Positions 1 to 64,000 of a stretch of DNA of 64,000 nucleotides are shown one piece after another. Position numbers and translations under genes: made by a program. This DNA is from an uncultured Planctomycetales bacterium. Its GTDB lineage: Bacteria > Planctomycetota > UBA1135 > JACQFD01. How positions within the stretch are numbered: position 1 is the stretch's first letter; each line of letters opens with the position of its first letter. The notes under the pieces are model-generated. The model saw only the letters and a program-made list of their open reading frames with translations. It ran no database searches and had not been told where the DNA came from. The stretch lies in the NCBI GenBank assembly GCA_964545855.1, contig CAZJHD010000001.1, positions 84,065 to 148,064 of the forward strand, given 5' to 3'.

Positions 1-1
1 G

Positions 2-445
2 CGATCCCAGGGAAAACGCATCGTGATGGCCGTGGGCGTCTTCGACCTGCTCCACCCGGGGCACGTCCGATTCCTCGCCGACGCGCGCAGCCGTGGCGAC
101 TACCTCGTCGTCGCGATCCAGTCGGATACCGCCGCGCGCAAGGCGAAGGGCGCCGGGAGGCCGCTCCTCGGAGCGGCGGAGCGCGCGGAGGTGCTCCTCG
201 CGCTGTCGACCGTCGACTACGTCACGGTCTTCGACGCGGCCGACGCGAGCGCCCTCCTGAAGGAGCTGAGACCCGACGTCGTCGCGCGTGGGCGCGACAC
301 GGCGGCGAAGCAGTTCCCCGAGCGCGCGGCCGCCGAGGCGGCCAGCGTGGAGGTGCTGATCGCCGGCGGAACGCGCACCTACTCCTCGAGCCAGATGCTG
401 TCGCGCGGACGGCCGAAGCCCGCGCGCGCGCGGGCGCGGGCCTGA
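2..445 (+). CDS. Cytidylyltransferase-family protein resembling RfaE/HldE domain II (D-beta-D-heptose 1-phosphate adenylyltransferase); N-terminus lies outside the window
   Basis: The frame of ORF 23..445 stays open back to nt 2 (RSQGKRIVMAVGVFDLLHPGHVRFL...). It carries the nucleotidyltransferase HxGH-type motif FDLLHPGH and the downstream RP...ER...VDYV..F pattern. The tail is Arg/Ala-rich and the stop is TGA 443-445. Confidence 0.7.
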   Translation, partial: RSQGKRIVMAVGVFDLLHPGHVRFLADARSRGDYLVVAIQSDTAARKAKGAGRPLLGAAERAEVLLALSTVDYVTVFDAADASALLKELRPDVVARGRDTAAKQFPERAAAEAASVEVLIAGGTRTYSSSQMLSRGRPKPARARARA

Positions 446-487
446 CAGCCCGCCAGGGGCGGCGCGCGCCGCTGCCCCGGTGCGTCG

Positions 488-1345
488 ATGGACTTCACGA
501 CCGCGTTCCTGCTGATGTGCGCCGGTCTCGCCACCGGCACCGTCGGGTCGATGCTCGGCGTGGGCGGCGGGATGATCGTGATCCCCGTGCTCACGTCGCT
601 CTACGGCTTCGGCTTCGAGCAGGCGCGGGCGACGAGCCTCCTCGCCGTGATCGCGACGGCCTGCGGCACGGCGGCGGCCACGGGCAAGGAACGCTTCGTG
701 AACCCGCGGCTCGGCGTGCTCCTCGCGATCCCCGCCGTGGGCGTGGCGCTCCTGAACGCCGTGCTCTCGAGCAAGGTGCACGTGGCGTTCCTCTACGGGC
801 TGTTCGCCGTGGTGCTCACGCTCACGTCGGTCCTCATGTGGCGGCGCGAGCGCGCGGCCGCGGTGCTGGAGGCGGCGGAGCCCGAGGGCGACGGCGAGGA
901 GCCGGAGCCCGACGATTCGGCCGGTCTTCTCGACGGCGCCTTCCGCGACCCGAAGACCGACGAGCGCGTGATCTACCGCGTGAAGCGATTCCCGACGGTC
1001 TTCGCCGTCTCCGGCGCCGCCGGCGCGATGTCGGGTCTCCTCGGCGTGGGCGGCGGGATCTTCCAGGTGCCGGCCATGAACGTCGTCGCCGGCGTGCCGA
1101 TCCGCGCCGCGACGGCGACGAGCAACTTTCTCATGGGGTTCACGGCGGCCTCGACGATGCCGATCTACTTCGGGCGCGGCCACGTGCAGCCGCTGCAGAC
1201 GGCGGCCGTCGTGCTGGGGGCGCTCGTCGGGTCGTTCCTCGGCTCGGCCATCGCGAAGCGGCTCCACGGCGCGGCGCTCCGGCGCGTCTTCTCGTTCCTC
1301 CTCTTCGGGCTCGCGCTGCAGATGGTGCGCAAGGCCTTCGAATGA
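488..1345 (+). CDS. TauE/SafE (DUF81, TSUP) family anion exporter
   Basis: 285 aa and polytopic. It has the duplicated Gly-rich motif typical of the family (GSMLGVGGGMIVIPVL and SGLLGVGGGIFQVPAM) separated by an acidic loop. Confidence 0.85.
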   Translation: MDFTTAFLLMCAGLATGTVGSMLGVGGGMIVIPVLTSLYGFGFEQARATSLLAVIATACGTAAATGKERFVNPRLGVLLAIPAVGVALLNAVLSSKVHVAFLYGLFAVVLTLTSVLMWRRERAAAVLEAAEPEGDGEEPEPDDSAGLLDGAFRDPKTDERVIYRVKRFPTVFAVSGAAGAMSGLLGVGGGIFQVPAMNVVAGVPIRAATATSNFLMGFTAASTMPIYFGRGHVQPLQTAAVVLGALVGSFLGSAIAKRLHGAALRRVFSFLLFGLALQMVRKAFE

Positions 1346-1755
1346 GACAGGCGCCCGGCCCCGTCCCCGGCCCGGACTATCCGGCGGAGCGCGTCGCGCG
1401 CCGGCGCTCGCGGCGCGACGAGAGCCGCGTTGCCTCGCTCGTGAACCTCGCCGGCGTCGTCGCCGCCGCGATGCTCATGCTGAGCGCGCTGGCGCGCCTC
1501 GCGATCGTCGAGCATCCGATGGAGCCGGTCGTCGGCGATCCGCCGCTCCAGCTCGACCATTTCCTGCACCTCGACCCCATGGCCTGGGCGTCGATCGGAT
1601 GCCTCCTCCTCACGGCGACTCCCATCCTGCGGATGGTCGTGCTCGCCGTGACGTTCCTCGTGCGCGGACGCCATGGCTTCGCCCTCGCGGCGCTCCTGGT
1701 GGTGGCCTTCCTCGCCGCCGGGATCGTGACCGGCATGCGGATCGCGTCGACCTGA
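1342..1755 (+). CDS. DUF1634-like small membrane protein, the usual partner of DUF81 permeases
   Basis: An in-frame ATG lies inside long ORF 517..1755 and forms an ATGA overlap with the TauE stop. The product is 137 aa with hydrophobic helices (AGVVAAAMLMLSALARL, GCLLLTATPILRMVVLAVTFLV, ALAALLVVAFLAAGIV). The upstream part of that ORF is an out-of-frame reading of the TauE gene. Confidence 0.75.
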   Translation: MRQAPGPVPGPDYPAERVARRRSRRDESRVASLVNLAGVVAAAMLMLSALARLAIVEHPMEPVVGDPPLQLDHFLHLDPMAWASIGCLLLTATPILRMVVLAVTFLVRGRHGFALAALLVVAFLAAGIVTGMRIAST

Positions 1756-1761
1756 GGGGAC

Positions 1762-2721
1762 ATGGACCCGATCCACACGATCCGCGCGGCGAAGCGCATG
1801 CACCTGAAGGACGGGTGCTTCGTCTCGCTCGCGCCGCCGTCGGTGTTCGCGGGACATCTCCGCGCCGTGCAGGGACGCATCGCGTGGACCGGCCCGGCGA
1901 GCGCCGTCGAGCGAGGCGAGGAGGTGCTCGAGGTGTGGGGGAAGCTCGTGCTGCCGGGGATGGCGCTCGCGGGCGTCGACCCGCTCCGCATGGCGGCGCG
2001 CGCGCTGCCGGAGGGACGGCGGGCGGCCGCCCGGCCGGTCCTGGAGGCGCTGCCGGCGGAGGAGCAGCGCGCGCTCGCGATGCAGACGCTGGTCGAGTGC
2101 GCCGCGGCGGGCGTGCTCCATCCGATCCTCGACCTGCGCGGCGCGTCGGGAACGCGCGCGCGCGCGAGCGTCGAGGCGTTCTTGGAGGTCGGCCTGCGCG
2201 GCGCCCTCGAATGGGCGCCGGCGGCGGGGGACGCGGAGGCGGCGGCGCTCGACGCCGAGCTGCGGGAGCACGCGCTCGTTCGGCGCGTCGATGGGCCCGC
2301 GGCGCGCGCGAGCCTCGAGGCGGCGACGCGCGGCGCGGCGATCCCCGAGGGCGCCTGGCTCGCCTGCGGCGGTGAGACGCCCGACGCGTGGGCGCTGCTG
2401 CGCGCCCTCGAGGCGCGGGAGTCGGGCCTCGGTCTTCGCGCTCTCGCCGCGACCTACGCGGCGCTCGGCTCGGCCTTCGGCACGCCCTTCGGCTCTCTCC
2501 TGCGCGGCGCCTGGTTCGACGTGGTCTTCCTCGACTACGAGATGCCGGCGCGGCTCGACGACGGCTGCCTGCGGGCCTTCCTCCTCGGCGCCTTCGGACC
2601 CTGGAGCGTCGAGGCGGCGGCCGTCGGCGGCGTGCCGATCGTGAAGCGCCACGAGGTGCTCACGGCCGACCGCGAGGCGCTCGCCCGCGAGGTGGCGGGG
2701 ATCGTAGCGGCGGTGGGGTGA
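1762..2721 (+). CDS. Amidohydrolase-superfamily-related protein, apparently degenerate (no HxH metal motif)
   Basis: 319 aa with normal composition. The N-terminal layout (IRAAKRMHLKDG...GRIAWTG...EVLEVWGKLVLPGMALAGVDP) mimics chlorohydrolase or deaminase N-termini, where PG(F/L)VN(A/T)HTH is expected. The competing ORFs on both strands are Arg-rich noise. Confidence 0.45.
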   Translation: MDPIHTIRAAKRMHLKDGCFVSLAPPSVFAGHLRAVQGRIAWTGPASAVERGEEVLEVWGKLVLPGMALAGVDPLRMAARALPEGRRAAARPVLEALPAEEQRALAMQTLVECAAAGVLHPILDLRGASGTRARASVEAFLEVGLRGALEWAPAAGDAEAAALDAELREHALVRRVDGPAARASLEAATRGAAIPEGAWLACGGETPDAWALLRALEARESGLGLRALAATYAALGSAFGTPFGSLLRGAWFDVVFLDYEMPARLDDGCLRAFLLGAFGPWSVEAAAVGGVPIVKRHEVLTADREALAREVAGIVAAVG

Positions 2722-2733
2722 GGAGACTCCACT

Positions 2734-3411
2734 TCAGAGTTCGCGCAGCCGGACGTTGCGGAACTCGACGCGCGTGCCGTGGCCGAGGAAGCCGATGTGG
2801 CCGCGCGCGCGGGCGAGGCCCGGATGCTTCGCGAGGACTTGTGGGTCGCGCACGGCGTCCAGGTCGGCGTCGACGATCGTCGTGCCGTTCAGCACGACGG
2901 TGATGCGCCGGCCGCGTGCGGTGATCTCCTGCTCGTTCCACTCGCCGACGGGGCGCTGCGCGCCGCGGCGCGCGGCGACGACGCCGTAGATCGAGCCGTG
3001 GTACTGCCAGGGCCGGAGCGTCCGGTACTCGGAGCCCGAGTCGTCGAGCACCTGGATCTCCATGCCGGCGTAGGCCGCATCGCCCTCCAGCGGCGCGCGG
3101 ATGCCGATGCCGTTGTTCGCGTTCTCCGAGAGCCGGAACTCGAAGCGCAGGATGAAGTCTCCGTACTCGCGCGCGGTGAAGAGATTCCCTCCGTCGGCGG
3201 CGGTGCAGAAGAGGACCCCGTCGGCCACCTGGTAGCCGTGGCCGCGCCGATGCTCCTTGCCTCCCTGGGTCCCGTACACCCAGCCGTCGAGCGTGCGGCC
3301 GTCGAAGAGCGCGACGAAGCCCGCCTCGGGATCGGAGCCGCGCTCGGGGGCGGGCGAGCCGCAGCCGGCGGCGAGGGTGGCGGCGACGAGACCAGCGAGC
3401 GTCCGATGCAT
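2734..3411 (-). CDS. DUF1080 (3-keto-disaccharide hydrolase family) lipoprotein
   Basis: Lipobox signal [17 protein letters not shown]. It carries the family hallmarks [61 protein letters not shown] and [15 protein letters not shown]. Confidence 0.85.
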
Positions 3412-3469
3412 GACGCCATCGAACCGCGGGAACGGGCCGCCGGGAAGGGGCGGCCGGTAGGCTCTCCGG

Positions 3470-4609
3470 ATGGAACGTCCCGACGCGGAGGCTCCCGAGC
3501 CCGAGCACGTGCATGTGCACGGCTGCTGCGAGGACCGGCCGGGCGCGACGCACCTCGTCGTGCGCGCGCGGGATCTCCCCGGCCTGCGGCGCGCTCTCGC
3601 GCAGCGTCCCGACGACGGGCGCGGGCCGCGGGCGATCCTGGAGGCGGCGCGCGTCGGCTGGACCGAGGGGCTCGCGGTGCTTCTCGCGGCCGGCGCCGAT
3701 CCGAACGGTCTCTGGCGCGGCTACCGGCCGATGCACGCCCTGATCCAGGAGAAGATCGGCGAGGAGGGCGAAGGCTCCCTGCGGGAGCGGCTCGCCTGCC
3801 TCGACGCGCTCCTCGCGGCGGGCGCCGACCCCGACGCCCTCGGCGCCTTCCCTCCGGCCCGCGCGATCGTGATCGCGGCCTTCACGGGCGTCGGCGACTT
3901 CGTCGAGCGGCTGCGCGCGGGCGTGCGCGCGGACGACGTCTTCGCGGCCGCGGCGCTCGGCGACGCCAAGCGCGTGGCGCGGCTCGTCGCGAAGGACGCG
4001 AAGCTCGCGGCGGCCCGGGACGACGGCGGCCTCACGGCGCTCGCCTGCGCCGCCGGGTCGCGCGTCGGCCGTGACGATCCGAAGGCGGCGCGGGGGCTGC
4101 TCGCCTGCGCGTCGAAGCTCCTGGGCGCGGGCGCCGACGCGAACGCGCGCGTCCGCGGATTCGGCGACGAGGTGGACGTCGCGTACTTCGCGGCGAACGC
4201 CGGGAACGGTCCGATGCTGGATCTGCTGCTCGCGCACGGCGCCGACGCCACGGCGGCGCTGCCCTCGACGGCCTGGGCGGGCCACGCGGACCTCTCGGAG
4301 ATCGCGCTGCGCCACGGCGCGGACCCGGACGCCGCGACCCACGGCGATCGCCCGCTGCTGAACGACCTCGTGCGCTGGGGACAGGCGCAGCCGGCCGAGT
4401 GGCTCCTCGCGCACGGCGCCTCCCCGAATGTCGCCGACAAGCACGGCTGGACGGCGCTCCACCAGGCCGCGTCCCGCGGGAGCGTGCGCCTCGTCACGGC
4501 CTGCCTCGCTGCCGGCGCCGACCGGAAGGCCCGTGACGGGAAGCGCCGCACGGCCCTCGACGTGGCGCGCGAGCGCGGACGCGCGAAGGTCGTCGAGCTG
4601 CTGCGTTGA
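3470..4609 (+). CDS. Ankyrin-repeat protein
   Basis: 379 aa with repeated ankyrin signatures ([104 protein letters not shown]). Confidence 0.85.
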
Positions 4610-4621
4610 TGGAGATTCGCC

Positions 4622-4703
4622 GCGGAATGGGGTCAGACCCCTTTTTCGTCTCGCGCCGCGCGCGCGCGGCGCGAGACGGAAAAGGGGTCTGACCCCATTC
4701 CGC
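4622..4703. repeat. Palindromic intergenic element A (82 bp, two 41-nt arms with one T:G mismatch); terminator-like hairpin after the ankyrin gene
   Basis: The left arm gcggaatggggtcagacccctttttcgtctcgcgccgcgcg is directly followed by its reverse complement. The outer arms share GGAATGGGGTCAGACCC with the elements at 26252 and 36449. Confidence 0.85.
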
Positions 4704-4738
4704 TAGACTCCCGCGCCACCCCTTCGCGAGAACCCCGC

Positions 4739-6043
4739 TTGAGCGAACCCACGTCCCGTCCGGCGCTCCTGTTCCCGCGGCTCTCCGCGATGATGTTCCT
4801 CCAGTACGCCATCTGGGGGGCGTGGCTTCCGCTCTTCTTCCAGTTCCTCACGGACTACCGCCACATCGGTCCGGACGACGCGGGGCTCCTCTTCTCCTAC
4901 GGCGCGATCGGCGCCGTCGTGGCGCCCTTCGTGGCGGGGCAGATCGTCGACCGCTACATGGCGATCGAGAAGTTCGTCGGCGTGAGCCACCTGCTCGGCG
5001 CCGTCCTCGTCTGGCAGCTCGGGACGATCGACACCTACGGGGGGCTCGTCCTCTTCTCGGTGCTCTACTCGATCCTCTACGCGCCGACGATGCCGCTCAC
5101 GAACGCGCTCGCGTTCCACCACCTGCCGGACCGCGTGCGCGACTTCGGGAAGGTGCGCCTCTGGGGCACGGTGGGTTGGATCGCCGTCGGGATCGGCATG
5201 GGCCAGTGGCTGCTGCGCTACCACACGCCGTCGGCCGCCGAGTCGACGCCGGAGCTCATCCGTCAGGCGCAGCTCGCCGGCATGGTCGACGCGTTCCGCC
5301 TCTCGGCGATCCTCGGTGCGATCCTCGGCGTCTTCAGCTTCACGCTCCCGCACACGCCGCCGCGGCGCGGCTCGTCTCCCTTCGCTCCCGGCGAGGCGCT
5401 CCGAGCGATCCGCAAGCAGCCGCTCCTCACGCTCTTCTGCGTCTCGCTCCCCGTGAGCTGCGCGCACCAGTTCTACTTCGTGCACACGGCGGGCTTCCTC
5501 GCGTACCGGGAGATGGAGTCCGACTTCTTCAACCAGATCTTCGGCGTCGGCGGCGGCGGCCTCATGACGATCGGGCAGATCTCGGAGATCTTCTGCATCG
5601 CTGCCGTGCCCTTCGTCGCGCGGCGCTTCGCGCGGAAGACGCTGCTGATCGTGGGGCTCCTCGCCTACATCGCGCGCTTCGCGCTCTTCGCCTACGGCGA
5701 CTCCCAGGCGGCGATCCTCACCGGCGTCGCGCTCCACGGCCCCGTCTTCGCCTGCTTCATCTTCCTCGCCTTCATGATCGTCGACGAGGAGACGACGGCG
5801 GACGTGCGCGGGAGCGCCCAGGGTCTCTACAACCTCGTGGTCGTGGGGCTCGGGATCATCGTGGGCAACCTGATCGCCGGGAGGATCGGCCAGATGACGA
5901 AGCTCGAGGGCGCCCAGGGCTTCGACTACCGCACGCTCTTCGGGCTGCCGATGTGGGGCTGCGTCGCGTGCCTCGTGGCGATCGTCCTCTTCTATCCCGG
6001 CGGGAAGAGCCGCGCGCTGCAGGCGGCGGAGGCCGCCGCGTGA
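4739..6043 (+). CDS. MFS transporter, nucleoside:H+ symporter (NHS, NupG/XapB-like) family
   Basis: 434 aa and about 12 TM. The N-terminus LSAMMFLQYAIWGAWLPLFFQFL resembles the NupG/XapB signature. The ORF-track start is TTG 4739, and an internal ATG (MMFLQY) is an alternative. Confidence 0.8.
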   Translation: MSEPTSRPALLFPRLSAMMFLQYAIWGAWLPLFFQFLTDYRHIGPDDAGLLFSYGAIGAVVAPFVAGQIVDRYMAIEKFVGVSHLLGAVLVWQLGTIDTYGGLVLFSVLYSILYAPTMPLTNALAFHHLPDRVRDFGKVRLWGTVGWIAVGIGMGQWLLRYHTPSAAESTPELIRQAQLAGMVDAFRLSAILGAILGVFSFTLPHTPPRRGSSPFAPGEALRAIRKQPLLTLFCVSLPVSCAHQFYFVHTAGFLAYREMESDFFNQIFGVGGGGLMTIGQISEIFCIAAVPFVARRFARKTLLIVGLLAYIARFALFAYGDSQAAILTGVALHGPVFACFIFLAFMIVDEETTADVRGSAQGLYNLVVVGLGIIVGNLIAGRIGQMTKLEGAQGFDYRTLFGLPMWGCVACLVAIVLFYPGGKSRALQAAEAAA

Positions 6044-6876
6044 CCGGCCGACTCGGCGTCTGCTCCTGGTCGCTCGCGCCGTCGTCGCCGCGCGACCTCG
6101 CCGAGAAGGCGTCGGCGGCGGGCGTGCGCTGGGTGCAGCTCGCTCTCGATCCGATGCGCACGGGCGCCTGGGACGAGGAGGAGACGTCGGCGCGCCTGCG
6201 CGACGCGGGGATCGGCATCGCCTCCGGGATGATGGCCATGGAGGGCGAGGACTACACGACGCTCGAGTCGATCCGCCGCACCGGCGGGCTCCGCCCCGAC
6301 GAGACCTGGGACGCGAACCTCCAGGCGGCGCGCGCGAACGCGGCGCTCGCGCGGCGCCTGGGCCTCTCCCTCGTCTCGTTCCACGCGGGGTTCCTGCCGC
6401 ACGACGCGCACGACCCCGAGCGCCCGCGTCTGCTGGCGCGGCTCGCCCAGGTGGCGACGGCCTTCGCCGAGTACGGCGTGCGCGTCGCGCTGGAGACGGG
6501 GCAGGAGCACGCCGCGACGCTGCTGGAGGCGCTGCGCGACCTCGGCCGCCCCGACGTCGGCGTGAACTTCGATCCCGCCAACATGATCCTCTACGGCATG
6601 GGCGACCCCGTCGCCGCCTTCGAGGCGCTCGCGCCCCGTGTGCTCCAGGCGCACGTGAAGGACGCGCGGCCGCCGGTGACGAAGGGCGCCTGGGGGACCG
6701 AGGTGCCGGTCGGCACGGGCGCCGCCCGCTGGCCCGAGCTGCTGCGCCGCATGGACGCGCTGCGCCCCGGCCTCGACCTCATGATCGAGCGCGAGGCCGG
6801 CGCGGCGCGCCTCGACGACATCCGGACGGCGCGCGTGCTCGTGGAGCGCGAGACCTCCGGCACGGAGCAGCCGTGA
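6040..6876 (+). CDS. Sugar phosphate isomerase/epimerase (xylose-isomerase-like TIM barrel)
   Basis: These are the last 278 codons of ORF 4822..6876. GTG 6040 overlaps the MFS stop (GTGA). Motifs: VQLALDP, SFHAGF, RVALETGQE, NFDPANMILYG. Confidence 0.85.
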   Translation: MTGRLGVCSWSLAPSSPRDLAEKASAAGVRWVQLALDPMRTGAWDEEETSARLRDAGIGIASGMMAMEGEDYTTLESIRRTGGLRPDETWDANLQAARANAALARRLGLSLVSFHAGFLPHDAHDPERPRLLARLAQVATAFAEYGVRVALETGQEHAATLLEALRDLGRPDVGVNFDPANMILYGMGDPVAAFEALAPRVLQAHVKDARPPVTKGAWGTEVPVGTGAARWPELLRRMDALRPGLDLMIEREAGAARLDDIRTARVLVERETSGTEQP

Positions 6877-7895
6877 CGCACGCGCCGCCGCGCCCGCCGC
6901 TCGGAGTCGGCGTGATCGGCCTCGGCTTCATGGGCCGGGCCCACCTCGGTGCGTGGGGCGCGGCCGCGGAGGCGGGGATCCCGCTCCGCGTCGTGGCCGT
7001 CTGCGACGCGCGAGGCGAGGCGGCGGCGCTGCCGGCGCGGGCGGGGAACCTCGCCGTCGGCGCGGGCGACGGCCCGCTCTTCGATCCGGCGGCGACGCGC
7101 GTCTACCGCGAGGCGCCCGCGTGCCTCGCCGACGAGGCCGTCCACGTCGTGAGCGTCTGCACGCCGACGGACACGCACGTCGAGATCGCGGAAGCGGCGC
7201 TGCGCGCCGGGAAGCACGTGCTCGTCGAGAAGCCCGTCGCGCTCGACGTCGCCGGCGTCGACCGCATCGCGGCGGCCGCGCGCGCCGAGGGACGGCTCTG
7301 CATGCCGGCCTTCTGCATGCGCTTCTGGCCCGGCTGGGACTGGCTCCACGACCGGATCGCCGACGGCTCCCTCGGCGCCGTGCGGAGCCTCGTCCTCCGG
7401 CGCCTCGCGTCGCCGCCCGATTGGTCGCCGGAGTTCTATCGCGACGCGGCGCGCACCGGCGGCGCGCTCTTCGACCTGCACCTCCACGACGCCGACTTCG
7501 TGCGCTGGTGCTTCGGCGACCCGGTCTCCGTCGCGAGTGCAGGCAGCGCCGACCACCTGACGACGCTCTACCGGTTCCGCGGCGGGCCCGCCCACGTCGT
7601 CGCCGAGGGCGGCTGGGACCACGCAGCGGGCTTCCCGTTCCGCATGCAGTTCGTCGCGGTCTTCGAGCGGGCGACGGCCGACTACGACTCGCTGCGCGAG
7701 CCGCGGCTGCAGGTGCATCGCGAGGGACGGATCGAGCCGATCGCGATCGCCGCGGGGAGCGGCTACGACGCCGAGGTGCGCCACTTCGCGGAGGCGGTGC
7801 TCGGCGGAGGCGCGGCGCTCCGCGCGACCCTCGACGACGCGCGCGCCGTGACCGAGCTCCTGCTGCGGGAGAAGGATGCCCTCGGCGCGCGGTAG
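6873..7895 (+). CDS. Gfo/Idh/MocA family NAD(P)-dependent oxidoreductase
   Basis: The GTG start overlaps the previous stop (GTGA). It has the Rossmann N-terminus GVGVIGLGFMGRAH, VSVCTPTDTHVEIAEAALRAGKHVLVEKP, and the C-terminal alpha/beta domain. Confidence 0.85.
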   Translation: MTHAPPRPPLGVGVIGLGFMGRAHLGAWGAAAEAGIPLRVVAVCDARGEAAALPARAGNLAVGAGDGPLFDPAATRVYREAPACLADEAVHVVSVCTPTDTHVEIAEAALRAGKHVLVEKPVALDVAGVDRIAAAARAEGRLCMPAFCMRFWPGWDWLHDRIADGSLGAVRSLVLRRLASPPDWSPEFYRDAARTGGALFDLHLHDADFVRWCFGDPVSVASAGSADHLTTLYRFRGGPAHVVAEGGWDHAAGFPFRMQFVAVFERATADYDSLREPRLQVHREGRIEPIAIAAGSGYDAEVRHFAEAVLGGGAALRATLDDARAVTELLLREKDALGAR

Positions 7896-8012
7896 CTGCC
7901 CGTGGTGGAAGTGCTCCGCAGAGCGAGCGCGAGGAATCGTCGTTCGGCGCAAGGCGCGCGCCGCAAGCGTAGCGAGAGGTTACGGTGAGGACGCGCAACG
8001 CCGCGCCGAGCG

Positions 8013-8465
8013 ATGAGGCCCGCGCGCAGCTCGGATGACTTCCGCCACGGGCAGACAGGGCCCGCGCCCGCCGGCTATTCGGGAACGCCGCTCCCGAAGA
8101 AGCTCGGCATGAAGCCGGGGGCGACGGTGGCGCTCGTCGGCGCGCCGGCGGACTTCGAAAAGACCCTCGGCGCGCTCCCCGAGGGCGCGTGTCTCCGCGC
8201 CGGCCTTCGCGGCGAGGCCGACCTGATCGTCGCGTTCGTGCGCTCCCGGGCGGAGCTGCGAAAGCAGCTCCCGGCGCTCGCGCGCCGTTGCGGCGCGGGG
8301 GCGGGTCTCTGGCTCGCCTGGCCGAAGAAGAGTTCCGGCGTCGCGACCGATCTCTCCGAGGACGCCGTCCGCGCGGCCGGTCTCGCGGCCGGACTCGTCG
8401 ACTTCAAGGTCTGCGCGATCGACGCGACGTGGTCGGGCCACCGCTTCGCGCCGCGGCGCGGTTGA
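8013..8465 (+). CDS. DUF3052 domain protein
   Basis: 150 aa. It matches the family pattern as I remember it: AGYSGTPLPKKLGMKPG..VALVGAP, LIVAFVRSRAEL, LWLAWPKKSSGV.TDL.ED, GLVDFKVCAID.TWSG. Confidence 0.8.
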   Translation: MRPARSSDDFRHGQTGPAPAGYSGTPLPKKLGMKPGATVALVGAPADFEKTLGALPEGACLRAGLRGEADLIVAFVRSRAELRKQLPALARRCGAGAGLWLAWPKKSSGVATDLSEDAVRAAGLAAGLVDFKVCAIDATWSGHRFAPRRG

Positions 8466-8470
8466 GCAGC

Positions 8471-8713
8471 TCAGCCGGCTCGGTGCCGCCGGCGCTCGTC
8501 GATGACCGCGATGGCCGCGCGCAGGAAGGCGTTCACCCGCTCGGGATCTCGAAACACCTTCGCCACGTCGGAATCGAGGACGACCACCACCGGGTCGCGC
8601 GGGACGCGGCGTGCGAAGCGGTTCGCCCGCGACTTGCCGTAGTCGAAGCGGTACTCGCGCGCGAGCTCGTCCTTGGCGCCGACCTTTCGACGAGTTCTCG
8701 GTGTTCTGCGCAT
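8471..8713 (-). CDS. Small antitoxin-like protein (BrnA/CopG-like pattern) with no cognate toxin gene
   Basis: 80 aa. DELAREYRFDYGKSRANRFARR...VVVVLDSDVAKVFRDPERVNAFLRAAI resembles the 'EYDFSKGKRGKF...V.I.LD.DV..YF' antitoxin pattern. No room or ORF for a toxin exists upstream (8714-8838). Confidence 0.45.
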   Translation of the reverse strand: MRRTPRTRRKVGAKDELAREYRFDYGKSRANRFARRVPRDPVVVVLDSDVAKVFRDPERVNAFLRAAIAVIDERRRHRAG

Positions 8714-8838
8714 GGTCGTTGCGTTCCTGGCGTGCTGCCCGTCGGACGCTGGTCCATTGGCTCGATGCGTCGTCCGCGGTGAGGATGGCGACTAGGCCCC
8801 GGCGCGTTTTCGAAGCCGCGCCCCGACAGAATACGGGC

Positions 8839-11808
8839 GTGATCCGCCGCGCCCCCGCCGCTCTCGTCCTCCCGCTCCTCCTCGCCTGCGCCGCCGAGCC
8901 CGCGCCGCGGCCGGCCGCGGAGAGCGCGGCGACGGCCGCGCCGGTGTCCGCGCCCGCGCAGGATCCCCCCGTCGATCTCTTCCCGCTCGTCGATCCCTTC
9001 GTCGGCACCGACGGCACGGGGCACACCTTCCCCGGCGCGAGCGTGCCCTGGGGGATGGTGCAGCTCTCCCCCGACACGCGCACGCAGGGGTGGGATGCGT
9101 GCTCCGGCTACCACGCGAGCCACCGGACGATCCTCGGCTTCTCGCACACGCACTTGAGCGGCACGGGCATCGGCGATCTCGGCGACGTGTTGCTCGTGCC
9201 GACGACGGGGCTGCTGCAGCTCGATCCGGGTCCCGAGGAGGATCCGGCGAGCGGGTATCGGTCCGCCTTCCGAGCCGGCACGGAGCGCGCGGCGCCCGGC
9301 TGGTACCGAGTCCTCCTCGAGGACCACGGCATCGACGCGGAGGTGACGGCGACGGAGCGCTGCGGGATGCATTCCTACCGCTTCCTTCCGGGGTCGAAGC
9401 CGAACGTCCTGATCGACCTGCGGCACGGGATCCAGGACCAGACCCTCGAGGCCTCCGCCGAGATCATCGGCGACCGCGAGATCACGGGCTTCCGCCGCTC
9501 GCGCGGCTGGGCCGCCGATCAGACGGTGTTCTTCGTGGCGCGCTTCAGCGAGCCGGTCCGCGAGAGCGGCCTGCGCGTCGACGGCGAGGTGCGCGAGGGC
9601 GCGCGCGAAGGACGCGGGCGCGACGTGGTCGCCTTCGCGCGCTTCGACCGGCCGGAGGACGGCCGCCTGCTCGTGAAGGTGGGCATCTCGTTCCGGAGCG
9701 TCGAGGGCGCGCGCCGCAACCTCGACGCCGAGATCGCCGGCTTCGACTTCGACGGCGTGCGCGCGCGCGCCGAGGCGCGCTGGCGCGAGGCGCTGTCGCC
9801 CGTCGAGGTCCGCGGCGGGAGCGAGCACGACGCCCGCGTCCTCGCGACGGCGCTCTACCACGCGTTCCTCGCGCCCTGCCTCGCGAGCGACGTGGGGGAG
9901 CCCGACGACTTCCACGTCTTCTCCCTGTGGGACACGTTCCGGGCGCTGCACCCGCTGCTCTCCCTCGTCGCGCCGGAGCGCAACTCCGCCTTCGTCGCGT
10001 CGATGCTCCGCTGGCACGAGCGGACGGGCCGGCTCCCCGTCTGGTCCCTCGCCGGCAACGAGACCGATTGCATGATCGGCTACCACGCGATCCCGGTGAT
10101 CGCCGACGCGTGGGCGAAGGGCGACCGCTCCTTCGACGGCGATCGCGCCCTCGACGCGATGCTCGCGAGCGCGCGCGGCGACCTCGCGGGGCTCCGCTGG
10201 TACCGCGAGCTCGGCTACGTGCCGTCGGACCGGGAGAACGAGTCGGTGTCGAAGACCCTCGAGTACGCCTACGACGACGCCTGCATCGCGCGGATGGCGC
10301 GCGACCTCGGGCGCGAGGACGTCGCCGCGGAGTTCGCGCGACGCGCGAAGGGCTGGGCGCACCTCCTCGATCCGGAGACCGGGTTCTTCCGCGCGCGTCG
10401 CAACGGCGACTGGCTCGAGCCCTTCGACCCGCGCGAGGTGAGCGCCGCCTACACGGAGGCGAACGCCTGGCAGTACTCCTTCTTCGCGCCGCACGACGTG
10501 GAGTCGCTGATGGCGGCCCACGGCGGTCCGGAGCCGTTCACGGCGCGGCTCGACGCGCTCTTCGCGGAGCCCTCGGAGACGACGGGCTGCGAGCAGCTCG
10601 ACATCACGGGGCGGATCGGCCAGTACGCCCACGGGAACGAGCCGAGCCATGCAGTCGCGTTCCTCTACGCCTACGCGGGGCGGCCCGACCGCGTGGCGGA
10701 GCGCGTCGCCGCGATCCGCCGCCTCTACGGCACGGGGCGCGACGGTCTCTGCGGCAACGACGACTGCGGCCAGATGTCGGCGTGGCACGTGCTCGCGGCG
10801 CTCGGCCTCTACGCGCCCGACCCCGCGGAGCCGACCTGGCTGATCGGCACACCGCTCTTCCCCGAGGCGCGCGTGCGCCTCGGCGGCGGACGCACGCTCG
10901 TGATCCGGGCCGAGGGAGTCTCCGAGAAGAACGTCCACGTCCGGTCGGCGACTTGGAACGGGAAGGCGATCACGCGCGCGTGGCTCGCGCACGCGGAGAT
11001 CGCGGGCGGCGGCACGCTCGCGCTCACGATGGGCGACGCGCCGAGCGACTGGGGCACGCGCCCCGAGGACCGCCCGCGCAGCGCGATCGGCGTCGAGATC
11101 ACGCCGAACCCGCGGATCGTGAGCGCCGAGCGCGTCTTCGTCGGATCGACGGAGGCGGCGCTGCGGAGCGACCTGCCGGGCGCGACGATCCGATCCACGC
11201 TCGACGGCACGGTTCCCACGGACGCGTCACCGGTCTACGAGGGGCCGATCCGCATCGAGCGATCGCTGCGGCTGCGCGCCGTGGCCCACGCGCCCGGGCG
11301 CGAACCCTCCTTCGCCGAGGAGGCCGCCTTCGCCTGGCTGCCGGCGCACCGCTCCGTCTCCTACGCGCACGCCTACGCGCCGCAGTACTCCGGCGGCGGG
11401 CGGCTCGCGCTCCTCGACGCGCAGCGCGGCGAGCCGTCGTCCTTCGCGCGATGGCAGGGCTTCGAGGGCGTTCCCTTCGAGGCCGTCGTCGACCTCGGCG
11501 AGTCGCGCGCGCTCGCGCGGGTCGCGGCCGGGTTCCTGCAGGACACGCGCTCCTGGATCTGGCTCCCGACGTCCGTCGAGTTCGCGCTCTCCGACGACGG
11601 CAGGGAGTTCCGCTCCCTCGGCACGATCCCCTGCGACGTCGACGAAGAGACGGTCGGCCCGCTCGTGCGCGACGTGGCCGCCGACGCCGGCGGCGCCCGC
11701 GCGCGCTTCGTGCGCATCGTCGCGACGAGCCGCGGCACCTGCCCGCCGTGGCATCCGGGCGCGGGCTCGAAGTGTTGGGTGTTCGTGGACGAGGTGATCG
11801 CCGAGTAG
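8839..11808 (+). CDS. GH92 family alpha-mannosidase with C-terminal CHB_HEX_C-like and F5/8 type C (discoidin) domains; lipoprotein
   Basis: It lies inside ORF 8611..11808. GTG 8839 gives the lipobox signal (M)IRRAPAALVLPLLLAC, and ATG 8785 is an alternative. GH92 hallmarks: DPFVGTDGTGHTFPGASVPWGMVQLSPDT, GFSHTHLSGTG, YHA.L.P, NEPS(H)..F.Y, CGNDDCGQMSAW. Confidence 0.9.
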   Translation: MIRRAPAALVLPLLLACAAEPAPRPAAESAATAAPVSAPAQDPPVDLFPLVDPFVGTDGTGHTFPGASVPWGMVQLSPDTRTQGWDACSGYHASHRTILGFSHTHLSGTGIGDLGDVLLVPTTGLLQLDPGPEEDPASGYRSAFRAGTERAAPGWYRVLLEDHGIDAEVTATERCGMHSYRFLPGSKPNVLIDLRHGIQDQTLEASAEIIGDREITGFRRSRGWAADQTVFFVARFSEPVRESGLRVDGEVREGAREGRGRDVVAFARFDRPEDGRLLVKVGISFRSVEGARRNLDAEIAGFDFDGVRARAEARWREALSPVEVRGGSEHDARVLATALYHAFLAPCLASDVGEPDDFHVFSLWDTFRALHPLLSLVAPERNSAFVASMLRWHERTGRLPVWSLAGNETDCMIGYHAIPVIADAWAKGDRSFDGDRALDAMLASARGDLAGLRWYRELGYVPSDRENESVSKTLEYAYDDACIARMARDLGREDVAAEFARRAKGWAHLLDPETGFFRARRNGDWLEPFDPREVSAAYTEANAWQYSFFAPHDVESLMAAHGGPEPFTARLDALFAEPSETTGCEQLDITGRIGQYAHGNEPSHAVAFLYAYAGRPDRVAERVAAIRRLYGTGRDGLCGNDDCGQMSAWHVLAALGLYAPDPAEPTWLIGTPLFPEARVRLGGGRTLVIRAEGVSEKNVHVRSATWNGKAITRAWLAHAEIAGGGTLALTMGDAPSDWGTRPEDRPRSAIGVEITPNPRIVSAERVFVGSTEAALRSDLPGATIRSTLDGTVPTDASPVYEGPIRIERSLRLRAVAHAPGREPSFAEEAAFAWLPAHRSVSYAHAYAPQYSGGGRLALLDAQRGEPSSFARWQGFEGVPFEAVVDLGESRALARVAAGFLQDTRSWIWLPTSVEFALSDDGREFRSLGTIPCDVDEETVGPLVRDVAADAGGARARFVRIVATSRGTCPPWHPGAGSKCWVFVDEVIAE

Positions 11809-11890
11809 GGGCGTACGGAGGTTTCTCGGGTCCCCGGCGGGGACGCGTGCCGATTCGTGCCTGCAGATCCTCGCAGCCACGGAGCCGCCC

Positions 11891-13615
11891 ATGCCGCGCC
11901 CCCGCACGTTCGCGCTTCTCGCCCTCGCATCGCTCGCGTCCTCGGCCGCGCTGGCTCCGTCCGTCCAAGCGCAGTTCCCGCCGATCGACTACTCCATCTC
12001 CTACGAGCCGCTCGCGGCCAACGAGCGCTGCGGCACCTCCTTCGCGCCGCTCGCCGACCTCGACGGGGACGGCGAGTGCGACGTCGCCGTGGGCTGCCCC
12101 GGCGCGAACGGCGACTCGGGCCGCGTCGCGATCCTCGACGGCGCCACGATGACGCAGCTCCACGAGATCACGCTGCCGGGCAACCCTGCGAACGCGGGCT
12201 TCGGCAGCTCGCTCGCCTTCGCGGGAGAGCCGGTGGGGCCCGGGAGCGTGCTCCTCCTCGTCGGCGCGCCGGGAATCGGAGTCGGCGGCACGGTCTACGT
12301 CCGTCTCGTGACCGCGACGGGCTCCGTCGATCTCGGGTCGGTCGTCTACGGCGAGGCGGGGGCGGGATGGGGCGACCAGCTCGTCGTCGGCGGCGACCAG
12401 AACGCGGACGGCGTCCCCGACTACGGCGCGATCGCTCCGCTCGCGAACTTCAGCGGCGTCGACTCGGGCTACCTCCAGATGTACGACGGGGCGACGGGCA
12501 ACCCCCTCCTGTTCATGTTCGGGAACCCTCTGGAAAGGCTCTCGCGGTGCGTGGCCACCATCGACGTGAACGAGGACGGTCGCGACGAATGCATCGCGTC
12601 GTTCCTCGGCTACCCGGGCGGGAACGGCCGCGGCGCCGTGTGGGCGTTCTCTCCGACGACGTTCACGTTCCTTCCGAATCCCGTTCTCGGCGCGAACCCC
12701 GGCGACCAGCTCGGAACGGGCCTCGCGGACGTCGGAGACGTCGACTGCAGCGGAGTGAGCGATCTCGGAATCGGCATTCCCGGCTGGGATCAGGGCGGGC
12801 TCACCGATCGCGGCAAAGTGGAGGTGCGGAGCGGGACCGACTTCACGAGCGTGCTCATCGAGGAGGTCGGCGTGCTGGAGGGAGACGAGCTCGGGCACGA
12901 CGTGACGAACTGCGGCGACATGGATGGAGACGGCTTCGACGACTTCTGCGCCACCGCGCCCGGCCACGAGGATCCGCCCGGCACGCCCGTGAACTACGCG
13001 GCGCTGTTCAACGGCCGGACGGGTGAGACGCTCTCCGTCGCGTTCAGCGGCCCGGCCATCTTCTCGAGCGGAATCAAGCTTCCCGGCTTCGCGAGCCCCG
13101 GCGACGCGATCCGCCGCTGCTACGCCCTCGACCCGGAGGACAGCACCGTGCAGCCGAACGGCGGCAGCATCGCCGTCGCGGAGCTCGCGCCGGAGGGCGT
13201 CGAGACCTTCGGCGCCGGCGCCGACGGTTGCGACGGCGCGCACACGATCTTCGTGAGCGACGCACCCCGCATCGGGAGCGTCGACTTTCGGATCCACTCG
13301 GCGCGCGCGCCGAAGCTGACGGTGCAGCTCCTCCTCGTCGCCGACGCGTCGAGCCCCGGGGGCACCGACCCCTTCGGTCTCGGCCTCGATCTCTTCGTCG
13401 ACCTGCTCGGCGCGACGGAGGTGCTCGCCTTCGACCTGCCCGTGAGCCCCTGCGGCCTCGCCGAGGTGCAGGCGCCGATCCCCAACGAGCCGCTGCTCGT
13501 CGGAAAGACCTACACGACGCAATCGATCTTCTTCTGGGCCGGTATCTGCCTCCCGACGCTCTACGGGCTCAGCTCCTCGGGAGGGATGAACCTCACGATC
13601 CAGCCGCCGAGCTGA
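11891..13615 (+). CDS. Secreted FG-GAP (integrin-alpha-like) repeat protein with conserved C-terminal two-Cys module
   Basis: Signal peptide MPRPRTFALLALASLASSAALAPSVQA. It has repeated FG...DxDGDG.xD...G.P motifs (DLDGDGECDVAVGCP, GDQNADGVPDY, IDVNEDGRDE, GDVDCSGVSDLGIG, GDMDGDGFDDF). The last ~141 aa are homologous to the C-termini of the genes ending at 16649 and 21763. Confidence 0.85.
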   Translation: MPRPRTFALLALASLASSAALAPSVQAQFPPIDYSISYEPLAANERCGTSFAPLADLDGDGECDVAVGCPGANGDSGRVAILDGATMTQLHEITLPGNPANAGFGSSLAFAGEPVGPGSVLLLVGAPGIGVGGTVYVRLVTATGSVDLGSVVYGEAGAGWGDQLVVGGDQNADGVPDYGAIAPLANFSGVDSGYLQMYDGATGNPLLFMFGNPLERLSRCVATIDVNEDGRDECIASFLGYPGGNGRGAVWAFSPTTFTFLPNPVLGANPGDQLGTGLADVGDVDCSGVSDLGIGIPGWDQGGLTDRGKVEVRSGTDFTSVLIEEVGVLEGDELGHDVTNCGDMDGDGFDDFCATAPGHEDPPGTPVNYAALFNGRTGETLSVAFSGPAIFSSGIKLPGFASPGDAIRRCYALDPEDSTVQPNGGSIAVAELAPEGVETFGAGADGCDGAHTIFVSDAPRIGSVDFRIHSARAPKLTVQLLLVADASSPGGTDPFGLGLDLFVDLLGATEVLAFDLPVSPCGLAEVQAPIPNEPLLVGKTYTTQSIFFWAGICLPTLYGLSSSGGMNLTIQPPS

Positions 13616-13697
13616 AAGGCGCGCGCGCCGCGCCCCGCGCGAGAAACGAACCGGGCGGAGCGGGGGTGAAGGAGGTGTCCTCCTCCACGAGCTCCCC

Positions 13698-16649
13698 ATG
13701 CATCGCTCGCACGCTCTGCTTCCGGCTGCTGTGCTCCTCCTCGCCTCGCTGGCGCCCGCCGCCCCGGCCCAGCAGGACCTCCTCACCCTGAACGGCGGTT
13801 CCTTCGGCGGTCAGTTCGGCTACGCCGTCGCGAACGCGGGCGACTGCGACGGCGACGGCCGCGACGACGTGGCCGTCGGCAGCCCCTTCGACGACACGGC
13901 CGCCGTCGACCAAGGGCGCGTGCGCTGCTACTCGGGCGCGACGGGAGCGCTCCTCTGGACGGCCGTGGGCGACGCGGCGGGCGACCAGCTGGGCCAGTCG
14001 ATCGCGACGGTCGGTGACGTGAACGGCGACGGGCGCTCCGATCTCGTCGTGGGCGCGCCCTACGCCGATCCGAACGGCGCCAACTCGGGGCGCGTGAAGA
14101 TCCTCTCGGGCGCGAACGGGAGCACGCTCCTCACGCTGAACGGCGTGGCGGCGGGCGACCGATTCGGATGGTCCGTCGCCTACGGAGGCGCGCCCTTCCT
14201 CGGGACGAAGCGGATCGTGGTCGGCGCGCCCTTCCGCGACACGGGCGGCGCCGACGCGGGGAGCGCCTACGTCTACACCGTGACGGGGACGCTCCTGAAG
14301 GAGTTCACGGGGGCGCAGGCGGGCGAGCACCGCGGGTGGAGCGTCGCCGGGGCGCTCGACGTGAACGGCGATCTCAGCCCCGACGTGATCGTCGGAGCAC
14401 CCGACTCCGACGTGATCGCGGCCGACAACGGGCGCGTCTACGTCTTCTCGGGAGCGAGCCCGTACCCGCAGCTCTACGAGCGGCTCGGCGCCGTCGGAGG
14501 AGACCGGTTCGGCTTCTCCGTGGCAGCCCTCGCGAACATCGACAACGACGGATTCGGCGACTTCGTCGTCGGCTCTCCGGGAGCCTCGAGCGGGAACGGG
14601 CGCGTGACGGTCCACTCGGGAGGGAACGCGGGGGCGCAGCTCACGAGCAAGAGCGGAGTGCCCGGCCAGAGCCTCGGCTGGTCCGTGGCGTCGCTCGGCG
14701 ACGTGAACCTCGACGGCCGCACCGATTGGATCGTCGGCGCGCCCGACGATCCGGCCGCCGGAGCCGTGGGCCGAGCGCTCGTCTACTCGGGGCTGACCCA
14801 CGCTCTGCTCACGACGCTCAGCGGCACGAACCCGAACGGTCGCTTCGGCGCCGCCGTCGGCGGCGGAGGCGACGTGAACGGAGACGGGAGGCCCGATCCG
14901 ATCGTCGGCTCCCCCGACGCGGCGATCCTCGGCCCGGAGCAGGGGAACGTCCGCGTCTTCTCGGGGAACGGATTCGGACAGCTCCTCGGGATCGACGGGC
15001 CGACGAACGGCGACCGCCTCGGCGGCGCGCTCTGCTCGATCGGCGACGTGAATGGCGACGGCCGAGCCGACTTCCTCGTGGGGTCGCCGCAGGCGGACCA
15101 CACCTTCTATGTCCTCCTCCAGCCGGTCACCCACGAGAACGCCGGCAGCGTGCGCTGCATCTCCGGCATCGACGGTTCGACGCTCTGGACGATCTGGGGC
15201 GATGGCGAGGGCGACGAACTCGGCGCATCGGTGGCGAGCCTCGGCTACGACTTCAACGTCGACGGGGTGGACGACTTCGTCGTGGGAGCGCCGCAGCGCC
15301 TCACCGCCAGCCCCGCCGGCGGCTACGCCCGTGTCTGCACGGGGCTGAACGGCGCGACGCTCGGCACGGTCGTCGAGGCCACCGCGTCGTCCGAGTTCGG
15401 CGCCGCCGTGGCGAACGCGGGGGATGTGACCGGAGACGGCCGGCCCGAGGCTCTCGTGGGCTCGCCTGGGTTCTCGGGCGGACGCGGGCGCATCGCGGTG
15501 ATGCTCGGTGGATTATTCGTCGAGGTCTCCATCGGGCCCCTGTCGATCGGCCAGCAGGCCGGCGAGCGGTTCGGGAGCTCGGTGGCAGCCCTCGGCGACG
15601 TGAACGGCGACGCCAAGTCGGACCTCCTCGTGGGCGCACCGTCGAACGACGCCGTCGGCGTCGACGCGGGCCGCGCCTACGCGATCTCGACGGGGGGCGC
15701 CGGCTCGCTGCTGTTCACGCTGAGCGGGACGAACGCGGGCGACCTCTTCGGGTCGTCGGTCTGCTCGCTCGGCGACTTCACGGGCGACGACGTGACCGAC
15801 GTCCTCGCCGTCGGAGCCCCCGGCGCCGACTACGCGCCTCTCGGGCTCACCAACTGCGGATCCGTGCGGAGCTTCTTCGTGGTGTCGCTCAGCGACTACT
15901 GGGTCGTCTTCGGCCAGGGCTCTCACGACCTCCTCGGATCGACGATCGCGAACGTTGGCGACTACTCGAACGACGGCTTCGACGACCTGATCGCGGGAGC
16001 TCCCGAGAACTTCTTCTTCTCCCTCGGGACCGGCTATGCGCAGGTCGTGAGCGGCTGGTACGGCGTCGTCTCCTACACCTTCCCGGGGAGCACGCTCGGA
16101 GAAGGCTTCGGCCTCGCCGTGGCGGCGGGCGGCGACGTGGACGCGAACGGCACGCTCGACGCCCTCGTGGGAAGCCCGTTCGCGAGCCCGAGCGGCCCAT
16201 CGTCGGGGCGCGCGAAGGCGATCTCGCTCCAGCCGGCGGGCGTCATCTACTACGGGACCGGCAGCGCGGGCTGCGCGGGAGACCAGAGGCTGCGCAACAG
16301 CATGGCGCCGCGGATCGGGACCTACTGGTTCACCTGGGGCGTGAACAACGCGCCGCCGAGCTCGCTCGGCCTGCTGCTCGCCTCCGACTCGCCGGACTTC
16401 GTCGGGTCGGACCCCTTCGGGATCGGCGTGCCGCTCCTCGTCGACCTGATCTTCGCGACGGAGGTCTACGGCCTCGACATCAACTCGACGGTCGAGGGCT
16501 TCGGGATCGCAGTCACGCCGATCGCGAACAACCCGATCCTCGTCGGCAAGCACTACTACGGTCAGACCCTCTGGGCCTGGGGGAGCTGCCCGCTGCCGCC
16601 CTACGGCTTGAGCACGAGCCACGCGGCAAACATCCAGATCCAGCCGTAG
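13698..16649 (+). CDS. Secreted FG-GAP repeat protein (983 aa, about 14 repeats) with the same C-terminal module
   Basis: Signal peptide MHRSHALLPAAVLLLASLAPAAPA. It has many FG-GAP units (FGYAVANAGDCDGDGRDDVAVGSP, LGQSIATVGDVNGDGRSDLVVGAP, and so on). The C-terminal 138 aa are homologous to 13190-13612 and 21338-21760. Confidence 0.85.
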   Translation: MHRSHALLPAAVLLLASLAPAAPAQQDLLTLNGGSFGGQFGYAVANAGDCDGDGRDDVAVGSPFDDTAAVDQGRVRCYSGATGALLWTAVGDAAGDQLGQSIATVGDVNGDGRSDLVVGAPYADPNGANSGRVKILSGANGSTLLTLNGVAAGDRFGWSVAYGGAPFLGTKRIVVGAPFRDTGGADAGSAYVYTVTGTLLKEFTGAQAGEHRGWSVAGALDVNGDLSPDVIVGAPDSDVIAADNGRVYVFSGASPYPQLYERLGAVGGDRFGFSVAALANIDNDGFGDFVVGSPGASSGNGRVTVHSGGNAGAQLTSKSGVPGQSLGWSVASLGDVNLDGRTDWIVGAPDDPAAGAVGRALVYSGLTHALLTTLSGTNPNGRFGAAVGGGGDVNGDGRPDPIVGSPDAAILGPEQGNVRVFSGNGFGQLLGIDGPTNGDRLGGALCSIGDVNGDGRADFLVGSPQADHTFYVLLQPVTHENAGSVRCISGIDGSTLWTIWGDGEGDELGASVASLGYDFNVDGVDDFVVGAPQRLTASPAGGYARVCTGLNGATLGTVVEATASSEFGAAVANAGDVTGDGRPEALVGSPGFSGGRGRIAVMLGGLFVEVSIGPLSIGQQAGERFGSSVAALGDVNGDAKSDLLVGAPSNDAVGVDAGRAYAISTGGAGSLLFTLSGTNAGDLFGSSVCSLGDFTGDDVTDVLAVGAPGADYAPLGLTNCGSVRSFFVVSLSDYWVVFGQGSHDLLGSTIANVGDYSNDGFDDLIAGAPENFFFSLGTGYAQVVSGWYGVVSYTFPGSTLGEGFGLAVAAGGDVDANGTLDALVGSPFASPSGPSSGRAKAISLQPAGVIYYGTGSAGCAGDQRLRNSMAPRIGTYWFTWGVNNAPPSSLGLLLASDSPDFVGSDPFGIGVPLLVDLIFATEVYGLDINSTVEGFGIAVTPIANNPILVGKHYYGQTLWAWGSCPLPPYGLSTSHAANIQIQP

Positions 16650-16655
16650 GGATAG

Positions 16656-16726
16656 TGGCCCCGAATCATTCACTTCCCCGGAGGTCCGCCGCGTGCGCAC
16701 CCCGGGGCGTGAATGATTCGGGGCCA
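16656..16726. repeat. Inverted repeat / terminator-like hairpin (18-bp perfect arms, 35-nt GC-rich spacer with an internal CCCCGG/CCGGGG pairing)
   Basis: tggccccgaatcattcac (16656-16673) is the exact reverse complement of gtgaatgattcggggcca (16709-16726). The element starts 7 nt after the TAG of the FG-GAP gene. Confidence 0.75.
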
Positions 16727-16901
16727 GTTTCCGTCGCCCGTCCTCGGTTCGGCGGCGGGCGGCTCGAGTCCCCGCTTGCGCCGCTCTCGGATGCAGGGGT
16801 AGCGTGCTCCGGTCCTGGACGCTTCCCGCCCGCTTCGTGCGGGGCGATCCGGGAGCCGGCGCCCGCGAGGCGCCCGAGGGTGTGATGAGTCACTGGAGCG
16901 C

Positions 16902-19151
<2,250 letters not shown>

Positions 19152-19168
19152 TCCGGGAGGGCGCTGCG

Positions 19169-21763
19169 ATGATCCCTTCGACGCAACACCTTCCTTCCCC
19201 TCGTCGCGACGCAGGATCTTTGCGATGCCCTCGGCTGCTCCTCACGGCCGGAGCCGTGGCGTTCGCCGCGGCTCCGGCCGCCTTCCCCCAGGGCGGCAAC
19301 ACCGCGGCGCGCGAGCTGCCCGCCTTCGCCCGACAGCCCGTCCGCTTCGTCGAGCGGCCGCTCGCCGCGCCCGGCGCGCCGCGCTTCGAGGTGGCGGCGC
19401 CAGGAGGCGCTGCGGCGCTGCGGTCTGGCGCGATCGCTCTCGCGATCCCGGGCGATCGCGAGGGATCCTTCGAGCGCGTCGTCCTCTCCTTCGAGGGCGC
19501 CGATCCCGCAGCGCGCCTCGAGGGCGAGGAGCCCGACGGAGCGCGGCATCACGATCTCCGGGGCGGACGCCAAGAAGAGTGGACGCCTCGGCGGCCGAGC
19601 TTCCGGGTCGTCGGGTGCGCGGGGCTCTACCCCGGAGTCGATCTGGTCCTGCGCGAGGAGCTGGGCCAGCTCGAATACGACCTCCTCCTCGCTCCGGGCG
19701 CCGAGCCGAGCGCGATCGTCGTCCGGGTCGACGGCGCCGACTCCATCGCCCGCGATCGGGATGGCTCGTTGTCGATCCGAGTCGGCGGCCGGACGATTCG
19801 GCAGTCTCCGCCGAAGACCTTCGCCCTCGCCGCGGGCGGCGCGCGACACGAGATCCCGTCGGCGGTCCGGATCGTCGACTCCACGCGGTTCGGGTTCGAG
19901 CTGGGCTTGCGCGATCCGGAGAGCGCCCTCGTCATCGACCCCGGAATCGTCTTCGCCACCTACGTCGGGGGTGCCTCCCTCGACGACATCTACGACGTGG
20001 CCGTCGGGAGCGACGGCGCCGCCTACCTGACGGGGCGAATGGGGAGCGGCTTCACGACGACTCCGGGCGCCTTCCAGCCGACCTACCATGGCGGGCCGCT
20101 CTTCCAGAGCGATGCCTTCGCTCTGAAGCTCCAGCCGAACGGCGCAAGCGCCACCTACGCCACCTATCTCGGAGGGAGCGGCGACGACATCGGCTACGGC
20201 ATCGGCCTCTCCCCGCAGGCCGAGGCCATCGTCTACGCGGTGACCGGCTCTTTCGACCTGCCGCTCACACCGAACCCCTACAGCGTCCAGCCCGACGGAG
20301 GCTACGTGGCGAAGCTCTCGCCCGACGGCTCGGCCCTCGTCTTCGCGACGACCTTCGTCGGCCACACGTGGTCGACCGCATCCATGGAAGTGGACGCGCA
20401 GGGCTTTCCGTACGTCGCGGGACTCGTCGCGCCTCCCCTCAACTTCGCGACCCCCGGCGCCTTCCAGACGGTGCCCACTGGAGGCAACGCCGACGGCTTC
20501 GTCGCCAAGATGAACCTCGACGGCTCGGCCCTCGTCTACGCCACGTACTTGAGCGCCTACCCGGGAGCCTGGATCTACGACATCGCCCTCGACGCGCAGA
20601 AGGCGGTCTACGCCGTGGGGGAGACCTCCTCGACGACGTTCCCGGTGACGCCCGGCGCATTCCAGACGGTGAACGCGCCGACGAGCATTCTCGGGGGAAG
20701 CGTCGGCTTCGTGGCGAAGCTCTCCCCCCAGGGAGACTCGCTCCACTACTGCACCTACCTCGGCGGCACGATGCAGATCGATCGCGCGAATACGGTCTCG
20801 GTCGATGCGCAGGGGTCTGCGGTCGTGGGCGGCTTCACCAGCTCCGCAGACTTCCCCGTCACGGGCGGAACTCTCGACCCCGTCTGGTCCCAGCCTCAGC
20901 GCACCTTTGTCGCGCGGTTGAGTCCTGCGGGGGACGCGCTGATCTACTCGACCTTCATCCCACCGCCAACCAACCTCTCACAGTACGTCGGAGTGGGGTC
21001 GCTCCATGCCGAACTGGAGGGCGCAATCCTTACAGGAGTCTCGACCGTGGGATTGCCCTACACGCCCGATGCATTCGACACGACCGTCGTGGGCTATCAA
21101 GGCGATGCATTCGTCGCGCGCCTGAGCCCCCTCGGCACGAGTCTCACGTTCGCGAGCTATCTCGGAGGGTCGGGCGCGGACTTCGCGCGTTCCGTTGCCG
21201 TCGACAGCACGGGCGCGGTCTACGCCGCTGGATTCACCGACTCCAAGAACTTCCCCGTGAACGGCCACGCCTACGACAAGGTCCTCGAAGGGACCTCGTG
21301 GGACGGCTTCCTCGCGAAGATCACGGTCCCGAAGCTCCCCTTCGGCATCGCCTCCTACGGCACCGGTACGCCCGGCTGCCTCGGGCCGCAGCGCCTCTGG
21401 GTCGAGACGCCGCTCCACCTCGGGCAGAAGGCCTTCGTCTTCGGCTGCGACGCGGCGCCGATCGGCGGCTCGGGCGGAGTGCTGCTGAGCGACCTGCAGG
21501 ACCTCGCCGGCTCCGATCCCTTCTTCCTCGGCATCGCGCTCCACGTCGACCTCTTCTCGCCGAACGTCGCGAGCGTGCCGCTCTTCGCGCCGCCGCACTA
21601 CGCGGGCATGGCGGCGAACACGGTCGTGATCCCGAGCGACTCCGCCCTCCTCGGGAAGACCTTCTACGCGCAGGCCCTCTGGCTCTGGCCGCAGGGCGCC
21701 TGCACTCCGTCGCTCTACGGCCTCAGCACCTCGAACGGCCTCGCGATGACGGTGATCCCGTGA
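19169..21763 (+). CDS. Secreted SBBP beta-propeller repeat protein (paralogue) with the C-terminal two-Cys module
   Basis: ATG at codon 155 of ORF 18707..21763, 17 nt after the previous stop. The signal-like N-terminus is MIPSTQHLPSPRRDAGSLRCPRLLLTAGAVAFAAAPAAFPQ. It has a DUF7948-like region and many SBBP units (ATYVGGASLDDIYDVAV, ATYLGGSGDDIGYGIGL, CTYLGGTMQIDRANTVSV, ASYLGGSGADFARSVAV). Its C-terminal 141 aa are homologous to the FG-GAP C-termini. Confidence 0.85.
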   Translation: MIPSTQHLPSPRRDAGSLRCPRLLLTAGAVAFAAAPAAFPQGGNTAARELPAFARQPVRFVERPLAAPGAPRFEVAAPGGAAALRSGAIALAIPGDREGSFERVVLSFEGADPAARLEGEEPDGARHHDLRGGRQEEWTPRRPSFRVVGCAGLYPGVDLVLREELGQLEYDLLLAPGAEPSAIVVRVDGADSIARDRDGSLSIRVGGRTIRQSPPKTFALAAGGARHEIPSAVRIVDSTRFGFELGLRDPESALVIDPGIVFATYVGGASLDDIYDVAVGSDGAAYLTGRMGSGFTTTPGAFQPTYHGGPLFQSDAFALKLQPNGASATYATYLGGSGDDIGYGIGLSPQAEAIVYAVTGSFDLPLTPNPYSVQPDGGYVAKLSPDGSALVFATTFVGHTWSTASMEVDAQGFPYVAGLVAPPLNFATPGAFQTVPTGGNADGFVAKMNLDGSALVYATYLSAYPGAWIYDIALDAQKAVYAVGETSSTTFPVTPGAFQTVNAPTSILGGSVGFVAKLSPQGDSLHYCTYLGGTMQIDRANTVSVDAQGSAVVGGFTSSADFPVTGGTLDPVWSQPQRTFVARLSPAGDALIYSTFIPPPTNLSQYVGVGSLHAELEGAILTGVSTVGLPYTPDAFDTTVVGYQGDAFVARLSPLGTSLTFASYLGGSGADFARSVAVDSTGAVYAAGFTDSKNFPVNGHAYDKVLEGTSWDGFLAKITVPKLPFGIASYGTGTPGCLGPQRLWVETPLHLGQKAFVFGCDAAPIGGSGGVLLSDLQDLAGSDPFFLGIALHVDLFSPNVASVPLFAPPHYAGMAANTVVIPSDSALLGKTFYAQALWLWPQGACTPSLYGLSTSNGLAMTVIP

Positions 21764-21764
21764 C

Positions 21765-24700
21765 GTGAGCGGCTCACGGCGGCGTTCGGCGGCCGGGCAC
21801 CGTCGGAGTCCCTCGGGAGTGGCCGAAGCCGCCGTCCGATGCGACGCTGTCGCCTTGCGCGCCCCGCGACTGCTCCTCGTCCTCGCCGGTACCGCCTGCG
21901 TCGTCTCGAGCGTCCTCTCCTGCTCGGGGGCCGCGGGCGCGGGAGGCGAGGATCTCGCGCGGGAGTTCGACCCGGCCTCCGTCGCGCGCGGCGAGTTGCT
22001 CCTGGAGGAGCTGCAGTGCATCGCGTGCCACGCGGCGCCGCCGTCGACCGCGCCGCGCCTGCGTGCCCGCTCCGCGCCGGACCTCGCGGAGGTCGGAGCG
22101 CGAACCACGCCCGCCGGATTGCGGCGCTGGCTCGCGGCGCCCCACGCGGCGAAGCCGGGCACGCCGATGCCCGATCTCCTGGCGTCCCTCGACGGGGTCG
22201 AGCGCGAGGAGGCGCTCGACGCGCTCGTGCACCACCTCGCGTCGCGGGGCGGCCCGCTCGCACCGGAGCCGCTCGCCCTCGACGGCGGCGCCTTCGAGCG
22301 AGGTCGGCGGCTCTACCACGCGGTCGGCTGCGTCGCCTGCCACGCGCCGCTGGAGCCGGCGCTCGCGCTCGCCGACGCGAGCCGTCGCGCGGACTTCGAC
22401 GGGGAGGACGCGCCGGGGACGAACGGCACGCTGCTCGCCGAGGGGGCGCCCGCGACGCCGTCGCCCTCGGTGCCCCTCGGCGACCTCGCGGGGAGCACGA
22501 CGCCGCGCGCCCTCGCGGCGTTCCTCCGCGATCCGCTGCGCGCACGGCCGTCGGGCCGCATGCCGTCGCTCGGGCTCACGGAGGGCGAGGCGAGCGACCT
22601 CGCCCACTACCTGATCGCGAAGCCGGTCCTCGACGCGGGCCGCGTGGGTGCTGCGCCGGGGCTCCTCTACGACTACTTCGAGGACGCCTTCGACGAGGAC
22701 GCGCCCGACTTCGCGAAGCGCGCGGCCGCGAGGACCGGCATCGCGCCCGACTTCGGCGAACTGCCGGAGCACCGCGAGGACGGCTTCGGATTCCGATTCC
22801 ACGGCTGGCTCGACGTGCCGGCGGAGGGTCTCTGGCGCTTCGAGACGGAGTCCGACGACGGCTCGCGGCTCCTCGTCGACGGCCAGCTCGTCGTGCGCAA
22901 CGACGGGCACCATCCGATGCAGCGCGCGCGGGGCGAGGTGCGTCTCGACGCGGGGCCGCACGCGATCGAGGTGACCTTCTTCGAGGGCGCCGGCCAGCAG
23001 GGTCTGCGCGTGCGCTGGGAGGGGCCAAGCGTCGCGATGGAGCCGATCCCCGCGCGCCGTCTCTCGCACCGCACCATCGAGGCGCCGCGCGCGGAGCCCT
23101 TCGCGGTCGACGCTTCGAAGGCCGCGCGCGGCGGCGTGCTGCTGGCGTCGCTCGGCTGCGTCGCCTGCCATCCCCGGGGCGCGGAGCCCGCCGGCGATCC
23201 GAACCGCGGGCCGGCGCTGGCGGACCTCGATCCGCGGGAGGGCTGCCTCGACGCCACCGGGAGCACGAGCGCTCCGCGCTTCGCGCTCACGGACGCGGAC
23301 CGGGCCGCACTCCGCGGAGCGATCCGCGCACACGCCTCCGGCGACGCGTTCGCGGCGCACGTCGAGCCGCACGTCGCGCCACAGCTCGCGCCGCGCGACG
23401 CGCTCGCGCGCGAACTCGATCGCTTCCGGTGCGGCGCGTGCCACGAGCGCGACGGCGCCGGCGGCCCCGCGCCCGACCGCCGCGGGTACTTCCAGGCGGA
23501 TGCGAAGGCGGAGCTCGGCGACGAAGGGCGTTTCCCGCCGCGGCTCGACGGCATCGGCGCGAAGCTCCGCCGCGCGTGGCTCGAGGAGGTCCTCGTCGAA
23601 GGAGCCGTCGTGCGCCCGACGATGCGCACGCGCATGCCGCGCTTCGGCCGCGCGAACGTGGGGCACTTGCCGGCGCTCCTCGCCGACGCCGACGGCGCGC
23701 CGCCGGAGGAGCGCGAGGCGCACTTCGATCTCGAGGCGATCGAGGCGGGCCGCCGGCTCGTCGGCACGAAGGGCGGGCTCGGCTGCATCCAGTGCCACGG
23801 ATTCGCGGGCGTCGAGTCCCTCGGGATGAACACCGTGGACCTCGCCGGCGTGACGGAGCGTCTCTCGCGCGCCTGGTTCACGAAGCTCCTCGCGGATCCC
23901 GCGTCCGTGAACCTGCTCACGCGCATGCCGGTCTACTGGGTGAACGGCAGGAGCCCGGTGAAGGACCTCTACGACGGCGATCCGTCGCGGCAGATCGACG
24001 CGATGTGGACGTACCTCGCCCTCGGGCGCTCGGCGCCGCTGCCGAAGGGGCTCCAGGTCTCCGGCGCCGAGTACGAGCTGGAGCCGATCGAAGAGCCGAT
24101 CCTCTGCGGCGTCTTCATGGAGGGAGTGAGCCCGCGCACGCTCCTCGTGGGATATCCCGAGCGCACGCACGTCGCCTTCGACGTGGAGAGCTCGCGGCTC
24201 GCGAAGGTCTGGCGCGGGCGCTTCTTCGACGCGCGGGGGACGTGGCACGGACGCGCGGGGAAGCTGGAGCGGCCGCCGGGCGACGACGTGCTCGACCTCG
24301 CGCCGGGCGCGCCCCTGGCGATCCTCGGACGCGCGGAGGCGGAGTGGCCGGCCGGCTCGGGACGCGACGCGGGGCTCCGGCCCCGAGGGAGGACCTGGGA
24401 CGAGCTGCGGCGCCCCGTCTTCCAGTACCGGCTCGGCGAGACGCTGATCACGGAGCTGGCCGTGCCGATGCTCCGGCCCGACGGGAGCTGGATCGCGAGG
24501 ACCTTCGTCCTCCGTGCGCAGGAGCGCGTCGCCGGTCTCTGGCACCGCGCCGCCGTCGGCCGCGACATCGTGCGCGTCGAGGAGTCGACCGGTCGCGCGG
24601 CCTTCCGCGTCGACGGCCGCGCGACGTTCCGCGTGCTCGGGCCCTCCGCCGCGGAGGCGCGGGTGGTCGCGACGGCCGCGGGCGCCGAGCTCCGCGTTCC

Positions 24701-24782
24701 GGTCGCCTTCGAGCGGAGTCCCTACGGCGGGCCCGACCACGACCTCTGGGTCGCGTCCCTGCAGCTGGAGTTCACCTGGTGA
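21765..24782 (+). CDS. Multihaem c-type cytochrome (5 CxxCH) with embedded PA14 domain
   Basis: CIACH, CVACH, CVACH, CGACH and CIQCH were read in the translation. The PA14-like block is GLLYDYFED...FGFRFHGWLDVPAEGLWRFETESDDGSRLLVDGQLVV...VTFFEGAGQQGLRVRWEGP. The track start is GTG 21765, 1 nt after the SBBP stop. An alternative TTG 21855 gives the lipobox signal (M)RAPRLLLVLAGTACVVSSVLSC. Confidence 0.85.
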   Translation: MSGSRRRSAAGHRRSPSGVAEAAVRCDAVALRAPRLLLVLAGTACVVSSVLSCSGAAGAGGEDLAREFDPASVARGELLLEELQCIACHAAPPSTAPRLRARSAPDLAEVGARTTPAGLRRWLAAPHAAKPGTPMPDLLASLDGVEREEALDALVHHLASRGGPLAPEPLALDGGAFERGRRLYHAVGCVACHAPLEPALALADASRRADFDGEDAPGTNGTLLAEGAPATPSPSVPLGDLAGSTTPRALAAFLRDPLRARPSGRMPSLGLTEGEASDLAHYLIAKPVLDAGRVGAAPGLLYDYFEDAFDEDAPDFAKRAAARTGIAPDFGELPEHREDGFGFRFHGWLDVPAEGLWRFETESDDGSRLLVDGQLVVRNDGHHPMQRARGEVRLDAGPHAIEVTFFEGAGQQGLRVRWEGPSVAMEPIPARRLSHRTIEAPRAEPFAVDASKAARGGVLLASLGCVACHPRGAEPAGDPNRGPALADLDPREGCLDATGSTSAPRFALTDADRAALRGAIRAHASGDAFAAHVEPHVAPQLAPRDALARELDRFRCGACHERDGAGGPAPDRRGYFQADAKAELGDEGRFPPRLDGIGAKLRRAWLEEVLVEGAVVRPTMRTRMPRFGRANVGHLPALLADADGAPPEEREAHFDLEAIEAGRRLVGTKGGLGCIQCHGFAGVESLGMNTVDLAGVTERLSRAWFTKLLADPASVNLLTRMPVYWVNGRSPVKDLYDGDPSRQIDAMWTYLALGRSAPLPKGLQVSGAEYELEPIEEPILCGVFMEGVSPRTLLVGYPERTHVAFDVESSRLAKVWRGRFFDARGTWHGRAGKLERPPGDDVLDLAPGAPLAILGRAEAEWPAGSGRDAGLRPRGRTWDELRRPVFQYRLGETLITELAVPMLRPDGSWIARTFVLRAQERVAGLWHRAAVGRDIVRVEESTGRAAFRVDGRATFRVLGPSAAEARVVATAAGAELRVPVAFERSPYGGPDHDLWVASLQLEFTW

Positions 24783-26227
24783 TCGCCCTCGCGCTCTCGG
24801 TCCTCGCCGCCACGATGCAGGGCGCATCGGCGTCGGAGGCCGACTTCTACCGCATCGTCACGGTCGGCGTGCCGAAGGAGATCGTCCTCGAGGTGAGCGG
24901 TCTCGCGTTCCTGCCGGACGGGAAGCTCCTGGCGGCGACGCGCCGCGGCGACGTGTGGACGCTCGACCGGCCGCTCGCGCCGGAGGGGAAGGGGATCGCC
25001 TTCGGGAAGTTCACGGACGGGCTCCAGGAGCCGCTCGGCCTCCTCCTGCATGACGGGTGGATCTGGTGCGCGCAGCGCGGCGAGCTCTCGCGCATGCGCG
25101 ACGTCGACGGCGACGGTCGCGTCGACGAGCTCGAGACCGTCTGCGACGACTGGCGCATCAGCGGGAACTACCACGAGTACACGTTCGGTCCGGTCCTCGG
25201 CGGCGACGGCGCGCTCTGGATGACGACGAACAAGCCCTTCGGCGACGAGCCCTTCGGCCGCGTCGATTGGCGCGGCTGGGCGATCTCCGTCGACGCCGGC
25301 GGGCGCATGACGCCGCGCGCCTGCGGGCTGCGCTCGCCGTCGGGGATCGGCACGAGCCCCGAAGGCGTCGTCTTCTACTCCGACAACCAGGGCGAGTGGT
25401 GCGGCACGAGCAAGCTCGCGGCGCTCGAGGACGGCGACTTCCACGGCCACCCGCACGGTCTCTTCTCGGCGCGGCGCCCCGAGTGGCGCTTCGGGCATCC
25501 GGGCGATCCGCCCGACGGGAAGCCGATCCCCGAGGTGGCCCGCGCGATGCCGTCTCTGAGGCTGCCGGCGGTGTGGTTCCCCTACGACGAGATGGGGCGC
25601 TCCGCGTCGGGCTTCGTCTGGGACACGACGGGCGGGACGTTCGGCCCCTTCGCGGGGCAGGTCTTCATCGGCGACCAGTACTCCTCCGAGGTGATGCGCG
25701 TCTCGCTGGAGAAGGTGCGCGGCCGCTGGCAGGGCGCGTGCCATCCCTTCGTGCGCGGGCTCGCCTGCGGCATCGTGCGGCTCGCCTTCGCGCCCGACGG
25801 GTCCCTCTTCGCCGGGCTCACGAACCGCGGCTGGCCCTCCGTGGGGCCGAAGGGCGAGGGGCTCCAGCGGATCCTGTGGACGGGGAAGACGCCCTTCGAG
25901 GTGCACACGATGAGCGCGCGCGCCGACGGCTTCGAGCTGCGGTTCACGGAGCCCGTCGACGCGGCGTCGGCGGCGGACGCCGCGAGCTACGCCATGGAGA
26001 GCTGGACCTACCGGCTCCACAGCGACTACGGCAGCCCGAAGATCGACGAAGCGAAGCCCGCGATCGTCGCGGCGGAGGTCTCCGGCGACGGTGCGACGGT
26101 GCACCTGCGCGTCGACGGTCTGCGCGAGGGCTACGTCCACGCGCTGCGGCTGCCGGGCGTCCGTTCGCGCGCCGGCGCGCCGCTGCTGCATCCGGTCGCC
26201 TACTACACGCTGAACGCGATTCCCTGA
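24779..26227 (+). CDS. Secreted beta-propeller protein related to glucose/sorbosone-dehydrogenase-like 'putative membrane-bound dehydrogenase' domains of PVC bacteria
   Basis: These are the last 482 codons of ORF 21839..26227. GTG 24779 overlaps the cytochrome stop (GTGA). The signal is (M)IALALSVLAATMQGASA. Motifs: GLAFLPDGKLLAATRRGDVW, LGLLLHDGWIW, RDVDGDGRVDE, YHEYTFGPV, GLRSPSGIG.SPEG..FYSDNQGEW. Confidence 0.75.
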   Translation: MIALALSVLAATMQGASASEADFYRIVTVGVPKEIVLEVSGLAFLPDGKLLAATRRGDVWTLDRPLAPEGKGIAFGKFTDGLQEPLGLLLHDGWIWCAQRGELSRMRDVDGDGRVDELETVCDDWRISGNYHEYTFGPVLGGDGALWMTTNKPFGDEPFGRVDWRGWAISVDAGGRMTPRACGLRSPSGIGTSPEGVVFYSDNQGEWCGTSKLAALEDGDFHGHPHGLFSARRPEWRFGHPGDPPDGKPIPEVARAMPSLRLPAVWFPYDEMGRSASGFVWDTTGGTFGPFAGQVFIGDQYSSEVMRVSLEKVRGRWQGACHPFVRGLACGIVRLAFAPDGSLFAGLTNRGWPSVGPKGEGLQRILWTGKTPFEVHTMSARADGFELRFTEPVDAASAADAASYAMESWTYRLHSDYGSPKIDEAKPAIVAAEVSGDGATVHLRVDGLREGYVHALRLPGVRSRAGAPLLHPVAYYTLNAIP

Positions 26228-26251
26228 GATCTCTCCTTGGGAGTCGTCGGT

Positions 26252-26354
26252 CCCGGGAATGGGGTCAGACCCATCTCTCCCGCCCCCTTCTCGCGGCGCG
26301 CGCCGCGCGCCGCGGGGATGGGGCGGGAGAGATGGGTCTGACCCCATTCCCGGG
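26252..26354. repeat. Palindromic intergenic element B (103 bp; 35-bp perfect arms plus a largely self-complementary GC core) between convergent genes
   Basis: cccgggaatggggtcagacccatctctcccgcccc (26252-26286) is the exact reverse complement of 26320-26354. It shares GGAATGGGGTCAGACCC with element A. Confidence 0.85.
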
Positions 26355-26371
26355 TCGCAAGCCCGAGGCCC

Positions 26372-27778
26372 TCAGCGCCGCGCGGTCGCCGCGCGCGGAG
26401 TGTCGAGCGGGGCGCCGAGGACTCTCTCCAGGGCGAACCGCGATCGCGCGGACTCCCGAAGGGTTTCGATCCCGGCGCTCCGCGCCTCGAGGAGAGTGCG
26501 GCGCGACTGCAGCATCGAGAGCAGGATCGTGTCGCCGAGCTCGAACGACCGCTCGGCCAGGGCGGCGCCGCGCTCCGCGTTCGGAATCAGCTCCTCGTCG
26601 GCGAAGCGCGCCGCGCGCGCGGCGATCGACGCCCGATCGGCGGCGGCGCGCACCTCCTGGCCGGCGTCCGCTTCCAGGGCCTCGAGCTCCTTCCGCGCTT
26701 CCGCGAGGAGGAACGCAGCGCGGCTCACCTGCGCCTGGTTCTGATCGAAGAGCGGAATCGCGACGGTGGCACCCGGGCCGAGGAGGAGCGCCGCCGTGCT
26801 CCCGCCCTCGGGCCGCTCGACGGAGAGACCCGCGTCCGTGCGCGGAAAGAGGCGCGCGCGCTCGCGGTCGACCTGCGCCTCCGCGGCGGCGACGCTGCGC
26901 GCCGCGGCGCGGAGATCGGGACGGTCTCGCAGGCACCTCGCGACGAGCGCCTCGGAATCGAGCTCGACCGGAGCCGGCGCGACGAGCGGGTCGGTCAGCG
27001 CGACGTCGATGGGATCTCCGCGGAGGGAGAGCAGCGCGCCGAGGGCGCGCCGCGCGTCGGACTCCTCGCGCTCCGCCCGGAGTTCGGCTCGCTCCGCCTC
27101 GAGGACGACGCTCGTCGCGAGGCTCTCGTCCGTCGTCGTCGCGACGCCCGCCTCCACCCGACGGCGCACGCCTTCCAGCGACCGCCGCGCGAGGTCGGCG
27201 CTCGCGCGCGCGATGGAGCGCGCCTCGCGCGCGGCGACGCTCTCGACGTAGGCGTCCTTCGTCCGGAACACGAGCTCACCCGCGAAGCGCGAGAGCTCGA
27301 GGATCCGCTGCTCCAGTCCCGCGCGCGCGACCTGCTCGCGCGACGAGAGGCTCCAGAGGTCGGAGACGCTCGCCACCAGATCCGCCGTCCATCGAACGCG
27401 GCCGCCCGTGTCCGGGAAGAGGAAAGCGAGGCTGAGGCTCGGATTCGCGAGGAGCCCCGACTGGACGAGCTCCGACCGCGCGACGCCGAGACCCATGAAG
27501 CCCGCCTGGAGCCGGCGGTTGTTGAGGAGCGCGAGGCGCGCCGCCTCCTCGAGACCGAGGCCGTCGGCGAGCATCGTGCGGATCTCCTCGTCCGAGAGGA
27601 CGGGTCTTTCCGGGTCGTGGACGGCAGTCGCGCCGGTCGTCGCGCGGATCTCCTCCGTGGCCCGCTGGTAGTCGGGCCGAGGATCGACCGACGCGCATCC
27701 GCCGAGCGCCAGAAGGAGGACGCAGCTCGGAGAGCGCCACCGAGAGACTTCGCTACGCATGGGCCACCTCCATTCCAT
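26372..27778 (-). CDS. czcC: Outer-membrane efflux protein, TolC/CzcC family lipoprotein
   Basis: 468 aa. The lipobox is SCVLLLALGGC. It has TolC-type repeated coiled-coil halves (LLNNRRLQA..., R...LE..R..V..G...). It is the last gene of the CzcB-CzcA-CzcC operon. ATG 27760 is an alternative start, and either start overlaps the czcA 3' end. Confidence 0.85.
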   Translation of the reverse strand: MEWRWPMRSEVSRWRSPSCVLLLALGGCASVDPRPDYQRATEEIRATTGATAVHDPERPVLSDEEIRTMLADGLGLEEAARLALLNNRRLQAGFMGLGVARSELVQSGLLANPSLSLAFLFPDTGGRVRWTADLVASVSDLWSLSSREQVARAGLEQRILELSRFAGELVFRTKDAYVESVAAREARSIARASADLARRSLEGVRRRVEAGVATTTDESLATSVVLEAERAELRAEREESDARRALGALLSLRGDPIDVALTDPLVAPAPVELDSEALVARCLRDRPDLRAAARSVAAAEAQVDRERARLFPRTDAGLSVERPEGGSTAALLLGPGATVAIPLFDQNQAQVSRAAFLLAEARKELEALEADAGQEVRAAADRASIAARAARFADEELIPNAERGAALAERSFELGDTILLSMLQSRRTLLEARSAGIETLRESARSRFALERVLGAPLDTPRAATARR

Positions 27779-30700
27779 CCCGTCGATCCTCCGCGAGGAC
27801 CCTGCGCGGCGCCGCGTCGGCGAATCGGAGGAAGAGCGCGGGGACGACGAGCATGTTGAGCAGCGTCGACGAGAGCAGGCCGAAGAGGATCACGATCGCC
27901 ATGGGAGTGAGGATCTCGTTGCCCGGGCGGTCGCCTCGGAGCGCGAGCGGTACGAGCGCGAGTCCGGCGGCGAGCGCGGTCATCACGATGGGCGCGAGAC
28001 GCTCCATCGCGCCGCGGCGCACGGCCTCCTCGAAGTCGCGGACCCCTTCCACGCGCTGGAGGTGGCGGATGTGCGTCACCAGCATGATCCCGTTGCGCGC
28101 GGCGATGCCGAAGACGGTGATGAAGCCGATGAGGGAGGCGACCGAGAGGACTCCGCCTGCGATCTGCACTCCGAGCACACCGCCGATCAGAGCGAGAGGC
28201 AGGTTCACCAGGACGAGCATGGAGTCCCTCAGCGAGCGGAACTGTGCGTAGAGGAGGCCCGCGATCGTCGCGACGATGAGAGCGCCGAGGACCGCGAGGC
28301 GCCTCGCAGTCTCCTCGGCGCTCTCGAACTGCCCGCCGTACTCGACGTGGTAGCCGGGCGGGAGATCGACTCCCGCGCCCACGGCTCTCCGGACGTCCTC
28401 GACGACTCCGGGGACGTCGCGCCCCGAGACGTTGCACATCACGACGATCTTCCGCTGCACGTTCTCGCGGCTGATGAAGTTTGGCGAGCGGTCGTCCCGG
28501 AGATCCGCGACGGCGCGGAGAGGCACCTTCGCGCCGCCCGGCGTGTCGACGAGCGTCTCGGCGATCGAGTTTGCCGAGACCGAGCCGACGTCGCGCAGGC
28601 GCACGAGGAGATCGAAGGCGTTCTGCCCTTCGAGCACCTCGCCCACGACCGCGCCGCTCGTCGCGAGCTGGAGCGCCAGGGAGACGTCGGCGACCTGGAG
28701 CCCGTGCCGCGCGATCGCATCGCGGTCGAACTCGACGCGGAGCGCGGGGACCTGCGCCTGCTGCTCCGTGGAGAGGTCGACGACGCCCGGAACCCCCCGC
28801 ATCAGGCCCTCGACCCGATTCCCCAGGGATCGGAGGGTGTCGAGGTCGTCGCCGAAGACCTTCACGGCGACGCTCGCGCGCGTGCCGGAGAGCATGTGGT
28901 CGATCCGATGGCCGATGGGCTGGCCGAAGGTCGCCTGCACTCCGGGGATCGCCGCGAGATCGGCGCGCAGCGCATCGAGCAGCTCCGCCCGGCTCCGTCG
29001 CGGGAGACCGAGCCGCACCGGGGCGTCCACGTCGAGTGTGATCTCGAGCTCGCTCGCCTCGACTCCCTGGACGTGCTCGTCCTCCTCGGCCCGCCCGGTG
29101 CGCCGGCCGATGGCGGCGATCTCGGGGTGGCGCATGAGAGCTTCCTCGGCGAGGTGCGCAAGCGCATCGCTCTGCGCGAGGGACGTCCCCGGCACCGTGA
29201 CGAGGCCGACGACGAGGGCCCCTTCGTTGAACTCGGGCAGGAAGCTGCGGCCCATCGTGGACGCGAGGGAGAGGCTCGACACGAGGAGCGCGGCGCCGGC
29301 GACGGAGACCAGCCATGGGTGGCGGAGGACTCGATCGAGCGGCCCGGCGTAGACCCGCTTCAGCCACGCCACGACGCGCGGCTCGGCGGCGCGCGCGACC
29401 GTCCCGCTCGCGGGCAGGAGGAGCAGGCAGAGGGCCGGCGTCACCGTGAGGGCGGTCAGCAGGGACGCCGCGAGCGCCACGCAGAACGCGAGACCGAGCG
29501 GATGGAGGAGCCGTCCCTCCACGCCGGAGAGGAAGAAGAGGGGAGAGAAGACGAGGAGGATGAGGAACGTCGCGAGGACGATCGACGCCCGCACCTCGAG
29601 GCTCGCGTCGAAGACCACGTCGATCGCCGGCCGCCGGCTCCCCGCCGGCGCGCGGCCGTTCTCCCGGAGCCTCCGGACCACGTTCTCCACGTCGATGATG
29701 GCGTCGTCGACGAGCGCTCCGATCGCGATCGCCATGCCGCCGAGCGTCATCGTGTTGATCGATCCGCCGAGAAGCCGGAGGGCGAGGACGGCCGTCAGGA
29801 TCGAGAGCGGGAGCGCGAGGAGCGTGATGAAGCTCGCGCGCCCGCTCGCCAGGAACACGAGCACGACGAGGACCACGACGAGGGCTCCCTCCAGGAGCGC
29901 GATCGCCGTGTTCCGGATCGAGTTCTCGATGAAGGTCGCCTGACGGAAGAGGTTCTTGTCGAGATGCATGCCGGCAGGGAGACGCGCATGGATCTCGTCG
30001 AGGGCGCGGTCGACGCGAGCCGTCACCTCGAGCGTGTTCGCGCTCGGCTGCTTCTGGATCGCGACGATCACGCCCGGCTCGAAGACGGGGTGTCCCTCCG
30101 GGTCGCGATGCGAGGCGGCGGCGGTACCGCGCTTGAATGCGGCGCCGAGGACGACCTCGCCGAGGTCGGAGACTCGCACGGGGACCTCGCCCCGGAGAGC
30201 CACCACGGTCTTCCCGATGTCCGCGAGCGTCCGTACCCGCCCGATCCCCTCGACGATCGTCTCCTGCGGGCCCGCGGAGAGGATGCCCGCGGCGGCGTTC
30301 TCGTTCGTCCTTCGCAGGGCCGTCGCGACCTCGACGGGAGAGATCCCGAAGGCGCGCAGGCGCTCGGGAGCGAGGAGCACCTGGTACTGCTTCGTGTCGC
30401 CGCCGATGGGAGTCACCTGGGCGACTCCCGGGACGGCGAGGAGCCTCCGCCGCAGCTGCGTCGTCGCGACGGTTCGGAGCTCGAGCGCGTCGTGACGGTC
30501 GGAGGTGAGCCCCGCGAAGAGGATCTCTCCCATGATGGAGGACTCGGGGGCGAGCTTCGGAGTCTCGACCTGGGGAGGGAGGCTCCCGGCGACGGTCGCG
30601 AGACGCTCCGCGACCGTCTGCCGCGCGCGGGCGATGTCGGCTCCCCATTCGAATTCGATCCAGACGACCGCGAGGCCGACGGCCGTTCCGGAGCGCACGC

Positions 30701-30941
30701 GCCGCACGTTCGGAGCGCCGTTCATGGCCGTCTCGATGGGGAACGTGACGAGCGTTTCCATCTCCTTCGGCGCCATGCCGTGACCTTCGACGATCACCGT
30801 GACCGTCGGCGCCGTCAGGTCGGGGAACACGTCGACCGGCATGCGCAACGTGACGGTCGCGCCGAGCGCCATCAGCAGCGCCGCGGCGAGCAGGACCGCC
30901 GCCCGGTTCGAGAGCGCCCAGCGGATGAGGAGAGTCAGCAT
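27753..30941 (-). CDS. czcA: Heavy-metal efflux RND transporter, CusA/CzcA family
   Basis: 1062 aa. The N-terminus MLTLLIRWALSNRAAVLLAAALLMALGATVTLRMPVDVFPDLTAPTVTVIVEGHGMAPKEMETLVTFPIE is a classic HME-RND sequence, and there are 12 TM segments. Confidence 0.95.
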   Translation of the reverse strand: MLTLLIRWALSNRAAVLLAAALLMALGATVTLRMPVDVFPDLTAPTVTVIVEGHGMAPKEMETLVTFPIETAMNGAPNVRRVRSGTAVGLAVVWIEFEWGADIARARQTVAERLATVAGSLPPQVETPKLAPESSIMGEILFAGLTSDRHDALELRTVATTQLRRRLLAVPGVAQVTPIGGDTKQYQVLLAPERLRAFGISPVEVATALRRTNENAAAGILSAGPQETIVEGIGRVRTLADIGKTVVALRGEVPVRVSDLGEVVLGAAFKRGTAAASHRDPEGHPVFEPGVIVAIQKQPSANTLEVTARVDRALDEIHARLPAGMHLDKNLFRQATFIENSIRNTAIALLEGALVVVLVVLVFLASGRASFITLLALPLSILTAVLALRLLGGSINTMTLGGMAIAIGALVDDAIIDVENVVRRLRENGRAPAGSRRPAIDVVFDASLEVRASIVLATFLILLVFSPLFFLSGVEGRLLHPLGLAFCVALAASLLTALTVTPALCLLLLPASGTVARAAEPRVVAWLKRVYAGPLDRVLRHPWLVSVAGAALLVSSLSLASTMGRSFLPEFNEGALVVGLVTVPGTSLAQSDALAHLAEEALMRHPEIAAIGRRTGRAEEDEHVQGVEASELEITLDVDAPVRLGLPRRSRAELLDALRADLAAIPGVQATFGQPIGHRIDHMLSGTRASVAVKVFGDDLDTLRSLGNRVEGLMRGVPGVVDLSTEQQAQVPALRVEFDRDAIARHGLQVADVSLALQLATSGAVVGEVLEGQNAFDLLVRLRDVGSVSANSIAETLVDTPGGAKVPLRAVADLRDDRSPNFISRENVQRKIVVMCNVSGRDVPGVVEDVRRAVGAGVDLPPGYHVEYGGQFESAEETARRLAVLGALIVATIAGLLYAQFRSLRDSMLVLVNLPLALIGGVLGVQIAGGVLSVASLIGFITVFGIAARNGIMLVTHIRHLQRVEGVRDFEEAVRRGAMERLAPIVMTALAAGLALVPLALRGDRPGNEILTPMAIVILFGLLSSTLLNMLVVPALFLRFADAAPRRVLAEDRRDGMEVAHA

Positions 30942-30953
30942 GTTCGCCCCCGA

Positions 30954-32606
30954 TCAGTGCGCATGGCCCGCGCCGAAGGACGCGGGCGACTGCGAAGCGA
31001 GCTTCACGACGTAGGCGCCGCGCGTCGCGACGCGTTCGCCGAGGGCGATCCCTCGCCGCACCTCCACGAGACCTCCGTCCTCGACGCCGAGCTCGAGCTC
31101 CCGCTTCTGGAAGAGCTCTCCCTCCAGCATCACGAAAGCGATGGGGAGACCCTGGTCCATCACGACGGCCTCCCTCGGGATCGTGACGGCCGCTTCGACG
31201 AGGGCCGTCGCGATCTCGAGCGACGCGAGCATGCCGGTCCGCACGACGCCGTCGGCGTTGCCCATCTCGTAGCGAACGAGGAGCGAGCGCGAAGTGGGAT
31301 CGACCTCCGCTCCGATGTAGGGCGGGGCCTCGGAGGAGCTGGCCATCTCGAATCGCCGGCCCGGGAGCGAGGGAAACTCCGCCACCGCGTCCCGCGCCTC
31401 GCCGAGGCTCGGGAGGTCGAACTCGAGGAGCCGCCCTTCGATCCACAGGCGGGAGGAGTCGAGGATCCGGACGATCGGCTCGTTCGGAGCGACCGACGCG
31501 CCGAGCACGCTCCGGACCTCGACCACGGTGCCCGCGATGGGCGCCGTCAGCGGGAACCGGCTCGCCACGACGAAGGATCCTCCCGGCACGGCTCCGCGTC
31601 TCGCGAGGAGCGCATCGAGCGTTTCCTTCCGCCGCGCCACGGCCGCGGACTCGACGCGCGCCACCTCCAGATCCTGGTCGGCGCGATCGAGGTGCTGCTG
31701 GGTGCTCAAGCCCTCCGCGCGGAGCATGGCGATCCTCTCGCGCTCGCGTTCGGCGAAGCGGAGCCGCGTCTCGGACTCGCTCACGGCGCGAAGAACGTCG
31801 AGCGCCTCCAGGTCGAGCTGGAGGTCGAGGGCCCGGAGCGACCCGAGCTCCGAGGCGCCGAGGGGCGGCTCGACGAAGCCGAGCACCTGTCCCGCCTCGA
31901 CGCGATCGCCCGTCCGCGGGAGCGCGCCGGCGGCCGGGGCCACGAGCCGACCTCCCATGGGCGAGGAGGCCACGGCCGAAGCGCCCTCGGGCACCGCGGC
32001 GCGCGCGGCGAGGGCGAGGCGCTTGCGGAGCGTCCGCGTCTCCGCGCGCGCGAGGAGCAACGACACCTTCCACTGCTGCTCCAAGAGGAAGGGGACCGCG
32101 TTCGGCGGATCCTCGCCCGCCCCGGCGGCGGCCGCGTCGGCCGCCGAAGCGTGCGTCGCGTGCACGGACATCGTGCCGAGGTCGAGCTCCTCCTCCACTT
32201 GCTCGCTCCGAACGAGGAGTCGCGCGCGGAACGTCCCGGTCTCCGGGAAGCTCCCCGTGGGGATGAAGAGACCATCGCGTGTCGGAGCGACGGCGCCGAG
32301 GGCCGACGTCCCGACTTCGAGCGTCACGCTCCCCGACCGGACCGGCTCTCCCGTCGCGAGGACCGTGACGTGCGCCAGGAAGCGCGCCGGCTCGCCCCGC
32401 ACGAGGTGCGGATACTCCAGGAACAGGAGCGCGCGCTCGCCGAAGACCGTCGCCCCGATGGGGTCGGGGGGCGCCGGAGGAGCGGCGCCCTCGGTGCGGG
32501 CGCCGTCGCCGCAGCCGACGGAGAGGGCGACGGTCGCGAGCGCGAGGAGCTGGACGCGGAGATGCTGACGAGACGGATGCTGACGAGACGAGTGCTGGCG
32601 AGGCAT
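30954..32606 (-). CDS. czcB: Efflux RND periplasmic adaptor (CzcB/CusB-like), lipoprotein
   Basis: ATG 32606 lies inside ORF 30954..33233 (codon 210). The lipobox is LATVALSVGC. It has a coiled-coil hairpin and the barrel-sandwich motifs LTAPIAGTVVEV, VLGASV and IVRILD. It ends 12 nt before the czcA start. Confidence 0.85.
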   Translation of the reverse strand: MPRQHSSRQHPSRQHLRVQLLALATVALSVGCGDGARTEGAAPPAPPDPIGATVFGERALLFLEYPHLVRGEPARFLAHVTVLATGEPVRSGSVTLEVGTSALGAVAPTRDGLFIPTGSFPETGTFRARLLVRSEQVEEELDLGTMSVHATHASAADAAAAGAGEDPPNAVPFLLEQQWKVSLLLARAETRTLRKRLALAARAAVPEGASAVASSPMGGRLVAPAAGALPRTGDRVEAGQVLGFVEPPLGASELGSLRALDLQLDLEALDVLRAVSESETRLRFAERERERIAMLRAEGLSTQQHLDRADQDLEVARVESAAVARRKETLDALLARRGAVPGGSFVVASRFPLTAPIAGTVVEVRSVLGASVAPNEPIVRILDSSRLWIEGRLLEFDLPSLGEARDAVAEFPSLPGRRFEMASSSEAPPYIGAEVDPTSRSLLVRYEMGNADGVVRTGMLASLEIATALVEAAVTIPREAVVMDQGLPIAFVMLEGELFQKRELELGVEDGGLVEVRRGIALGERVATRGAYVVKLASQSPASFGAGHAH

Positions 32607-32725
32607 GGCGCTTCCCGGGAACGAGGAGAGGTCGTGGCGATCGGCGGACGCACCCATGCGTCCGCACGCGACGATCGAGCCGGGCCAGCTGTGAAGGCTC
32701 GGTAGGCCCGGCGCCCGGGAAGGCG

Positions 32726-33271
32726 CTAGATCAGGACGGCGTGACTCGAGCGGAGGAGGGCCGCGACTCCCGAGCGCCTCCCGCAACACATCGGACGCTC
32801 TCGACCGCTCCGATCCGGTCGGGCCATGCTCCCCGTGGCCGCGAGGAGACCGAGGTCTCCCCGCGCTCCACTCAGGACGGGCGACGCCACCCGAGCGAGG
32901 TCTCGTGACGACGATGCGGAGACCGCGCGGAAGACCGGCACCTTGAGCACGAAGCCCGCAGGCGCCTCTTCTCCGTCGTGATGGTGCGCCTCGTCGTCTC
33001 CCGCGAGGCCGCCGTGCGCTCCGTCGGAGCCGTGACGATGCGCGGTGGCGTGCGCGGCCGCGTGCTCCGCACCGAGCGTCTCCGTCGGTGCGAGCGCGCG
33101 CGGCACCGGGAACAGGTGCAGGTGCCCCCCGCCCTCTCCGTGGGCGTGGAACCAGAGGGCCTGGCCGCCGATGGCGGGGCCCAGCAGGAGGGAGGGGAGC
33201 AGCGCGGCGACGAAGAACGCGCGCGCCAGGCACGGACGCAGCATCGGTCGTGTCTTCGTCAGGCGAGCCAT
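32726..33271 (-). CDS. Hypothetical His-rich membrane-anchored protein upstream of czcBAC
   Basis: 181 aa. It has an N-terminal hydrophobic segment (ARAFFVAALLPSLLLGPAIGG) followed by His clusters (WFHAHGEGGGHLHLF, EHAAAHATAHRHGSDGAHGG, EAHHHDGEE). It is co-directional with the efflux genes. I recognise no family, so it could be a spurious ORF. Confidence 0.35.
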   Translation of the reverse strand: MARLTKTRPMLRPCLARAFFVAALLPSLLLGPAIGGQALWFHAHGEGGGHLHLFPVPRALAPTETLGAEHAAAHATAHRHGSDGAHGGLAGDDEAHHHDGEEAPAGFVLKVPVFRAVSASSSRDLARVASPVLSGARGDLGLLAATGSMARPDRSGRERPMCCGRRSGVAALLRSSHAVLI

Positions 33272-33337
33272 CTCAGCCTGAGACGTACCACGCGCCGCTC
33301 GCGGCGCACAAGGATGGGAGAGGTCGCCTCCGCGGGA

Positions 33338-34660
33338 TCACGCGAGCGGCGTCCTGCCCGGCATCGCCACGGGATCCACCGGCAGGGCGCCCCACGCGTA
33401 GGTCTCCGGGCCGAGTCGCTCCTGCGACTCCAGCGCCTGCTGCCACGTGACGACGCGCCCCGTGTAGGCGGCCATGCGCCCGAGGATCGACATGAGCGTG
33501 CTGTGGGCCATGGGCACGCCGTCGTGGATCGGCTTCCCGGCGCGGATGGACGCGAAGAGATCGTCGTGCTCCGTCTGGTACTTGTTGCGCGCCTTGCCGG
33601 ACCACGTCCACGGGTTCTCGCCGGTGATCACCTCCGTCGGTCCCCAGGAGTTCACGAAGCAGGTGCCCTTCGTCCCGACGAAGTAGTCGGTGTTGTCGTT
33701 GTGGCATCCGTCGTTCTGGCGGCAGAGATGGAACGCGCGCGTGCCGTCCTCCCACTCGTAGACGATGGAGAAGTGGTCGAAGACGTGTCCCCACTTCGGC
33801 TCGGTGCGCACCTGCCGCCCGCCGACGCCATAGGCGCGCGCGGGCGGCACGTCCTGCATGGCCCAGGCGATCTTGTCGATGCTGTGGATCGCCTGCTCGA
33901 CGATGTGGTCTCCCGACGCCCACGTGTAGTAGTACCAGTTGCGCAATTGGTACTCCATGTCGGACCAACTGGGCTTGCGCTCGCGGTAGCCGAGCGTTCC
34001 CGTCAGGTAGTTGGTGTGGATCGCCTGGATCTTCCCGATGGCGCCGTCGTGGAGGCGCGCGAAGGTCTCGCGGTCGGGATCGGCGTAGCGCCAGCAGAAG
34101 CCGCTCACGAGCGAGAGGTGCTTGCGCTTCGCCTCCTCGGCCGCGGCGAGCACGCGCCGGATGCCGGGGCCGTCGACGGCCACGGGCTTCTCGCAGAAGA
34201 CGTGCTTCCCGGCGGCGACGGCGGCCTCCAGGTGCTGCGGGCGGAAGTGGGGCGTCGTCGCGAGGAGCACCACGTCGCACTGCTCGATCACGCGCTCGTA
34301 GGCGTCGAAGCCCGTGAAGCAGTGCTCCGGATCGACCTCGATGTGCGCCGCCGTGTCCTCCTTGCGGAGGTTCTCGAGGCACTTCTCGACGCGGTCGCCG
34401 AAGAGATCGCCGAGCGCGACGAGGCGCACGCCCGGATCGGCGGCGAGCGCCTCGGCGGCGGCGCCGGTGCCGCGGCCTCCGCAGCCGACGAGCCCCACGC
34501 GGATCACGTCGGAGCCGCCGACGTGCGCCGCGCCGCCGAGGAGTGCGCCCGTCGAGGCGCAGCCGCCGACGAGGGAGCCGGCCACGGCTCCAGCGGCGAC
34601 GCCCGCGGAGGTCTTCACGAATTCACGGCGAGTGCGGGTGCGCGGGAGTCGGCGGGACAT
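33338..34660 (-). CDS. Tat-exported Gfo/Idh/MocA family oxidoreductase
   Basis: The twin-arginine signal is TRTRREFVKTSAGVAAGAVAG. The Rossmann motif is IRVGLVGCGGRG. Also present: ATTPHFRPQHLEAAVAAGKHVFCEKP, with a C-terminal region typical of the PVC 'GH109-like' Gfo/Idh/MocA proteins. Confidence 0.9.
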   Translation of the reverse strand: MSRRLPRTRTRREFVKTSAGVAAGAVAGSLVGGCASTGALLGGAAHVGGSDVIRVGLVGCGGRGTGAAAEALAADPGVRLVALGDLFGDRVEKCLENLRKEDTAAHIEVDPEHCFTGFDAYERVIEQCDVVLLATTPHFRPQHLEAAVAAGKHVFCEKPVAVDGPGIRRVLAAAEEAKRKHLSLVSGFCWRYADPDRETFARLHDGAIGKIQAIHTNYLTGTLGYRERKPSWSDMEYQLRNWYYYTWASGDHIVEQAIHSIDKIAWAMQDVPPARAYGVGGRQVRTEPKWGHVFDHFSIVYEWEDGTRAFHLCRQNDGCHNDNTDYFVGTKGTCFVNSWGPTEVITGENPWTWSGKARNKYQTEHDDLFASIRAGKPIHDGVPMAHSTLMSILGRMAAYTGRVVTWQQALESQERLGPETYAWGALPVDPVAMPGRTPLA

Positions 34661-34699
34661 GGAGCGTGCGGGGGAAGGGAGTGGCTCTGGGGCGAGGCA

Positions 34700-35491
34700 T
34701 CAGGATCCGGGCTCGCAGACGATCCGGAAACCGACGAATCCGTTGTCGACGAGCCACCAGGGGCTCTTCGGGATCTGGGGGTCGCTCGCGTTCCAGGCGC
34801 GCGACTCGCGCTCGCGCGCGCGCGGGTGCACGTCGGCCGGAGCGTCGAGGTAGGAGCCGCCGCGCACGACGTGCGTTCCGTCGGGCGCGACGCACCACTC
34901 GGCGGCGTTCCCCAGCATGTCGTGGAGACCGAGCGCGTTCCCGCGCTTCGTGGCGACGGCGTGCGTCGTGCCGCCGCTGTTCCCCGCGTGCCATGCGGCC
35001 TCGTCGAGCGGCGCCCCGGCGTCGGGACCGCAGGCCCGCTCCCACTCGGCCTCCGTCGGCAGCCGGTAGCGACGTCCCGTCTTCGAGGAGAGCCACGCGC
35101 AGAAGGCGTGCGCGTTCTTCGCCGACAGGCCGATCGCCGGGAAGCCGGCGTGGCCGAAGCCGCGATCGGGCGGGATGTAGGGGCGGCTCGGACGCGTCAC
35201 TCCGTCGGCGTCGTCGGGCCGGTCCGGATCGGCGGCGTCCATGCGGTAGACGAAGACGTCGAAGAGATCGAAGGGGATCTCCGTGCGGCTCATCCAGAAG
35301 GCGCCGCCTCCCGCGCCCGCCGGGACGGGACGCATCTCGAGACGCGAGGTCGTTCCGGGGATCGACTCCACGAAGGGAGCGAGCGCGCCGTGACCGGACT
35401 CCGTGGGGCGCGTCGCCGGGCCCGGGCCCGAAGCGCAGGCGCCGAGCGACAGGAGCAGGGCGAGTGCGGTACGGTCGCGCCCGATCGGCAT
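34700..35491 (-). CDS. Formylglycine-generating-enzyme (SUMF1/FGE-sulfatase domain) family lipoprotein
   Basis: The ATG at codon 39 of ORF 34700..35605 gives the lipobox signal MPIGRDRTALALLLSLGAC. Motifs: FWMSRTEI, RLPTEAEWE.AC, GLHDMLGNAAEW and VRGGSY. ATG 35605 is the alternative start. Confidence 0.8.
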   Translation of the reverse strand: MPIGRDRTALALLLSLGACASGPGPATRPTESGHGALAPFVESIPGTTSRLEMRPVPAGAGGGAFWMSRTEIPFDLFDVFVYRMDAADPDRPDDADGVTRPSRPYIPPDRGFGHAGFPAIGLSAKNAHAFCAWLSSKTGRRYRLPTEAEWERACGPDAGAPLDEAAWHAGNSGGTTHAVATKRGNALGLHDMLGNAAEWCVAPDGTHVVRGGSYLDAPADVHPRARERESRAWNASDPQIPKSPWWLVDNGFVGFRIVCEPGS

Positions 35492-35525
35492 GGACGGATT
35501 CTGTCGGATCGCACCAAGGGCCGCC

Positions 35526-36467
35526 ATGGCGGCGACGATGGCGCTGCTCGCGGCCTGCGCGTCCGCGTCCGCGCCGCATCGATTCGAGTTCCAGCGCGTC
35601 GCCATGGGCGTCGACGCGCGGATCGTGCTCTACGCGGAGGATGGAGAGCGCGCCCGCGACGCCGCCGAGGCCGCCTTCGACCGCATCGCCGCCGTCGAGG
35701 ACGCGCTCAGCGACTGGCGTCCGGCGAGCGAGCTCTCGCGCCTCGGCGACGGCGCCGGCGGGGACGCGACGCCCGTCGGACCCGATCTGCTCGACGCGCT
35801 GCGGCGCGCGCGAGAGATCGCGGAGGCCTCGGACGGCGCCTTCGATCCGACGGTGGGTCCGGTGATCGCGCTCTGGCGCGCGTCGCGGAGGACGGGCGCG
35901 CTCGCCGAGGAGCACGCGCGCGCGGTGGCGCGAGACCTCGTCGGCTGGCGGCGCCTCGAGCTCGATGGCGGCGCCGGCACCGCGCGGCTCGCCACGGCGG
36001 GGATGCGCCTCGACCTCGGCGGGATCGGCAAGGGGTTCGCCGCCGACCGCGCCGTGGAGACGCTGCGGGCGCGCGGCGCGCGCCGATGTCTCGTGTCGCT
36101 GGCGGGGGACTTCGTGGCGGGAGATCCGCCGCCCGACCGCGACGCGTGGATCGTCGCGCTCGGACCCGGGTCGCCGGAGCCTGGCCGCCGCGTGCGACTC
36201 GCGCGCGCCGCCGTCTCGACGTCGGGCACCGCCGAGCAGTGGGTCGAGATCGACGGCGTCCGCTGGGCGCATCTCGTCGATCCGCGCACGGGGCTCGGTC
36301 TCCGCGAGGCCGTGTCGGCGACGGTCGTGGCGGCGGACGGAGCGACGGCGGACGCCCTCGCGACGGCCTTCTGCGTCGCGACGCGCGAGCAGGCGGCGGC
36401 ACTCCGGGCCGTGTTCCCGGAGGCGTGGGTGCTCGTCGGGCGGCAGCGCCCGGGAAACGGGGTCTGA
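35526..36467 (+). CDS. apbE: FAD:protein FMN transferase (ApbE family) lipoprotein
   Basis: The start at MAATMALLAAC (lipobox) lies inside ORF 35403..36467. Motifs: MGVDARIVLYA, SELSRL, GAFDPTVGP, LDLGGIGKGFAADRA, VSLAGD, STSG and HLVDPRTG. The stop TGA lies inside palindromic element C. Confidence 0.85.
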   Translation: MAATMALLAACASASAPHRFEFQRVAMGVDARIVLYAEDGERARDAAEAAFDRIAAVEDALSDWRPASELSRLGDGAGGDATPVGPDLLDALRRAREIAEASDGAFDPTVGPVIALWRASRRTGALAEEHARAVARDLVGWRRLELDGGAGTARLATAGMRLDLGGIGKGFAADRAVETLRARGARRCLVSLAGDFVAGDPPPDRDAWIVALGPGSPEPGRRVRLARAAVSTSGTAEQWVEIDGVRWAHLVDPRTGLGLREAVSATVVAADGATADALATAFCVATREQAAALRAVFPEAWVLVGRQRPGNGV

Positions 36468-36480
36468 CCCCTTTCCCGGG
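36449..36480. repeat. Palindromic element C (32-bp minimal copy: CCCGGGAAACGGGGTCTGACCCCTTTCCCGGG)
   Basis: It shares the CCCGGGAA..GGGGTC(A/T)GACCCC arm sequence with element B. It lies between the convergent apbE and PHP-hydrolase genes, and the apbE TGA (36465-36467) is the centre of the core. Confidence 0.75.
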
Positions 36481-36489
36481 GCCGCGTCG

Positions 36490-38508
36490 CTACCGCGCCG
36501 CGCGCGCGAGGAACTCCCTGAGCGTGCCGCGCTCCGGCGGCACGGAGCGCGCGATCGTCGCGAGGTGGGCTCGCAGGTCGTCGCCCCAGGTCTCCGAGGC
36601 GATCTGCACCATCTGGATCGCCACGGCGTCGTCGCATCGGGCGAGCCGCTCGACGATGGCTTCCGGCGCCGCCACGCCCTCGCCGAGGAGACGGCGCGCC
36701 GTCACGCGCGGCGCGTCGCAGACGCCGTCGCCATCCCGATCGAGCCAGATCGGATTCGTCGCCGCCAGCGTGTAGGGCTGCTCCGACCTCCAGAAGGGAG
36801 CGCGGATCTCGTCGCCGAGGACGACGCAGACGAGGTAGGCGTCGTGGGGAGGCGCCGTCAGCGCGATCGGCACCCGCAGGTCCGTGGGTCGCCCCTGCGG
36901 GAGCTCGACCGCGATCTCGGAGGCGATCCAGCCGTCGAGGAAGAGGAGGATCTTCCGGGGCCGGACCCAGGAGGCCGACGCGATCCGCAGCGTGCCCTCG
37001 ATGCGGCCGTCGGAGACGGAGACGGTGCTCCCGATCCCGCCGTCCGCGACGCGCGCGTCGGCGAACATCCCGAGGGAGACGGAGAGCGCGCCCGTCGTGA
37101 AGGAGCGGCACGCCTCGCCGACGTCGATCGCCGACGGCACGTCCGTCGCGCTGCGGACGTAGGTGCGCCCGAGCCCCACGGGGTCGCCTACGGTGTGCGA
37201 GTCGGAGGAGCCGACGGCGAAGATCCGCTCGCCGTGGTTCAGCAGCGCGAACCAGTCGGTGAACAGGTAGAGCGGGTCGTCGAGGAGCGCCGTCGAGTTC
37301 ACGAGCTCCATGGCGTCGACCGGCAGCCGCGGTGGCCCTGACGTGCGGACGCCCGTCGTCCGGTCCATCCCGAAGACGCCGAGGGGCCCGGTCTCGAGCT
37401 TGGGCCAGCGCGGGTGGTTCAGGATCACGACCGTCGCGCCCTTCGCGCGGATCCCGTCCACGAGCTTCACCCAGTCCTTCTCCTGGTGCGGCGGCGGCGC
37501 GACGCCCGGCGCGAAGGGGAACGCGTTGAAGTGTCCGTTGTCGCTCGTGACCTCGTTCCCCGTGACGGCCGTGAAGTGCGCGCCGAGCCCGAGCTCCGAC
37601 TGCAGGGGGCGGTAGTCGGTGTGGTGGTTGTGGTCCGTCGCGATGGCGAGCTCGACGCCCTCGCCGGCGAGCGTCGCGACGCGCTCCTCCACGGTCGAGT
37701 CGCCGTGCCCGCTGAAGGTGAAGGTGTGGAGGTGGGTGTCGGCGGCGATCCAGCCCGCCGTGTCGACCTCGCGGTCGATCGAGAGGCCGACGCGCACCTC
37801 GTCGAGCACCCCGGAGTCCATGTGCGCGCGCGCGAGGCCCCACTCGGCGCCGCGCGTCGCGAAGAGGTCGTAGCCGCCCTCGGGAACCTCGAAGGAGACC
37901 TCGCCGGAGGTCGTGTAGAGGACGCCGTCGCGCACGGCCGCCGCTCCCGGCGACGGGAATCGGATCTCGGGGCTCGCGCCCCCTGGCCCCGCGATCGTGA
38001 TCCGCGCCGGCGTCGGCTTCCCGGTCCGGCCCTCGGTCACGCGAACGGCGATCCTCCGCAGCTTCAGGTGCTCGCGCAGAGGGCGCGGCACGAGGCGGAT
38101 CTCGCCGAGGGCGATGTCGTCGGTGCCCTTCGGCGCCGCGATCACGAGCTCGTTCTCCCCGTCGCGGAGCGCGCCGGCGGGGATCGCGTAGGGCCGTGTC
38201 ACGTCGGGCTTGCGGCGGTCGAGGACGCCGACGGCGGCGCCGTTCAGTTCGATCGTCCAGACGTCGTCGACGTCGCGCTGGCGCACGAGGAGCGTCTGCT
38301 CGCGCTCGTTGCGCGTCGCGTCGAAGCGCACGGAGAGCCGCATGCCCTCGGGCGCCTCGGGGACGCCCGGCCAGTCCTTCACCACGTCGTTGCCGAGGTG
38401 GTGCATCGCGGCCTCGATCGTCCGGGCGTCGTCGGCGAGGCGACGGAGCGTCGCGGCGGTCGCGAGCGGCAGGCCCGCGACGAGGAGGACGGCGGCGAGG
38501 CGACGCAT
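36490..38508 (-). CDS. Secreted PHP-domain metallohydrolase (CehA/McbA-like)
   Basis: Signal MRRLAAVLLVAGLPLATAA. The PHP metal-ligand motifs are DTHLHTFTFSGHGD, IATDHNH, GNEVTS..GHFN, LNHP and GSSDSHT. The N-terminal ~230 aa form a beta-sandwich-like extension. Confidence 0.8.
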   Translation of the reverse strand: MRRLAAVLLVAGLPLATAATLRRLADDARTIEAAMHHLGNDVVKDWPGVPEAPEGMRLSVRFDATRNEREQTLLVRQRDVDDVWTIELNGAAVGVLDRRKPDVTRPYAIPAGALRDGENELVIAAPKGTDDIALGEIRLVPRPLREHLKLRRIAVRVTEGRTGKPTPARITIAGPGGASPEIRFPSPGAAAVRDGVLYTTSGEVSFEVPEGGYDLFATRGAEWGLARAHMDSGVLDEVRVGLSIDREVDTAGWIAADTHLHTFTFSGHGDSTVEERVATLAGEGVELAIATDHNHHTDYRPLQSELGLGAHFTAVTGNEVTSDNGHFNAFPFAPGVAPPPHQEKDWVKLVDGIRAKGATVVILNHPRWPKLETGPLGVFGMDRTTGVRTSGPPRLPVDAMELVNSTALLDDPLYLFTDWFALLNHGERIFAVGSSDSHTVGDPVGLGRTYVRSATDVPSAIDVGEACRSFTTGALSVSLGMFADARVADGGIGSTVSVSDGRIEGTLRIASASWVRPRKILLFLDGWIASEIAVELPQGRPTDLRVPIALTAPPHDAYLVCVVLGDEIRAPFWRSEQPYTLAATNPIWLDRDGDGVCDAPRVTARRLLGEGVAAPEAIVERLARCDDAVAIQMVQIASETWGDDLRAHLATIARSVPPERGTLREFLARAAR

Positions 38509-38520
38509 GCGCCGACGATA

Positions 38521-38540
38521 CCCGCCGGAGCGCCGGCGGG
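38521..38540 (-). terminator. Hairpin downstream of uspA (8-bp GC stem, 4-nt loop)
   Basis: cccgccgg-agcg-ccggcggg lies 20 nt past the uspA stop on the minus strand. There is no clear U-tract. Confidence 0.35.
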
Positions 38541-38560
38541 CATCGCCGCGCTTCGACGGG

Positions 38561-39016
38561 TCACTTCTTCGGCACGCGCACCGTCACGACGGGGCAGGCG
38601 GCGCCGCGCACGATCCGCTCCGCCGTGCTTCCGAGCGCCAGGTGCGCGAGGCCGCTGCGGCCGTGCGTCGCGACGACGATCAGATCGCTCTTGCGCTCCT
38701 CGGCGACGCGGAGCACTTCCCTCGCCGGCGACGTGCCCTCGACGACGACCGTCTCCGCGCAGGCCGGGCCGATCTTCTTCGCGAGCGCATCGAGCTTCTT
38801 CTTCGACTGCTTCAGGATCTCTCCCACGAGCTCGTCGAGGCGCAGCGCCACGGGGGCGCCGTGTCCCTCGAGGGCGAAGAAGCGGATCCGCGCCGGGTCG
38901 TCGACGGCCGTCACGAGCGCGATCTTCGCGCCCGTCAGCTCCGCGAGATCGCGGGCGAGGCCGAAGGCGGCGGTCGATTCCTCGGAGAGGTCGGTGGGGA
39001 CCAGGATCTCTTTCAT
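38561..39016 (-). CDS. Universal stress protein (UspA family)
   Basis: The start at MKEILVPTDLSE is codon 27 of ORF 38561..39094. The terminal motif is VVATHGRSGLAHLALGSTAERIVRGAACPVVTV. Confidence 0.85.
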   Translation of the reverse strand: MKEILVPTDLSEESTAAFGLARDLAELTGAKIALVTAVDDPARIRFFALEGHGAPVALRLDELVGEILKQSKKKLDALAKKIGPACAETVVVEGTSPAREVLRVAEERKSDLIVVATHGRSGLAHLALGSTAERIVRGAACPVVTVRVPKK

Positions 39017-39145
39017 CCTCAACATGATTCGTTTCGATCCAGCGGTGTGTGGGGAGGAGACAGGGAGGCCGCCGGATCTCTCCAGGGACACCATGGGTGC
39101 AACGCGCGCGCCGGGCGGCGCGCGCTACCCTGCGCCGGGCCCTCC

Positions 39146-40237
39146 ATGACCGACGATCCGATCTCCACGGGCGACGACCTCCGGCGCGACCGCGGCCCGC
39201 TGCCGCAGGTGTACGGGTCGCCCGAATGGCACCGGCGCCTCTCGGATCGCGTCCTCGCGCGCGCCTGGCACGGGGTGCTCCTCGACGGCGACGACGCGCG
39301 CCGCGGGAACGCGCGGCCGCTCTCGCTGCTGCCCGGGAGCCTCGACGAGCCGCTCCTCCTCGCGTGCGACGCCGGCGGGCGGCTGCGGTGCCTCTCGAAC
39401 GTCTGCACCCATCGAGGCCACCTCCTCTGCGCGGCCGCCGGCGCGAAGGAGTCGATCGTCTGCCCGTACCACGGCCGCGCCTTCGACCTCGCGGGACGCT
39501 GCCTCGGCATGGCCGAGTTCGACGGCGTCGAGGGGTTTCCATCGAGGGACGACGACCTCGCCGAGGTGCCGCTCGCGCGGCTCGGCCCGCTCGCCTTCCT
39601 GTCGCTGGATCCGGTCGCGGCCTTCGACGCGTGGGTCGCGCCCTTGCGCGCGCGCGCCGAGTGGATGGACCTCGACGCGCTCGAGCCCGACCCCGCGTCG
39701 ATCCGCGCCTACGAATTCGACGGTCACTGGGCGCTCTACTGCGAGAACTACCTCGAGGGTCTCCACATCCCGTTCCTCCACGCGGGCCTCATGGCGGCGA
39801 TCGACTTCGCCGACTACCGCACGGAGATCTTCCCCTGGGGCACGCTGCAGCGCGCGACGGCGGCGCCGGGCGAGCCGGCCTTCGATCTCCCGCAGGGCCA
39901 TCCCGACGCGGGCATGCGCGTGGCGGCTTGGTACTTCTGGCTCTTTCCCGGAACGATGCTGAACCTCTACCCGTGGGGGCTCTCGGCGAACTTCGTGGAG
40001 CCCCTCGGGCCCGCGCGCACGCGCGTCCGCTTCCAGAGCTTCGTGCGCGACGCGTCCCTGCGGGAGCGCGGCGCCGGCGCCGGCCTCGACCGCATCGAGC
40101 GCGAGGACGAGGCGGCCGTGGAGTCGGTGCAGCGCGGCATGCGCTCGCGCTTCGCGCGCCGCGCCCGCTACTCACCGAGCCAGGAGGCGGGCGTGCATCA
40201 CTTCCACCGCCTGCTGGCGCGGATGCTGGCGGAGTGA
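39146..40237 (+). CDS. Rieske [2Fe-2S] aromatic-ring-hydroxylating oxygenase alpha-subunit-like protein
   Basis: ATG 39146 lies inside ORF 38210..40237, giving 363 aa. The Rieske motif is CTHRGHLL...CPYHGRAF. The catalytic-domain motif is NYLEGLHIPFLHAG. Confidence 0.85.
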   Translation: MTDDPISTGDDLRRDRGPLPQVYGSPEWHRRLSDRVLARAWHGVLLDGDDARRGNARPLSLLPGSLDEPLLLACDAGGRLRCLSNVCTHRGHLLCAAAGAKESIVCPYHGRAFDLAGRCLGMAEFDGVEGFPSRDDDLAEVPLARLGPLAFLSLDPVAAFDAWVAPLRARAEWMDLDALEPDPASIRAYEFDGHWALYCENYLEGLHIPFLHAGLMAAIDFADYRTEIFPWGTLQRATAAPGEPAFDLPQGHPDAGMRVAAWYFWLFPGTMLNLYPWGLSANFVEPLGPARTRVRFQSFVRDASLRERGAGAGLDRIEREDEAAVESVQRGMRSRFARRARYSPSQEAGVHHFHRLLARMLAE

Positions 40238-40747
40238 GGAGCGGCGGGTCGGTCTTCCGAAGGTGCAGCGTGCCCGAACGGAATCGCGCACCGGACCAAT
40301 CAGCTCCCGCAGCGTCGACTCCGTGACCTCGCGTGGCACGAGGTGTCCGCGGTAGGGGGCGACCTTCTGCCACTCGGGGTGCCGATCCCTCGCGCAGACG
40401 AGCGCGATCGTCTCTCCCGGACGGCCCAGCGCGTAGCCGATCTCCCAGCCGACGTTGCCGTTCGGGAGATCGACGAGCGCGAGGATGTAGTCAGCCGCGT
40501 CGATGCCCGGTCGGACGACCCCTTCCCAGACCTGCCGCGAGAAGACCTTGAAGCCGGGCACCTCGACGTCCCAGCCGGTCGGCGGTCGCTTCTCGAGGCC
40601 TCCGAGCGTGATCTCGACCTCTGCCAACTGGAAGTCCCGCACGACGAAGACGCGCCGACGCGCCGCGGATTCGCCGGGCGGGGCCGTGCAGTCCTTCGGA
40701 GGGTCTCCTTGCGTCACGCGGGGGCTCGTGTGCGAAGCGGGGAGCAT
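40172..40747 (-). CDS. Hypothetical protein with weak nucleoside 2-deoxyribosyltransferase-like signature
   Basis: The internal ATG 40747 of ORF 40172..40900 avoids overlap with the divergent gene. The core ADYILALVDLPNGNVGWEIGYALGRPGETIALV resembles the D/E...G(T)..E(I/L)GYA..(L)GKP(V) motif of the NDT/PF15891 superfamily. The 3' end overlaps the convergent Rieske gene by 66 nt. Confidence 0.4.
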   Translation of the reverse strand: MLPASHTSPRVTQGDPPKDCTAPPGESAARRRVFVVRDFQLAEVEITLGGLEKRPPTGWDVEVPGFKVFSRQVWEGVVRPGIDAADYILALVDLPNGNVGWEIGYALGRPGETIALVCARDRHPEWQKVAPYRGHLVPREVTESTLRELIGPVRDSVRARCTFGRPTRRSSLRQHPRQQAVEVMHARLLAR

Positions 40748-40917
40748 GCCCGGCGGAGGACGGCCGCGCCCCGGGAGAGGGCGTCGATGGACCCCTGCAC
40801 GCCCCTGCGTCGTGAGAGGCCTTGACTCCGACCTCCCGATCGGGCGCGATGACTCGTGAAGGGATCGCGTTCCGCGCTCGCGCGGCGCCTGCCTCCCCAC
40901 CGGAGTTCGCTTTCACG

Positions 40918-41607
40918 ATGGACCTCGATCCCGACGACCCCAGGAACCTGCCGAACTACACGATCGGCGAAGTCGCGCCCTATCTCGGCGTACCGGAGTC
41001 GACTGTGATGGCCTGGTCCATCGGTCGCGGCTACAGGACTCGGACGGGAGACGATCGGCGCGCGAGGGCTCTCTTCCCCATCGCTCAGCGCCGGCCTCCG
41101 ACGCTCTCCTTCTGGAATCTCGTGGAGCTCTACGTCCTCGCGAGCATCCGGAGGAAGCATCGCGTGCCGCTCCAGAGAGTGCGCACGGCGCTTCACTACG
41201 TCGAGCGCGAGCTCCAAGTCGAGCGACCGCTGATTCGAGAGCAGTTCTACACCGACGGTGTGCACCTCTTCGTCGATCGCTTCTCGAGACTCGTGAGCGC
41301 CTCCGAGAGGGGCCAGACGGCGCTTCGCCAGCTCCTCGAGGGCTGTCTGCAGCGGATCGATCGAGATCCCCGGGGCATCGCCACGCGCCTCTTTCCCTGG
41401 GCGATCGAGCCGACCGAGGCTCGGGCCGTCGAGATCGATCCCCATCGCGCGTTCGGGAGGCTGGTCGTCAAGGGCACGGGAATCCCGACCCGGAATCTGG
41501 CGGAGCGTTTCCACGCGGGAGAGTCGCTGGAGGAGCTGTCGAAGGACTTCCAGCTCGGCATCGATCAGGTCGAGGCCGCGATGCGCTTCGAGCTTCGAGC
41601 CGCGTAG
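40918..41607 (+). CDS. HTH + DUF433 domain protein (VapB45-like architecture)
   Basis: The start at MDLDPDDPRNL lies inside ORF 40822..41607, with alternatives at 40822 and 40849. The N-terminal MerR-like HTH is YTIGEVAPYLGVPESTVMAWS. The C-terminal DUF433 signature is IDPHRAFGRLVVKGTGIPTRNLAERFHAGESLEELSKDFQL..DQVEAAMRFE. Confidence 0.7.
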   Translation: MDLDPDDPRNLPNYTIGEVAPYLGVPESTVMAWSIGRGYRTRTGDDRRARALFPIAQRRPPTLSFWNLVELYVLASIRRKHRVPLQRVRTALHYVERELQVERPLIREQFYTDGVHLFVDRFSRLVSASERGQTALRQLLEGCLQRIDRDPRGIATRLFPWAIEPTEARAVEIDPHRAFGRLVVKGTGIPTRNLAERFHAGESLEELSKDFQLGIDQVEAAMRFELRAA

Positions 41608-41613
41608 CGCCCC

Positions 41614-43869
41614 TCACTCCTTCGGCTGCGGCTTCGCCGCGAGGTACTGCGGCGGGAAGAACTGGTCGGGGAAGCCGTAGGCGACGGACGCGCGGAGCGT
41701 CAGGTGCGGGTCGAGGAGGTGGCCGCGTGCGATGGCACAGAGGTCGGCGCGGCCGGCGGCGAGGATCGTGTTCACGTGGTCGGCGCCGAGGATGGCGCCG
41801 ACGGCCATGACGCGCAGGCCCGGCACGTCCTGCTTGATGCGCTCGGCGAAGGGCACCTGGTACATGCGGCCGTACACCGGCTCCGACTCGGGCGTATTGC
41901 CGGCCGACGACACGTCGACGAGGTCGCAGCCACGTTCGTGCAGCGCGCGCGAGAGCACGACGGCCTCGTCGATCGTGAAGCCGCCCTCGTCGTCGAGCCA
42001 GTCGGAGGCGGAGATGCGCACGGCGACCGGCAGATCGGCGGGCCAGGCACCGCGCACGGCCTCGAAGACCGCGAGCGGATAGCGCATCCGGTTCTCGAGC
42101 GCGCCGCCCCACTCGTCGCGCCGCGAATTCGACTTGGGGCTGAGGAAGCTCGACAGGAGATAGCCGTGCGCCATGTGGAGCTCGACGAGGTCGAAGCCGG
42201 CGCCGGCGGCGCGGCGCGCGGCGGCGACGTACTCGCCGAGGACGCGCTCCATGTCGGCGCGCGTCATGGCGCGCGGCGCAGGGAAGTCGCGGTCGAAGGG
42301 ATCGGCCGACGGGCCGAGCGTCGTCCAGGCGCCCTTCCCCTGGATCGGCTTGTCGCCCTCCCAGGGAAGCGTGCAGGAGCCCTTCCGCCCCGCGTGGCCG
42401 AGCTGCATGCCGATCTTCGTGCGGCTGTGGGCGTGCACGAAGTCGACGATCCGCTTCCAAGCGGGCACGTGCTCGTCGCGGTAGATCCCGGCGCAGCCGT
42501 GGGTGATCCGTCCTTCGGCGGAGACGTTCGTCATCTCCGTGAAGAGGAGACCGGCGCCGCCGACGGCGCGCGCTCCGAGGTGCGCCAGGTGCCAGTCGTT
42601 GGGCGCGCCGTCGACGGAGGAGTATTGGCACATGGGGGAGACGCAGACGCGGTTCTCGAGGCGGAGCCCGCGCAGCGCGAGCGGCGCGAAGAGCGGCGGC
42701 GGCGTCGTGCCGTCGGAGGCCTTCGGCGCTCCCTCCTCGGCGGCGAACCAGGCGGCCATGCGCTCCGTGAGGCCCGGGTCGCGCACGGCGAGCTTGTCCC
42801 AGGTGATCTGCTTCGAGCGCGTCATCAGGTTGAAGCTGAGCTGCGCCGGCGGCTGGTGCATGTACCGCGCGCACTTCTCGAACCACTCGAGGCTCGTCTG
42901 GGCCGCCTTCTGGATCTTCAGGCAGGGCACGCGCCGCGCCTCCTCGTAGGCGGCGAGCACGCGCGGCACGTCGCCGGTGCCGTGCTCGCGGAACGCATCG
43001 ACGAGGGCGATCGCGTCCTCCATGGCGAGCTTCGTCCCGGAGCCGATGGAGAAGTGGGCCGTGTGGGCCGCGTCGCCGATCAGCACGACGTTGCGGTGGT
43101 GCCAGCGCTCGTTCCGGACCGTCGGGAAGCTGCGCCAGAGGGAGCGATTCGTGAGCAGCCGGTGCTCGCCGAGGAAGTCGGCGAAGAGGCGCTCCGCGTA
43201 GGCGACGGTCTCGGCCTCGCTCGCCTCGTCGAGACCCGATGCATGCCACGTCGTCTCGTGGCACTCGAGGATGAACGTGCTCAGCTCCTTCTGGAACGGG
43301 TAGGCGTGCACGACGAACAGTCCGTGCTCGTTCTCTCGGAAGAGGAAGGTGAAGGCCGAGAGCGGCTTCGTCGTGCCGAGCCAGCTGAAGCGGCACTTGC
43401 CCCATTCGATCGTCGGCTGGAAGTGCTCCTTCCAGCGGTCGCGGATCGCGCTGTTCACTCCGTCGGCGGCGAGGACGAGGTCGGCGCCGAGGTACGGCTC
43501 GAGGTCGGACACCTCCTTCTGGAACGCGAGCTCGACGCCGAGCTCGCGGCAGCGCTCGTGGAAGATCTCCAGCAGGCGCTTGCGCGAGAGCCCGCAGAAG
43601 CCGTGCCCCGTCGAGCGCTCGCGGGTGCCTCGATAGAAGGTGTCGATCTCGCCCCACGACGCGAACTCGCGCGTGATGCGCGCGTAGCTCTCGGGGTCGG
43701 CCTCCTCGAAGTTCGAGAGCGTCTCGTCGGAGAACACGACGCCCCAGCCGAACGTGTCGTCGGCCCGATTGCGCTCGAGGACCCGGATGCGGCAGGCCGG
43801 GAAGGCCTTCTTCATCAGGATCGCGAAATACAGCCCGGCGGGCCCGCCGCCGATGCTCACGATGTCCAT
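41614..43869 (-). CDS. Fused FAD-dependent aromatic monooxygenase / Old-Yellow-Enzyme NADH:flavin oxidoreductase (salicylyl-CoA 5-hydroxylase / 2-aminobenzoyl-CoA monooxygenase-reductase type)
   Basis: 751 aa. The N-terminal motifs are MDIVSIGGGPAGLYFA and GDAAHTAHFSIGSGTKLAMEDA. The C-terminal OYE motifs are NRVCVSPMCQY, GAGLLFTEMT, QLGHAGRKG, DLVELHMAHGYLLSSFLSP and NSRRDEWGG. Confidence 0.9.
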   Translation of the reverse strand: MDIVSIGGGPAGLYFAILMKKAFPACRIRVLERNRADDTFGWGVVFSDETLSNFEEADPESYARITREFASWGEIDTFYRGTRERSTGHGFCGLSRKRLLEIFHERCRELGVELAFQKEVSDLEPYLGADLVLAADGVNSAIRDRWKEHFQPTIEWGKCRFSWLGTTKPLSAFTFLFRENEHGLFVVHAYPFQKELSTFILECHETTWHASGLDEASEAETVAYAERLFADFLGEHRLLTNRSLWRSFPTVRNERWHHRNVVLIGDAAHTAHFSIGSGTKLAMEDAIALVDAFREHGTGDVPRVLAAYEEARRVPCLKIQKAAQTSLEWFEKCARYMHQPPAQLSFNLMTRSKQITWDKLAVRDPGLTERMAAWFAAEEGAPKASDGTTPPPLFAPLALRGLRLENRVCVSPMCQYSSVDGAPNDWHLAHLGARAVGGAGLLFTEMTNVSAEGRITHGCAGIYRDEHVPAWKRIVDFVHAHSRTKIGMQLGHAGRKGSCTLPWEGDKPIQGKGAWTTLGPSADPFDRDFPAPRAMTRADMERVLGEYVAAARRAAGAGFDLVELHMAHGYLLSSFLSPKSNSRRDEWGGALENRMRYPLAVFEAVRGAWPADLPVAVRISASDWLDDEGGFTIDEAVVLSRALHERGCDLVDVSSAGNTPESEPVYGRMYQVPFAERIKQDVPGLRVMAVGAILGADHVNTILAAGRADLCAIARGHLLDPHLTLRASVAYGFPDQFFPPQYLAAKPQPKE

Positions 43870-43927
43870 GGGGGCGGATCCTACGCGATGGTCCGCGAGC
43901 CTCCGGACGGGTCGCTACTCTGGGCGC

Positions 43928-45772
43928 ATGTCCCTCCACCGAGCACTCTCGTCGGCCTCGCTGCTGCTCGCGGCCGCTTGCGCCGCCCCCGTGACCGCCT
44001 CACGGCCGCGGATCGCGTTGGACCCGCACAGCCATGCCGAGCCCGAGCGCGTGCGCGTTCGGCACGTGAGCCTCGATCTCGAGATCCGCTTCGACCAGCG
44101 GATGCTCGAAGGGAGCGCCACCCTCGAGCTCGAACGGCCCGATCCGACGGCGCCCCTGGTCCTCGACGCGCGCGACCTGTGGGTGACGTCGGTGCTCACT
44201 CCCGATGGCGATCCGCGCCGCTTCGTGACCGGCCCCCCGGATCCGATCCTCGGCTCCGCCCTCGTCATCGACCTCGAGCCCGGCGATCGGGCCGTCGAGG
44301 TCTTCTACCGCACGTACCCCCAGGCGCCGGCGCTGCAGTGGCTCGCGCCGTCGCAGACGGCCGGTGGCGCGCATCCGTTCGTCTACACGCAGGGCCAGTC
44401 GATCCTCACGCGCACATGGATCCCGCTGCAAGACTCGCCGGGGGTGCGCGTGACCTTCGATGCCGTTCTCCGCGCGCCGCGCGAGACGACGGCCGTCATG
44501 GCGGCGGAGCAGCTCGGACGCGGAGAGGACGGAGCGTTCCGCTTCCGCATGGACCATCCGATCCCGCCCTACCTGATCGCGATGGCCTGTGGCGACCTCG
44601 CCTTCCGCCCGTTGTCGGAGCGCTGCGGCGTGTGGGCGGAGCCCTCCGTCGTCGACCGGGCCGCCGCGGAGCTCTCGGACACGGAGGCGATGGTGCGCGC
44701 CGCCGAGGACCTCTTCGGCCCCTATCGCTGGGGGCGCTACGACCTCCTCGTCCTGCCGCCGTCCTTCCCCTTCGGCGGGATGGAGAATCCGCGCCTCACC
44801 TTCGCGACGCCGACGATCCTCGCCGGGGACAAGTCGCTCGTCGCGCTCGTGGCCCACGAGCTCGCGCACTCCTGGTCGGGGAACCTCGTCACGAACGCCA
44901 CATGGCGCGACTTCTGGCTGAACGAGGGATTCACGGTCTACCTGGAGGGGCGGATCATGGAGGCCGTCTTCGGCGTCGACCGTGCGCGCATGGAGCAGCA
45001 GCTCGGGCGCCGCGAGCTCGAGCGCGAGCTGCAGGAGCTGCCGCTCGCCGAGCAGGTGCTCCACATCGACCTCACGGGCCGCGATCCCGACGACGGCTTC
45101 TCGCAGGTGCCCTACGAGAAGGGCGCGCTGTTCCTGCGGAGGCTCGAGGAGATCTTCGGCCGGAAGGTCTTCGACCGATTCCTCACGGGGTACTTCGACG
45201 CGCACGCGTTCCAGAGCCTGACGACGGAGCGCTTCGTCGCGTACCTCCGGGAGCGGCTCCTGGAGGGCGATCCCGAGAAGGCGTCCCGGATCGACCTCGC
45301 GCGATGGATCGAGGCGCCGGGGCTCCCGGAGGACGCACCGAGCCAGCGGTCCGACGCGCTCGCGCGCGCCGAGGCGGCCGTGCAGGCCTTCGGAGCGGGC
45401 ACGCCGCCGGAGCGTCTCGACGTGTCCGGGTTCGTGACGCAGCAGTGGATCCACTTCCTCGAGTCGCTCCCGGTCGGCGTCGGCGCGGCGGAGCTCGCGC
45501 GCCTCGACGGGGCGTTCCGTCTCACGGAGACGGGCAACTCGGAGATCCTCTGCGTCTGGCTGCGTCGATCCATCGAGGCCGGCTACGCGGACGCCGACGA
45601 GCGGCTCGAGCGCTTCCTCCTGGAGGTGGGGCGGCGCAAGTACCTGAAGCCTCTCTACACCGCGCTCGCGAAGACCGAGGAGGGCAAGGCGCGCGCGCGG
45701 CGGATCTACGAGCAAGCGCGGCCGCGCTACCACTCCGTGTCGACGGGCACCATCGACGAGATCCTGCGGTGA
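43928..45772 (+). CDS. M1-family zinc aminopeptidase (leukotriene A4 hydrolase-like) lipoprotein
   Basis: ATG 43928 is codon 59 of ORF 43754..45772 and gives the lipobox signal MSLHRALSSASLLLAAAC. The motifs are GGMENP and HELAHSWSGNLVTNATWRDFWLNEGFTVYLE. The C-terminal domain is Leuk-A4-hydrolase-like. Confidence 0.9.
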   Translation: MSLHRALSSASLLLAAACAAPVTASRPRIALDPHSHAEPERVRVRHVSLDLEIRFDQRMLEGSATLELERPDPTAPLVLDARDLWVTSVLTPDGDPRRFVTGPPDPILGSALVIDLEPGDRAVEVFYRTYPQAPALQWLAPSQTAGGAHPFVYTQGQSILTRTWIPLQDSPGVRVTFDAVLRAPRETTAVMAAEQLGRGEDGAFRFRMDHPIPPYLIAMACGDLAFRPLSERCGVWAEPSVVDRAAAELSDTEAMVRAAEDLFGPYRWGRYDLLVLPPSFPFGGMENPRLTFATPTILAGDKSLVALVAHELAHSWSGNLVTNATWRDFWLNEGFTVYLEGRIMEAVFGVDRARMEQQLGRRELERELQELPLAEQVLHIDLTGRDPDDGFSQVPYEKGALFLRRLEEIFGRKVFDRFLTGYFDAHAFQSLTTERFVAYLRERLLEGDPEKASRIDLARWIEAPGLPEDAPSQRSDALARAEAAVQAFGAGTPPERLDVSGFVTQQWIHFLESLPVGVGAAELARLDGAFRLTETGNSEILCVWLRRSIEAGYADADERLERFLLEVGRRKYLKPLYTALAKTEEGKARARRIYEQARPRYHSVSTGTIDEILR

Positions 45773-46683
45773 ACTCGCGCCGCCGCCCGGCGCCGGCGGA
45801 CACCCCGCGCCCGCGCACGCATCGCGTTCCCCGCGGCTCCGGGGCGACGCGAAGCGCGCGCGCCGGTCTCCACTACGACGCGCGCTTCGTCTCCCTCGCG
45901 GACGCCGAGGAGGTCGTGCGCTGGCTCGCGACGATCCGTCCCCTCTGGGAGGAACGCTACTCCGTGCATCGCGAGCCGCCGGCGGGACAGCAGCGACGGC
46001 GTCTCCTGCGGCCGGTCTACTGGCTCGGGAGCTGGCAGTTCGCCTGCCTCGACTACTACCGGCCGCCGCGCGGGACGCAGGATCGGTGCGTCGCCGCGGA
46101 GCCCTTTCCGCCCGTGCTCGCGCGGCTCGTCGCGCGCGCCGAGGAGATCGCGCGGCGGAGCCACCGCGGCCCCGACCTCCCGAGCGGCTGGCGGCTCAAC
46201 ACGTGCCTCGTGAACCTCTATGGCGATCATCTCCGCGACGGCCGCCGCGTCGACGCGGCGCGCGTCGGCGAGCACAAGGACTTCGAGCCGGGCCCCGTGG
46301 CGTCGATCTCCCTCGGCGAGCGGGCGCTCTTCCAGTTCGTCGCGAGCCGTGGCCGCGCGCTCCCCGCGTCCCTCGTCCACGCGCAGTGGCTCGACGACCG
46401 CTCGCTCCTCATCTTCGGCGGAGAGCCCTGGAAGAGCCGGACGTTCCATCGCGTGCAGCGCGTGGACCGCCGCGCCGGCCACCGGCTCCCGCCCGAGGTG
46501 GAGGGCTTCGAGACTCGCCGCGTGAACTTCACCTTCCGCTGGGTGCCGGACGAGCACGTCGTGCCCTTCGGGAAGCTCGCGCCGGCGGCTCGGGACGACG
46601 TGCGCGCCTACGTCGCCGAGCTCGCGCGCAGCTCCCCGTGGTTCGCCCGGGCGCTCGCGGAGGAGCCCCACCCTCCGGCGTGA
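45769..46683 (+). CDS. AlkB-like 2OG-Fe(II) dioxygenase with Arg/Pro-rich N-terminal extension
   Basis: These are the last 304 codons of ORF 41704..46683. GTG 45769 overlaps the M1 peptidase stop (GTGA). Motifs: LNTCLVNLYGD, VGEHKDFEPGPVASISLGERALFQF, RVNFTFRW. Confidence 0.75.
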   Translation: MNSRRRPAPADTPRPRTHRVPRGSGATRSARAGLHYDARFVSLADAEEVVRWLATIRPLWEERYSVHREPPAGQQRRRLLRPVYWLGSWQFACLDYYRPPRGTQDRCVAAEPFPPVLARLVARAEEIARRSHRGPDLPSGWRLNTCLVNLYGDHLRDGRRVDAARVGEHKDFEPGPVASISLGERALFQFVASRGRALPASLVHAQWLDDRSLLIFGGEPWKSRTFHRVQRVDRRAGHRLPPEVEGFETRRVNFTFRWVPDEHVVPFGKLAPAARDDVRAYVAELARSSPWFARALAEEPHPPA

Positions 46684-46786
46684 CGTCCCGCCGGCGGCGG
46701 GCGCGGGTTCCATCGGCGCTGCGCGAGGGGGCTCGCCGCAGGCTCGATCGGTTTCGGGCCTCCATCGGGGATGATCGCGCCCCCCC

Positions 46787-49288
46787 ATGCCGGATCTCCG
46801 CACCTCGGACCGACACCGCGCGGTCCATCTCGGTCCGCTCCTCTCCCTCCTCCTCCTCGCCGCGCCCGCGCACGGAATCCAGGATCCGGCGGCGTCCGGC
46901 GAGATCGTGCTCCGCGACGCGCTCGTGCTCCCTCGACGCGGTCCCTCGGGACGCGGCGCCCTCGCGATCGACGCGGTCGTCTCGCGGATCGTCGCGGGGT
47001 CGTGGACGCCGCCGAAGGCCGGCGAGGCGCCGCCCGGCGCCGGCGAGGGAGCGGAGACCTGGGAGGCCGTGCGCGCCGGGAGCGACGGCGTGCTCCAGCA
47101 CCCGGAGCTCCGGGACGGCTACGCGTCGTTCGTCTTCGAGTCTCCCGAGGAGCGCGTCCTGCTCCTCGACGCGATCGGTCATCGGCTGGCGTGGGTGAAC
47201 GGCGTCGCGCGGACGGGCGATCCCTACGAGAACGGCTGGGTCGTGATCCCCGTGCCGGTGCGCAAGGGAACGAACGAGATCCTCCTCTCCTGCTCGCGAG
47301 GCCGCGTGCGCGCGCGGCTCCTGCCGCCGCCGTCTCCGATCGACTTCTCCGATCGCGACGCGACCCTCCCCGACCTGCGCATCGGGGATCCGGTCGATCA
47401 CCTCGGCGCCGTCGTCGTCCGCAACGCGACGGGCGACACCCAGATGGGACTCTGGCTCTTCGCGAGCCTCGAGGGAGGCGAGACGACGAGCACTCCCGTG
47501 CCGGCTCTGCTCCCCACGTCGGTCCGGAAGGCGGCCTTCCGCGTGGCGGGCGCCGCACCGAGCGCCGCGGGAACGCGCATGGTGAAGCTCGAGCTGCGGC
47601 GCGGCGAGGAGCCGTCCGTCGTCCTCGCGAAGTACGAGGTCTCCCTCGCGGTGCGGGAGCGCTCGGAGCGGCACGTGCGCACCTTCCGGAGCGCGATCGA
47701 CGGGAGCGTGCAGTACTTCGCGGTGGTGCCCGCGACGGGCCAGTCCGAGACGGATCGGCCGGGGATCGTCCTCGCTCTCCATGGCGCGAGCGTCGAGGCG
47801 ACGGGACACGCCGCCGCCTACCAGCCGAAGCCCTGGTGCCACATCGTGGCGCCCACGAACCGGCGCCCCTACGGCTTCGACTGGGAGGACTGGGGACGGC
47901 TCGACGCCCTCGAGGTCCTCGACATCGCGCACCGCGACCTCGAGAACGACCCGGCGCGCACCTGGCTCACGGGGCACTCCATGGGAGGTCACGGAACGTG
48001 GCAGCTGGGGGCTCTCTTCCCCGGGCGCTTCGCCGCCATCGCGCCCGTGGCCGGGTGGGTCAGCTTCGCGAGCTACACGCGTCCGGCGACACCCGATCCG
48101 AACCCTTCGATCCACGCGATCCTGCGCCGCGCGGCGGGCTCGAGCGACACGCTCGCCTACTCCGAGAACTACGCCCAGCTCGGCGTCTTCGTCATGCACG
48201 GCGACGCCGACGACAACGTCCGCGTCGAGGAGGCGCGGACCATGCGCGAGCGGCTCGGGAAGTTCCACGCCGACTTCGTGTACCGCGAGCAGGCGGGGGC
48301 GGGCCACTGGTGGGGGAACCAATGCGTCGACTGGCCTCCGATCTTCGACTTCTTCCGGCGGCGCGAGATCCCGAAGGACTCGGAGGCGCTGCATGTGGCC
48401 TTCGTGACGCCGAATCCCGCCGTGTCGGCCTCGAACCGTTGGGCGACGATCGTCCAGCAGCAGGTCCCGCTCGAGGCGAGCCGCGTGAGCCTCGCCGTCG
48501 ATCGGCAAGCGCGCTCGATCCGCGTAACGACCGAGAACGTGCAGCGGCTCGATCTCCGGCTCGACGCCCTCGAGCCGGGCGCGTCCCTTTCACTCGAGAT
48601 CGACGGGAGCGCGGTCCCGGGCATCGCGTGGCCCGAGGGGCCGCGTCCCGTGCTCCACTTCGTGCGGTCCGAGCTCGGGTGGGCCGTCGCGGGGCCGGCG
48701 CCGCTCGCGGAGAAGGGGCCCCATCGCGGCGGTCCCTTCAAGCACGTCTTCCGGAATCGGATGCTCTTCGTCTACGGAACGGGCGGCTCGGCCGACGAGA
48801 AGGAGGCCGCCCTCGCGAAGGCGCGTCTCGACGCCGAGACCTTCTGGTACCGGGGGAACGGATCCGTCGACGTCGTCCCCGACACGGCCTTCGATCCCTC
48901 CGCGGAGCCCGATCGCAACGTCGTGCTCTACGGGAACGCGGAGACGAACGGCGCCTGGGCTGCGCTCCTCGGCGCGAGCCCGGTGCAAGTGAGTCGAGGT
49001 CGGATCGTCGTGGGATCGCGGGAGATCGCCGGGCGCGACCTGGCCTGCGTCTTCGTGCGCCCCCGGCCCGGCAGCGACGCCGCTCTCGTGGGAGCCATCG
49101 CCGGAACGAGCGCGGAAGGCATGCGGATCTCGAACCGGATGCCCTACTTCGTCTCGGGCGTCGCCTACGCGGACTTCGTTGCGGTGCGCAACGAGGCCTT
49201 GTCGAACGGAGGCATGGCGATCGTCGGCGCGGGCTTCTTCGGGAACGACTGGAGCCTCGAGCGGGGCGACTTCGCCTGGCGAGACTGA
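46787..49288 (+). CDS. Secreted multidomain alpha/beta hydrolase (esterase/peptidase S9-like core)
   Basis: Signal ...HLGPLLSLLLLAAPAHG. The putative Ser-Asp-His triad motifs are GHSMGGHG, HGDADDNV and GAGHWW. The flanking N- and C-terminal domains are unassigned. Confidence 0.8.
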   Translation: MPDLRTSDRHRAVHLGPLLSLLLLAAPAHGIQDPAASGEIVLRDALVLPRRGPSGRGALAIDAVVSRIVAGSWTPPKAGEAPPGAGEGAETWEAVRAGSDGVLQHPELRDGYASFVFESPEERVLLLDAIGHRLAWVNGVARTGDPYENGWVVIPVPVRKGTNEILLSCSRGRVRARLLPPPSPIDFSDRDATLPDLRIGDPVDHLGAVVVRNATGDTQMGLWLFASLEGGETTSTPVPALLPTSVRKAAFRVAGAAPSAAGTRMVKLELRRGEEPSVVLAKYEVSLAVRERSERHVRTFRSAIDGSVQYFAVVPATGQSETDRPGIVLALHGASVEATGHAAAYQPKPWCHIVAPTNRRPYGFDWEDWGRLDALEVLDIAHRDLENDPARTWLTGHSMGGHGTWQLGALFPGRFAAIAPVAGWVSFASYTRPATPDPNPSIHAILRRAAGSSDTLAYSENYAQLGVFVMHGDADDNVRVEEARTMRERLGKFHADFVYREQAGAGHWWGNQCVDWPPIFDFFRRREIPKDSEALHVAFVTPNPAVSASNRWATIVQQQVPLEASRVSLAVDRQARSIRVTTENVQRLDLRLDALEPGASLSLEIDGSAVPGIAWPEGPRPVLHFVRSELGWAVAGPAPLAEKGPHRGGPFKHVFRNRMLFVYGTGGSADEKEAALAKARLDAETFWYRGNGSVDVVPDTAFDPSAEPDRNVVLYGNAETNGAWAALLGASPVQVSRGRIVVGSREIAGRDLACVFVRPRPGSDAALVGAIAGTSAEGMRISNRMPYFVSGVAYADFVAVRNEALSNGGMAIVGAGFFGNDWSLERGDFAWRD

Positions 49289-49290
49289 GC

Positions 49291-49312
49291 GGGCGCGGCG
49301 GCGAGCGCGCCC
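49291..49312. terminator. GC hairpin between convergent genes (gggcgcg-N8-cgcgccc)
   Basis: It sits in the 30-nt gap between the hydrolase stop (49288) and the deacetylase stop (49319). The stem was read directly and is followed by cttcgttc. Confidence 0.35.
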
Positions 49313-49318
49313 CTTCGT

Positions 49319-50350
49319 TCAACGCACGGCTTCGCGCGCGCAGGGATCGATCCACGCGCGCAGGCTTCGCCCCGCCTCGGCGAGCGTGGCCGGCCGCGCT
49401 CCGAGCTCGCCCGTGCAGAACGCGAGGAGCCCGCGGATGCGCTCGAAGCACAGCTCGGCGTCGGACTCGGTCTGGACGTAGCTGGAGGCGCCCGCGACGA
49501 GCTCGCTCGAATGGAGGAAGACGTTCAGCACGGGCGCGCCTTCGGCGAGGAGTGTCGTGGCCGCGCGGCGCATGATCGAGAGGTCGAAGCGCGCCGGGTA
49601 GAGCCACGCGAAGTCGACGATGCCGAGGTATTCGTGGGAGAGCAGACCCCGCAGGCGCGTGCGCTGGGGGATGCGCAGATAGGCTTCGCGCAACGAATCG
49701 GGGAGCTTGCGGGAGAGCCCGACGGAGACCGGCACCTCGACGATCGGGAGGTCGCCCGGCACGCAGACGTCGGTCCGGCTCGGGTAGTAGGGGTGCTGCG
49801 GAGCACGGCGGAAATCGGGGCCGTCGTCCTCGAGGTGATGGACCATCGGCGTCACCGAGGAGTCGACCTCGTAGCCGAGGGACGGGAGCTCGGCGAGGGT
49901 CGCGCCGTCGATTCCGAATCGTCCCGCGCGGAACGAGACGGGCTCCTCGCCCGCGATCTCCGCCACGGCGGCGTGGAGACGCTCGAGCTTCGAACGGAAT
50001 CGCGCCGGGCCGAGCTCCGAGAGGTAGTAGGGGATCGATCGCTCGTCCCCGGTCCTTCCGGGCACGCCCTCGAAGGGCGGCGTGTTCCAGGGGTGCAGAT
50101 GCGTTGCGATCTCGCAGCCGCCGGCGCGCGCGAGGGCGCGCAGGATCGCCGCGGGCTCCGGCTCCGTCACCATCGGCCAGGTGCAGAGATAGGTGGGCCG
50201 CACCCCGAACTCCGCGCAGACCTCGGCGAATCTCGGGAGCGCACGAGCGTTCGAGGTGGAGATCGGATCCGTGATCCGCCAGTCCGGCATGTCCTCCTCG
50301 ACGTCGATCGTGAAGAGGAGGAGCGGAGGGCTCTTCGTCGCGACGCTCAT
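49319..50350 (-). CDS. Polysaccharide deacetylase family protein (WalW / PEP-CTERM-locus-like subtype)
   Basis: These are the last 343 codons of ORF 49319..52555. ATG 50350 overlaps the sulfatase-like stop (ATGA). The N-terminus is LLLFTIDVEED, with THLHPW and FRAGRFG motifs. Confidence 0.8.
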   Translation of the reverse strand: MSVATKSPPLLLFTIDVEEDMPDWRITDPISTSNARALPRFAEVCAEFGVRPTYLCTWPMVTEPEPAAILRALARAGGCEIATHLHPWNTPPFEGVPGRTGDERSIPYYLSELGPARFRSKLERLHAAVAEIAGEEPVSFRAGRFGIDGATLAELPSLGYEVDSSVTPMVHHLEDDGPDFRRAPQHPYYPSRTDVCVPGDLPIVEVPVSVGLSRKLPDSLREAYLRIPQRTRLRGLLSHEYLGIVDFAWLYPARFDLSIMRRAATTLLAEGAPVLNVFLHSSELVAGASSYVQTESDAELCFERIRGLLAFCTGELGARPATLAEAGRSLRAWIDPCAREAVR

Positions 50351-52584
50351 TTCGCCGGCCCGCCCCCCAGATAGCCGACGGCGCGGAGGCTCGCCTCGAC
50401 CTCGGCGGAGAGGGCCGCGGGCTTCACGTGGCGGAATCCCTTCGCCTGGAGGAACTCCGCGTGCCGGCGGAGCCGGTCCACCATCTCGATGATGCGCGCC
50501 TTGTGCTCCTCGTCGAGCGCGAGGTTGCGCGCCTCGCCCGGATCGGCAGCGAGGTCGTAGAGCTCCTCGCGTCCGTGCAGCTCGGGCGGGCGATGGGCGT
50601 TGCGCTCCGTGAGGACGAGTTTCAGGGATCCCTCGCGGATCGCGCTCAGCACGAAGCTGCGCGTGTCGTGATCGTTCTCGCCGAACTCGTTCTCCAGGAA
50701 GAAGGAAGTCGCGGGCTTCCACCCGGGATCGGTCATAGAGGCCGCGAAGGAGCGGCCGTCGCCGAGCGTGTCGATCCCCGTGCCCGCGAGGTCGAGCACC
50801 GTCGCGGCGAGGTCGACGATCTGGACGGGGCCCTCGACGACGCGCCCCTTCGCGACTCCCGGTCCGTGCGCGAGCAGCGGGACGCGGACGACCTCCTGGT
50901 AGAGCGAGAAGCCGTGTCCGAGGGCGCCGTGCTCGAAGAACTCCTCGCCGTGGTCCGAGGTGAGCACGAAGATCGTGTTCTCCCAGACGCCGAGCCGCTG
51001 GAACTCGGCGACGAGCTCCTTCAGGCCCTCGTCGGTGTACCGGATCTCGCCGTCGTAGAGGTCGCGGCCGACCTTCCGCTTGCGCTCGTTGAAGAGCGGG
51101 ATCCCCGGGTGGTCGCCGGCGAACTCCTTCTCGTAGGCCGCCGGCGGGCTGTAGGGCTCGTGGGGATCGATGTAGTGGAGGTAGAGGAAGAAGCGCTGGC
51201 CGTGGTTCTGCTGGAGCCAGGAGAAGACGTGCCGGTTCATCTCGCGCACGTCGTTCTCGTACTTCCAGTTGAACTGGTAGCGCGTCAGCTCCTTCAGGAT
51301 GCGGCCGACGAAGGAGTCGCGCAGCGCCGCGAGCGACAGCGTGTCCTCCACGGGGGAGTCGAAGAACTCGTCGAAGCCTCGGTCGAACGCGAAGATCTTC
51401 TTCACGTTCGGGTTGCTCACGAATCCCGCGGTGACGAATCCGGCGGCCTGGAAGCTCTCGGCGAGCGTCTTCCCGCCGTCCGGCACCATGAGCGAGCTGC
51501 CGTGGTAGAGCGCGCCGTGTCGCGAGGGGTAGAGGCCCGTGAGGATCGTCGCGGTGGAGGGCTTGGTCCACGCGGCCGGCGAGACGGGATCGTCGAAGCG
51601 CGAGCCGGCTGCAGCGAGGGAGTCGAGGAAGGGCGACGTCGGCCGCGGATAGCCGTAGCAGCCGAGTGCGTCGGCCCGCAGCGTGTCGACGGTCACGAGG
51701 ACGACGTTCGGCCCCGGCGATGCTTCGCGTCCGGAGAGCTTCGCGTACTCGACGTCCGCCGGAATGGCGGAGAGCGAGAATCCGGGCAGGGTGACCGCCG
51801 CGCTTCCGAGGAGGAGCGCGCCCAGCACCATGGGGACCGCGCGCGGGACCAGGGGCCCCGCCGCGAGGCGCTGGCCGAGAACCGCCACCAGGGGGCGGGC
51901 GATCGAGCCGAGGATCGCGGCGGCCGGAATCGCGCCGAGGAGACACGCGGCCGCGCCCGCGAGACGCGCCGGCGAGCGCCAGCCGCCGCTCTCGCCGCGC
52001 ACGATCGTGAGCGCGAGCCATGCGGCGGATCCGACGGCGAGGACGACGCCGGCGGCCACCGCGGCGGGCTCGCTCCGGGGCGCGAAGGGGAGGCGGCGCG
52101 CGATCGCGTCCACGAGGACGAGACCCAGCAGGATCGCGCCGAAGCCCGCCAGGTTCAGGCCGAGGAGAGCCGCCGGCGAGAGGAACGGCAACGCTTCGTT
52201 CGTGAACCAGGTGCCGAAGCCCGTCCACGCGGCGAAGGCCGCGACCGAGAGGACGAGACCGGCGCCCATCCCTTGCAGTGCGCTCGGGGACGTCCCCGCC
52301 GAGGGACTCTCGGACGGACCGGGGGATCGCCGTCGGGAGAGCGCGAGGCCGACGGCGACGCAGCCGAGCACCAGGCCCAGCGCGCCGCAACCGATGCCCT
52401 CCAGGGAGGCCCGCGTCGCGATCGCCCAAGCCTTCTCGCTCCAGCTCGAATCGGGGCCCGCCTGGAACTCGCGCACGTGCTTCTTCTGCGAGATCGTCCA
52501 GGCGGCCTGGACGGAGAGCACGACGAAGCCGCCGAGGGCGGCCGTCGTCGTGCATCGCAGGAGTGCGCGCGGAAGTCGGGTCAC
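50347..52584 (-). CDS. Membrane-anchored alkaline-phosphatase-superfamily 'sulfatase-like' enzyme (about 7 TM N-domain) with Thr at the nucleophile position
   Basis: GTG 52584 inside ORF 50347..52959 overlaps the GNAT stop (GTGA), and ATG 52686 is the alternative. The catalytic-domain motif is NVVLVTVDTLRADALGCYGY. TKPSTATILTGLYPSRHG aligns to the CxPSRxxxLTG sulfatase motif. Also present: SDHGEEF. Confidence 0.85.
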   Translation of the reverse strand: MTRLPRALLRCTTTAALGGFVVLSVQAAWTISQKKHVREFQAGPDSSWSEKAWAIATRASLEGIGCGALGLVLGCVAVGLALSRRRSPGPSESPSAGTSPSALQGMGAGLVLSVAAFAAWTGFGTWFTNEALPFLSPAALLGLNLAGFGAILLGLVLVDAIARRLPFAPRSEPAAVAAGVVLAVGSAAWLALTIVRGESGGWRSPARLAGAAACLLGAIPAAAILGSIARPLVAVLGQRLAAGPLVPRAVPMVLGALLLGSAAVTLPGFSLSAIPADVEYAKLSGREASPGPNVVLVTVDTLRADALGCYGYPRPTSPFLDSLAAAGSRFDDPVSPAAWTKPSTATILTGLYPSRHGALYHGSSLMVPDGGKTLAESFQAAGFVTAGFVSNPNVKKIFAFDRGFDEFFDSPVEDTLSLAALRDSFVGRILKELTRYQFNWKYENDVREMNRHVFSWLQQNHGQRFFLYLHYIDPHEPYSPPAAYEKEFAGDHPGIPLFNERKRKVGRDLYDGEIRYTDEGLKELVAEFQRLGVWENTIFVLTSDHGEEFFEHGALGHGFSLYQEVVRVPLLAHGPGVAKGRVVEGPVQIVDLAATVLDLAGTGIDTLGDGRSFAASMTDPGWKPATSFFLENEFGENDHDTRSFVLSAIREGSLKLVLTERNAHRPPELHGREELYDLAADPGEARNLALDEEHKARIIEMVDRLRRHAEFLQAKGFRHVKPAALSAEVEASLRAVGYLGGGPAK

Positions 52585-53297
52585 GGTCGATGGCCGGCTG
52601 CGGCGGGTGGGGAGGCCGGTGCCGTCGTCGGTTCCACCGGGGGCAGATGGGCGGCGAGTTTGGCGGACACGAACGTTCGATGCCATCCCGCGAGGGAGAG
52701 GCGTGTGAACCTTCCGATGCTTTCGAATCGGAGGGCCGCGAGACCTTTGCGCGAAATGGCCTTCTTCACGTGCGCGTAGCCCACGAGCTCCGTCTGTCCG
52801 CGCCGCGCGAGGTCGGCGAGGACGAAGCGCATGCCCGCCTCGTAGAGCCCCTTGCCCCGGTGATCGGGGCTCGTGAAGGCCTTGTAGATGAAGGCCTGGT
52901 GGGGCCGCAGCCGCCGCTTCACGTGGAGGGGGACGTTCAAGTTCCGCGGGTTGACCCACATGGAGAAGACGATCGTGCTCCCGTGGAACGCGACCGTGGC
53001 CCGGTGACCGGCGCGGATCCGCTCGATCCCTTCGCGCCGCTCGCGCTCGTCGAGCTCCGTGTGGCGCACCGCGCAGCCGTCGATCTCCTCGGCCGTCGCG
53101 AAGGCGAAGCGATAGCCGGGAGGATCGCGGAACGCGCGGTCCTCCTCCGTGACGCTCCGGACGAAGACGTCGAAGGTGTCGACGGAGACGGAGCGTCGGA
53201 CGGCACCCAGGGCTCGCCGGATCCTCTGCGCGAGCGAGGGCCGCGCCTTCGAGATCTCCGCGAGGTCCGCGCTCTTCGCGGTCACCGGTCGGGTCAA
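52581..53297 (-). CDS. GNAT family N-acetyltransferase
   Basis: This is the C-terminal part of ORF 52581..55925. The candidate start TTG 53297 overlaps the NHL gene stop (TTGA), and GTG 53285 is the alternative. The acetyl-CoA motif is FTSPDHRGKGLYEAGMRFVLADLARRG. Confidence 0.75.
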   Translation of the reverse strand: MTRPVTAKSADLAEISKARPSLAQRIRRALGAVRRSVSVDTFDVFVRSVTEEDRAFRDPPGYRFAFATAEEIDGCAVRHTELDERERREGIERIRAGHRATVAFHGSTIVFSMWVNPRNLNVPLHVKRRLRPHQAFIYKAFTSPDHRGKGLYEAGMRFVLADLARRGQTELVGYAHVKKAISRKGLAALRFESIGRFTRLSLAGWHRTFVSAKLAAHLPPVEPTTAPASPPAAAGHRP

Positions 53298-56200
53298 TTC
53301 CCCAGGTAGAGCTGCGCCGTTCCTCCGACGGTCGCGACTCCGCTCGTTGCCGCCGGATCGAAGGAGATCCACGCCAGATCGAGGAAGGTCTTCAGACCGA
53401 GCAGCGAAGGATCGTTCGGGAGGATGATCGACATCGTCGCGGGCGATGCGCCGCTCGCGTCGAGTGTGTTGACGAAGTCCGGAAGGATGCTCGGGTAGTT
53501 CACGAGTCCCCAGACGTCGTCGGGGTTGTTCGGGATCGCGCGGGGGTCGTTCGTCCCGAAGATGGGTCCCAGCGGGAGGCCAGGGATCTTCCCGCTCAGA
53601 CTCGCGACGGCGAGGTAGAGGCGGTTCGCGTCCGCCGGGCTCCGGATCGTGACGGACGTGGAGGCACCGAGCACCGCCGATCCATGCACGCGCAGGTCGG
53701 CGGGGCCCGCGAGGCCCGGATTCGTCGACGGAGGAGCGCCGGCCGGCACGCCGGACACGCCGCGCTCCCAGAGCGTCGCGCCGTCGAGCACGAAGAGGCT
53801 CGTCCCCTGGGGGCTGGCGACTCCCGCCGTGCCGGTCGCGAGGACCGCTCCCACGGGGAAGAAGTGATTGCCCTGGGCGATGGTGCGGGTCCCCGTCGCG
53901 CGGTCGACGCGGAACGCACGCCCGTCGAAGGCGGCGGCGACGAAGAAGTTGCCCGACGCGTCGAAGCAGATGCCGCCGTCGTCGGCGGCGAGCCGGTAGG
54001 TCGTGAACGTGCTGTGGCGGAAGTGGCCGGCCGCGACGGGGCTCGAGAGCGTCTCGACGCGCAGGATCTCGCCCACGTTCTCGGCGACGGAGCCGCGCTC
54101 CGTCACGAAGAGATCGGCCGTGAGGGGGTCGACGGCCGCGCGAATGCAGCGAGCCGTGAAGGCGATCGTCGTGAGCACGCCGCCGTCGAGCCGATGGAGC
54201 CGTCCCACCGTGGCGGCCGTCTGCGTCTCGCAGAGGATGATGCGGTCGAGACCGTCGACGGCGAGGCCGCGCACGTTCGTGAGCGTGCCCCCCGGATTGG
54301 AGTAGAGGAGCGACACGGCCCAGCCGGCGAAGGGATCGACGCGGTAGACCATTCCGTTGCGGCTCGCGGTCACGATGGCGCCGGTGGAGAGGACGCCGAG
54401 CGCCGTGAGGTCGCCCGAGAGCCCCTGGGCCGCGCCGGCGACCGTCGCCACGAACTTCGTCACCGGATCGACGCGCGCGATCCGGCCCGTCGACGTCGAG
54501 ACCAACAGGCTCGGACCGCCGGGATCCTTCACGACGGCGCGCGGGGTCCCGAGCGCCGACGACAGCGAGCCCGCGGAGCGGATCAGCGGCGGCGCGGACG
54601 GATCCACCATCGAAGGCGCCGCCGGCGGAACGCTCGGGATCTCCCAGAGGTAGTTGAACTCGCTGACGAAGAGGCTCCAGCCCGTCGTGCTGCCGGAGCC
54701 GGGCGTGGAGCGCGCGATCGCGATCCCGGAGAGGTGGTCGAGGTAGCCCGACGCGATGCGGAACAGCTTCCCCGTCGCCCGCTCGTACTTGTAGACGGAG
54801 AAGTCGTCCTCGGAGCAGGTGTAGACGTTGCCCTCCACGTCCACGACCGCGTCGCCGTCGCCCCAGACGCCGGCGTTCGAGTAGTTCATGCCCGAGAAGC
54901 CGGGCAGCGGCGCGAGCGTGCCGGAGATCGGGTCGTAGCGATCGATCGTTCCGACGAAGCCCGCGTTGTGCCACCGCGACACGAGGATCGATCCCGAGAA
55001 CGGATCGCCGCAGACGCCGCGCGTCTCCGGCGTCGTCAGCACGGACGACGCCGTGCCCGCTGGCGAGACATTCAGGAGGTTGCCCGTGCCGTAGCCGGTG
55101 CGGTTCGCGATCCAGAAGTTGCCGTCGCGGTCGAGCGCGAGGTCCTTCCCGATGACCACCTGGTTCAGGGGATCGGCGAAGACCGTCGTCAGCTGGAAGG
55201 GGTTCTCGACGACGCGATGGATCGCGCCGTCGCTCGTGAGGGCGTGGATCGTGCCGTCGGAGGAGACGGTGATGCCCTCGACGCGGCCGCTGATCCCCTG
55301 GGCCGCGGAGGCGACGGTCGTGAGCGCGAGCGTCGAGGTCGAGATGCGCTTCACGGCGAAGCCGGCTCCCCAGAGATCGCCGCCGACGAGCAGGTCGCCG
55401 TTCCGGTCGGCGGCGAGCTCGTAGGTGTTCATGCCGAAGAAGACGGGCACCGAGATCCCTCGATTCGGGACCGTGCCGAGGGACGGCGCGATGACGCTCG
55501 CGGGGGCGCCCACGTTGCCGATCTCGCGAATCGACGTCGGCGTGCTCCCGGAGGCGACGTAGGCGCTCCAGCCGGAGGCGCTCGGGACGCTTCCGCTCGA
55601 CGCGGCGATGGCGAGACCCCGAAGGGCCGGGAGTCCCGTCGCGATCGGACTCGACGATGTGAACGCGCGGTCGAAGCGGTGGACCGTGCCGCCGGCGACC
55701 ATGAGCACGTTGCCGGAGGTGTCGGCGGCGAGATCGCCGTCGAAGGCCGAAGGGGTGAAGCCGGCGAGCGTGATCGTGTCGAGAGGCACCGTCGGATGGG
55801 ACGCGTCCGCCACGTCGACGATCCGGATCGCGCCGCCGCCGCTCGAGTCCGCCATCAGGAGGTTCCCCGTGAGCGGGTCCGCCGCCATCGCGACGGGGAG
55901 GTGCTTCACGAGGTAGTAGGACCACCGTGCGCCATCGCCGCTGATCCAGTTGAGGGCGCGCGTGCCGGAGGAGGGCGTCTGGCTCGCGACCACGTAGTTC
56001 CCCGCGGCGTCGACCATCAGGTCGGTCGGCTCGAGGATCATGTAGAGATCGGAGTAGACCTTGAGCGCGGGCGTCGAACCGCCGGGGAGGCGGTAGATGT
56101 CTCCCACGGAGTCCACGACGGCGACGTCGCCGGTCGGCGTCTCGACGACTCCGCGGAGCGCCTGGGGGAAGGGGCCCGTCGCCGCCGTCGCGAGGACGCT

Positions 56201-56410
56201 CACGGAGCCTCCCGTCGTGATGCGTCCGACCTCGCCCTCGAGCGTGCAGTAGAGGATCCTTCCTGCCGAATCCCGGGAGAGATCCACCACGGTCCCGCCG
56301 ACGGAAGCCAGGGTCCCGATCTGCGCTCGCGCGACACCCGCCGTGACGGACGCCATGGATGCGATGCAGAGACCGAGGATCAGGACGACGCGGGAGACCA
56401 TGTTGGGCAT
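53294..56410 (-). CDS. Secreted NHL-repeat beta-propeller protein (multiple propellers) with C-terminal beta-sandwich-like tail
   Basis: ATG 56410 gives the signal peptide MPNMVSRVVLILGLCIASMASVTAGVARA. The NHL-type units are DAAGNYVVAS, DTSGNVLMVAGGTVHRFD, DRNGDLLVGGD, DRDGNFWIANR, DVEGNVYTCSEDDFSVYKYE and DASGNFFVAAAFDGRAFRVD. The tail ends ...IILPNDPSLLGLKTFLDLAWISFDP.... Confidence 0.8.
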   Translation of the reverse strand: MPNMVSRVVLILGLCIASMASVTAGVARAQIGTLASVGGTVVDLSRDSAGRILYCTLEGEVGRITTGGSVSVLATAATGPFPQALRGVVETPTGDVAVVDSVGDIYRLPGGSTPALKVYSDLYMILEPTDLMVDAAGNYVVASQTPSSGTRALNWISGDGARWSYYLVKHLPVAMAADPLTGNLLMADSSGGGAIRIVDVADASHPTVPLDTITLAGFTPSAFDGDLAADTSGNVLMVAGGTVHRFDRAFTSSSPIATGLPALRGLAIAASSGSVPSASGWSAYVASGSTPTSIREIGNVGAPASVIAPSLGTVPNRGISVPVFFGMNTYELAADRNGDLLVGGDLWGAGFAVKRISTSTLALTTVASAAQGISGRVEGITVSSDGTIHALTSDGAIHRVVENPFQLTTVFADPLNQVVIGKDLALDRDGNFWIANRTGYGTGNLLNVSPAGTASSVLTTPETRGVCGDPFSGSILVSRWHNAGFVGTIDRYDPISGTLAPLPGFSGMNYSNAGVWGDGDAVVDVEGNVYTCSEDDFSVYKYERATGKLFRIASGYLDHLSGIAIARSTPGSGSTTGWSLFVSEFNYLWEIPSVPPAAPSMVDPSAPPLIRSAGSLSSALGTPRAVVKDPGGPSLLVSTSTGRIARVDPVTKFVATVAGAAQGLSGDLTALGVLSTGAIVTASRNGMVYRVDPFAGWAVSLLYSNPGGTLTNVRGLAVDGLDRIILCETQTAATVGRLHRLDGGVLTTIAFTARCIRAAVDPLTADLFVTERGSVAENVGEILRVETLSSPVAAGHFRHSTFTTYRLAADDGGICFDASGNFFVAAAFDGRAFRVDRATGTRTIAQGNHFFPVGAVLATGTAGVASPQGTSLFVLDGATLWERGVSGVPAGAPPSTNPGLAGPADLRVHGSAVLGASTSVTIRSPADANRLYLAVASLSGKIPGLPLGPIFGTNDPRAIPNNPDDVWGLVNYPSILPDFVNTLDASGASPATMSIILPNDPSLLGLKTFLDLAWISFDPAATSGVATVGGTAQLYLGN

Positions 56411-56557
56411 CGAGGGTGGATCGAAGGGGTGCAAGGATGCCGGGAAGGGTCCAGCGGGGCTACCCACGCGTGCGTCTCGGAAGGAGTTTCCCGCCGGGCG
56501 GTCGCTCGGCGTGGGACGCCGGAACGGGGCTTGCCCGCGCCGGGGGACCCGGAGCCG

Positions 56558-57733
56558 CTACGGGGAATCCGTGTCGCCTGCGCTCCCCGCGTCCGACGAG
56601 GCCCCGGAGGAACGGCTGCGCAAGCGCTCGAGGCCGCGCCGGGCGAGGAACGCCAGGCGGCCTCGCAGGCTCGGCAGCGAGAAGGCGATGGTCCGACAGG
56701 GGCGGAGCGTGCCGCCCCAGTCCTCCTTGTGGCGGGCCGCGCCGGCCATGAAGTCGTAGTGCCGGAGGCCCTCCTCGATCAGCGAGTGCACGACCATCCC
56801 GCGGAGAGCCACGCCCACGCGCCGGTCGGCGAAGTCGGGATGGAAGCCCTCCTGGAGCTGGTAGTACGCGTCGCCAGCAACCGCTCCGATCTGGTAGGCG
56901 ACGGGGTCTCCTGCGACGTCGAGGCGGGCGAATCGCAACGCGCCCCGGGACAGGAGATCGGAGGCGAGCCGACGGTAGAACCGGCGTCGCGCCTCGCCCT
57001 GGAAGCTCCCCGTTCGACCGGCGGCGCTCCAGCGCAGCCCGTGGAGCAAGAAGAGCCCGTCGAGGTCCTGGTCGAGGCGTGCGGCGTCGTCGCACCAGAC
57101 GAGACGCGCGCCCAGCTCCCTGGTCGATCGCATCGCGGAGCGCACCTTGCTCCGCATGCGCGAGCGGAGGCCGCCGAGGTACTCCTCGAAGCCGCCCGGC
57201 AGGCTCGCGCGGAGGCATGGCACGTCGAGCTCCCGCGTCGGGAGCGACCGCTGCGCGAGGACGCGACGCAACGCCACACTCGTCGGCGAGTCCTCGGGCG
57301 CTCCGGAGAGGACCACCGCGTGCAGGTCCCGTCGTCCGGCGAGGGCGGCGATCGCGAGCGCGATCACCTCGTCCTCGAATCCCTCGACGATGGGGAACCC
57401 GAGGTAGTCGGAGTCGAAGGTGCCGTCCGCGACGTGGATCGCGCGCCGGAGCCGCAGGAAGCCGCGGGAGGGCTCGACGCGGAAGGGGAGAACGGCGACG
57501 GGCCCTTCCGCGGCGCTCTCGACGGTCCAGCCGAAGATCGTGGCGGGATCGACGCAGCTCGAGGCGTAGGCCTCCGCCCACTCCCCCGAGTTGCAGAGCG
57601 GATCGAGACGGGCCCGGCGCAGCACGGCGCTCCAGGCAGGAAGCTCCGACCTCAGGCCGTCGAGCCCCGTCCAGGGGCGCAGCCGGAGCGGCGCGGCTCG
57701 GTCGGCGGAGGGAGGGCGGATCGGCTCAGGCAC
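56558..57733 (-). CDS. GNAT acetyltransferase of the CelD/BioF2-like (Acetyltransf_6, FemAB-related) type
   Basis: 391 aa. Motifs: LFLLHGLRWSAAGRTGSF, RRFYRRLA, ARLDVAGDPVAYQIG, YYQLQEGFHPDFADRRVGVAL, GLRHYDFMAG..HKEDWG. Confidence 0.8.
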   Translation of the reverse strand: MPEPIRPPSADRAAPLRLRPWTGLDGLRSELPAWSAVLRRARLDPLCNSGEWAEAYASSCVDPATIFGWTVESAAEGPVAVLPFRVEPSRGFLRLRRAIHVADGTFDSDYLGFPIVEGFEDEVIALAIAALAGRRDLHAVVLSGAPEDSPTSVALRRVLAQRSLPTRELDVPCLRASLPGGFEEYLGGLRSRMRSKVRSAMRSTRELGARLVWCDDAARLDQDLDGLFLLHGLRWSAAGRTGSFQGEARRRFYRRLASDLLSRGALRFARLDVAGDPVAYQIGAVAGDAYYQLQEGFHPDFADRRVGVALRGMVVHSLIEEGLRHYDFMAGAARHKEDWGGTLRPCRTIAFSLPSLRGRLAFLARRGLERLRSRSSGASSDAGSAGDTDSP

Positions 57734-57886
57734 GGTCGCGGTCGTCGAGATCGGGCTCCGCTCCGTGTCGTGCGCCGACCGCTGGCCGCGGCGACGTCGT
57801 CGAGGGAGCCCGATCGTCGCGGCGCGCCCGCGGCACGCCGCGGCGTCGCGCTTCCGGAGCGCCGAGGAGGCTCGTCCGCGCGGCGA

Positions 57887-59221
57887 TCAGGCGTAGAGCC
57901 CGCGGATCGTCGTGAACCGCGCGGTCCGATCGACACCGAGCATGTAGGCAGCGATGCGCGTGGAGACTCCGAACTTCTCCTGGTAGGCGACGACCTCCTT
58001 GAAGGCCGCCGTCATCATTTCCTCGAGCCGCTCGTTCACGAGCTTCTCGCTCCAGAAGTAGCCCTCGCGGTCCTGCACCCACTCGAAGTAGGAGACGGTG
58101 ACGCCGCCCGCGTTCGCGAGGATGTCGGGAACGACCATGACCCCCTTCGACTCGAGGATCTTGTCGGCGGAGGCCGCCGTGGGTCCGTTCGCTCCCTCGA
58201 CGATCAGCTTGGCCTGGATGCGACTCGCATTGGCGGACGTGATCTGCGACTCCGTCGCCGCGGGCACGAGGACGTCGCACTCGAGCTCCAGGAGCTCCGG
58301 GTTCGTGACCTTCTCCGCCTCGGTGTAGTCCTGGAGCGTGCGCTTCGTGCGCAGGTGGTCCATCACCTTCGGCACGTGCAGGCCCTTCGGGTCGTAGATG
58401 CCGCAGTGCATGTCGGAGATGCCCACCACCTTGTATCCGAGCGCATGGAATCGCTCGGCGGCGATGCCACCGACGTTGCCCGCGCCCTGGATCACGACGG
58501 AGGCGGACTTCGCCTTCGAGATGTTCCACTTCGCGATCGCCTCGCGCGCGACGAACTCGACGCCGAAGCCCGTCGCCGTCCGCCGGCCCGCGGATCCGCC
58601 GAGGCCGACGGGCTTGCCGGTCACGACGGCGGTCACCGAGTAGCGCTTCTGCATGGAGTAGGTGTCCATCACCCACGCCATCGTCTGCTCGTTCGTGTTC
58701 ATGTCGGGCGCCGGCACGTCGCGGTTCGGCCCGATGATGTCGGCGATGGCGGAGGTGTAGCGCCGCGTGAGGCGCTCCAGCTCTCCGGCCGACATCCTCA
58801 GCGGATCGCAGATCACTCCGCCCTTCGCGCCGCCGAAGGGGACGTTCACGACGGCGCATTTCCAGGTCATCCACGCGGCGAGCGCACGCACCTCGTCGAT
58901 CGTGACGTTGGGCGCGTACCGGATGCCGCCCTTGTAGGGACCCCGGGCGATGTTGTGCTGCACCCGGTAGCCGATGAAGACGCGGACCTTCCCGTCGTCC
59001 ATCCTCACCGGCAGCGACACGGTGAGCTCGCGGTCGGGGACGCGCAGGATCGCGTAGATGTCCGGGTCGAGCTGCAGCTTCTCCGCCGCGAGGTCGAACC
59101 GCGCGAGCATCGATTCGAAGGGGTTCTCCTCGGCGAGGCGGGGGAGCTCGACTCCGAACCGGGCCTGGGCGTGAGCGGGGGACGGCGGCGTCGGGGGATT
59201 CGGAGGCGTCGGAGCAGGCAT
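57887..59221 (-). CDS. gdhA: Glu/Leu/Phe/Val-family glutamate dehydrogenase
   Basis: ATG 59221 is codon 51 of ORF 57887..59371. Motifs: [36 protein letters not shown] and ANGPT. The N-terminus is Pro-rich ([14 protein letters not shown]). Confidence 0.93.
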
Positions 59222-59407
59222 GCGCAGGAGTGCCCGTCGTCGGAGGGGACGGGCGCGGGACGAGGGGCGAGAAGGGTATCCGCGTGCTGCAAGCCCGTCC
59301 ACGAGCGCGCGATCGTCGAACGCGTGCGCACGCGACGAAGGGGGTCGTAGCAGCCGCCCCTTCGCGCTCACCTATACTCGGCGCGATCCCGAACCCGGAG
59401 GTATCCC

Positions 59408-60106
59408 ATGACGATCCGTCTCCTGTCCCTCTCGCTCGCTTCCCTACTCCTCGCCTCCGTCGCGGGGGCGGCCGTCCTCGCGGGCGGCGTGGGCACCGAC
59501 GATCCCGCCAAGAAGCAGGAGCCCCGCGAGCCCGCCGCCAGCAAGCAGGAGCCCGACGCGCGCGCCGTGACGATTCCCTTCTTCGGGAACAAGAACTGCC
59601 CCGTCTCCGGCGAGGCGATCGACCGCACGGCGGTCCTCGAGCTCGAGGGGCAGCCCGTCTACTTCTGCTGCAAGAAGTGCGTCGCCAAGGGCAAGGACGA
59701 TCCCAAGGCGATGCTCGCGAAGGCCTATCCGGCGGACAAGGTGGTGGATCTGAAGAACACCATGTGCCCGGTGATGGCGGAGCCCGTCGGAGACGCGACG
59801 GACACCGTCACGGTGATGGGCCGCAAGATGCGGCTGTGCTGCGACGGCTGCGCCGAGGACGTGGTCGCGCACCCCGTCGCGATGCTGGCGCGGCTCGAGA
59901 ACCCGAAGCTCGTCGATCTGGAGAACAAGACCTGTCCGATCTCCGAGAAGCCGGCCTTCGGGAAGTTCGTCGCCGTCTACCAGGGGAAGATGATGCGTCT
60001 CTGCGGAGACGCCTGCGTCGAGAAGGTGCGCAAGGACCCGGAGAAGGCCCTCGCCGCCGCCTCCAAGAAGGAGGACAAGCGCAAGGACGAGAAGAAGCAC
60101 CACTGA
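59408..60106 (+). CDS. Secreted protein with three tandem YHS/TRASH-like Cys-rich metal-binding repeats and a Lys-rich tail
   Basis: Signal MTIRLLSLSLASLLLASVAGAA. There are three repeats of N(K/T)xCP(V/I)(S/M)...(12-20 aa)...(Y/R/M)(F/L)C(C/G)xxC......P......, namely NKNCPVSGE...YFCCKKC, NTMCPVMAE...RLCCDGC and NKTCPISEK...RLCGDAC. GGAGG lies 8 nt upstream of the ATG. Confidence 0.7.
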   Translation: MTIRLLSLSLASLLLASVAGAAVLAGGVGTDDPAKKQEPREPAASKQEPDARAVTIPFFGNKNCPVSGEAIDRTAVLELEGQPVYFCCKKCVAKGKDDPKAMLAKAYPADKVVDLKNTMCPVMAEPVGDATDTVTVMGRKMRLCCDGCAEDVVAHPVAMLARLENPKLVDLENKTCPISEKPAFGKFVAVYQGKMMRLCGDACVEKVRKDPEKALAAASKKEDKRKDEKKHH

Positions 60107-60138
60107 TCGCGGACCCTTGCCTTCGGCCCACGGCGGGC

Positions 60139-61728
60139 TCACCACGCCGAGAGGAGCCTCGGCCTTCCCCAGACGGCGAAGGACGGGGCTCCTCGCACGG
60201 ACAGCTCCAGCGAGACGGGCGATCCGAGGTCCACGGGAAGTTGGACGGCGGCGGGGGCCACGGGGCACCACGGGGAATCGTCGCGCGCGGTGAGGTCGGC
60301 CTCGTGGAGGAGACGCCGCTCTCCGGAAGGGCCCGTCCCGTGGATCTCGAAGCGAACGGGCCCGACCTCCTTCGCCGGCCCGTCGCCCACGGGCCCTTCC
60401 CGGACGTTTGCGTCGGGCCGAGTCAGGAAGGACATCTCGACCTCCAGGTCCTGGCGCTCGGTGCAGTCGACGGGAGGGAAGACGATGCGCGAGGGCGACG
60501 GCACGACCAGCACGACGGGATCGAGGGCGTCGAAGGTCTCCGCGGGAACCGGAGCCAGGGGATCCCCGGCCTCCGTGCGAGCCGACGCGAGGAGAGGTTT
60601 CAGATCGAGCTGGATCGGAGCGAGGTCGGAGGGAGGAATCGGGTCGAGGCCGGGGAAGCTCGATGCGCAGATCTCTCGACGAATCCCGCGCGCGAGGAGC
60701 AAGTGGCCGACGCGTGAAGGATGGATGAGGTCCACGAACAGCACGTCGTCCGGCAGCCCGGTCTCTCGCAATCGCGCTCGGGCGTCGAAGGTGGGCGCTC
60801 CTCGCGCGTGCCCCACGGCGCGAATTCGCTCCGCGTAGATCTCTCCGTCCTCGAATCGATCGGAGGTCGAACGAGGTGCCGGCGGGACGACGAGCACCGG
60901 GAGGGCGCCGACGGCGGCGATTCGATCGAGGATCGCGACCAGCGTGTCCTCGAACTCCGTCGGGGTGAGGCGAGGGCCGTCGGGGCGCTCCTTCGCGCGA
61001 GCCCAGCCATCACGGTAGCTCTCCGCAATGCTGCTCGCGGGGCGCTCGGATCTCGATGCAAGGGTGTCGCGCAGGAGGCGATAGCTCCTCAGGCGATCGA
61101 GGAGGCCCACTCGCGAGAGCGCGCCGCGTCGCTCGTCGATTCGCTTCGCGGCCTCCAGGTCTCCCATGCGAACCGCAGGCGTGTAGTCGTTCCAGGCGCC
61201 GGCGTAGATCACCACCAGGTCGGGGCTGAGCGCGGGACCTCGATCCTCGAGGAGTCGGAGCATTTGCACCGCCGAGTATCCGGGCACACCGAGATTCAGG
61301 ACCTCCCAGTCGCCGTTCTCCCCGGAATCGAGCCAGCGCTGGAGTCTGCGCGCGTAGGTGTCCTGTCCTTCGACTCCGATCCCGAATGTGCTGGAGTCGC
61401 CCAAGCAGAGGAGGCGCCGCGTTCCGGCGCGCTTCGCGTCTCGGAATGCCGCGCCCCGAAAGCCCTGGGGACCGAGACGCTCCCGAAGGTCGGGAATCAT
61501 GGCCCCGGGTCGGAGGCTCCAGAAGAGGCGGTCGTCCCACTGGAGAGGAAAGACGCCGCCGAACTGCGCCCCGACGAACTCGACCGGCGGTTCCGGAGGC
61601 CTTCGGGGAGCCGCGCCGAGCAGCGCGAGGCTGCTCTCCAGCAGCGACAGCAGGACCAAGTTCGTGATCGCCCCGAAGGCGAGCTTCCGCCGGAGGCTCG
61701 CTCCGCTCCGTCCGCGCTCGGCTGCCAC
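60139..61728 (-). CDS. SGNH/GDSL hydrolase-family protein with N-terminal TM anchor and unassigned C-terminal domain
   Basis: 529 aa. The TM segment is LAFGAITNLVLLSLLESSLALLGA. Block I is LLCLGDSSTFG and block V is DLIHPSRVGH. The last ~190 aa are unassigned. Confidence 0.8.
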   Translation of the reverse strand: MAAERGRSGASLRRKLAFGAITNLVLLSLLESSLALLGAAPRRPPEPPVEFVGAQFGGVFPLQWDDRLFWSLRPGAMIPDLRERLGPQGFRGAAFRDAKRAGTRRLLCLGDSSTFGIGVEGQDTYARRLQRWLDSGENGDWEVLNLGVPGYSAVQMLRLLEDRGPALSPDLVVIYAGAWNDYTPAVRMGDLEAAKRIDERRGALSRVGLLDRLRSYRLLRDTLASRSERPASSIAESYRDGWARAKERPDGPRLTPTEFEDTLVAILDRIAAVGALPVLVVPPAPRSTSDRFEDGEIYAERIRAVGHARGAPTFDARARLRETGLPDDVLFVDLIHPSRVGHLLLARGIRREICASSFPGLDPIPPSDLAPIQLDLKPLLASARTEAGDPLAPVPAETFDALDPVVLVVPSPSRIVFPPVDCTERQDLEVEMSFLTRPDANVREGPVGDGPAKEVGPVRFEIHGTGPSGERRLLHEADLTARDDSPWCPVAPAAVQLPVDLGSPVSLELSVRGAPSFAVWGRPRLLSAW

Positions 61729-61744
61729 GTCCGCCTGGCCTCCT

Positions 61745-61891
61745 TCAGAAAAGGGGGTAGACGAAGGCCGGGGCGGCCTCCTCGAGCCAGGCCGCGAGGG
61801 CCAGGATCGCGAGGAGGACGAGGAACGGGGCGAGCCACCACCGGACGTCGTGGCGGACGAACCGCAGGTAGTCGGTCAGGATCGAGCGCAT
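61745..61891 (-). CDS. DUF5989-like small membrane protein (48 aa)
   Basis: The internal ATG 61891 of ORF 61745..62014 gives MRSILTDYLRFVRHDVRWWLAPFLVLLAILALAAWLEEAAPAFVYPLF. This matches the remembered family pattern (...KKWWLxPIxxxLxLLGxLxxxxxxSAxAPFIYTLF). The gene ends 16 nt upstream of the SGNH gene start. Confidence 0.65.
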   Translation of the reverse strand: MRSILTDYLRFVRHDVRWWLAPFLVLLAILALAAWLEEAAPAFVYPLF

Positions 61892-62181
61892 CTCGTTGTC
61901 TCGAACCAGCCTAATCGCGCCAACGCTCACCTCGCACCTTCGTAGCGGGCCCCGCGATTCGGCTCCCGGCTCTCCGTTCAGGGAGCCGGGGACGCTGCCT
62001 CTGGCGCGGCCCATAGCGGCGGTGCCGGTGAAGCCACGATCGTGGAAGACCGCGTAGACTCGAAGCAGTCGGTGATCGCCGCTCTCCCGTCCGCTATTCG
62101 AACCCCTGCCTTGACACCCGCTGCCACCTCTCGGACGACGCGTCGGCCGAAGATCTCCAGCTCACTGAGGACACGAAGCAC

Positions 62182-63741
62182 ATGAAGGGACTCCTCGCAT
62201 CGATCTTGGCTCTTTCGGCGACCGGCACGGCCCTGGCGCAGGGCACGAACAATGCGAACGCCATCGGCATGTGGCGTTCCGACACCCTGAGCTACACGGC
62301 GTGGTTCATCGCGAACGTGCCCGCGGGTCAGTCGGGCAACAGCGTCTGGGCCGTGCTCCCGCCGGACGTCCTCACCTACTTCAAGCCGCAGCTTCCGGGC
62401 GGTGGGAACGGAGCCCGCGAGCTCGATTTCCGCGGCTTCGAGTTCAAGATCGTCTCTCCGGCGAATCCGACGGGCGCCTCCGTCTCGCATCTCGTCCCTC
62501 CGATCGAGCTGCGCCGCGCGATCCAAGCGCCTTCGCCCAATGAAGGGCGATACATCCCCGACACGACTCCCGGGGGACTCTTCGCGACCTTCACGGGTGC
62601 CGCGAACTTCGTCGTCGCGGCGAACACGACCGGACTCGGACTGAGCATCCGGAACTTCACGCTCACCACGGCGAACGCGGTTCCGGTGCCGGCGGGCAGC
62701 CCGCAGGGTGACGGCCTCTGCTTCCGGATGATCGACTACATGAAGCAGTTCGGTTCCACGGCGACGACGCCGAACTCGCTCATGATGGCGATGGTGAACA
62801 CGGAGAGCGGACCCACGACGGGGAAGTCGTTCTCGGGTCAGACCTCGGTCGCGGGCGGGAACCTCAACATCGACCAGGGCGGGCTCGAGTTCGCCGTGAC
62901 GTTCCTCTTCGAGCAGTCGATGATCGCTCCCTACAAGAACGTGAAGCAGCTCGCTCCGGGAGCAGCGATCCCCGGAGCCGGGACGCTGCCGCCGGCGGTG
63001 ATCGTCGGCCTCACGGGCGACGACGGCCGGGGTGCGCTCAGCCCCGTGCCCGGCGACGTCATCTCCTTCATGGTGAATTCGAACTTCACCGACAAGCTCG
63101 GTCCCGCGCAGACCGGGAACGTCTGGGTCATCCCGTTCTTCATGTACGAGGGCGACATCGGCGCGGGACCCGCCGGCGATCCGATTCCCGAGGACTGGGT
63201 CGGGAACGGCGGAGCGTCGCAGCCGAGCTACATCCATCCGATGTCGCTGCAGCAGTGGTTCGAGGACGTGGCGACCGCCTTCGGACTCCAGCCGGGGATC
63301 GGCGGGCTCCTCAATCCCTCGAAGTCGACCCTGGGACTCTGGCTCGGCGTCGACCTCTCCATGGGGCTCCTGAACAACTCGGTCCTCGCGAACTCCTTCG
63401 CGCTCGGTGATGTCACGAATGGTCCGGCCTTCGCGGGCCCCGAGACGTCGATGTATGCGTTCCAAGGAGCTCCCGCCGGAACCTTCAGCCGCAATCTCGT
63501 GCGGTGGAACTCGACGATCGTCTCGGAGCACAAGAGCCTCCAGGTCCGTCAGCGGGGCTACTCGCCCGTCGTTCCGCTCGCGAACGGGTTCGTCGGCATC
63601 GGGGAGTACCCGATCGGCGTTCCGCAGCTCCTCGGTCAGGGCTTCTACCTGACGGCGTGGGTCCTCGACCTGGCGTCGCCCGTCACCGTCACGCCGGCGC
63701 ACCTCATCGACATGACGAACGTCCTGAAGATGACGCTCTGA
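62182..63741 (+). CDS. Secreted hypothetical protein (519 aa), no recognised domain
   Basis: Signal peptide MKGLLASILALSATGTALAQG. The composition is coherent and non-Arg-rich (Asn/Thr/Gly/Pro-rich). The antisense ORF 61978..63840 is Arg-rich noise. A hand sample of the first 100 nt gives ~64% GC. Confidence 0.7.
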   Translation: MKGLLASILALSATGTALAQGTNNANAIGMWRSDTLSYTAWFIANVPAGQSGNSVWAVLPPDVLTYFKPQLPGGGNGARELDFRGFEFKIVSPANPTGASVSHLVPPIELRRAIQAPSPNEGRYIPDTTPGGLFATFTGAANFVVAANTTGLGLSIRNFTLTTANAVPVPAGSPQGDGLCFRMIDYMKQFGSTATTPNSLMMAMVNTESGPTTGKSFSGQTSVAGGNLNIDQGGLEFAVTFLFEQSMIAPYKNVKQLAPGAAIPGAGTLPPAVIVGLTGDDGRGALSPVPGDVISFMVNSNFTDKLGPAQTGNVWVIPFFMYEGDIGAGPAGDPIPEDWVGNGGASQPSYIHPMSLQQWFEDVATAFGLQPGIGGLLNPSKSTLGLWLGVDLSMGLLNNSVLANSFALGDVTNGPAFAGPETSMYAFQGAPAGTFSRNLVRWNSTIVSEHKSLQVRQRGYSPVVPLANGFVGIGEYPIGVPQLLGQGFYLTAWVLDLASPVTVTPAHLIDMTNVLKMTL

Positions 63742-63920
63742 GCCACGACCCGCGCGGCAGCTCCCGCCGCGCGCCGAGTCCCCGAGCGCCGGAGGCCGCG
63801 GGCCCCGTGCGGAACCTGCCGCACGGGGCCCGTGGCGCATTCGGGCGGCACGCGCCGCGCAAGAGTCCTCGTCCAGGGGCTCGGACGACTTGCGGCTCGG
63901 GCTGGTAGTCTCGCGCCGCC

Positions 63921-64000
63921 ATGAAGCTCCAAGCGGAGCGCCTCTACGTCCGTTGTCCGAACTGGGTCGGCGACTTCGTGATGGCCACGCCGATCCTGCG
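63921..64000 (+). CDS. Glycosyltransferase family 9 (heptosyltransferase-like), N-terminal fragment cut by the window edge
   Basis: MKLQAERLYVRCPNWVGDFVMATPIL matches the GT9 N-terminal signature (..R.PNW(V/L)GD.VM.TPAL). Only 26 codons are visible. Confidence 0.55.
   Translation, partial: MKLQAERLYVRCPNWVGDFVMATPIL

Follow-up and report, generated by a model that had tools for sequence, protein, structure and literature searches.

The window, that is, the whole 64-kb stretch of DNA analyzed here, comes from a Planctomycetota-like MAG, has a G+C content of about 72% and encodes proteins whose next-best homologs are just 50-63% identical. The genes, which were placed by third-position GC and Pfam matches, include those for 3-keto-disaccharide hydrolase, cytochrome c-PA14 and DUF7133 proteins; this gene repertoire and the homologs that carry organism names indicate a Planctomycetota origin. 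GC skew tracks the gene strand, being slightly negative up to about 24 kb, where the genes are on the plus strand, and positive from 26 to 62 kb, where most are on the minus strand; the cumulative GC-skew minimum is near 22-24 kb. Three related hairpin-forming elements, denoted A, B and C, are found in this window, all three at the 3' ends of genes (Table 1). Element A separates two plus-strand genes, for an ankyrin-repeat protein and a nucleoside:H+ symporter, and element B is bordered by a DUF7133-type gene and, converging on it, a gene for an outer-membrane efflux (OEP) protein. As had been predicted, both are close to stop codons: A starts 12-13 nt past the upstream stop, with the symporter gene beginning 35 nt past the element, and B starts 24-25 nt past its upstream stop, with the stop codon of the OEP gene 17 nt beyond the element. 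Element C is located between the convergent ApbE gene and a 672-aa ORF.

Table 1. Elements A, B and C, their component units and other features of the window (positions are those of the window)
Feature	Position	Strand	Description
Hairpin	455..480	.	unique, GC-rich, without a U-tract, at a gene end
Ankyrin-repeat gene	3470..4609	+	stop codon at 4607..4609
Element A	4622..4703	.	82-bp palindrome, F...R dimer of a forward and a reverse unit
A left unit	4624..4646	+	GGAAT, core GGGGTCAGACCCC (4629-4641) and TTTTT; GGGGTCAGA forward
A center	4647..4678	.	GC-alternating palindrome CGTCTCGCGCCGCGCGCGCGCGGCGCGAGACG; its center TCTCGCGSCGCGCGC is also in B
A right unit	4679..4701	-	plus-strand core GGGGTCTGACCCC (4684-4696), then ATTCC; minus strand reads GGGGTCAGA
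Nucleoside:H+ symporter gene	4739..6043	+	
Two large adjacent genes	11891..16649		diverged DNA repeat modules
Gene preceding the unique palindrome	13698..16649		
Unique palindrome	16650..16732	.	83 nt, near-perfect, arms GGCCCCGAATCATTCAC...
Hairpin	19245..19280	.	unique, GC-rich, without a U-tract, at a gene end
DUF7133-type gene	ends at 26227		stop codon at 26225..26227
Element B	26252..26354	.	103-bp palindrome, F...R dimer
B left unit	26256..26273	+	GGAAT and GGGGTCAGACCCA; core with one mismatch
B right unit	26333..26350	-	plus strand TGGGTCTGACCCC and ATTCC; minus strand reads GGGGTCAGA
OEP gene	26372..27778	-	stop codon at 26372..26374
ApbE gene	35403..36467	+	
Element C	36449..36481	-	single complete unit CCCGGGAAAC-GGGGTCTGACCCC-TTTCCCGGGG; minus strand reads GGGGTCAGA
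ApbE TGA stop	36465..36467	+	sits in the center of the C core
672-aa ORF	36490..38508	-	
Hairpin	63795..63836	.	unique, GC-rich, without a U-tract, at a gene end

Elements A and B were described in the original prediction as long palindromes, and this description holds in its particulars. The 42-nt arms of A are 98% complementary, and those of B, 51 nt long, are 94% complementary and pair without a mismatch over the outer 35 bp; GGAATGGGGTCAGACCC is present in both arms of each element; both centers are of the alternating-GC type; and the core, GGGGTC[A/T]GACCCC, is itself a mini-palindrome of 13 bp with the half-sites GGGGTC and GACCCC. The 'MGSDP' pseudo-ORFs that had been noted on A and B are a mere reading of ATG GGG TCA GAC CCC. 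The forward and reverse units are separated by 42 bp in A and by 59 bp in B; within single arms there is a degenerate stem only, and the matching ATTCC comes after the second core. Besides A and B, the window contains a third, short copy, C, that had been overlooked; the stem of C, with 14 nt inside, has 8 pairs without interruption, or 12 when folded as RNA. Thus, A, B and C count as multi-copy extragenic palindromes, three in 64 kb, with A and B being inverted doublets.

A chance origin of these repeats is excluded: GGGGTCAGA has five exact sites in the 64-kb window, all of them within A, B and C, against an expectation of 0.57, and there are eight matches to the 17-mer GGAATGGGGTCWGACCC with up to three mismatches against 0.19 expected, a number that was reached in none of 100 shuffles of the sequence. 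A and B are identical in 17-20 outer bases and in the center of the alternating-GC tract, and their inner arms differ by one indel that is mirrored in both arms. The symmetric indel gives no sign of recent copying and indicates that each palindrome is kept symmetrical; the symmetry could come from fold-back copying, arm-to-arm conversion or selection for pairing. No match was obtained when the whole window was searched against Rfam 15 at the gathering score, and a permissive Rfam search with A and with a motif-rich locus of Parapusillimonas (L087; see below) returned generic hairpin matches of the miRNA-precursor type, below threshold only. A full-text search of the available literature with the 13-mer, 11-mers and 10-mers found no relevant paper, the matches being, judging by title, primer or vector sequences.

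Given that A, B and C adjoin stop codons, with B and C between convergent genes, they could be purely local terminators or mRNA-stabilizing 3' hairpins that evolved in place, their shared sequence being convergent. The RNA hairpins are predicted to be extremely stable (-92.7 kcal/mol, z = -13.5, for A; -122.1 kcal/mol, z = -13.5, for B; -36.9 kcal/mol, z = -3.9, for C), directly past the inner 5-bp hairpin of A there is a T5 run on the plus strand and a T4 run on the minus strand, and GC-rich hairpins lacking a U-tract are likewise found at the ends of many other genes of the window. However, the small hairpin of the left unit of A, which with its T5 is terminator-like in appearance, is the sole hairpin with a T-run among A, B and C, the full hairpins of which lack a U-tract; convergence does not account for the identical 17-20-mers in A and B; and, as the original prediction had stressed, the sequence conservation of the outer arms exceeds the needs of a terminator. 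Local evolution of these hairpins as terminators is therefore unlikely as the origin of the family; a terminator role as such is compatible with the RAYT-derived origin considered below, and the two can coexist.

At the ends of several genes of the window, there are GC-rich hairpins that are unique and lack a U-tract (Table 1), suggesting that the source genome ordinarily marks its 3' ends by U-less hairpins. In addition, a unique 83-nt near-perfect palindrome directly follows the stop codon of a large gene; it is unrelated to the GGGGTCAGA family and has no second copy in the window. The two large adjacent genes in this part of the window carry diverged DNA repeat modules, about nine in number, each 44-71 nt long and 165-540 nt or more apart, that encode FG-GAP/VCBS-like repeats of the form 'GDVNGDG..D..VG'.

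The effect of such elements on the adjacent genes can be seen in the case of C. The TGA stop codon of the ApbE gene is the center of the C core, so that the last residues of the protein, ...PGNGV*, are encoded by C; this tail has no counterpart in ApbE homologs, which end a few residues earlier or differently. In other genomes, too, the core or the TGA at its center serves as the end of an ORF, in particular, in two of the transposase genes described below (...CNGV* at about 1105-1112 in L060 and ...GSDPH* at 1654-1673 in L026). The three ORFs that end in the core imply that insertions remodel the 3' ends of genes.

To survey the core beyond the window, the 17-mer was scanned over 185,579 species genomes (596 Gb), yielding at least 107 loci. 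By our own calculation, about 140 chance matches to a 17-mer are expected in 596 Gb, so that single-copy loci among the 107 carry no weight. Two or more exact GGGGTC[AT]GACCCC cores within 8 kb are present in 42 of the 107 listed loci, the chance of one extra copy being about 2e-4 per locus. These multi-core loci come from at least nine phyla, among them Acidobacteriota, Pseudomonadota (Alpha-, Beta- and Gammaproteobacteria), Actinomycetota, Bacillota, Desulfobacterota, Myxococcota, Gemmatimonadota, Planctomycetota and Omnitrophota, and such a distribution of the same 13-mer is left unexplained by terminators that evolved locally. Among the listed motif loci, the commonest layout is the F-R pair with a spacer of 27-61 nt, as in A and B. 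In the low-GC loci, where ORFs are unambiguous, 24 of the 28 cores are extragenic although ORFs cover 71% of the bases. A unit that is near-identical to C, CCCGGGAATGGGGTCAGACCCCGTTCCCGG, was found on two contigs of another Planctomycetota MAG and, together with the third copy in the window, bears out the prediction that A and B belong to a family.

The arrangement of the cores differs among the loci, and the densest of these contain up to 12-13 cores per 8 kb, in tight clusters and dimers. In Parapusillimonas sp. JC17 (L087, positions 300-7300; complete chromosome), there are 12 exact cores in 8 kb, arranged as tight forward-reverse doublets with spacers of 4-6 nt (GGGGTCAGACCCC-ATGC-GGGGTCTGACCCC). 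An alphaproteobacterial MAG (L013, positions 700-4050) carries 13 copies of GGGGTCTGACCCC, all oriented alike, spread over about 3.3 kb of DNA that is low in complexity and apparently non-coding, an array-like arrangement unlike the dimers of the other loci. In two loci of the Planctomycetota MAG Zod_Metabat.792 (L051 and L054), the unit is part of a larger, composite repeat (about 160 bp) that contains CACCCGCACCCGCAC tracts, and a second, direct, degenerate unit, GGCGTCAGACCCC, is found about 45 nt downstream. An assembly artifact was ruled out because the motif is present in isolate genomes (the complete chromosome of L087 as well as L098, L026 and L079), and a CRISPR-like array was ruled out for L013 and L052, which show no regular repeat-spacer structure.

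The core was found to be associated with transposase genes. In Alkalihalobacterium elongatum (L026), the ORF located between two cores contains the HUH and catalytic-tyrosine motifs, and a tblastn search with this protein detected homologs in Clostridium moutaii (L079), in the acidobacterial loci L028 and L044, and in a betaproteobacterial locus (L060). Altogether, a transposase gene with a core on both sides is present in 5 of the 107 listed motif-selected loci; from the gene frequencies given by Quentin et al. 2018 (PMC6006769), we estimate that a random genomic sample of 764 kb would contain about 0.05 such genes. All five proteins score above the Pfam Y1_Tnp gathering threshold, and the best NCBIfam match of all five is NF047646, REP-associated tyrosine transposase (one of them above the cut-off). 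In L028 and L060, the transposase gene is adjoined by the exact 17-mer of the window. Among the listed motif-selected loci, the Y1 transposase is the only gene that recurs beside the motif. The protein motifs NH[VI]H and YI[HE][LS]NPV, together with the frequent DnaA-C-like tail, assign these transposases to subclass 2.1 of TnpA-Y1, as delineated in PMC6006769, which is the same as the Group 1 RAYT of PMC5581495.

The original prediction called for a search for a RAYT-like gene elsewhere in the genome; none was found within the 64-kb window: a tblastn search with the five RAYTs detected no Y1 transposase gene (best E value, 0.38). In a RAYT profile search of a protein collection, the best 120 matches of thousands included none with a Planctomycetota name and none assignable to the source genome. 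Among 2.9 million viral contigs of IMG/VR, there are five RAYT relatives only (L188-L192), several of these at contig ends; hence, phages are no obvious carrier of these genes.

The association between the motif and the transposases was also analyzed in an independent sample of 80 metagenome loci (L108-L187) that were chosen solely by homology to the five transposases. Within 350 bp upstream of the gene, GGGGTCAGA occurs in the forward orientation in 40 of 76 loci and in the reverse orientation in 4 of 76; downstream of the gene, the complement TCTGACCCC is present in 31 of 73 loci and the forward form in 3 of 73; both the upstream GGGGTCAGA and the downstream complement are found in 26 of 69. 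This polar placement around transposase genes is again left unexplained by locally evolved terminators. Almost all of the best inverted repeats around the genes contain GGGGTCAGA or a near variant, such as ATCAATGGGGTCAGACTCGATTGAT, and the commonest repeat flanking the subclass 2.1 RAYT genes in the 80 loci is ATCAAT-GGGGTCAGACTCG-ATTGAT. The core variants beside subclass 2.1 genes include ..ACCCC, ..ACTCG and ..AGTCG. A contiguous stem of at least 4 bp that abuts GGGG is present in 44% of the 91 distinct repeats, compared to 15% (maximum, 22%) with permuted flanks, and in 33 of the 40 stem-bearing repeats, the stem encloses exactly 13 nt. The stem sequences vary from locus to locus (ATCAAT/ATTGAT, TTCAA/TTGAA, CAGTTC/GAACTG and others) and yet pair, a covariation that argues in favor of a hairpin. 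The units of the window, ..GGAAT-13 nt-ATTCC.., show the same stem-plus-13-nt architecture, C being complete, with the 8-bp stem closing 14 nt.

These observations bear on the possibility that A, B and C are operator sites, that is, double-stranded palindromes to which a dimeric DNA-binding protein of the host, for example a nucleoid protein or a regulator, would bind, with no relation to transposition. The 13-bp palindromic core with its two half-sites and the conservation in excess of the pairing requirement are what might be expected of an operator. However, all copies in the window are at the 3' ends of genes and none is in a promoter region, the motif forms tight clusters and dimers in other genomes, the sole recurrent neighbor is the Y1 transposase gene, and many of the transposase-flanking versions of the motif (for example, GGGGTCAGACTCG) are non-palindromic yet retain the stem around it. 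Such an operator function thus appears very unlikely.

The inverted repeats around a short spacer are also reminiscent of MITEs of an unrelated DDE-type transposon, for example, one with a Tn3-like end (GGGGTCTGAC...), in which case the link to RAYTs would be coincidental; the ends of the Tn3 family also begin with GGGG. However, direct reading of the sequence revealed no direct repeat flanking A, B or C, that is, no target-site duplication; the motif runs on as ...ACCCC, unlike the Tn3 repeat; and no DDE transposase was seen beside the motif, in contrast to the strong and polar association with RAYTs. Tn3-type ends (GGGGTCTGACGCTCAGTGG...) were accordingly ruled out by the different continuation and the lack of target-site duplication, and an origin of A, B and C from an unrelated DDE-type transposon is extremely unlikely.

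Comparison with the known systems indicates that the closest counterparts of A, B and C are the repeats of Group 1 RAYTs. As described by Di Nocera et al. 2013 (PMC3733652), who called the genes TIRYT and their units TIRtrons, many of the terminal inverted repeats flanking TIRYT genes share the motif GGGGWSAS, and these repeats form moderately abundant families of singles, dimers or clusters. The TIRYTs correspond to the Group 1 RAYTs of Bertels et al. 2017 (PMC5581495) and to the TnpA-Y1 subclass 2.1 of Quentin et al. 2018 (PMC6006769), who report that no REP-like sequences were found beside subclass 2.1 genes. The stem-plus-13-nt result suggests that a weak but conserved hairpin next to these genes was overlooked. 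We found no description of this architecture in the available text of the papers on TIRYT, Group 1 RAYT and subclass 2.1. Every unit of A, B and C contains GGGGTCAG, which fits GGGGWSAS, and like the TIRYT repeats, the A/B/C family has this motif at the outer end of the repeat, consists of extragenic singles, dimers and clusters in moderate copy number, and shows a wide, patchy spread across phyla. It differs from the TIRYT repeats in that the 13-nt segment is self-complementary (GGGGTCAGACCCC), that A and B are long palindromes of 82 and 103 bp, and that the host is a Planctomycetota-like MAG, with no transposase within 64 kb. Taken together, these comparisons make it likely that A, B and C belong with the GGGGWSAS repeats of Group 1 RAYT/TIRYT transposases. 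They would then add to a type of element that has already been described, with palindromes of unusual length.

Similarly to REPINs and REP/BIMEs, which are associated with Group 2/3 RAYTs, such as those of E. coli (TnpA-REP) and Pseudomonas, A and B consist of two inverted units that form one long hairpin, are extragenic, mostly next to gene 3' ends, and are part of a family in which a cognate Y1 transposase gene is flanked by the repeats. The REPINs and the REP/BIMEs of Group 2/3 RAYTs were reportedly described by Bertels and Rainey in 2011 and by Nunvar et al. in 2010. The transposase group is different, however, the A/B/C core is cross-phylum rather than lineage-specific, and neither GTAG nor GTGG is present at the base of A, B or C; lacking this GT[AG]G head, the three are not canonical REP/BIMEs. 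With this caveat, the original suggestion of a REP/BIME- or MITE-like, protein-recognized element is supported by the core flanking RAYT-type Y1 genes in Bacillota, Acidobacteriota and Betaproteobacteria and by the polar GGGGTCAGA inverted repeats at the transposase-selected loci. With the subterminal hairpins of the IS200/IS605 elements (IS608, ISDra2), the family shares a single-stranded DNA hairpin of the kind recognized by a Y1 HUH enzyme and the lack of target-site duplication; the differences are that no transposase gene is present between the ends of A and B and that the transposases of the family have the motif Y...NP instead of Y...Q. The Rho-independent 'I-shaped' terminators of high-GC bacteria are likewise GC-rich hairpins that follow stop codons, and in the window B and C sit between convergent genes; in contrast to these terminators, A, B and C form a repeated family with conserved non-structural bases, and the full hairpin lacks a U-tract.

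Thus, A, B and C are probably non-autonomous REP/REPIN-like (MITE-like) elements that derive from the terminal hairpin repeats flanking Group 1 RAYT genes. In the scenario that we propose, the basic unit would consist of a 13-nt segment, starting with GGGGTCAGA, and the short stem (..GGAAT / ATTCC..) that closes it, with the 13-mer of the source lineage, GGGGTCAGACCCC, being palindromic in its own right. Element C would represent one complete unit, and A and B would each represent two units, forward and then reverse, equivalent to a 'TIRtron' minus the gene; it is this polarity, that of a transposase unit without the gene, that accounts for the resemblance of A and B to REPINs or MITEs. The related Y1 HUH enzymes IS608 TnpA and E. 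coli TnpA-REP are known to bind hairpins in single-stranded DNA and to cut beside them and, by analogy, a Group 1 RAYT that is, or once was, present in the source genome may have spread the units of A, B and C. The retention of copies at gene 3' ends would reflect the slight damage that they cause in such places. In transcripts, the very stable hairpins probably have a second effect, as barriers at the 3' end that terminate transcription or stabilize the mRNA; a secondary role of this kind is plausible given that A, B and C lie at gene 3' ends in the same manner as the unique GC-rich hairpins that follow many genes of the window.

A broader generalization, which we advance tentatively and with some doubt, is that the GGGGTCAGA hairpin, with its short stem closing 13 nt, might be what all Group 1 RAYTs recognize, in which case these transposases would drive one REP/REPIN-like superfamily. 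In contrast to the GTAG REPs, which are specific to lineages, its members in no fewer than nine phyla would have a single core in common, and A, B and C would be members retained as 3'-end hairpins. Such a superfamily would contrast with the descriptions of Group 1 RAYTs, in PMC3733652 and PMC6006769, as flanked by terminal inverted repeats only or as devoid of REP-like sequences.

If the derivation proposed here is valid, the puzzling perfect palindromes of 80-100 bp in a Planctomycetota genome would be explained as derivatives of transposase ends, and the mis-annotation of such palindromes as 'MGSDP...' ORFs or as novel RNAs could be avoided. Group 1 is the largest and the least understood group of RAYTs, and its members gain a concrete proposed substrate, namely, a 9-nt motif inside a 13-nt segment that is closed by a short stem; because the motif is conserved across phyla, how all of Group 1 recognizes and cleaves its DNA could be defined by one biochemical experiment. 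Should the elements terminate or stabilize transcripts as well, mobile DNA would have been co-opted repeatedly at gene ends.

Follow-up and report, generated by a model that had tools for sequence, protein, structure and literature searches.

In quinohaemoprotein-type dehydrogenases, the hallmark is an obligatory pairing with a multi-haem cytochrome. Membrane-associated quinohaemoprotein or flavoprotein dehydrogenase complexes, among them the type III alcohol dehydrogenase and the gluconate/fructose dehydrogenase of acetic acid bacteria, have a separate multi-haem cytochrome c subunit. PVC-type haem-binding CxxCH proteins carry an N-terminal 'membrane-bound dehydrogenase' domain (NCBIfam TIGR02604, equal to DUF7133), followed by HEAT repeats and then cytochrome c. 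The fungal quinohaemoprotein pyranose dehydrogenase CcPDH joins an AA8 cytochrome b, an AA12 PQQ propeller and a CBM1 (PMC4332668, PMC6881789, PMC5960967), and the catalytic His and PQQ-binding Arg residues have been described for both CcPDH and sGDH (PMC6881789). Here, we analysed a 64,000-nt stretch of DNA (the window) from a Planctomycetota-like genome of free-living type with 72% GC, in which a cytochrome and a propeller are encoded at the end of a run of same-strand genes:

8785-11808, + strand: g0, lipoprotein of GH92 alpha-mannosidase type, with CHB_HEX_C and F5/8-type-C (discoidin) domains at its C-terminus
11891-13615, + strand: g1, 574-aa secreted FG-GAP propeller protein (Pfam FG-GAP/FG-GAP_3; signal peptide in the translation)
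13698-16649, + strand: g2, 983-aa secreted FG-GAP protein (Pfam FG-GAP, 3.3e-78)
16902-19151, + strand: g3, DUF7948 and SBBP repeat protein (Pfam DUF7948 4.4e-43, SBBP 4.5e-18)
19169-21763, + strand: g4, 864-aa secreted DUF7948 and SBBP repeat protein (Pfam; exact NCBI gene call)
13193-13612 (g1), 16227-16646 (g2) and 21341-21760 (g4), + strand: common C-terminal domain
21855-24782, + strand: g5, penta-haem class-I-type cytochrome c (alternative starts GTG 21819, NCBI, and GTG 21765, initial annotation)
22656-23051, + strand: PA14 domain of g5 (Pfam PF07691; residues 298-429 counted from GTG 21765)
24779-26227, + strand: g6, 482-aa exported six-bladed beta-propeller (DUF7133) with a C-terminal beta-sandwich; start GTG within the g5 stop

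A codon-position GC plot placed coding on the + strand across 11891-26227, in the frames of the initial annotation, and the NCBI gene calls coincide exactly with the coordinates above for g1, g2, g4 and g6. Pfam matches and CxxCH motifs bear out the order proposed there, namely two FG-GAP genes, two SBBP genes, a five-haem cytochrome with PA14 and a propeller. All genes had been described as lying on the + strand and encoding exported proteins; this holds for the strand and, judging from signals in the translations, for nearly all products, but g3 has no conventional signal peptide. Calling the repeat proteins giant was an exaggeration, as g1 to g4 measure 574, 983, 702-749 and 864 aa, with g3 reaching 749 aa from GTG 16902 and 702 aa from the NCBI start GTG 17043. 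From g0 through g6, the gaps are 82, 82, 252 or 393 (g3 start at 16902 or 17043), 17, 1, 55 or 91 (g5 start at GTG 21765, GTG 21819 or TTG 21855) and -4 nt. The 17 nt reported between g3 and g4 are correct, but the gaps do not shrink along the array as claimed, since the largest lies in its middle and contains a strong hairpin. Directly upstream on the same strand is g0, left out of the initial annotation (Pfam Glyco_hydro_92 2.3e-153; NCBIfam TIGR01180, 604 bits; exact protein in the NCBI gene set). The upstream neighbourhood is glycan-related, comprising this GH92 gene with its discoidin domain, a Gfo/Idh/MocA oxidoreductase and an MFS transporter.

The g1 and g2 proteins are 31% identical, g2 having 13 FG-GAP stretches (about two propellers by Pfam), and g3 and g4 are 34.5% identical paralogues (blastp). 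Judged from these sequences, g1/g2 and g3/g4 appear to be two old tandem paralogue pairs. A 135-aa β-sandwich domain that is in no family database forms the C-terminus of g1, g2 and g4 (42% identical between g1 and g2 in alignment), and within the array it is missing from g3, g5 and g6. The FG-GAP and SBBP products are surface or secreted proteins separate from g5-g6. The leader of g3 is encoded by a dinucleotide tract:

16950-16985, + strand: (TC)18 tract, encoding (SL)n in the g3 leader if the start is GTG 16902

This is the sole dinucleotide repeat of at least eight units in the window, and none was found across 1.35 Mb of related loci. In a frame simulation, two of the three reading frames at (TC)n still yielded a leader. 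The tract, and only the tract, resembles the phase-variable outer-membrane protein genes of Helicobacter pylori, where oipA and its relatives carry CT dinucleotide repeats within the 5' sequence for the signal peptide; in both, a CT/TC repeat lies in a surface-protein leader and its repeat number sets the frame (PMC10564699). Unlike H. pylori, the host of g3 is a free-living-type, 72% GC, Planctomycetota-like organism, of which a single (TC)18 allele was read here.

We next compared gene order in 84 related loci, of which 67 extended at least 1.5 kb downstream and 51 at least 3 kb upstream. Relatives of g5 are found in Planctomycetota and Verrucomicrobiota, with at least 595 genome matches. 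A g6 homologue was present in 72 of the 84 loci (phmmer) and was the next same-strand gene after g5 in 63 of the 67 with sufficient downstream sequence. The GTGA stop/start overlap noted initially is indeed there (24779-24782, -4 nt) and recurs in L002, L003, L006, L008, L010 and L026. Overlap and conservation together uphold the proposed coupling of cytochrome and propeller. No neighbour other than g6 recurred across the related loci. In the closest relatives a divergent gene directly precedes g5, so the g5-g6 pair stands alone there. Partnerless g5 variants have an N-terminal extension, which is DUF1080/3-keto-disaccharide-hydrolase-like in L068 and has no family match in L048.

Conversely, an SBBP/DUF7948 gene lay within 10 kb in none of the 84 loci, and an FG-GAP gene in one, 6 kb downstream and beyond an opposite-strand gene. 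SBBP loci retrieved from the g4 side contained neither g5 nor g6. The initial annotation had coupled the repeat proteins functionally to the redox pair and proposed gene-order conservation in related genomes as a check; linkage of g1-g4 is absent in the 84 loci, a strong hairpin follows g2, and GC3 differs by gene pair (0.92 in g1/g2, 0.875 in g3/g4, 0.935 in g5 and 0.961 in g6). The adhesin-redox coupling is a local juxtaposition, g1-g4 adjoining g5-g6 in this lineage only. We are highly confident that g5-g6 alone is a conserved unit and that these 14 kb of same-strand genes form a mosaic of three gene kinds rather than a single system.

Two DNA elements bear on how far transcription extends:

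16650-16732, + strand: stem-loop immediately past the g2 stop, which may act as an intrinsic terminator or stabilise RNA
26252-26354, no strand assigned: near-perfect palindrome (51-nt arms) where g6 and a minus-strand RND efflux operon converge, in the gap between them

The stem-loop (inverted repeat I4; -64.4 kcal/mol, z = -7.7; 0 of 200 shuffles equally stable) separates g1-g2 from g3-g6; because its U-tail is weak (AGUUUCC), we can only infer a terminator function. The palindrome (inverted repeat I1; -130.7 kcal/mol, z = -13.7) is REP-like and may serve as a bidirectional terminator at the end of the g3-g6 block. Its arm motif GGAATGGGGTCAGACCC recurs at 4624-4701 and 36460-36476. REP-like palindromes are located at gene ends. 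The array has stable hairpins past g2 and past g6 and nowhere else, none being found at 19130-19180 or 21750-21860.

The start of g5 affects its spacing from g4. In homologues, the first haem Cys follows a median of 44 residues, compared to 54, 66 and 84 when counting from TTG 21855, GTG 21819 and GTG 21765, respectively. TTG 21855 also gives an N-terminus 'MRAP...', as in homologue P0002. By these N-termini TTG 21855 is most likely the start and GTG 21765 the least likely. The 1-nt gap first reported, which depended on GTG 21765, thus becomes 55 nt with the NCBI start and 91 nt with the favoured one, the very start that had been named, if preceded by a mapped promoter, as weakening the coupling. 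A scan for a recognisable promoter between g4 and g5 returned none, such a scan being uninformative at 72% GC.

These observations leave a possible, if doubtful, role for a lineage-specific operon, in which a promoter within 16650-16900 would drive co-transcription of g3-g4-g5-g6 and the SBBP surface proteins would be co-regulated with the redox pair, with or without physical interaction. It would fit the confinement of hairpins to the ends of the g3-g6 block and the short gaps of 17, at most 91 and -4 nt. Yet the arrangement is unconserved in related loci, GC3 is 0.875 in g3 and g4 versus 0.935 and 0.961 in g5 and g6, and the 91 nt before g5 have room for a promoter of its own, such as the cassette must have in relatives, where it stands alone. 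At most, g3-g6 may share a transcript in this genome.

Within the conserved pair, g5 matches Pfam Cytochrom_C and PA14. Its signal peptide is lipoprotein-like, a PA14 domain separates haem domains 2 and 3 as an insert (8.2e-12; 45.6 bits, cut-off 24; present in 120 of 120 homologues among the matches listed), and its C-terminal region of ~240 aa matches no family. Its five CxxCH motifs (22017, 22329, 23157, 23430 and 23784) and four Met-Pro motifs are invariant or nearly so in 28 homologues. The protein is exported and probably lipid-anchored, its five haems are of His/Met type, and its PA14 module is of carbohydrate-binding type.

The AF2 model of g6 (pLDDT 91.2) had its best PDB matches in PQQ sugar dehydrogenases (Foldseek; 3a9g, 2ism, 3das, 1c9u and 2g8s; E-values of 2e-14 to 1e-10 and target-normalised TM of 0.65-0.72 for the top matches), and AA12 structures (6jt5, 6i1q, 6h7t) were also found. 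The initial label 'dehydrogenase-like propeller' is thereby borne out at the level of fold. Homologues are 55-63% identical, some of them named glucose/arabinose or PQQ-dependent sugar dehydrogenase by JGI and NCBI. Across 40 homologues, residues His132, Arg185 and Arg350 do not vary, and their order matches that of the catalytic His and PQQ-binding Arg of sGDH and CcPDH (PMC6881789), a resemblance of order and motif only. Pfam GSDH did not match g6, an hhalign comparison with a genuine GSDH-domain protein gave a probability of 1.4% (no sequence-level link), and no pqq genes are visible within the window. In the literature, we found no experimental study of any g5 or g6 family member, nor any paper on DUF7133.

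The best reading is that g5-g6 is a widespread, uncharacterised periplasmic dehydrogenase and cytochrome cassette. From the observed gene structure, pair conservation, fold and haem motifs, we infer its catalysis, cofactor, electron-flow direction and substrate: in the periplasm, g6 would oxidise a sugar or a substrate derived from a glycan, electrons would pass to the g5 haem chain and on to the aerobic respiratory chain, and PA14 may hold the complex on a carbohydrate or select one. Translational coupling through the stop/start overlap would lead to the two proteins being made in fixed proportion. We put the electron path from a g6 dehydrogenase to g5 at even chances, and find the overall account, a mosaic run with this cassette in it, somewhat probable.

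Alternatively, g6 could be a ligand-binding or lactonase-type propeller, with g5 having a different redox function (for example, detoxifying peroxide or oxidising metal or sulfur compounds) and PA14 serving localisation. The fold also occurs in non-enzymes and lactonases (HHIP, gluconolactonases, regucalcin and NHL propellers among the Foldseek matches), g6 fails the GSDH sequence tests, g5 exceeds the NCBIfam SoxX cut-off (65.5 versus 61 bits), and some homologues have faint CCP_MauG or DHOR matches. We consider this improbable, as the top-ranked structures are PQQ sugar dehydrogenases, a catalytic pocket would typically have such invariant His and Arg residues, and the obligatory partner is a multi-haem cytochrome, as in quinohaemoprotein-type dehydrogenases. 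Moreover, the SoxX score is summed over two generic cytochrome c domains of g5, a protein of 1005 aa, and a Pfam scan of the window's long ORFs revealed no sox gene. The initial model of six genes as one functional unit, whose adhesin-like propellers place a redox enzyme at a surface or on a glycan, draws on the shared strand, the near-universal export signals, the short g3-g4, g4-g5 and g5-g6 junctions and the glycan-related surroundings, but is very unlikely and largely refuted by absent synteny (SBBP in 0 and FG-GAP in 1 of 84 loci; a divergent gene before g5 in the closest relatives), besides the hairpin and 252-393 nt gap after g2, the likely g5 start 91 nt past g4, the unequal GC3 and the lack in g5 and g6 of the C-terminal domain that g1, g2 and g4 have in common.

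Read as a dehydrogenase and cytochrome cassette, g5-g6 resembles the complexes of acetic acid bacteria, which likewise pair a catalytic subunit with a dedicated multi-haem (His/Met) cytochrome c, are encoded by adjacent co-translated genes and feed the respiratory chain, as g5-g6 putatively does; they differ in their eight-bladed PQQ or FAD folds, three haems and lack of PA14. Bacterial soluble PQQ sugar dehydrogenases (sGDH 1c9u, Asd/YliI 2g8s, 3a9g, 2ism and 3das; Pfam GSDH PF07995) are the best structural matches to g6, are periplasmic or exported, and have His and Arg in comparable order. Unlike them, g6 falls below the GSDH model, has no hhalign alignment, bears an extra C-terminal beta-sandwich of ~100 aa, and has a dedicated penta-haem partner gene. 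PVC-type CxxCH proteins share with g5-g6 the DUF7133 propeller family, an association with c-type haem and the phyla in which they occur, and one adjoins a g5 homologue (L038, 5259-8957). In those proteins the propeller is fused into one chain with HEAT repeats and a single haem domain, whereas g6 is a separate 482-aa protein with a penta-haem/PA14 partner and scores 22.9 bits against TIGR02604 (cut-off 122). CcPDH is one polypeptide with one b-type haem and a CBM1, while g5-g6 comprises two polypeptides, five c-type haems and a PA14 inside the cytochrome, with no detectable sequence similarity and putative PQQ use by g6; still, both combine a six-bladed PQQ-type propeller with a haem module for electron transfer and a module that binds carbohydrate.

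Because the window is 72% G+C, open reading frames alone say little there, and frames were settled with a codon-position GC plot. Low GC at second and high GC at third positions mark the + strand as coding throughout the stretch between about 8.8 and 26.2 kb. The frame switches exactly at the borders that the initial annotation had drawn for six + strand genes, and Pfam matched the domain labels it had assigned. NCBI gene calls correspond to the exact proteins g1, g2, g4 and g6. With the gene preceding them, these genes are:

8785-11808, + strand: g0, GH92 mannosidase-type lipoprotein, upstream of g1
11891-13615, + strand: g1, FG-GAP protein (Pfam)
13698-16649, + strand: g2, FG-GAP protein with 13 FG-GAP stretches (Pfam)
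16902 or 17043 to 19151, + strand: g3, DUF7948 and SBBP protein (Pfam)
19169-21763, + strand: g4, DUF7948 and SBBP protein (Pfam)
ending at 24782, + strand: g5, cytochrome c domains and PA14 (Pfam), with five CxxCH motifs
24779-26227, + strand: g6, DUF7133 protein (Pfam)

Downstream, the array ends at a convergent RND efflux operon. Intergenic gaps along it measure 82, 82, 252, 17, 1/55/91 (for the three candidate starts of g5) and -4 nt; the third, between g2 and g3, becomes 393 nt with the NCBI start of g3 at 17043. The gaps had been described as shrinking along the array; instead, the widest (252-393 nt) lies in its middle. The 17-nt gap between the two SBBP genes is as described in the sequence coordinates, as is the GTGA overlap of cytochrome and propeller, in which the g5 stop and the g6 start share 24779-24782. 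The array is thus a largely real observation that was partly mis-described. Its interpretation as one coupled unit stands for the last two genes, g5 and g6 (hereafter the cassette), and is unsupported for the other four.

This division follows from the comparison with related genomes. A genome scan with g5 recovered at least 595 relatives, mainly from Planctomycetota and Verrucomicrobiota MAGs. The comparison covered 84 loci, in most cases with flanking sequence of up to 10 kb on either side; upstream sequence reached at least 3 kb in 51 and at least 6 kb in 43. The next same-strand gene after g5 was a g6 homologue in 63 of the 67 loci having at least 1.5 kb downstream, and phmmer detected g6 homologues in 72 of all 84. 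Conservation of gene order in relatives, which had been proposed as a check on the array, is therefore seen for the pair. Members of the closest clade (L002, L003, L006, L008, L010 and L026) show the -4 GTGA overlap again; annotated gene calls give a 4-nt overlap in L001 and L002, a 7-nt overlap in L089 and direct abutment in L090. With a stop/start overlap, a shared strand and an arrangement kept in relatives, g5 and g6 have the properties of a translationally coupled operon. A divergently transcribed gene lies directly before g5 in the nearest relatives, so that g5 and g6 stand alone in those genomes.

Conservation of the six-gene cluster was not borne out. Within 10 kb of the g5 homologues, SBBP/DUF7948 genes occurred in none of the 84 loci and an FG-GAP gene in one (L089), where it lies 6 kb downstream, past an opposite-strand gene. 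From the other side, a metagenome scan with g4 as the single query gave six loci of distant relatives (L083-L088), and neither g5 nor g6 was found near the g4-type SBBP homologues in them. The adhesin-redox super-operon is not conserved and should therefore be dropped as the headline claim. All-against-all clustering of flanking ORFs revealed no recurrent neighbour besides g6; the next commonest was the ubiquitous PVC pair DUF1553 (PSD1)/DUF1501, in 11-14 of the 84 loci. This pair precedes g5-g6 in a minority of relatives, for example at positions 1-3134 of L010.

Four g5 relatives have no g6 partner. Two of them are instead extended at the N-terminus by about 300 aa:

L068, 8978-12652: partnerless g5-family cytochrome of Thalassoglobus neptunius, extended by a DUF1080/3-keto-disaccharide-hydrolase-like domain
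L048, 8323-11577: partnerless g5-family cytochrome with an N-terminal extension

Homologues of g5 of at least 1200 aa with PF06439 are also among those listed. These extensions hint at modular exchange of the part that acts on a sugar or other substrate. We also considered an alternative partner enzyme in the loci lacking g6, where the downstream genes proved unrelated (PAD_porph, AAA_21, FabA and GDSL).

The start of g5 bears on how closely it follows g4. The initial annotation had obtained a 1-nt gap by using GTG 21765, and had named a start at TTG 21855 as a weakening of the coupling; NCBI places the start at GTG 21819. Across 27 homologues, a median of 44 residues separates the start from the first haem cysteine. 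In g5 the separation would be 54 residues from TTG 21855, 66 from GTG 21819 and 84 from GTG 21765, and the TTG start yields an 'MRAP...' N-terminus as in the closest homologue. GTG 21765 thus appears the least likely of the three, and since homologue N-termini favour TTG 21855, the g4-g5 gap is most likely 91 nt.

The g5 search delineated a family whose members are about 900-950 aa long and without exception carry PA14 and cytochrome c domains; g5 is 34-51% identical to them over 85-98% of the length. In a 28-sequence alignment, its five CxxCH motifs vary little or not at all, and four Met-Pro motifs are invariant. We take these Met-Pro motifs to be distal ligands, which suggests His/Met ligation and with it high-potential electron transfer. 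The PA14 domain (45.6 bits against a Pfam cut-off of 24) separates haem domains 2 and 3, and the signal peptide is lipoprotein-like. The conserved C-terminal 240 aa or so of g5 had no family match. At all 61 tabulated loci, the last codon before the g5-family stop ends in G, which fits a consensus C-terminal Trp. With its haem motifs, Met-Pro motifs, PA14 placement and C-terminal domain all present, g5 is a member of this multi-haem class-I-type cytochrome c/PA14 family. A SoxX assignment (NCBIfam TIGR04485 equivalog; 65.5 against a cut-off of 61) is reached only by summing two stretches. SoxX is a mono-haem SoxA partner of about 150 aa, encoded in a sox cluster, and g5 a five-haem protein of about 975-1005 aa; the match is an artefact of two generic cytochrome c domains added together. 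A Pfam scan found no sox genes among the window's long ORFs.

The confident AF2 model of g6 (pLDDT 91.2, pTM 0.91) is a six-bladed propeller of the type seen in soluble PQQ glucose dehydrogenase (sGDH), followed by a C-terminal beta-sandwich. The best Foldseek neighbours in the PDB are PQQ sugar dehydrogenases: 3a9g, 2ism, 3das, 1c9u (sGDH) and 2g8s (E. coli Asd). Fungal AA12 enzymes are also among the matches. E-values range from 2e-14 to about 1e-8, target-normalised TM scores against the compact bacterial PQQ enzymes are 0.65-0.72, and HHIP, lactonases and NHL propellers appear lower in the list. At the sequence level, g6 had no match to Pfam GSDH (PF07995) at E ≤ 0.01. Its profile retrieved only NHL-type 'Pizza' repeats and a marginal 2ism (E = 0.33) among PDB sequences, and hhalign of the g6 family with P0244, a comparison protein carrying a GSDH domain, gave 1.4% probability. 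Weak precomputed PF07995 matches exist in some g6 homologues. The relationship to PQQ sugar dehydrogenases is thus undetectable in sequence, and g6 is not established as a GSDH member.

Three positions of g6, His132, Arg185(-Ser186) and Arg350, are invariant across 40 homologues. In sGDH, the PQQ site comprises the catalytic His144, Arg228/Asn229 at PQQ O5/O4, and the C-terminal Arg406/408, which binds the PQQ carboxylates (PMC6881789). The g6 residues follow the order of the catalytic His and PQQ-binding Arg of sGDH and CcPDH (PMC6881789) and may be their equivalents. The assignment of g6 to DUF7133 is tentative: it reaches 28.6 bits with PF23500 (cut-off 27), over positions 79-209 of the 385 in that profile, and 22.9 bits with TIGR02604, the N-terminal domain of PVC-type haem-binding proteins (cut-off 122). 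PF23500 is carried by nearly all of the 120 g6 homologues listed.

Internal features also mark the array as a mosaic. At 31% identity between g1 and g2 and 34.5% between g3 and g4, these genes are two old tandem paralogue pairs. GC3 falls into classes: it is 0.954 in g0, 0.92 in g1 and g2, 0.875 in g3 and g4, 0.935 in g5 and 0.961 in g6. Directly after the g2 stop, a stem-loop at 16650-16732 (-64 kcal/mol, z = -7.7) opens the widest gap and is likely a terminator that splits the array. Stable hairpins within the block occur only here and after g6, with none at the g0-g1, g1-g2, g3-g4 and g4-g5 junctions. A sigma-70 promoter scan returned 0 sites and a terminator scan 1 intragenic site; both are uninformative at 72% GC. 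Transcription probably proceeds in two units, g0/g1/g2 and then g3-g6, and the 91 nt ahead of g5 may hold a further promoter within the second. In this genome g3-g6 may be co-transcribed, as a local arrangement and not a conserved one.

The hairpin after g6 belongs to a set of REP-like palindromes with the common arm motif GGAATGGGGTCAGACCC, found at three gene ends:

26252-26354: REP-like palindrome after g6, with 51-nt arms (-131 kcal/mol, z = -13.7)
4622-4703: REP-like element between ankyrin and MFS genes
36460-36476: REP-like element after the ApbE gene

The g2 hairpin is unrelated to this element in sequence. Rfam matches of 26252-26354 to miRNA precursors were sub-threshold and were rejected, since they reflect hairpin shape.

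Upstream of the array, at 4610-11808, lies a same-strand neighbourhood with a flavour of glycan use:

within 4610-11808, + strand: MFS transporter of the nucleoside/H+-symporter type
about 6600-7892, + strand: Gfo/Idh/MocA oxidoreductase
within g0, + strand: CHB_HEX_C and discoidin domains, in addition to the GH92 mannosidase

This neighbourhood may have closer ties to g1-g2 than g5-g6 has.

Two further features of the propeller genes may interest specialists more than the array itself. The first is a (TC)18 tract at 16950-16985, at the expected hydrophobic core of the g3 signal peptide. From a start at GTG 16902, the tract is read in frame as (SL)n and then LLSA|EGG; the NCBI start at 17043 avoids it and leaves g3 without a signal peptide. 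In a frame simulation, a repeat number n divisible by 3 gives the GTG 16902 leader, a remainder of 2 gives a different leader, which starts upstream at GTG 16804 or ATG 16885, and a remainder of 1 leaves the leaderless product from GTG 17043 alone. Among dinucleotide repeats of at least 8 units, (TC)18 is the only one in the 64-kb window, and 1.35 Mb of related loci contain none. A long 5' leader repeat whose length sets the reading frame is the sequence hallmark of a contingency gene, and we regard (TC)18 as a candidate slipped-strand phase-variation switch. The leader resembles that of oipA, one of the phase-variable outer-membrane protein genes of H. pylori with CT-repeat leaders (PMC10564699), here in a planctomycete-type surface protein.

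The second is a C-terminal domain, some 135 aa long, that three of the propeller proteins share:

13193-13612, + strand: copy at the end of g1
16227-16646, + strand: copy at the end of g2
21341-21760, + strand: copy at the end of g4

The copies are 34-42% identical and have two conserved Cys; g3, g5 and g6 lack the domain. It matches nothing in Pfam (even at E ≤ 10) or NCBIfam. In a library of 1.84 billion proteins it matches 1,327 cluster representatives, of which 850 reach E ≤ 1e-10. A word-indexed search with the domain profile returned mostly short fragments. The domain is almost always at the extreme C-terminus, behind passengers that include FG-GAP, SBBP, GSDH, subtilase (S8), Ig/beta-helix, sortilin-BNR and DUF922 domains. 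Its AF2 model is a beta-sandwich (pLDDT 96.5) with no PDB neighbour below E = 1e-3, and no copy turned up in 1.35 Mb of other PVC loci. Domains placed in this way on varied passengers typically serve sorting or anchoring, and this one seems to be an undescribed domain of that kind. No profile or fold match was obtained to known C-terminal sorting domains (T9SS CTD, PEP-CTERM, LPXTG and others).

For the cassette, the data show the gene structure, its conservation, the fold and the haem motifs; as to catalysis, cofactor, substrate and electron direction, we infer the following course. In the periplasm, g6 would oxidise a sugar or a glycan-derived substrate, and electrons would pass from g6 through the g5 haem chain to the respiratory chain. 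The PA14 domain of g5 would bind carbohydrate, and the stop/start overlap would fix the stoichiometry of the two proteins. In its fullest form, a speculative reading to which we give little credence, the penta-haem/PA14 cytochrome and DUF7133 propeller would be the bacterial equivalent, uncharacterised and spread across the PVC group, of the fungal sugar dehydrogenases that are tethered to a cytochrome (CDH/PDH). The pair would act as a glycan-binding quinohaemoprotein that oxidises polysaccharide-derived sugars extracytoplasmically, wired to respiration or other extracytoplasmic redox enzymes, and, in this lineage, drawn into one transcript with an SBBP surface protein under phase-variable (TC)n control. 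If the cassette is a dehydrogenase tethered to carbohydrate and feeding respiration, glycan use in these polysaccharide-degrading phyla would gain an oxidative step outside the cytoplasm, and a two-gene module is small enough for heterologous expression.

Searches of the literature found no paper on DUF7133 and nothing relevant on the combination of PA14, cytochrome and Planctomycetes or on the 'membrane-bound dehydrogenase domain'. Public names of members are generic ('c-type cytochrome', 'glucose/arabinose dehydrogenase'). The cassette in the window is one more member of a widespread, database-annotated and experimentally untouched two-gene module. Its nearest functional analogue is CcPDH, a fungal quinohaemoprotein that joins a cytochrome b domain, an AA12 PQQ propeller and CBM1 (PMC4332668, PMC6881789, PMC5960967). 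The three functional pieces are alike in the two systems, whereas haem type, haem number, carbohydrate module and polypeptide arrangement differ. The closest bacterial relatives of the cassette are the fused PVC-type haem-binding proteins, which combine DUF7133, HEAT repeats and cytochrome c, and one of these adjoins the g5 homologue in L038.
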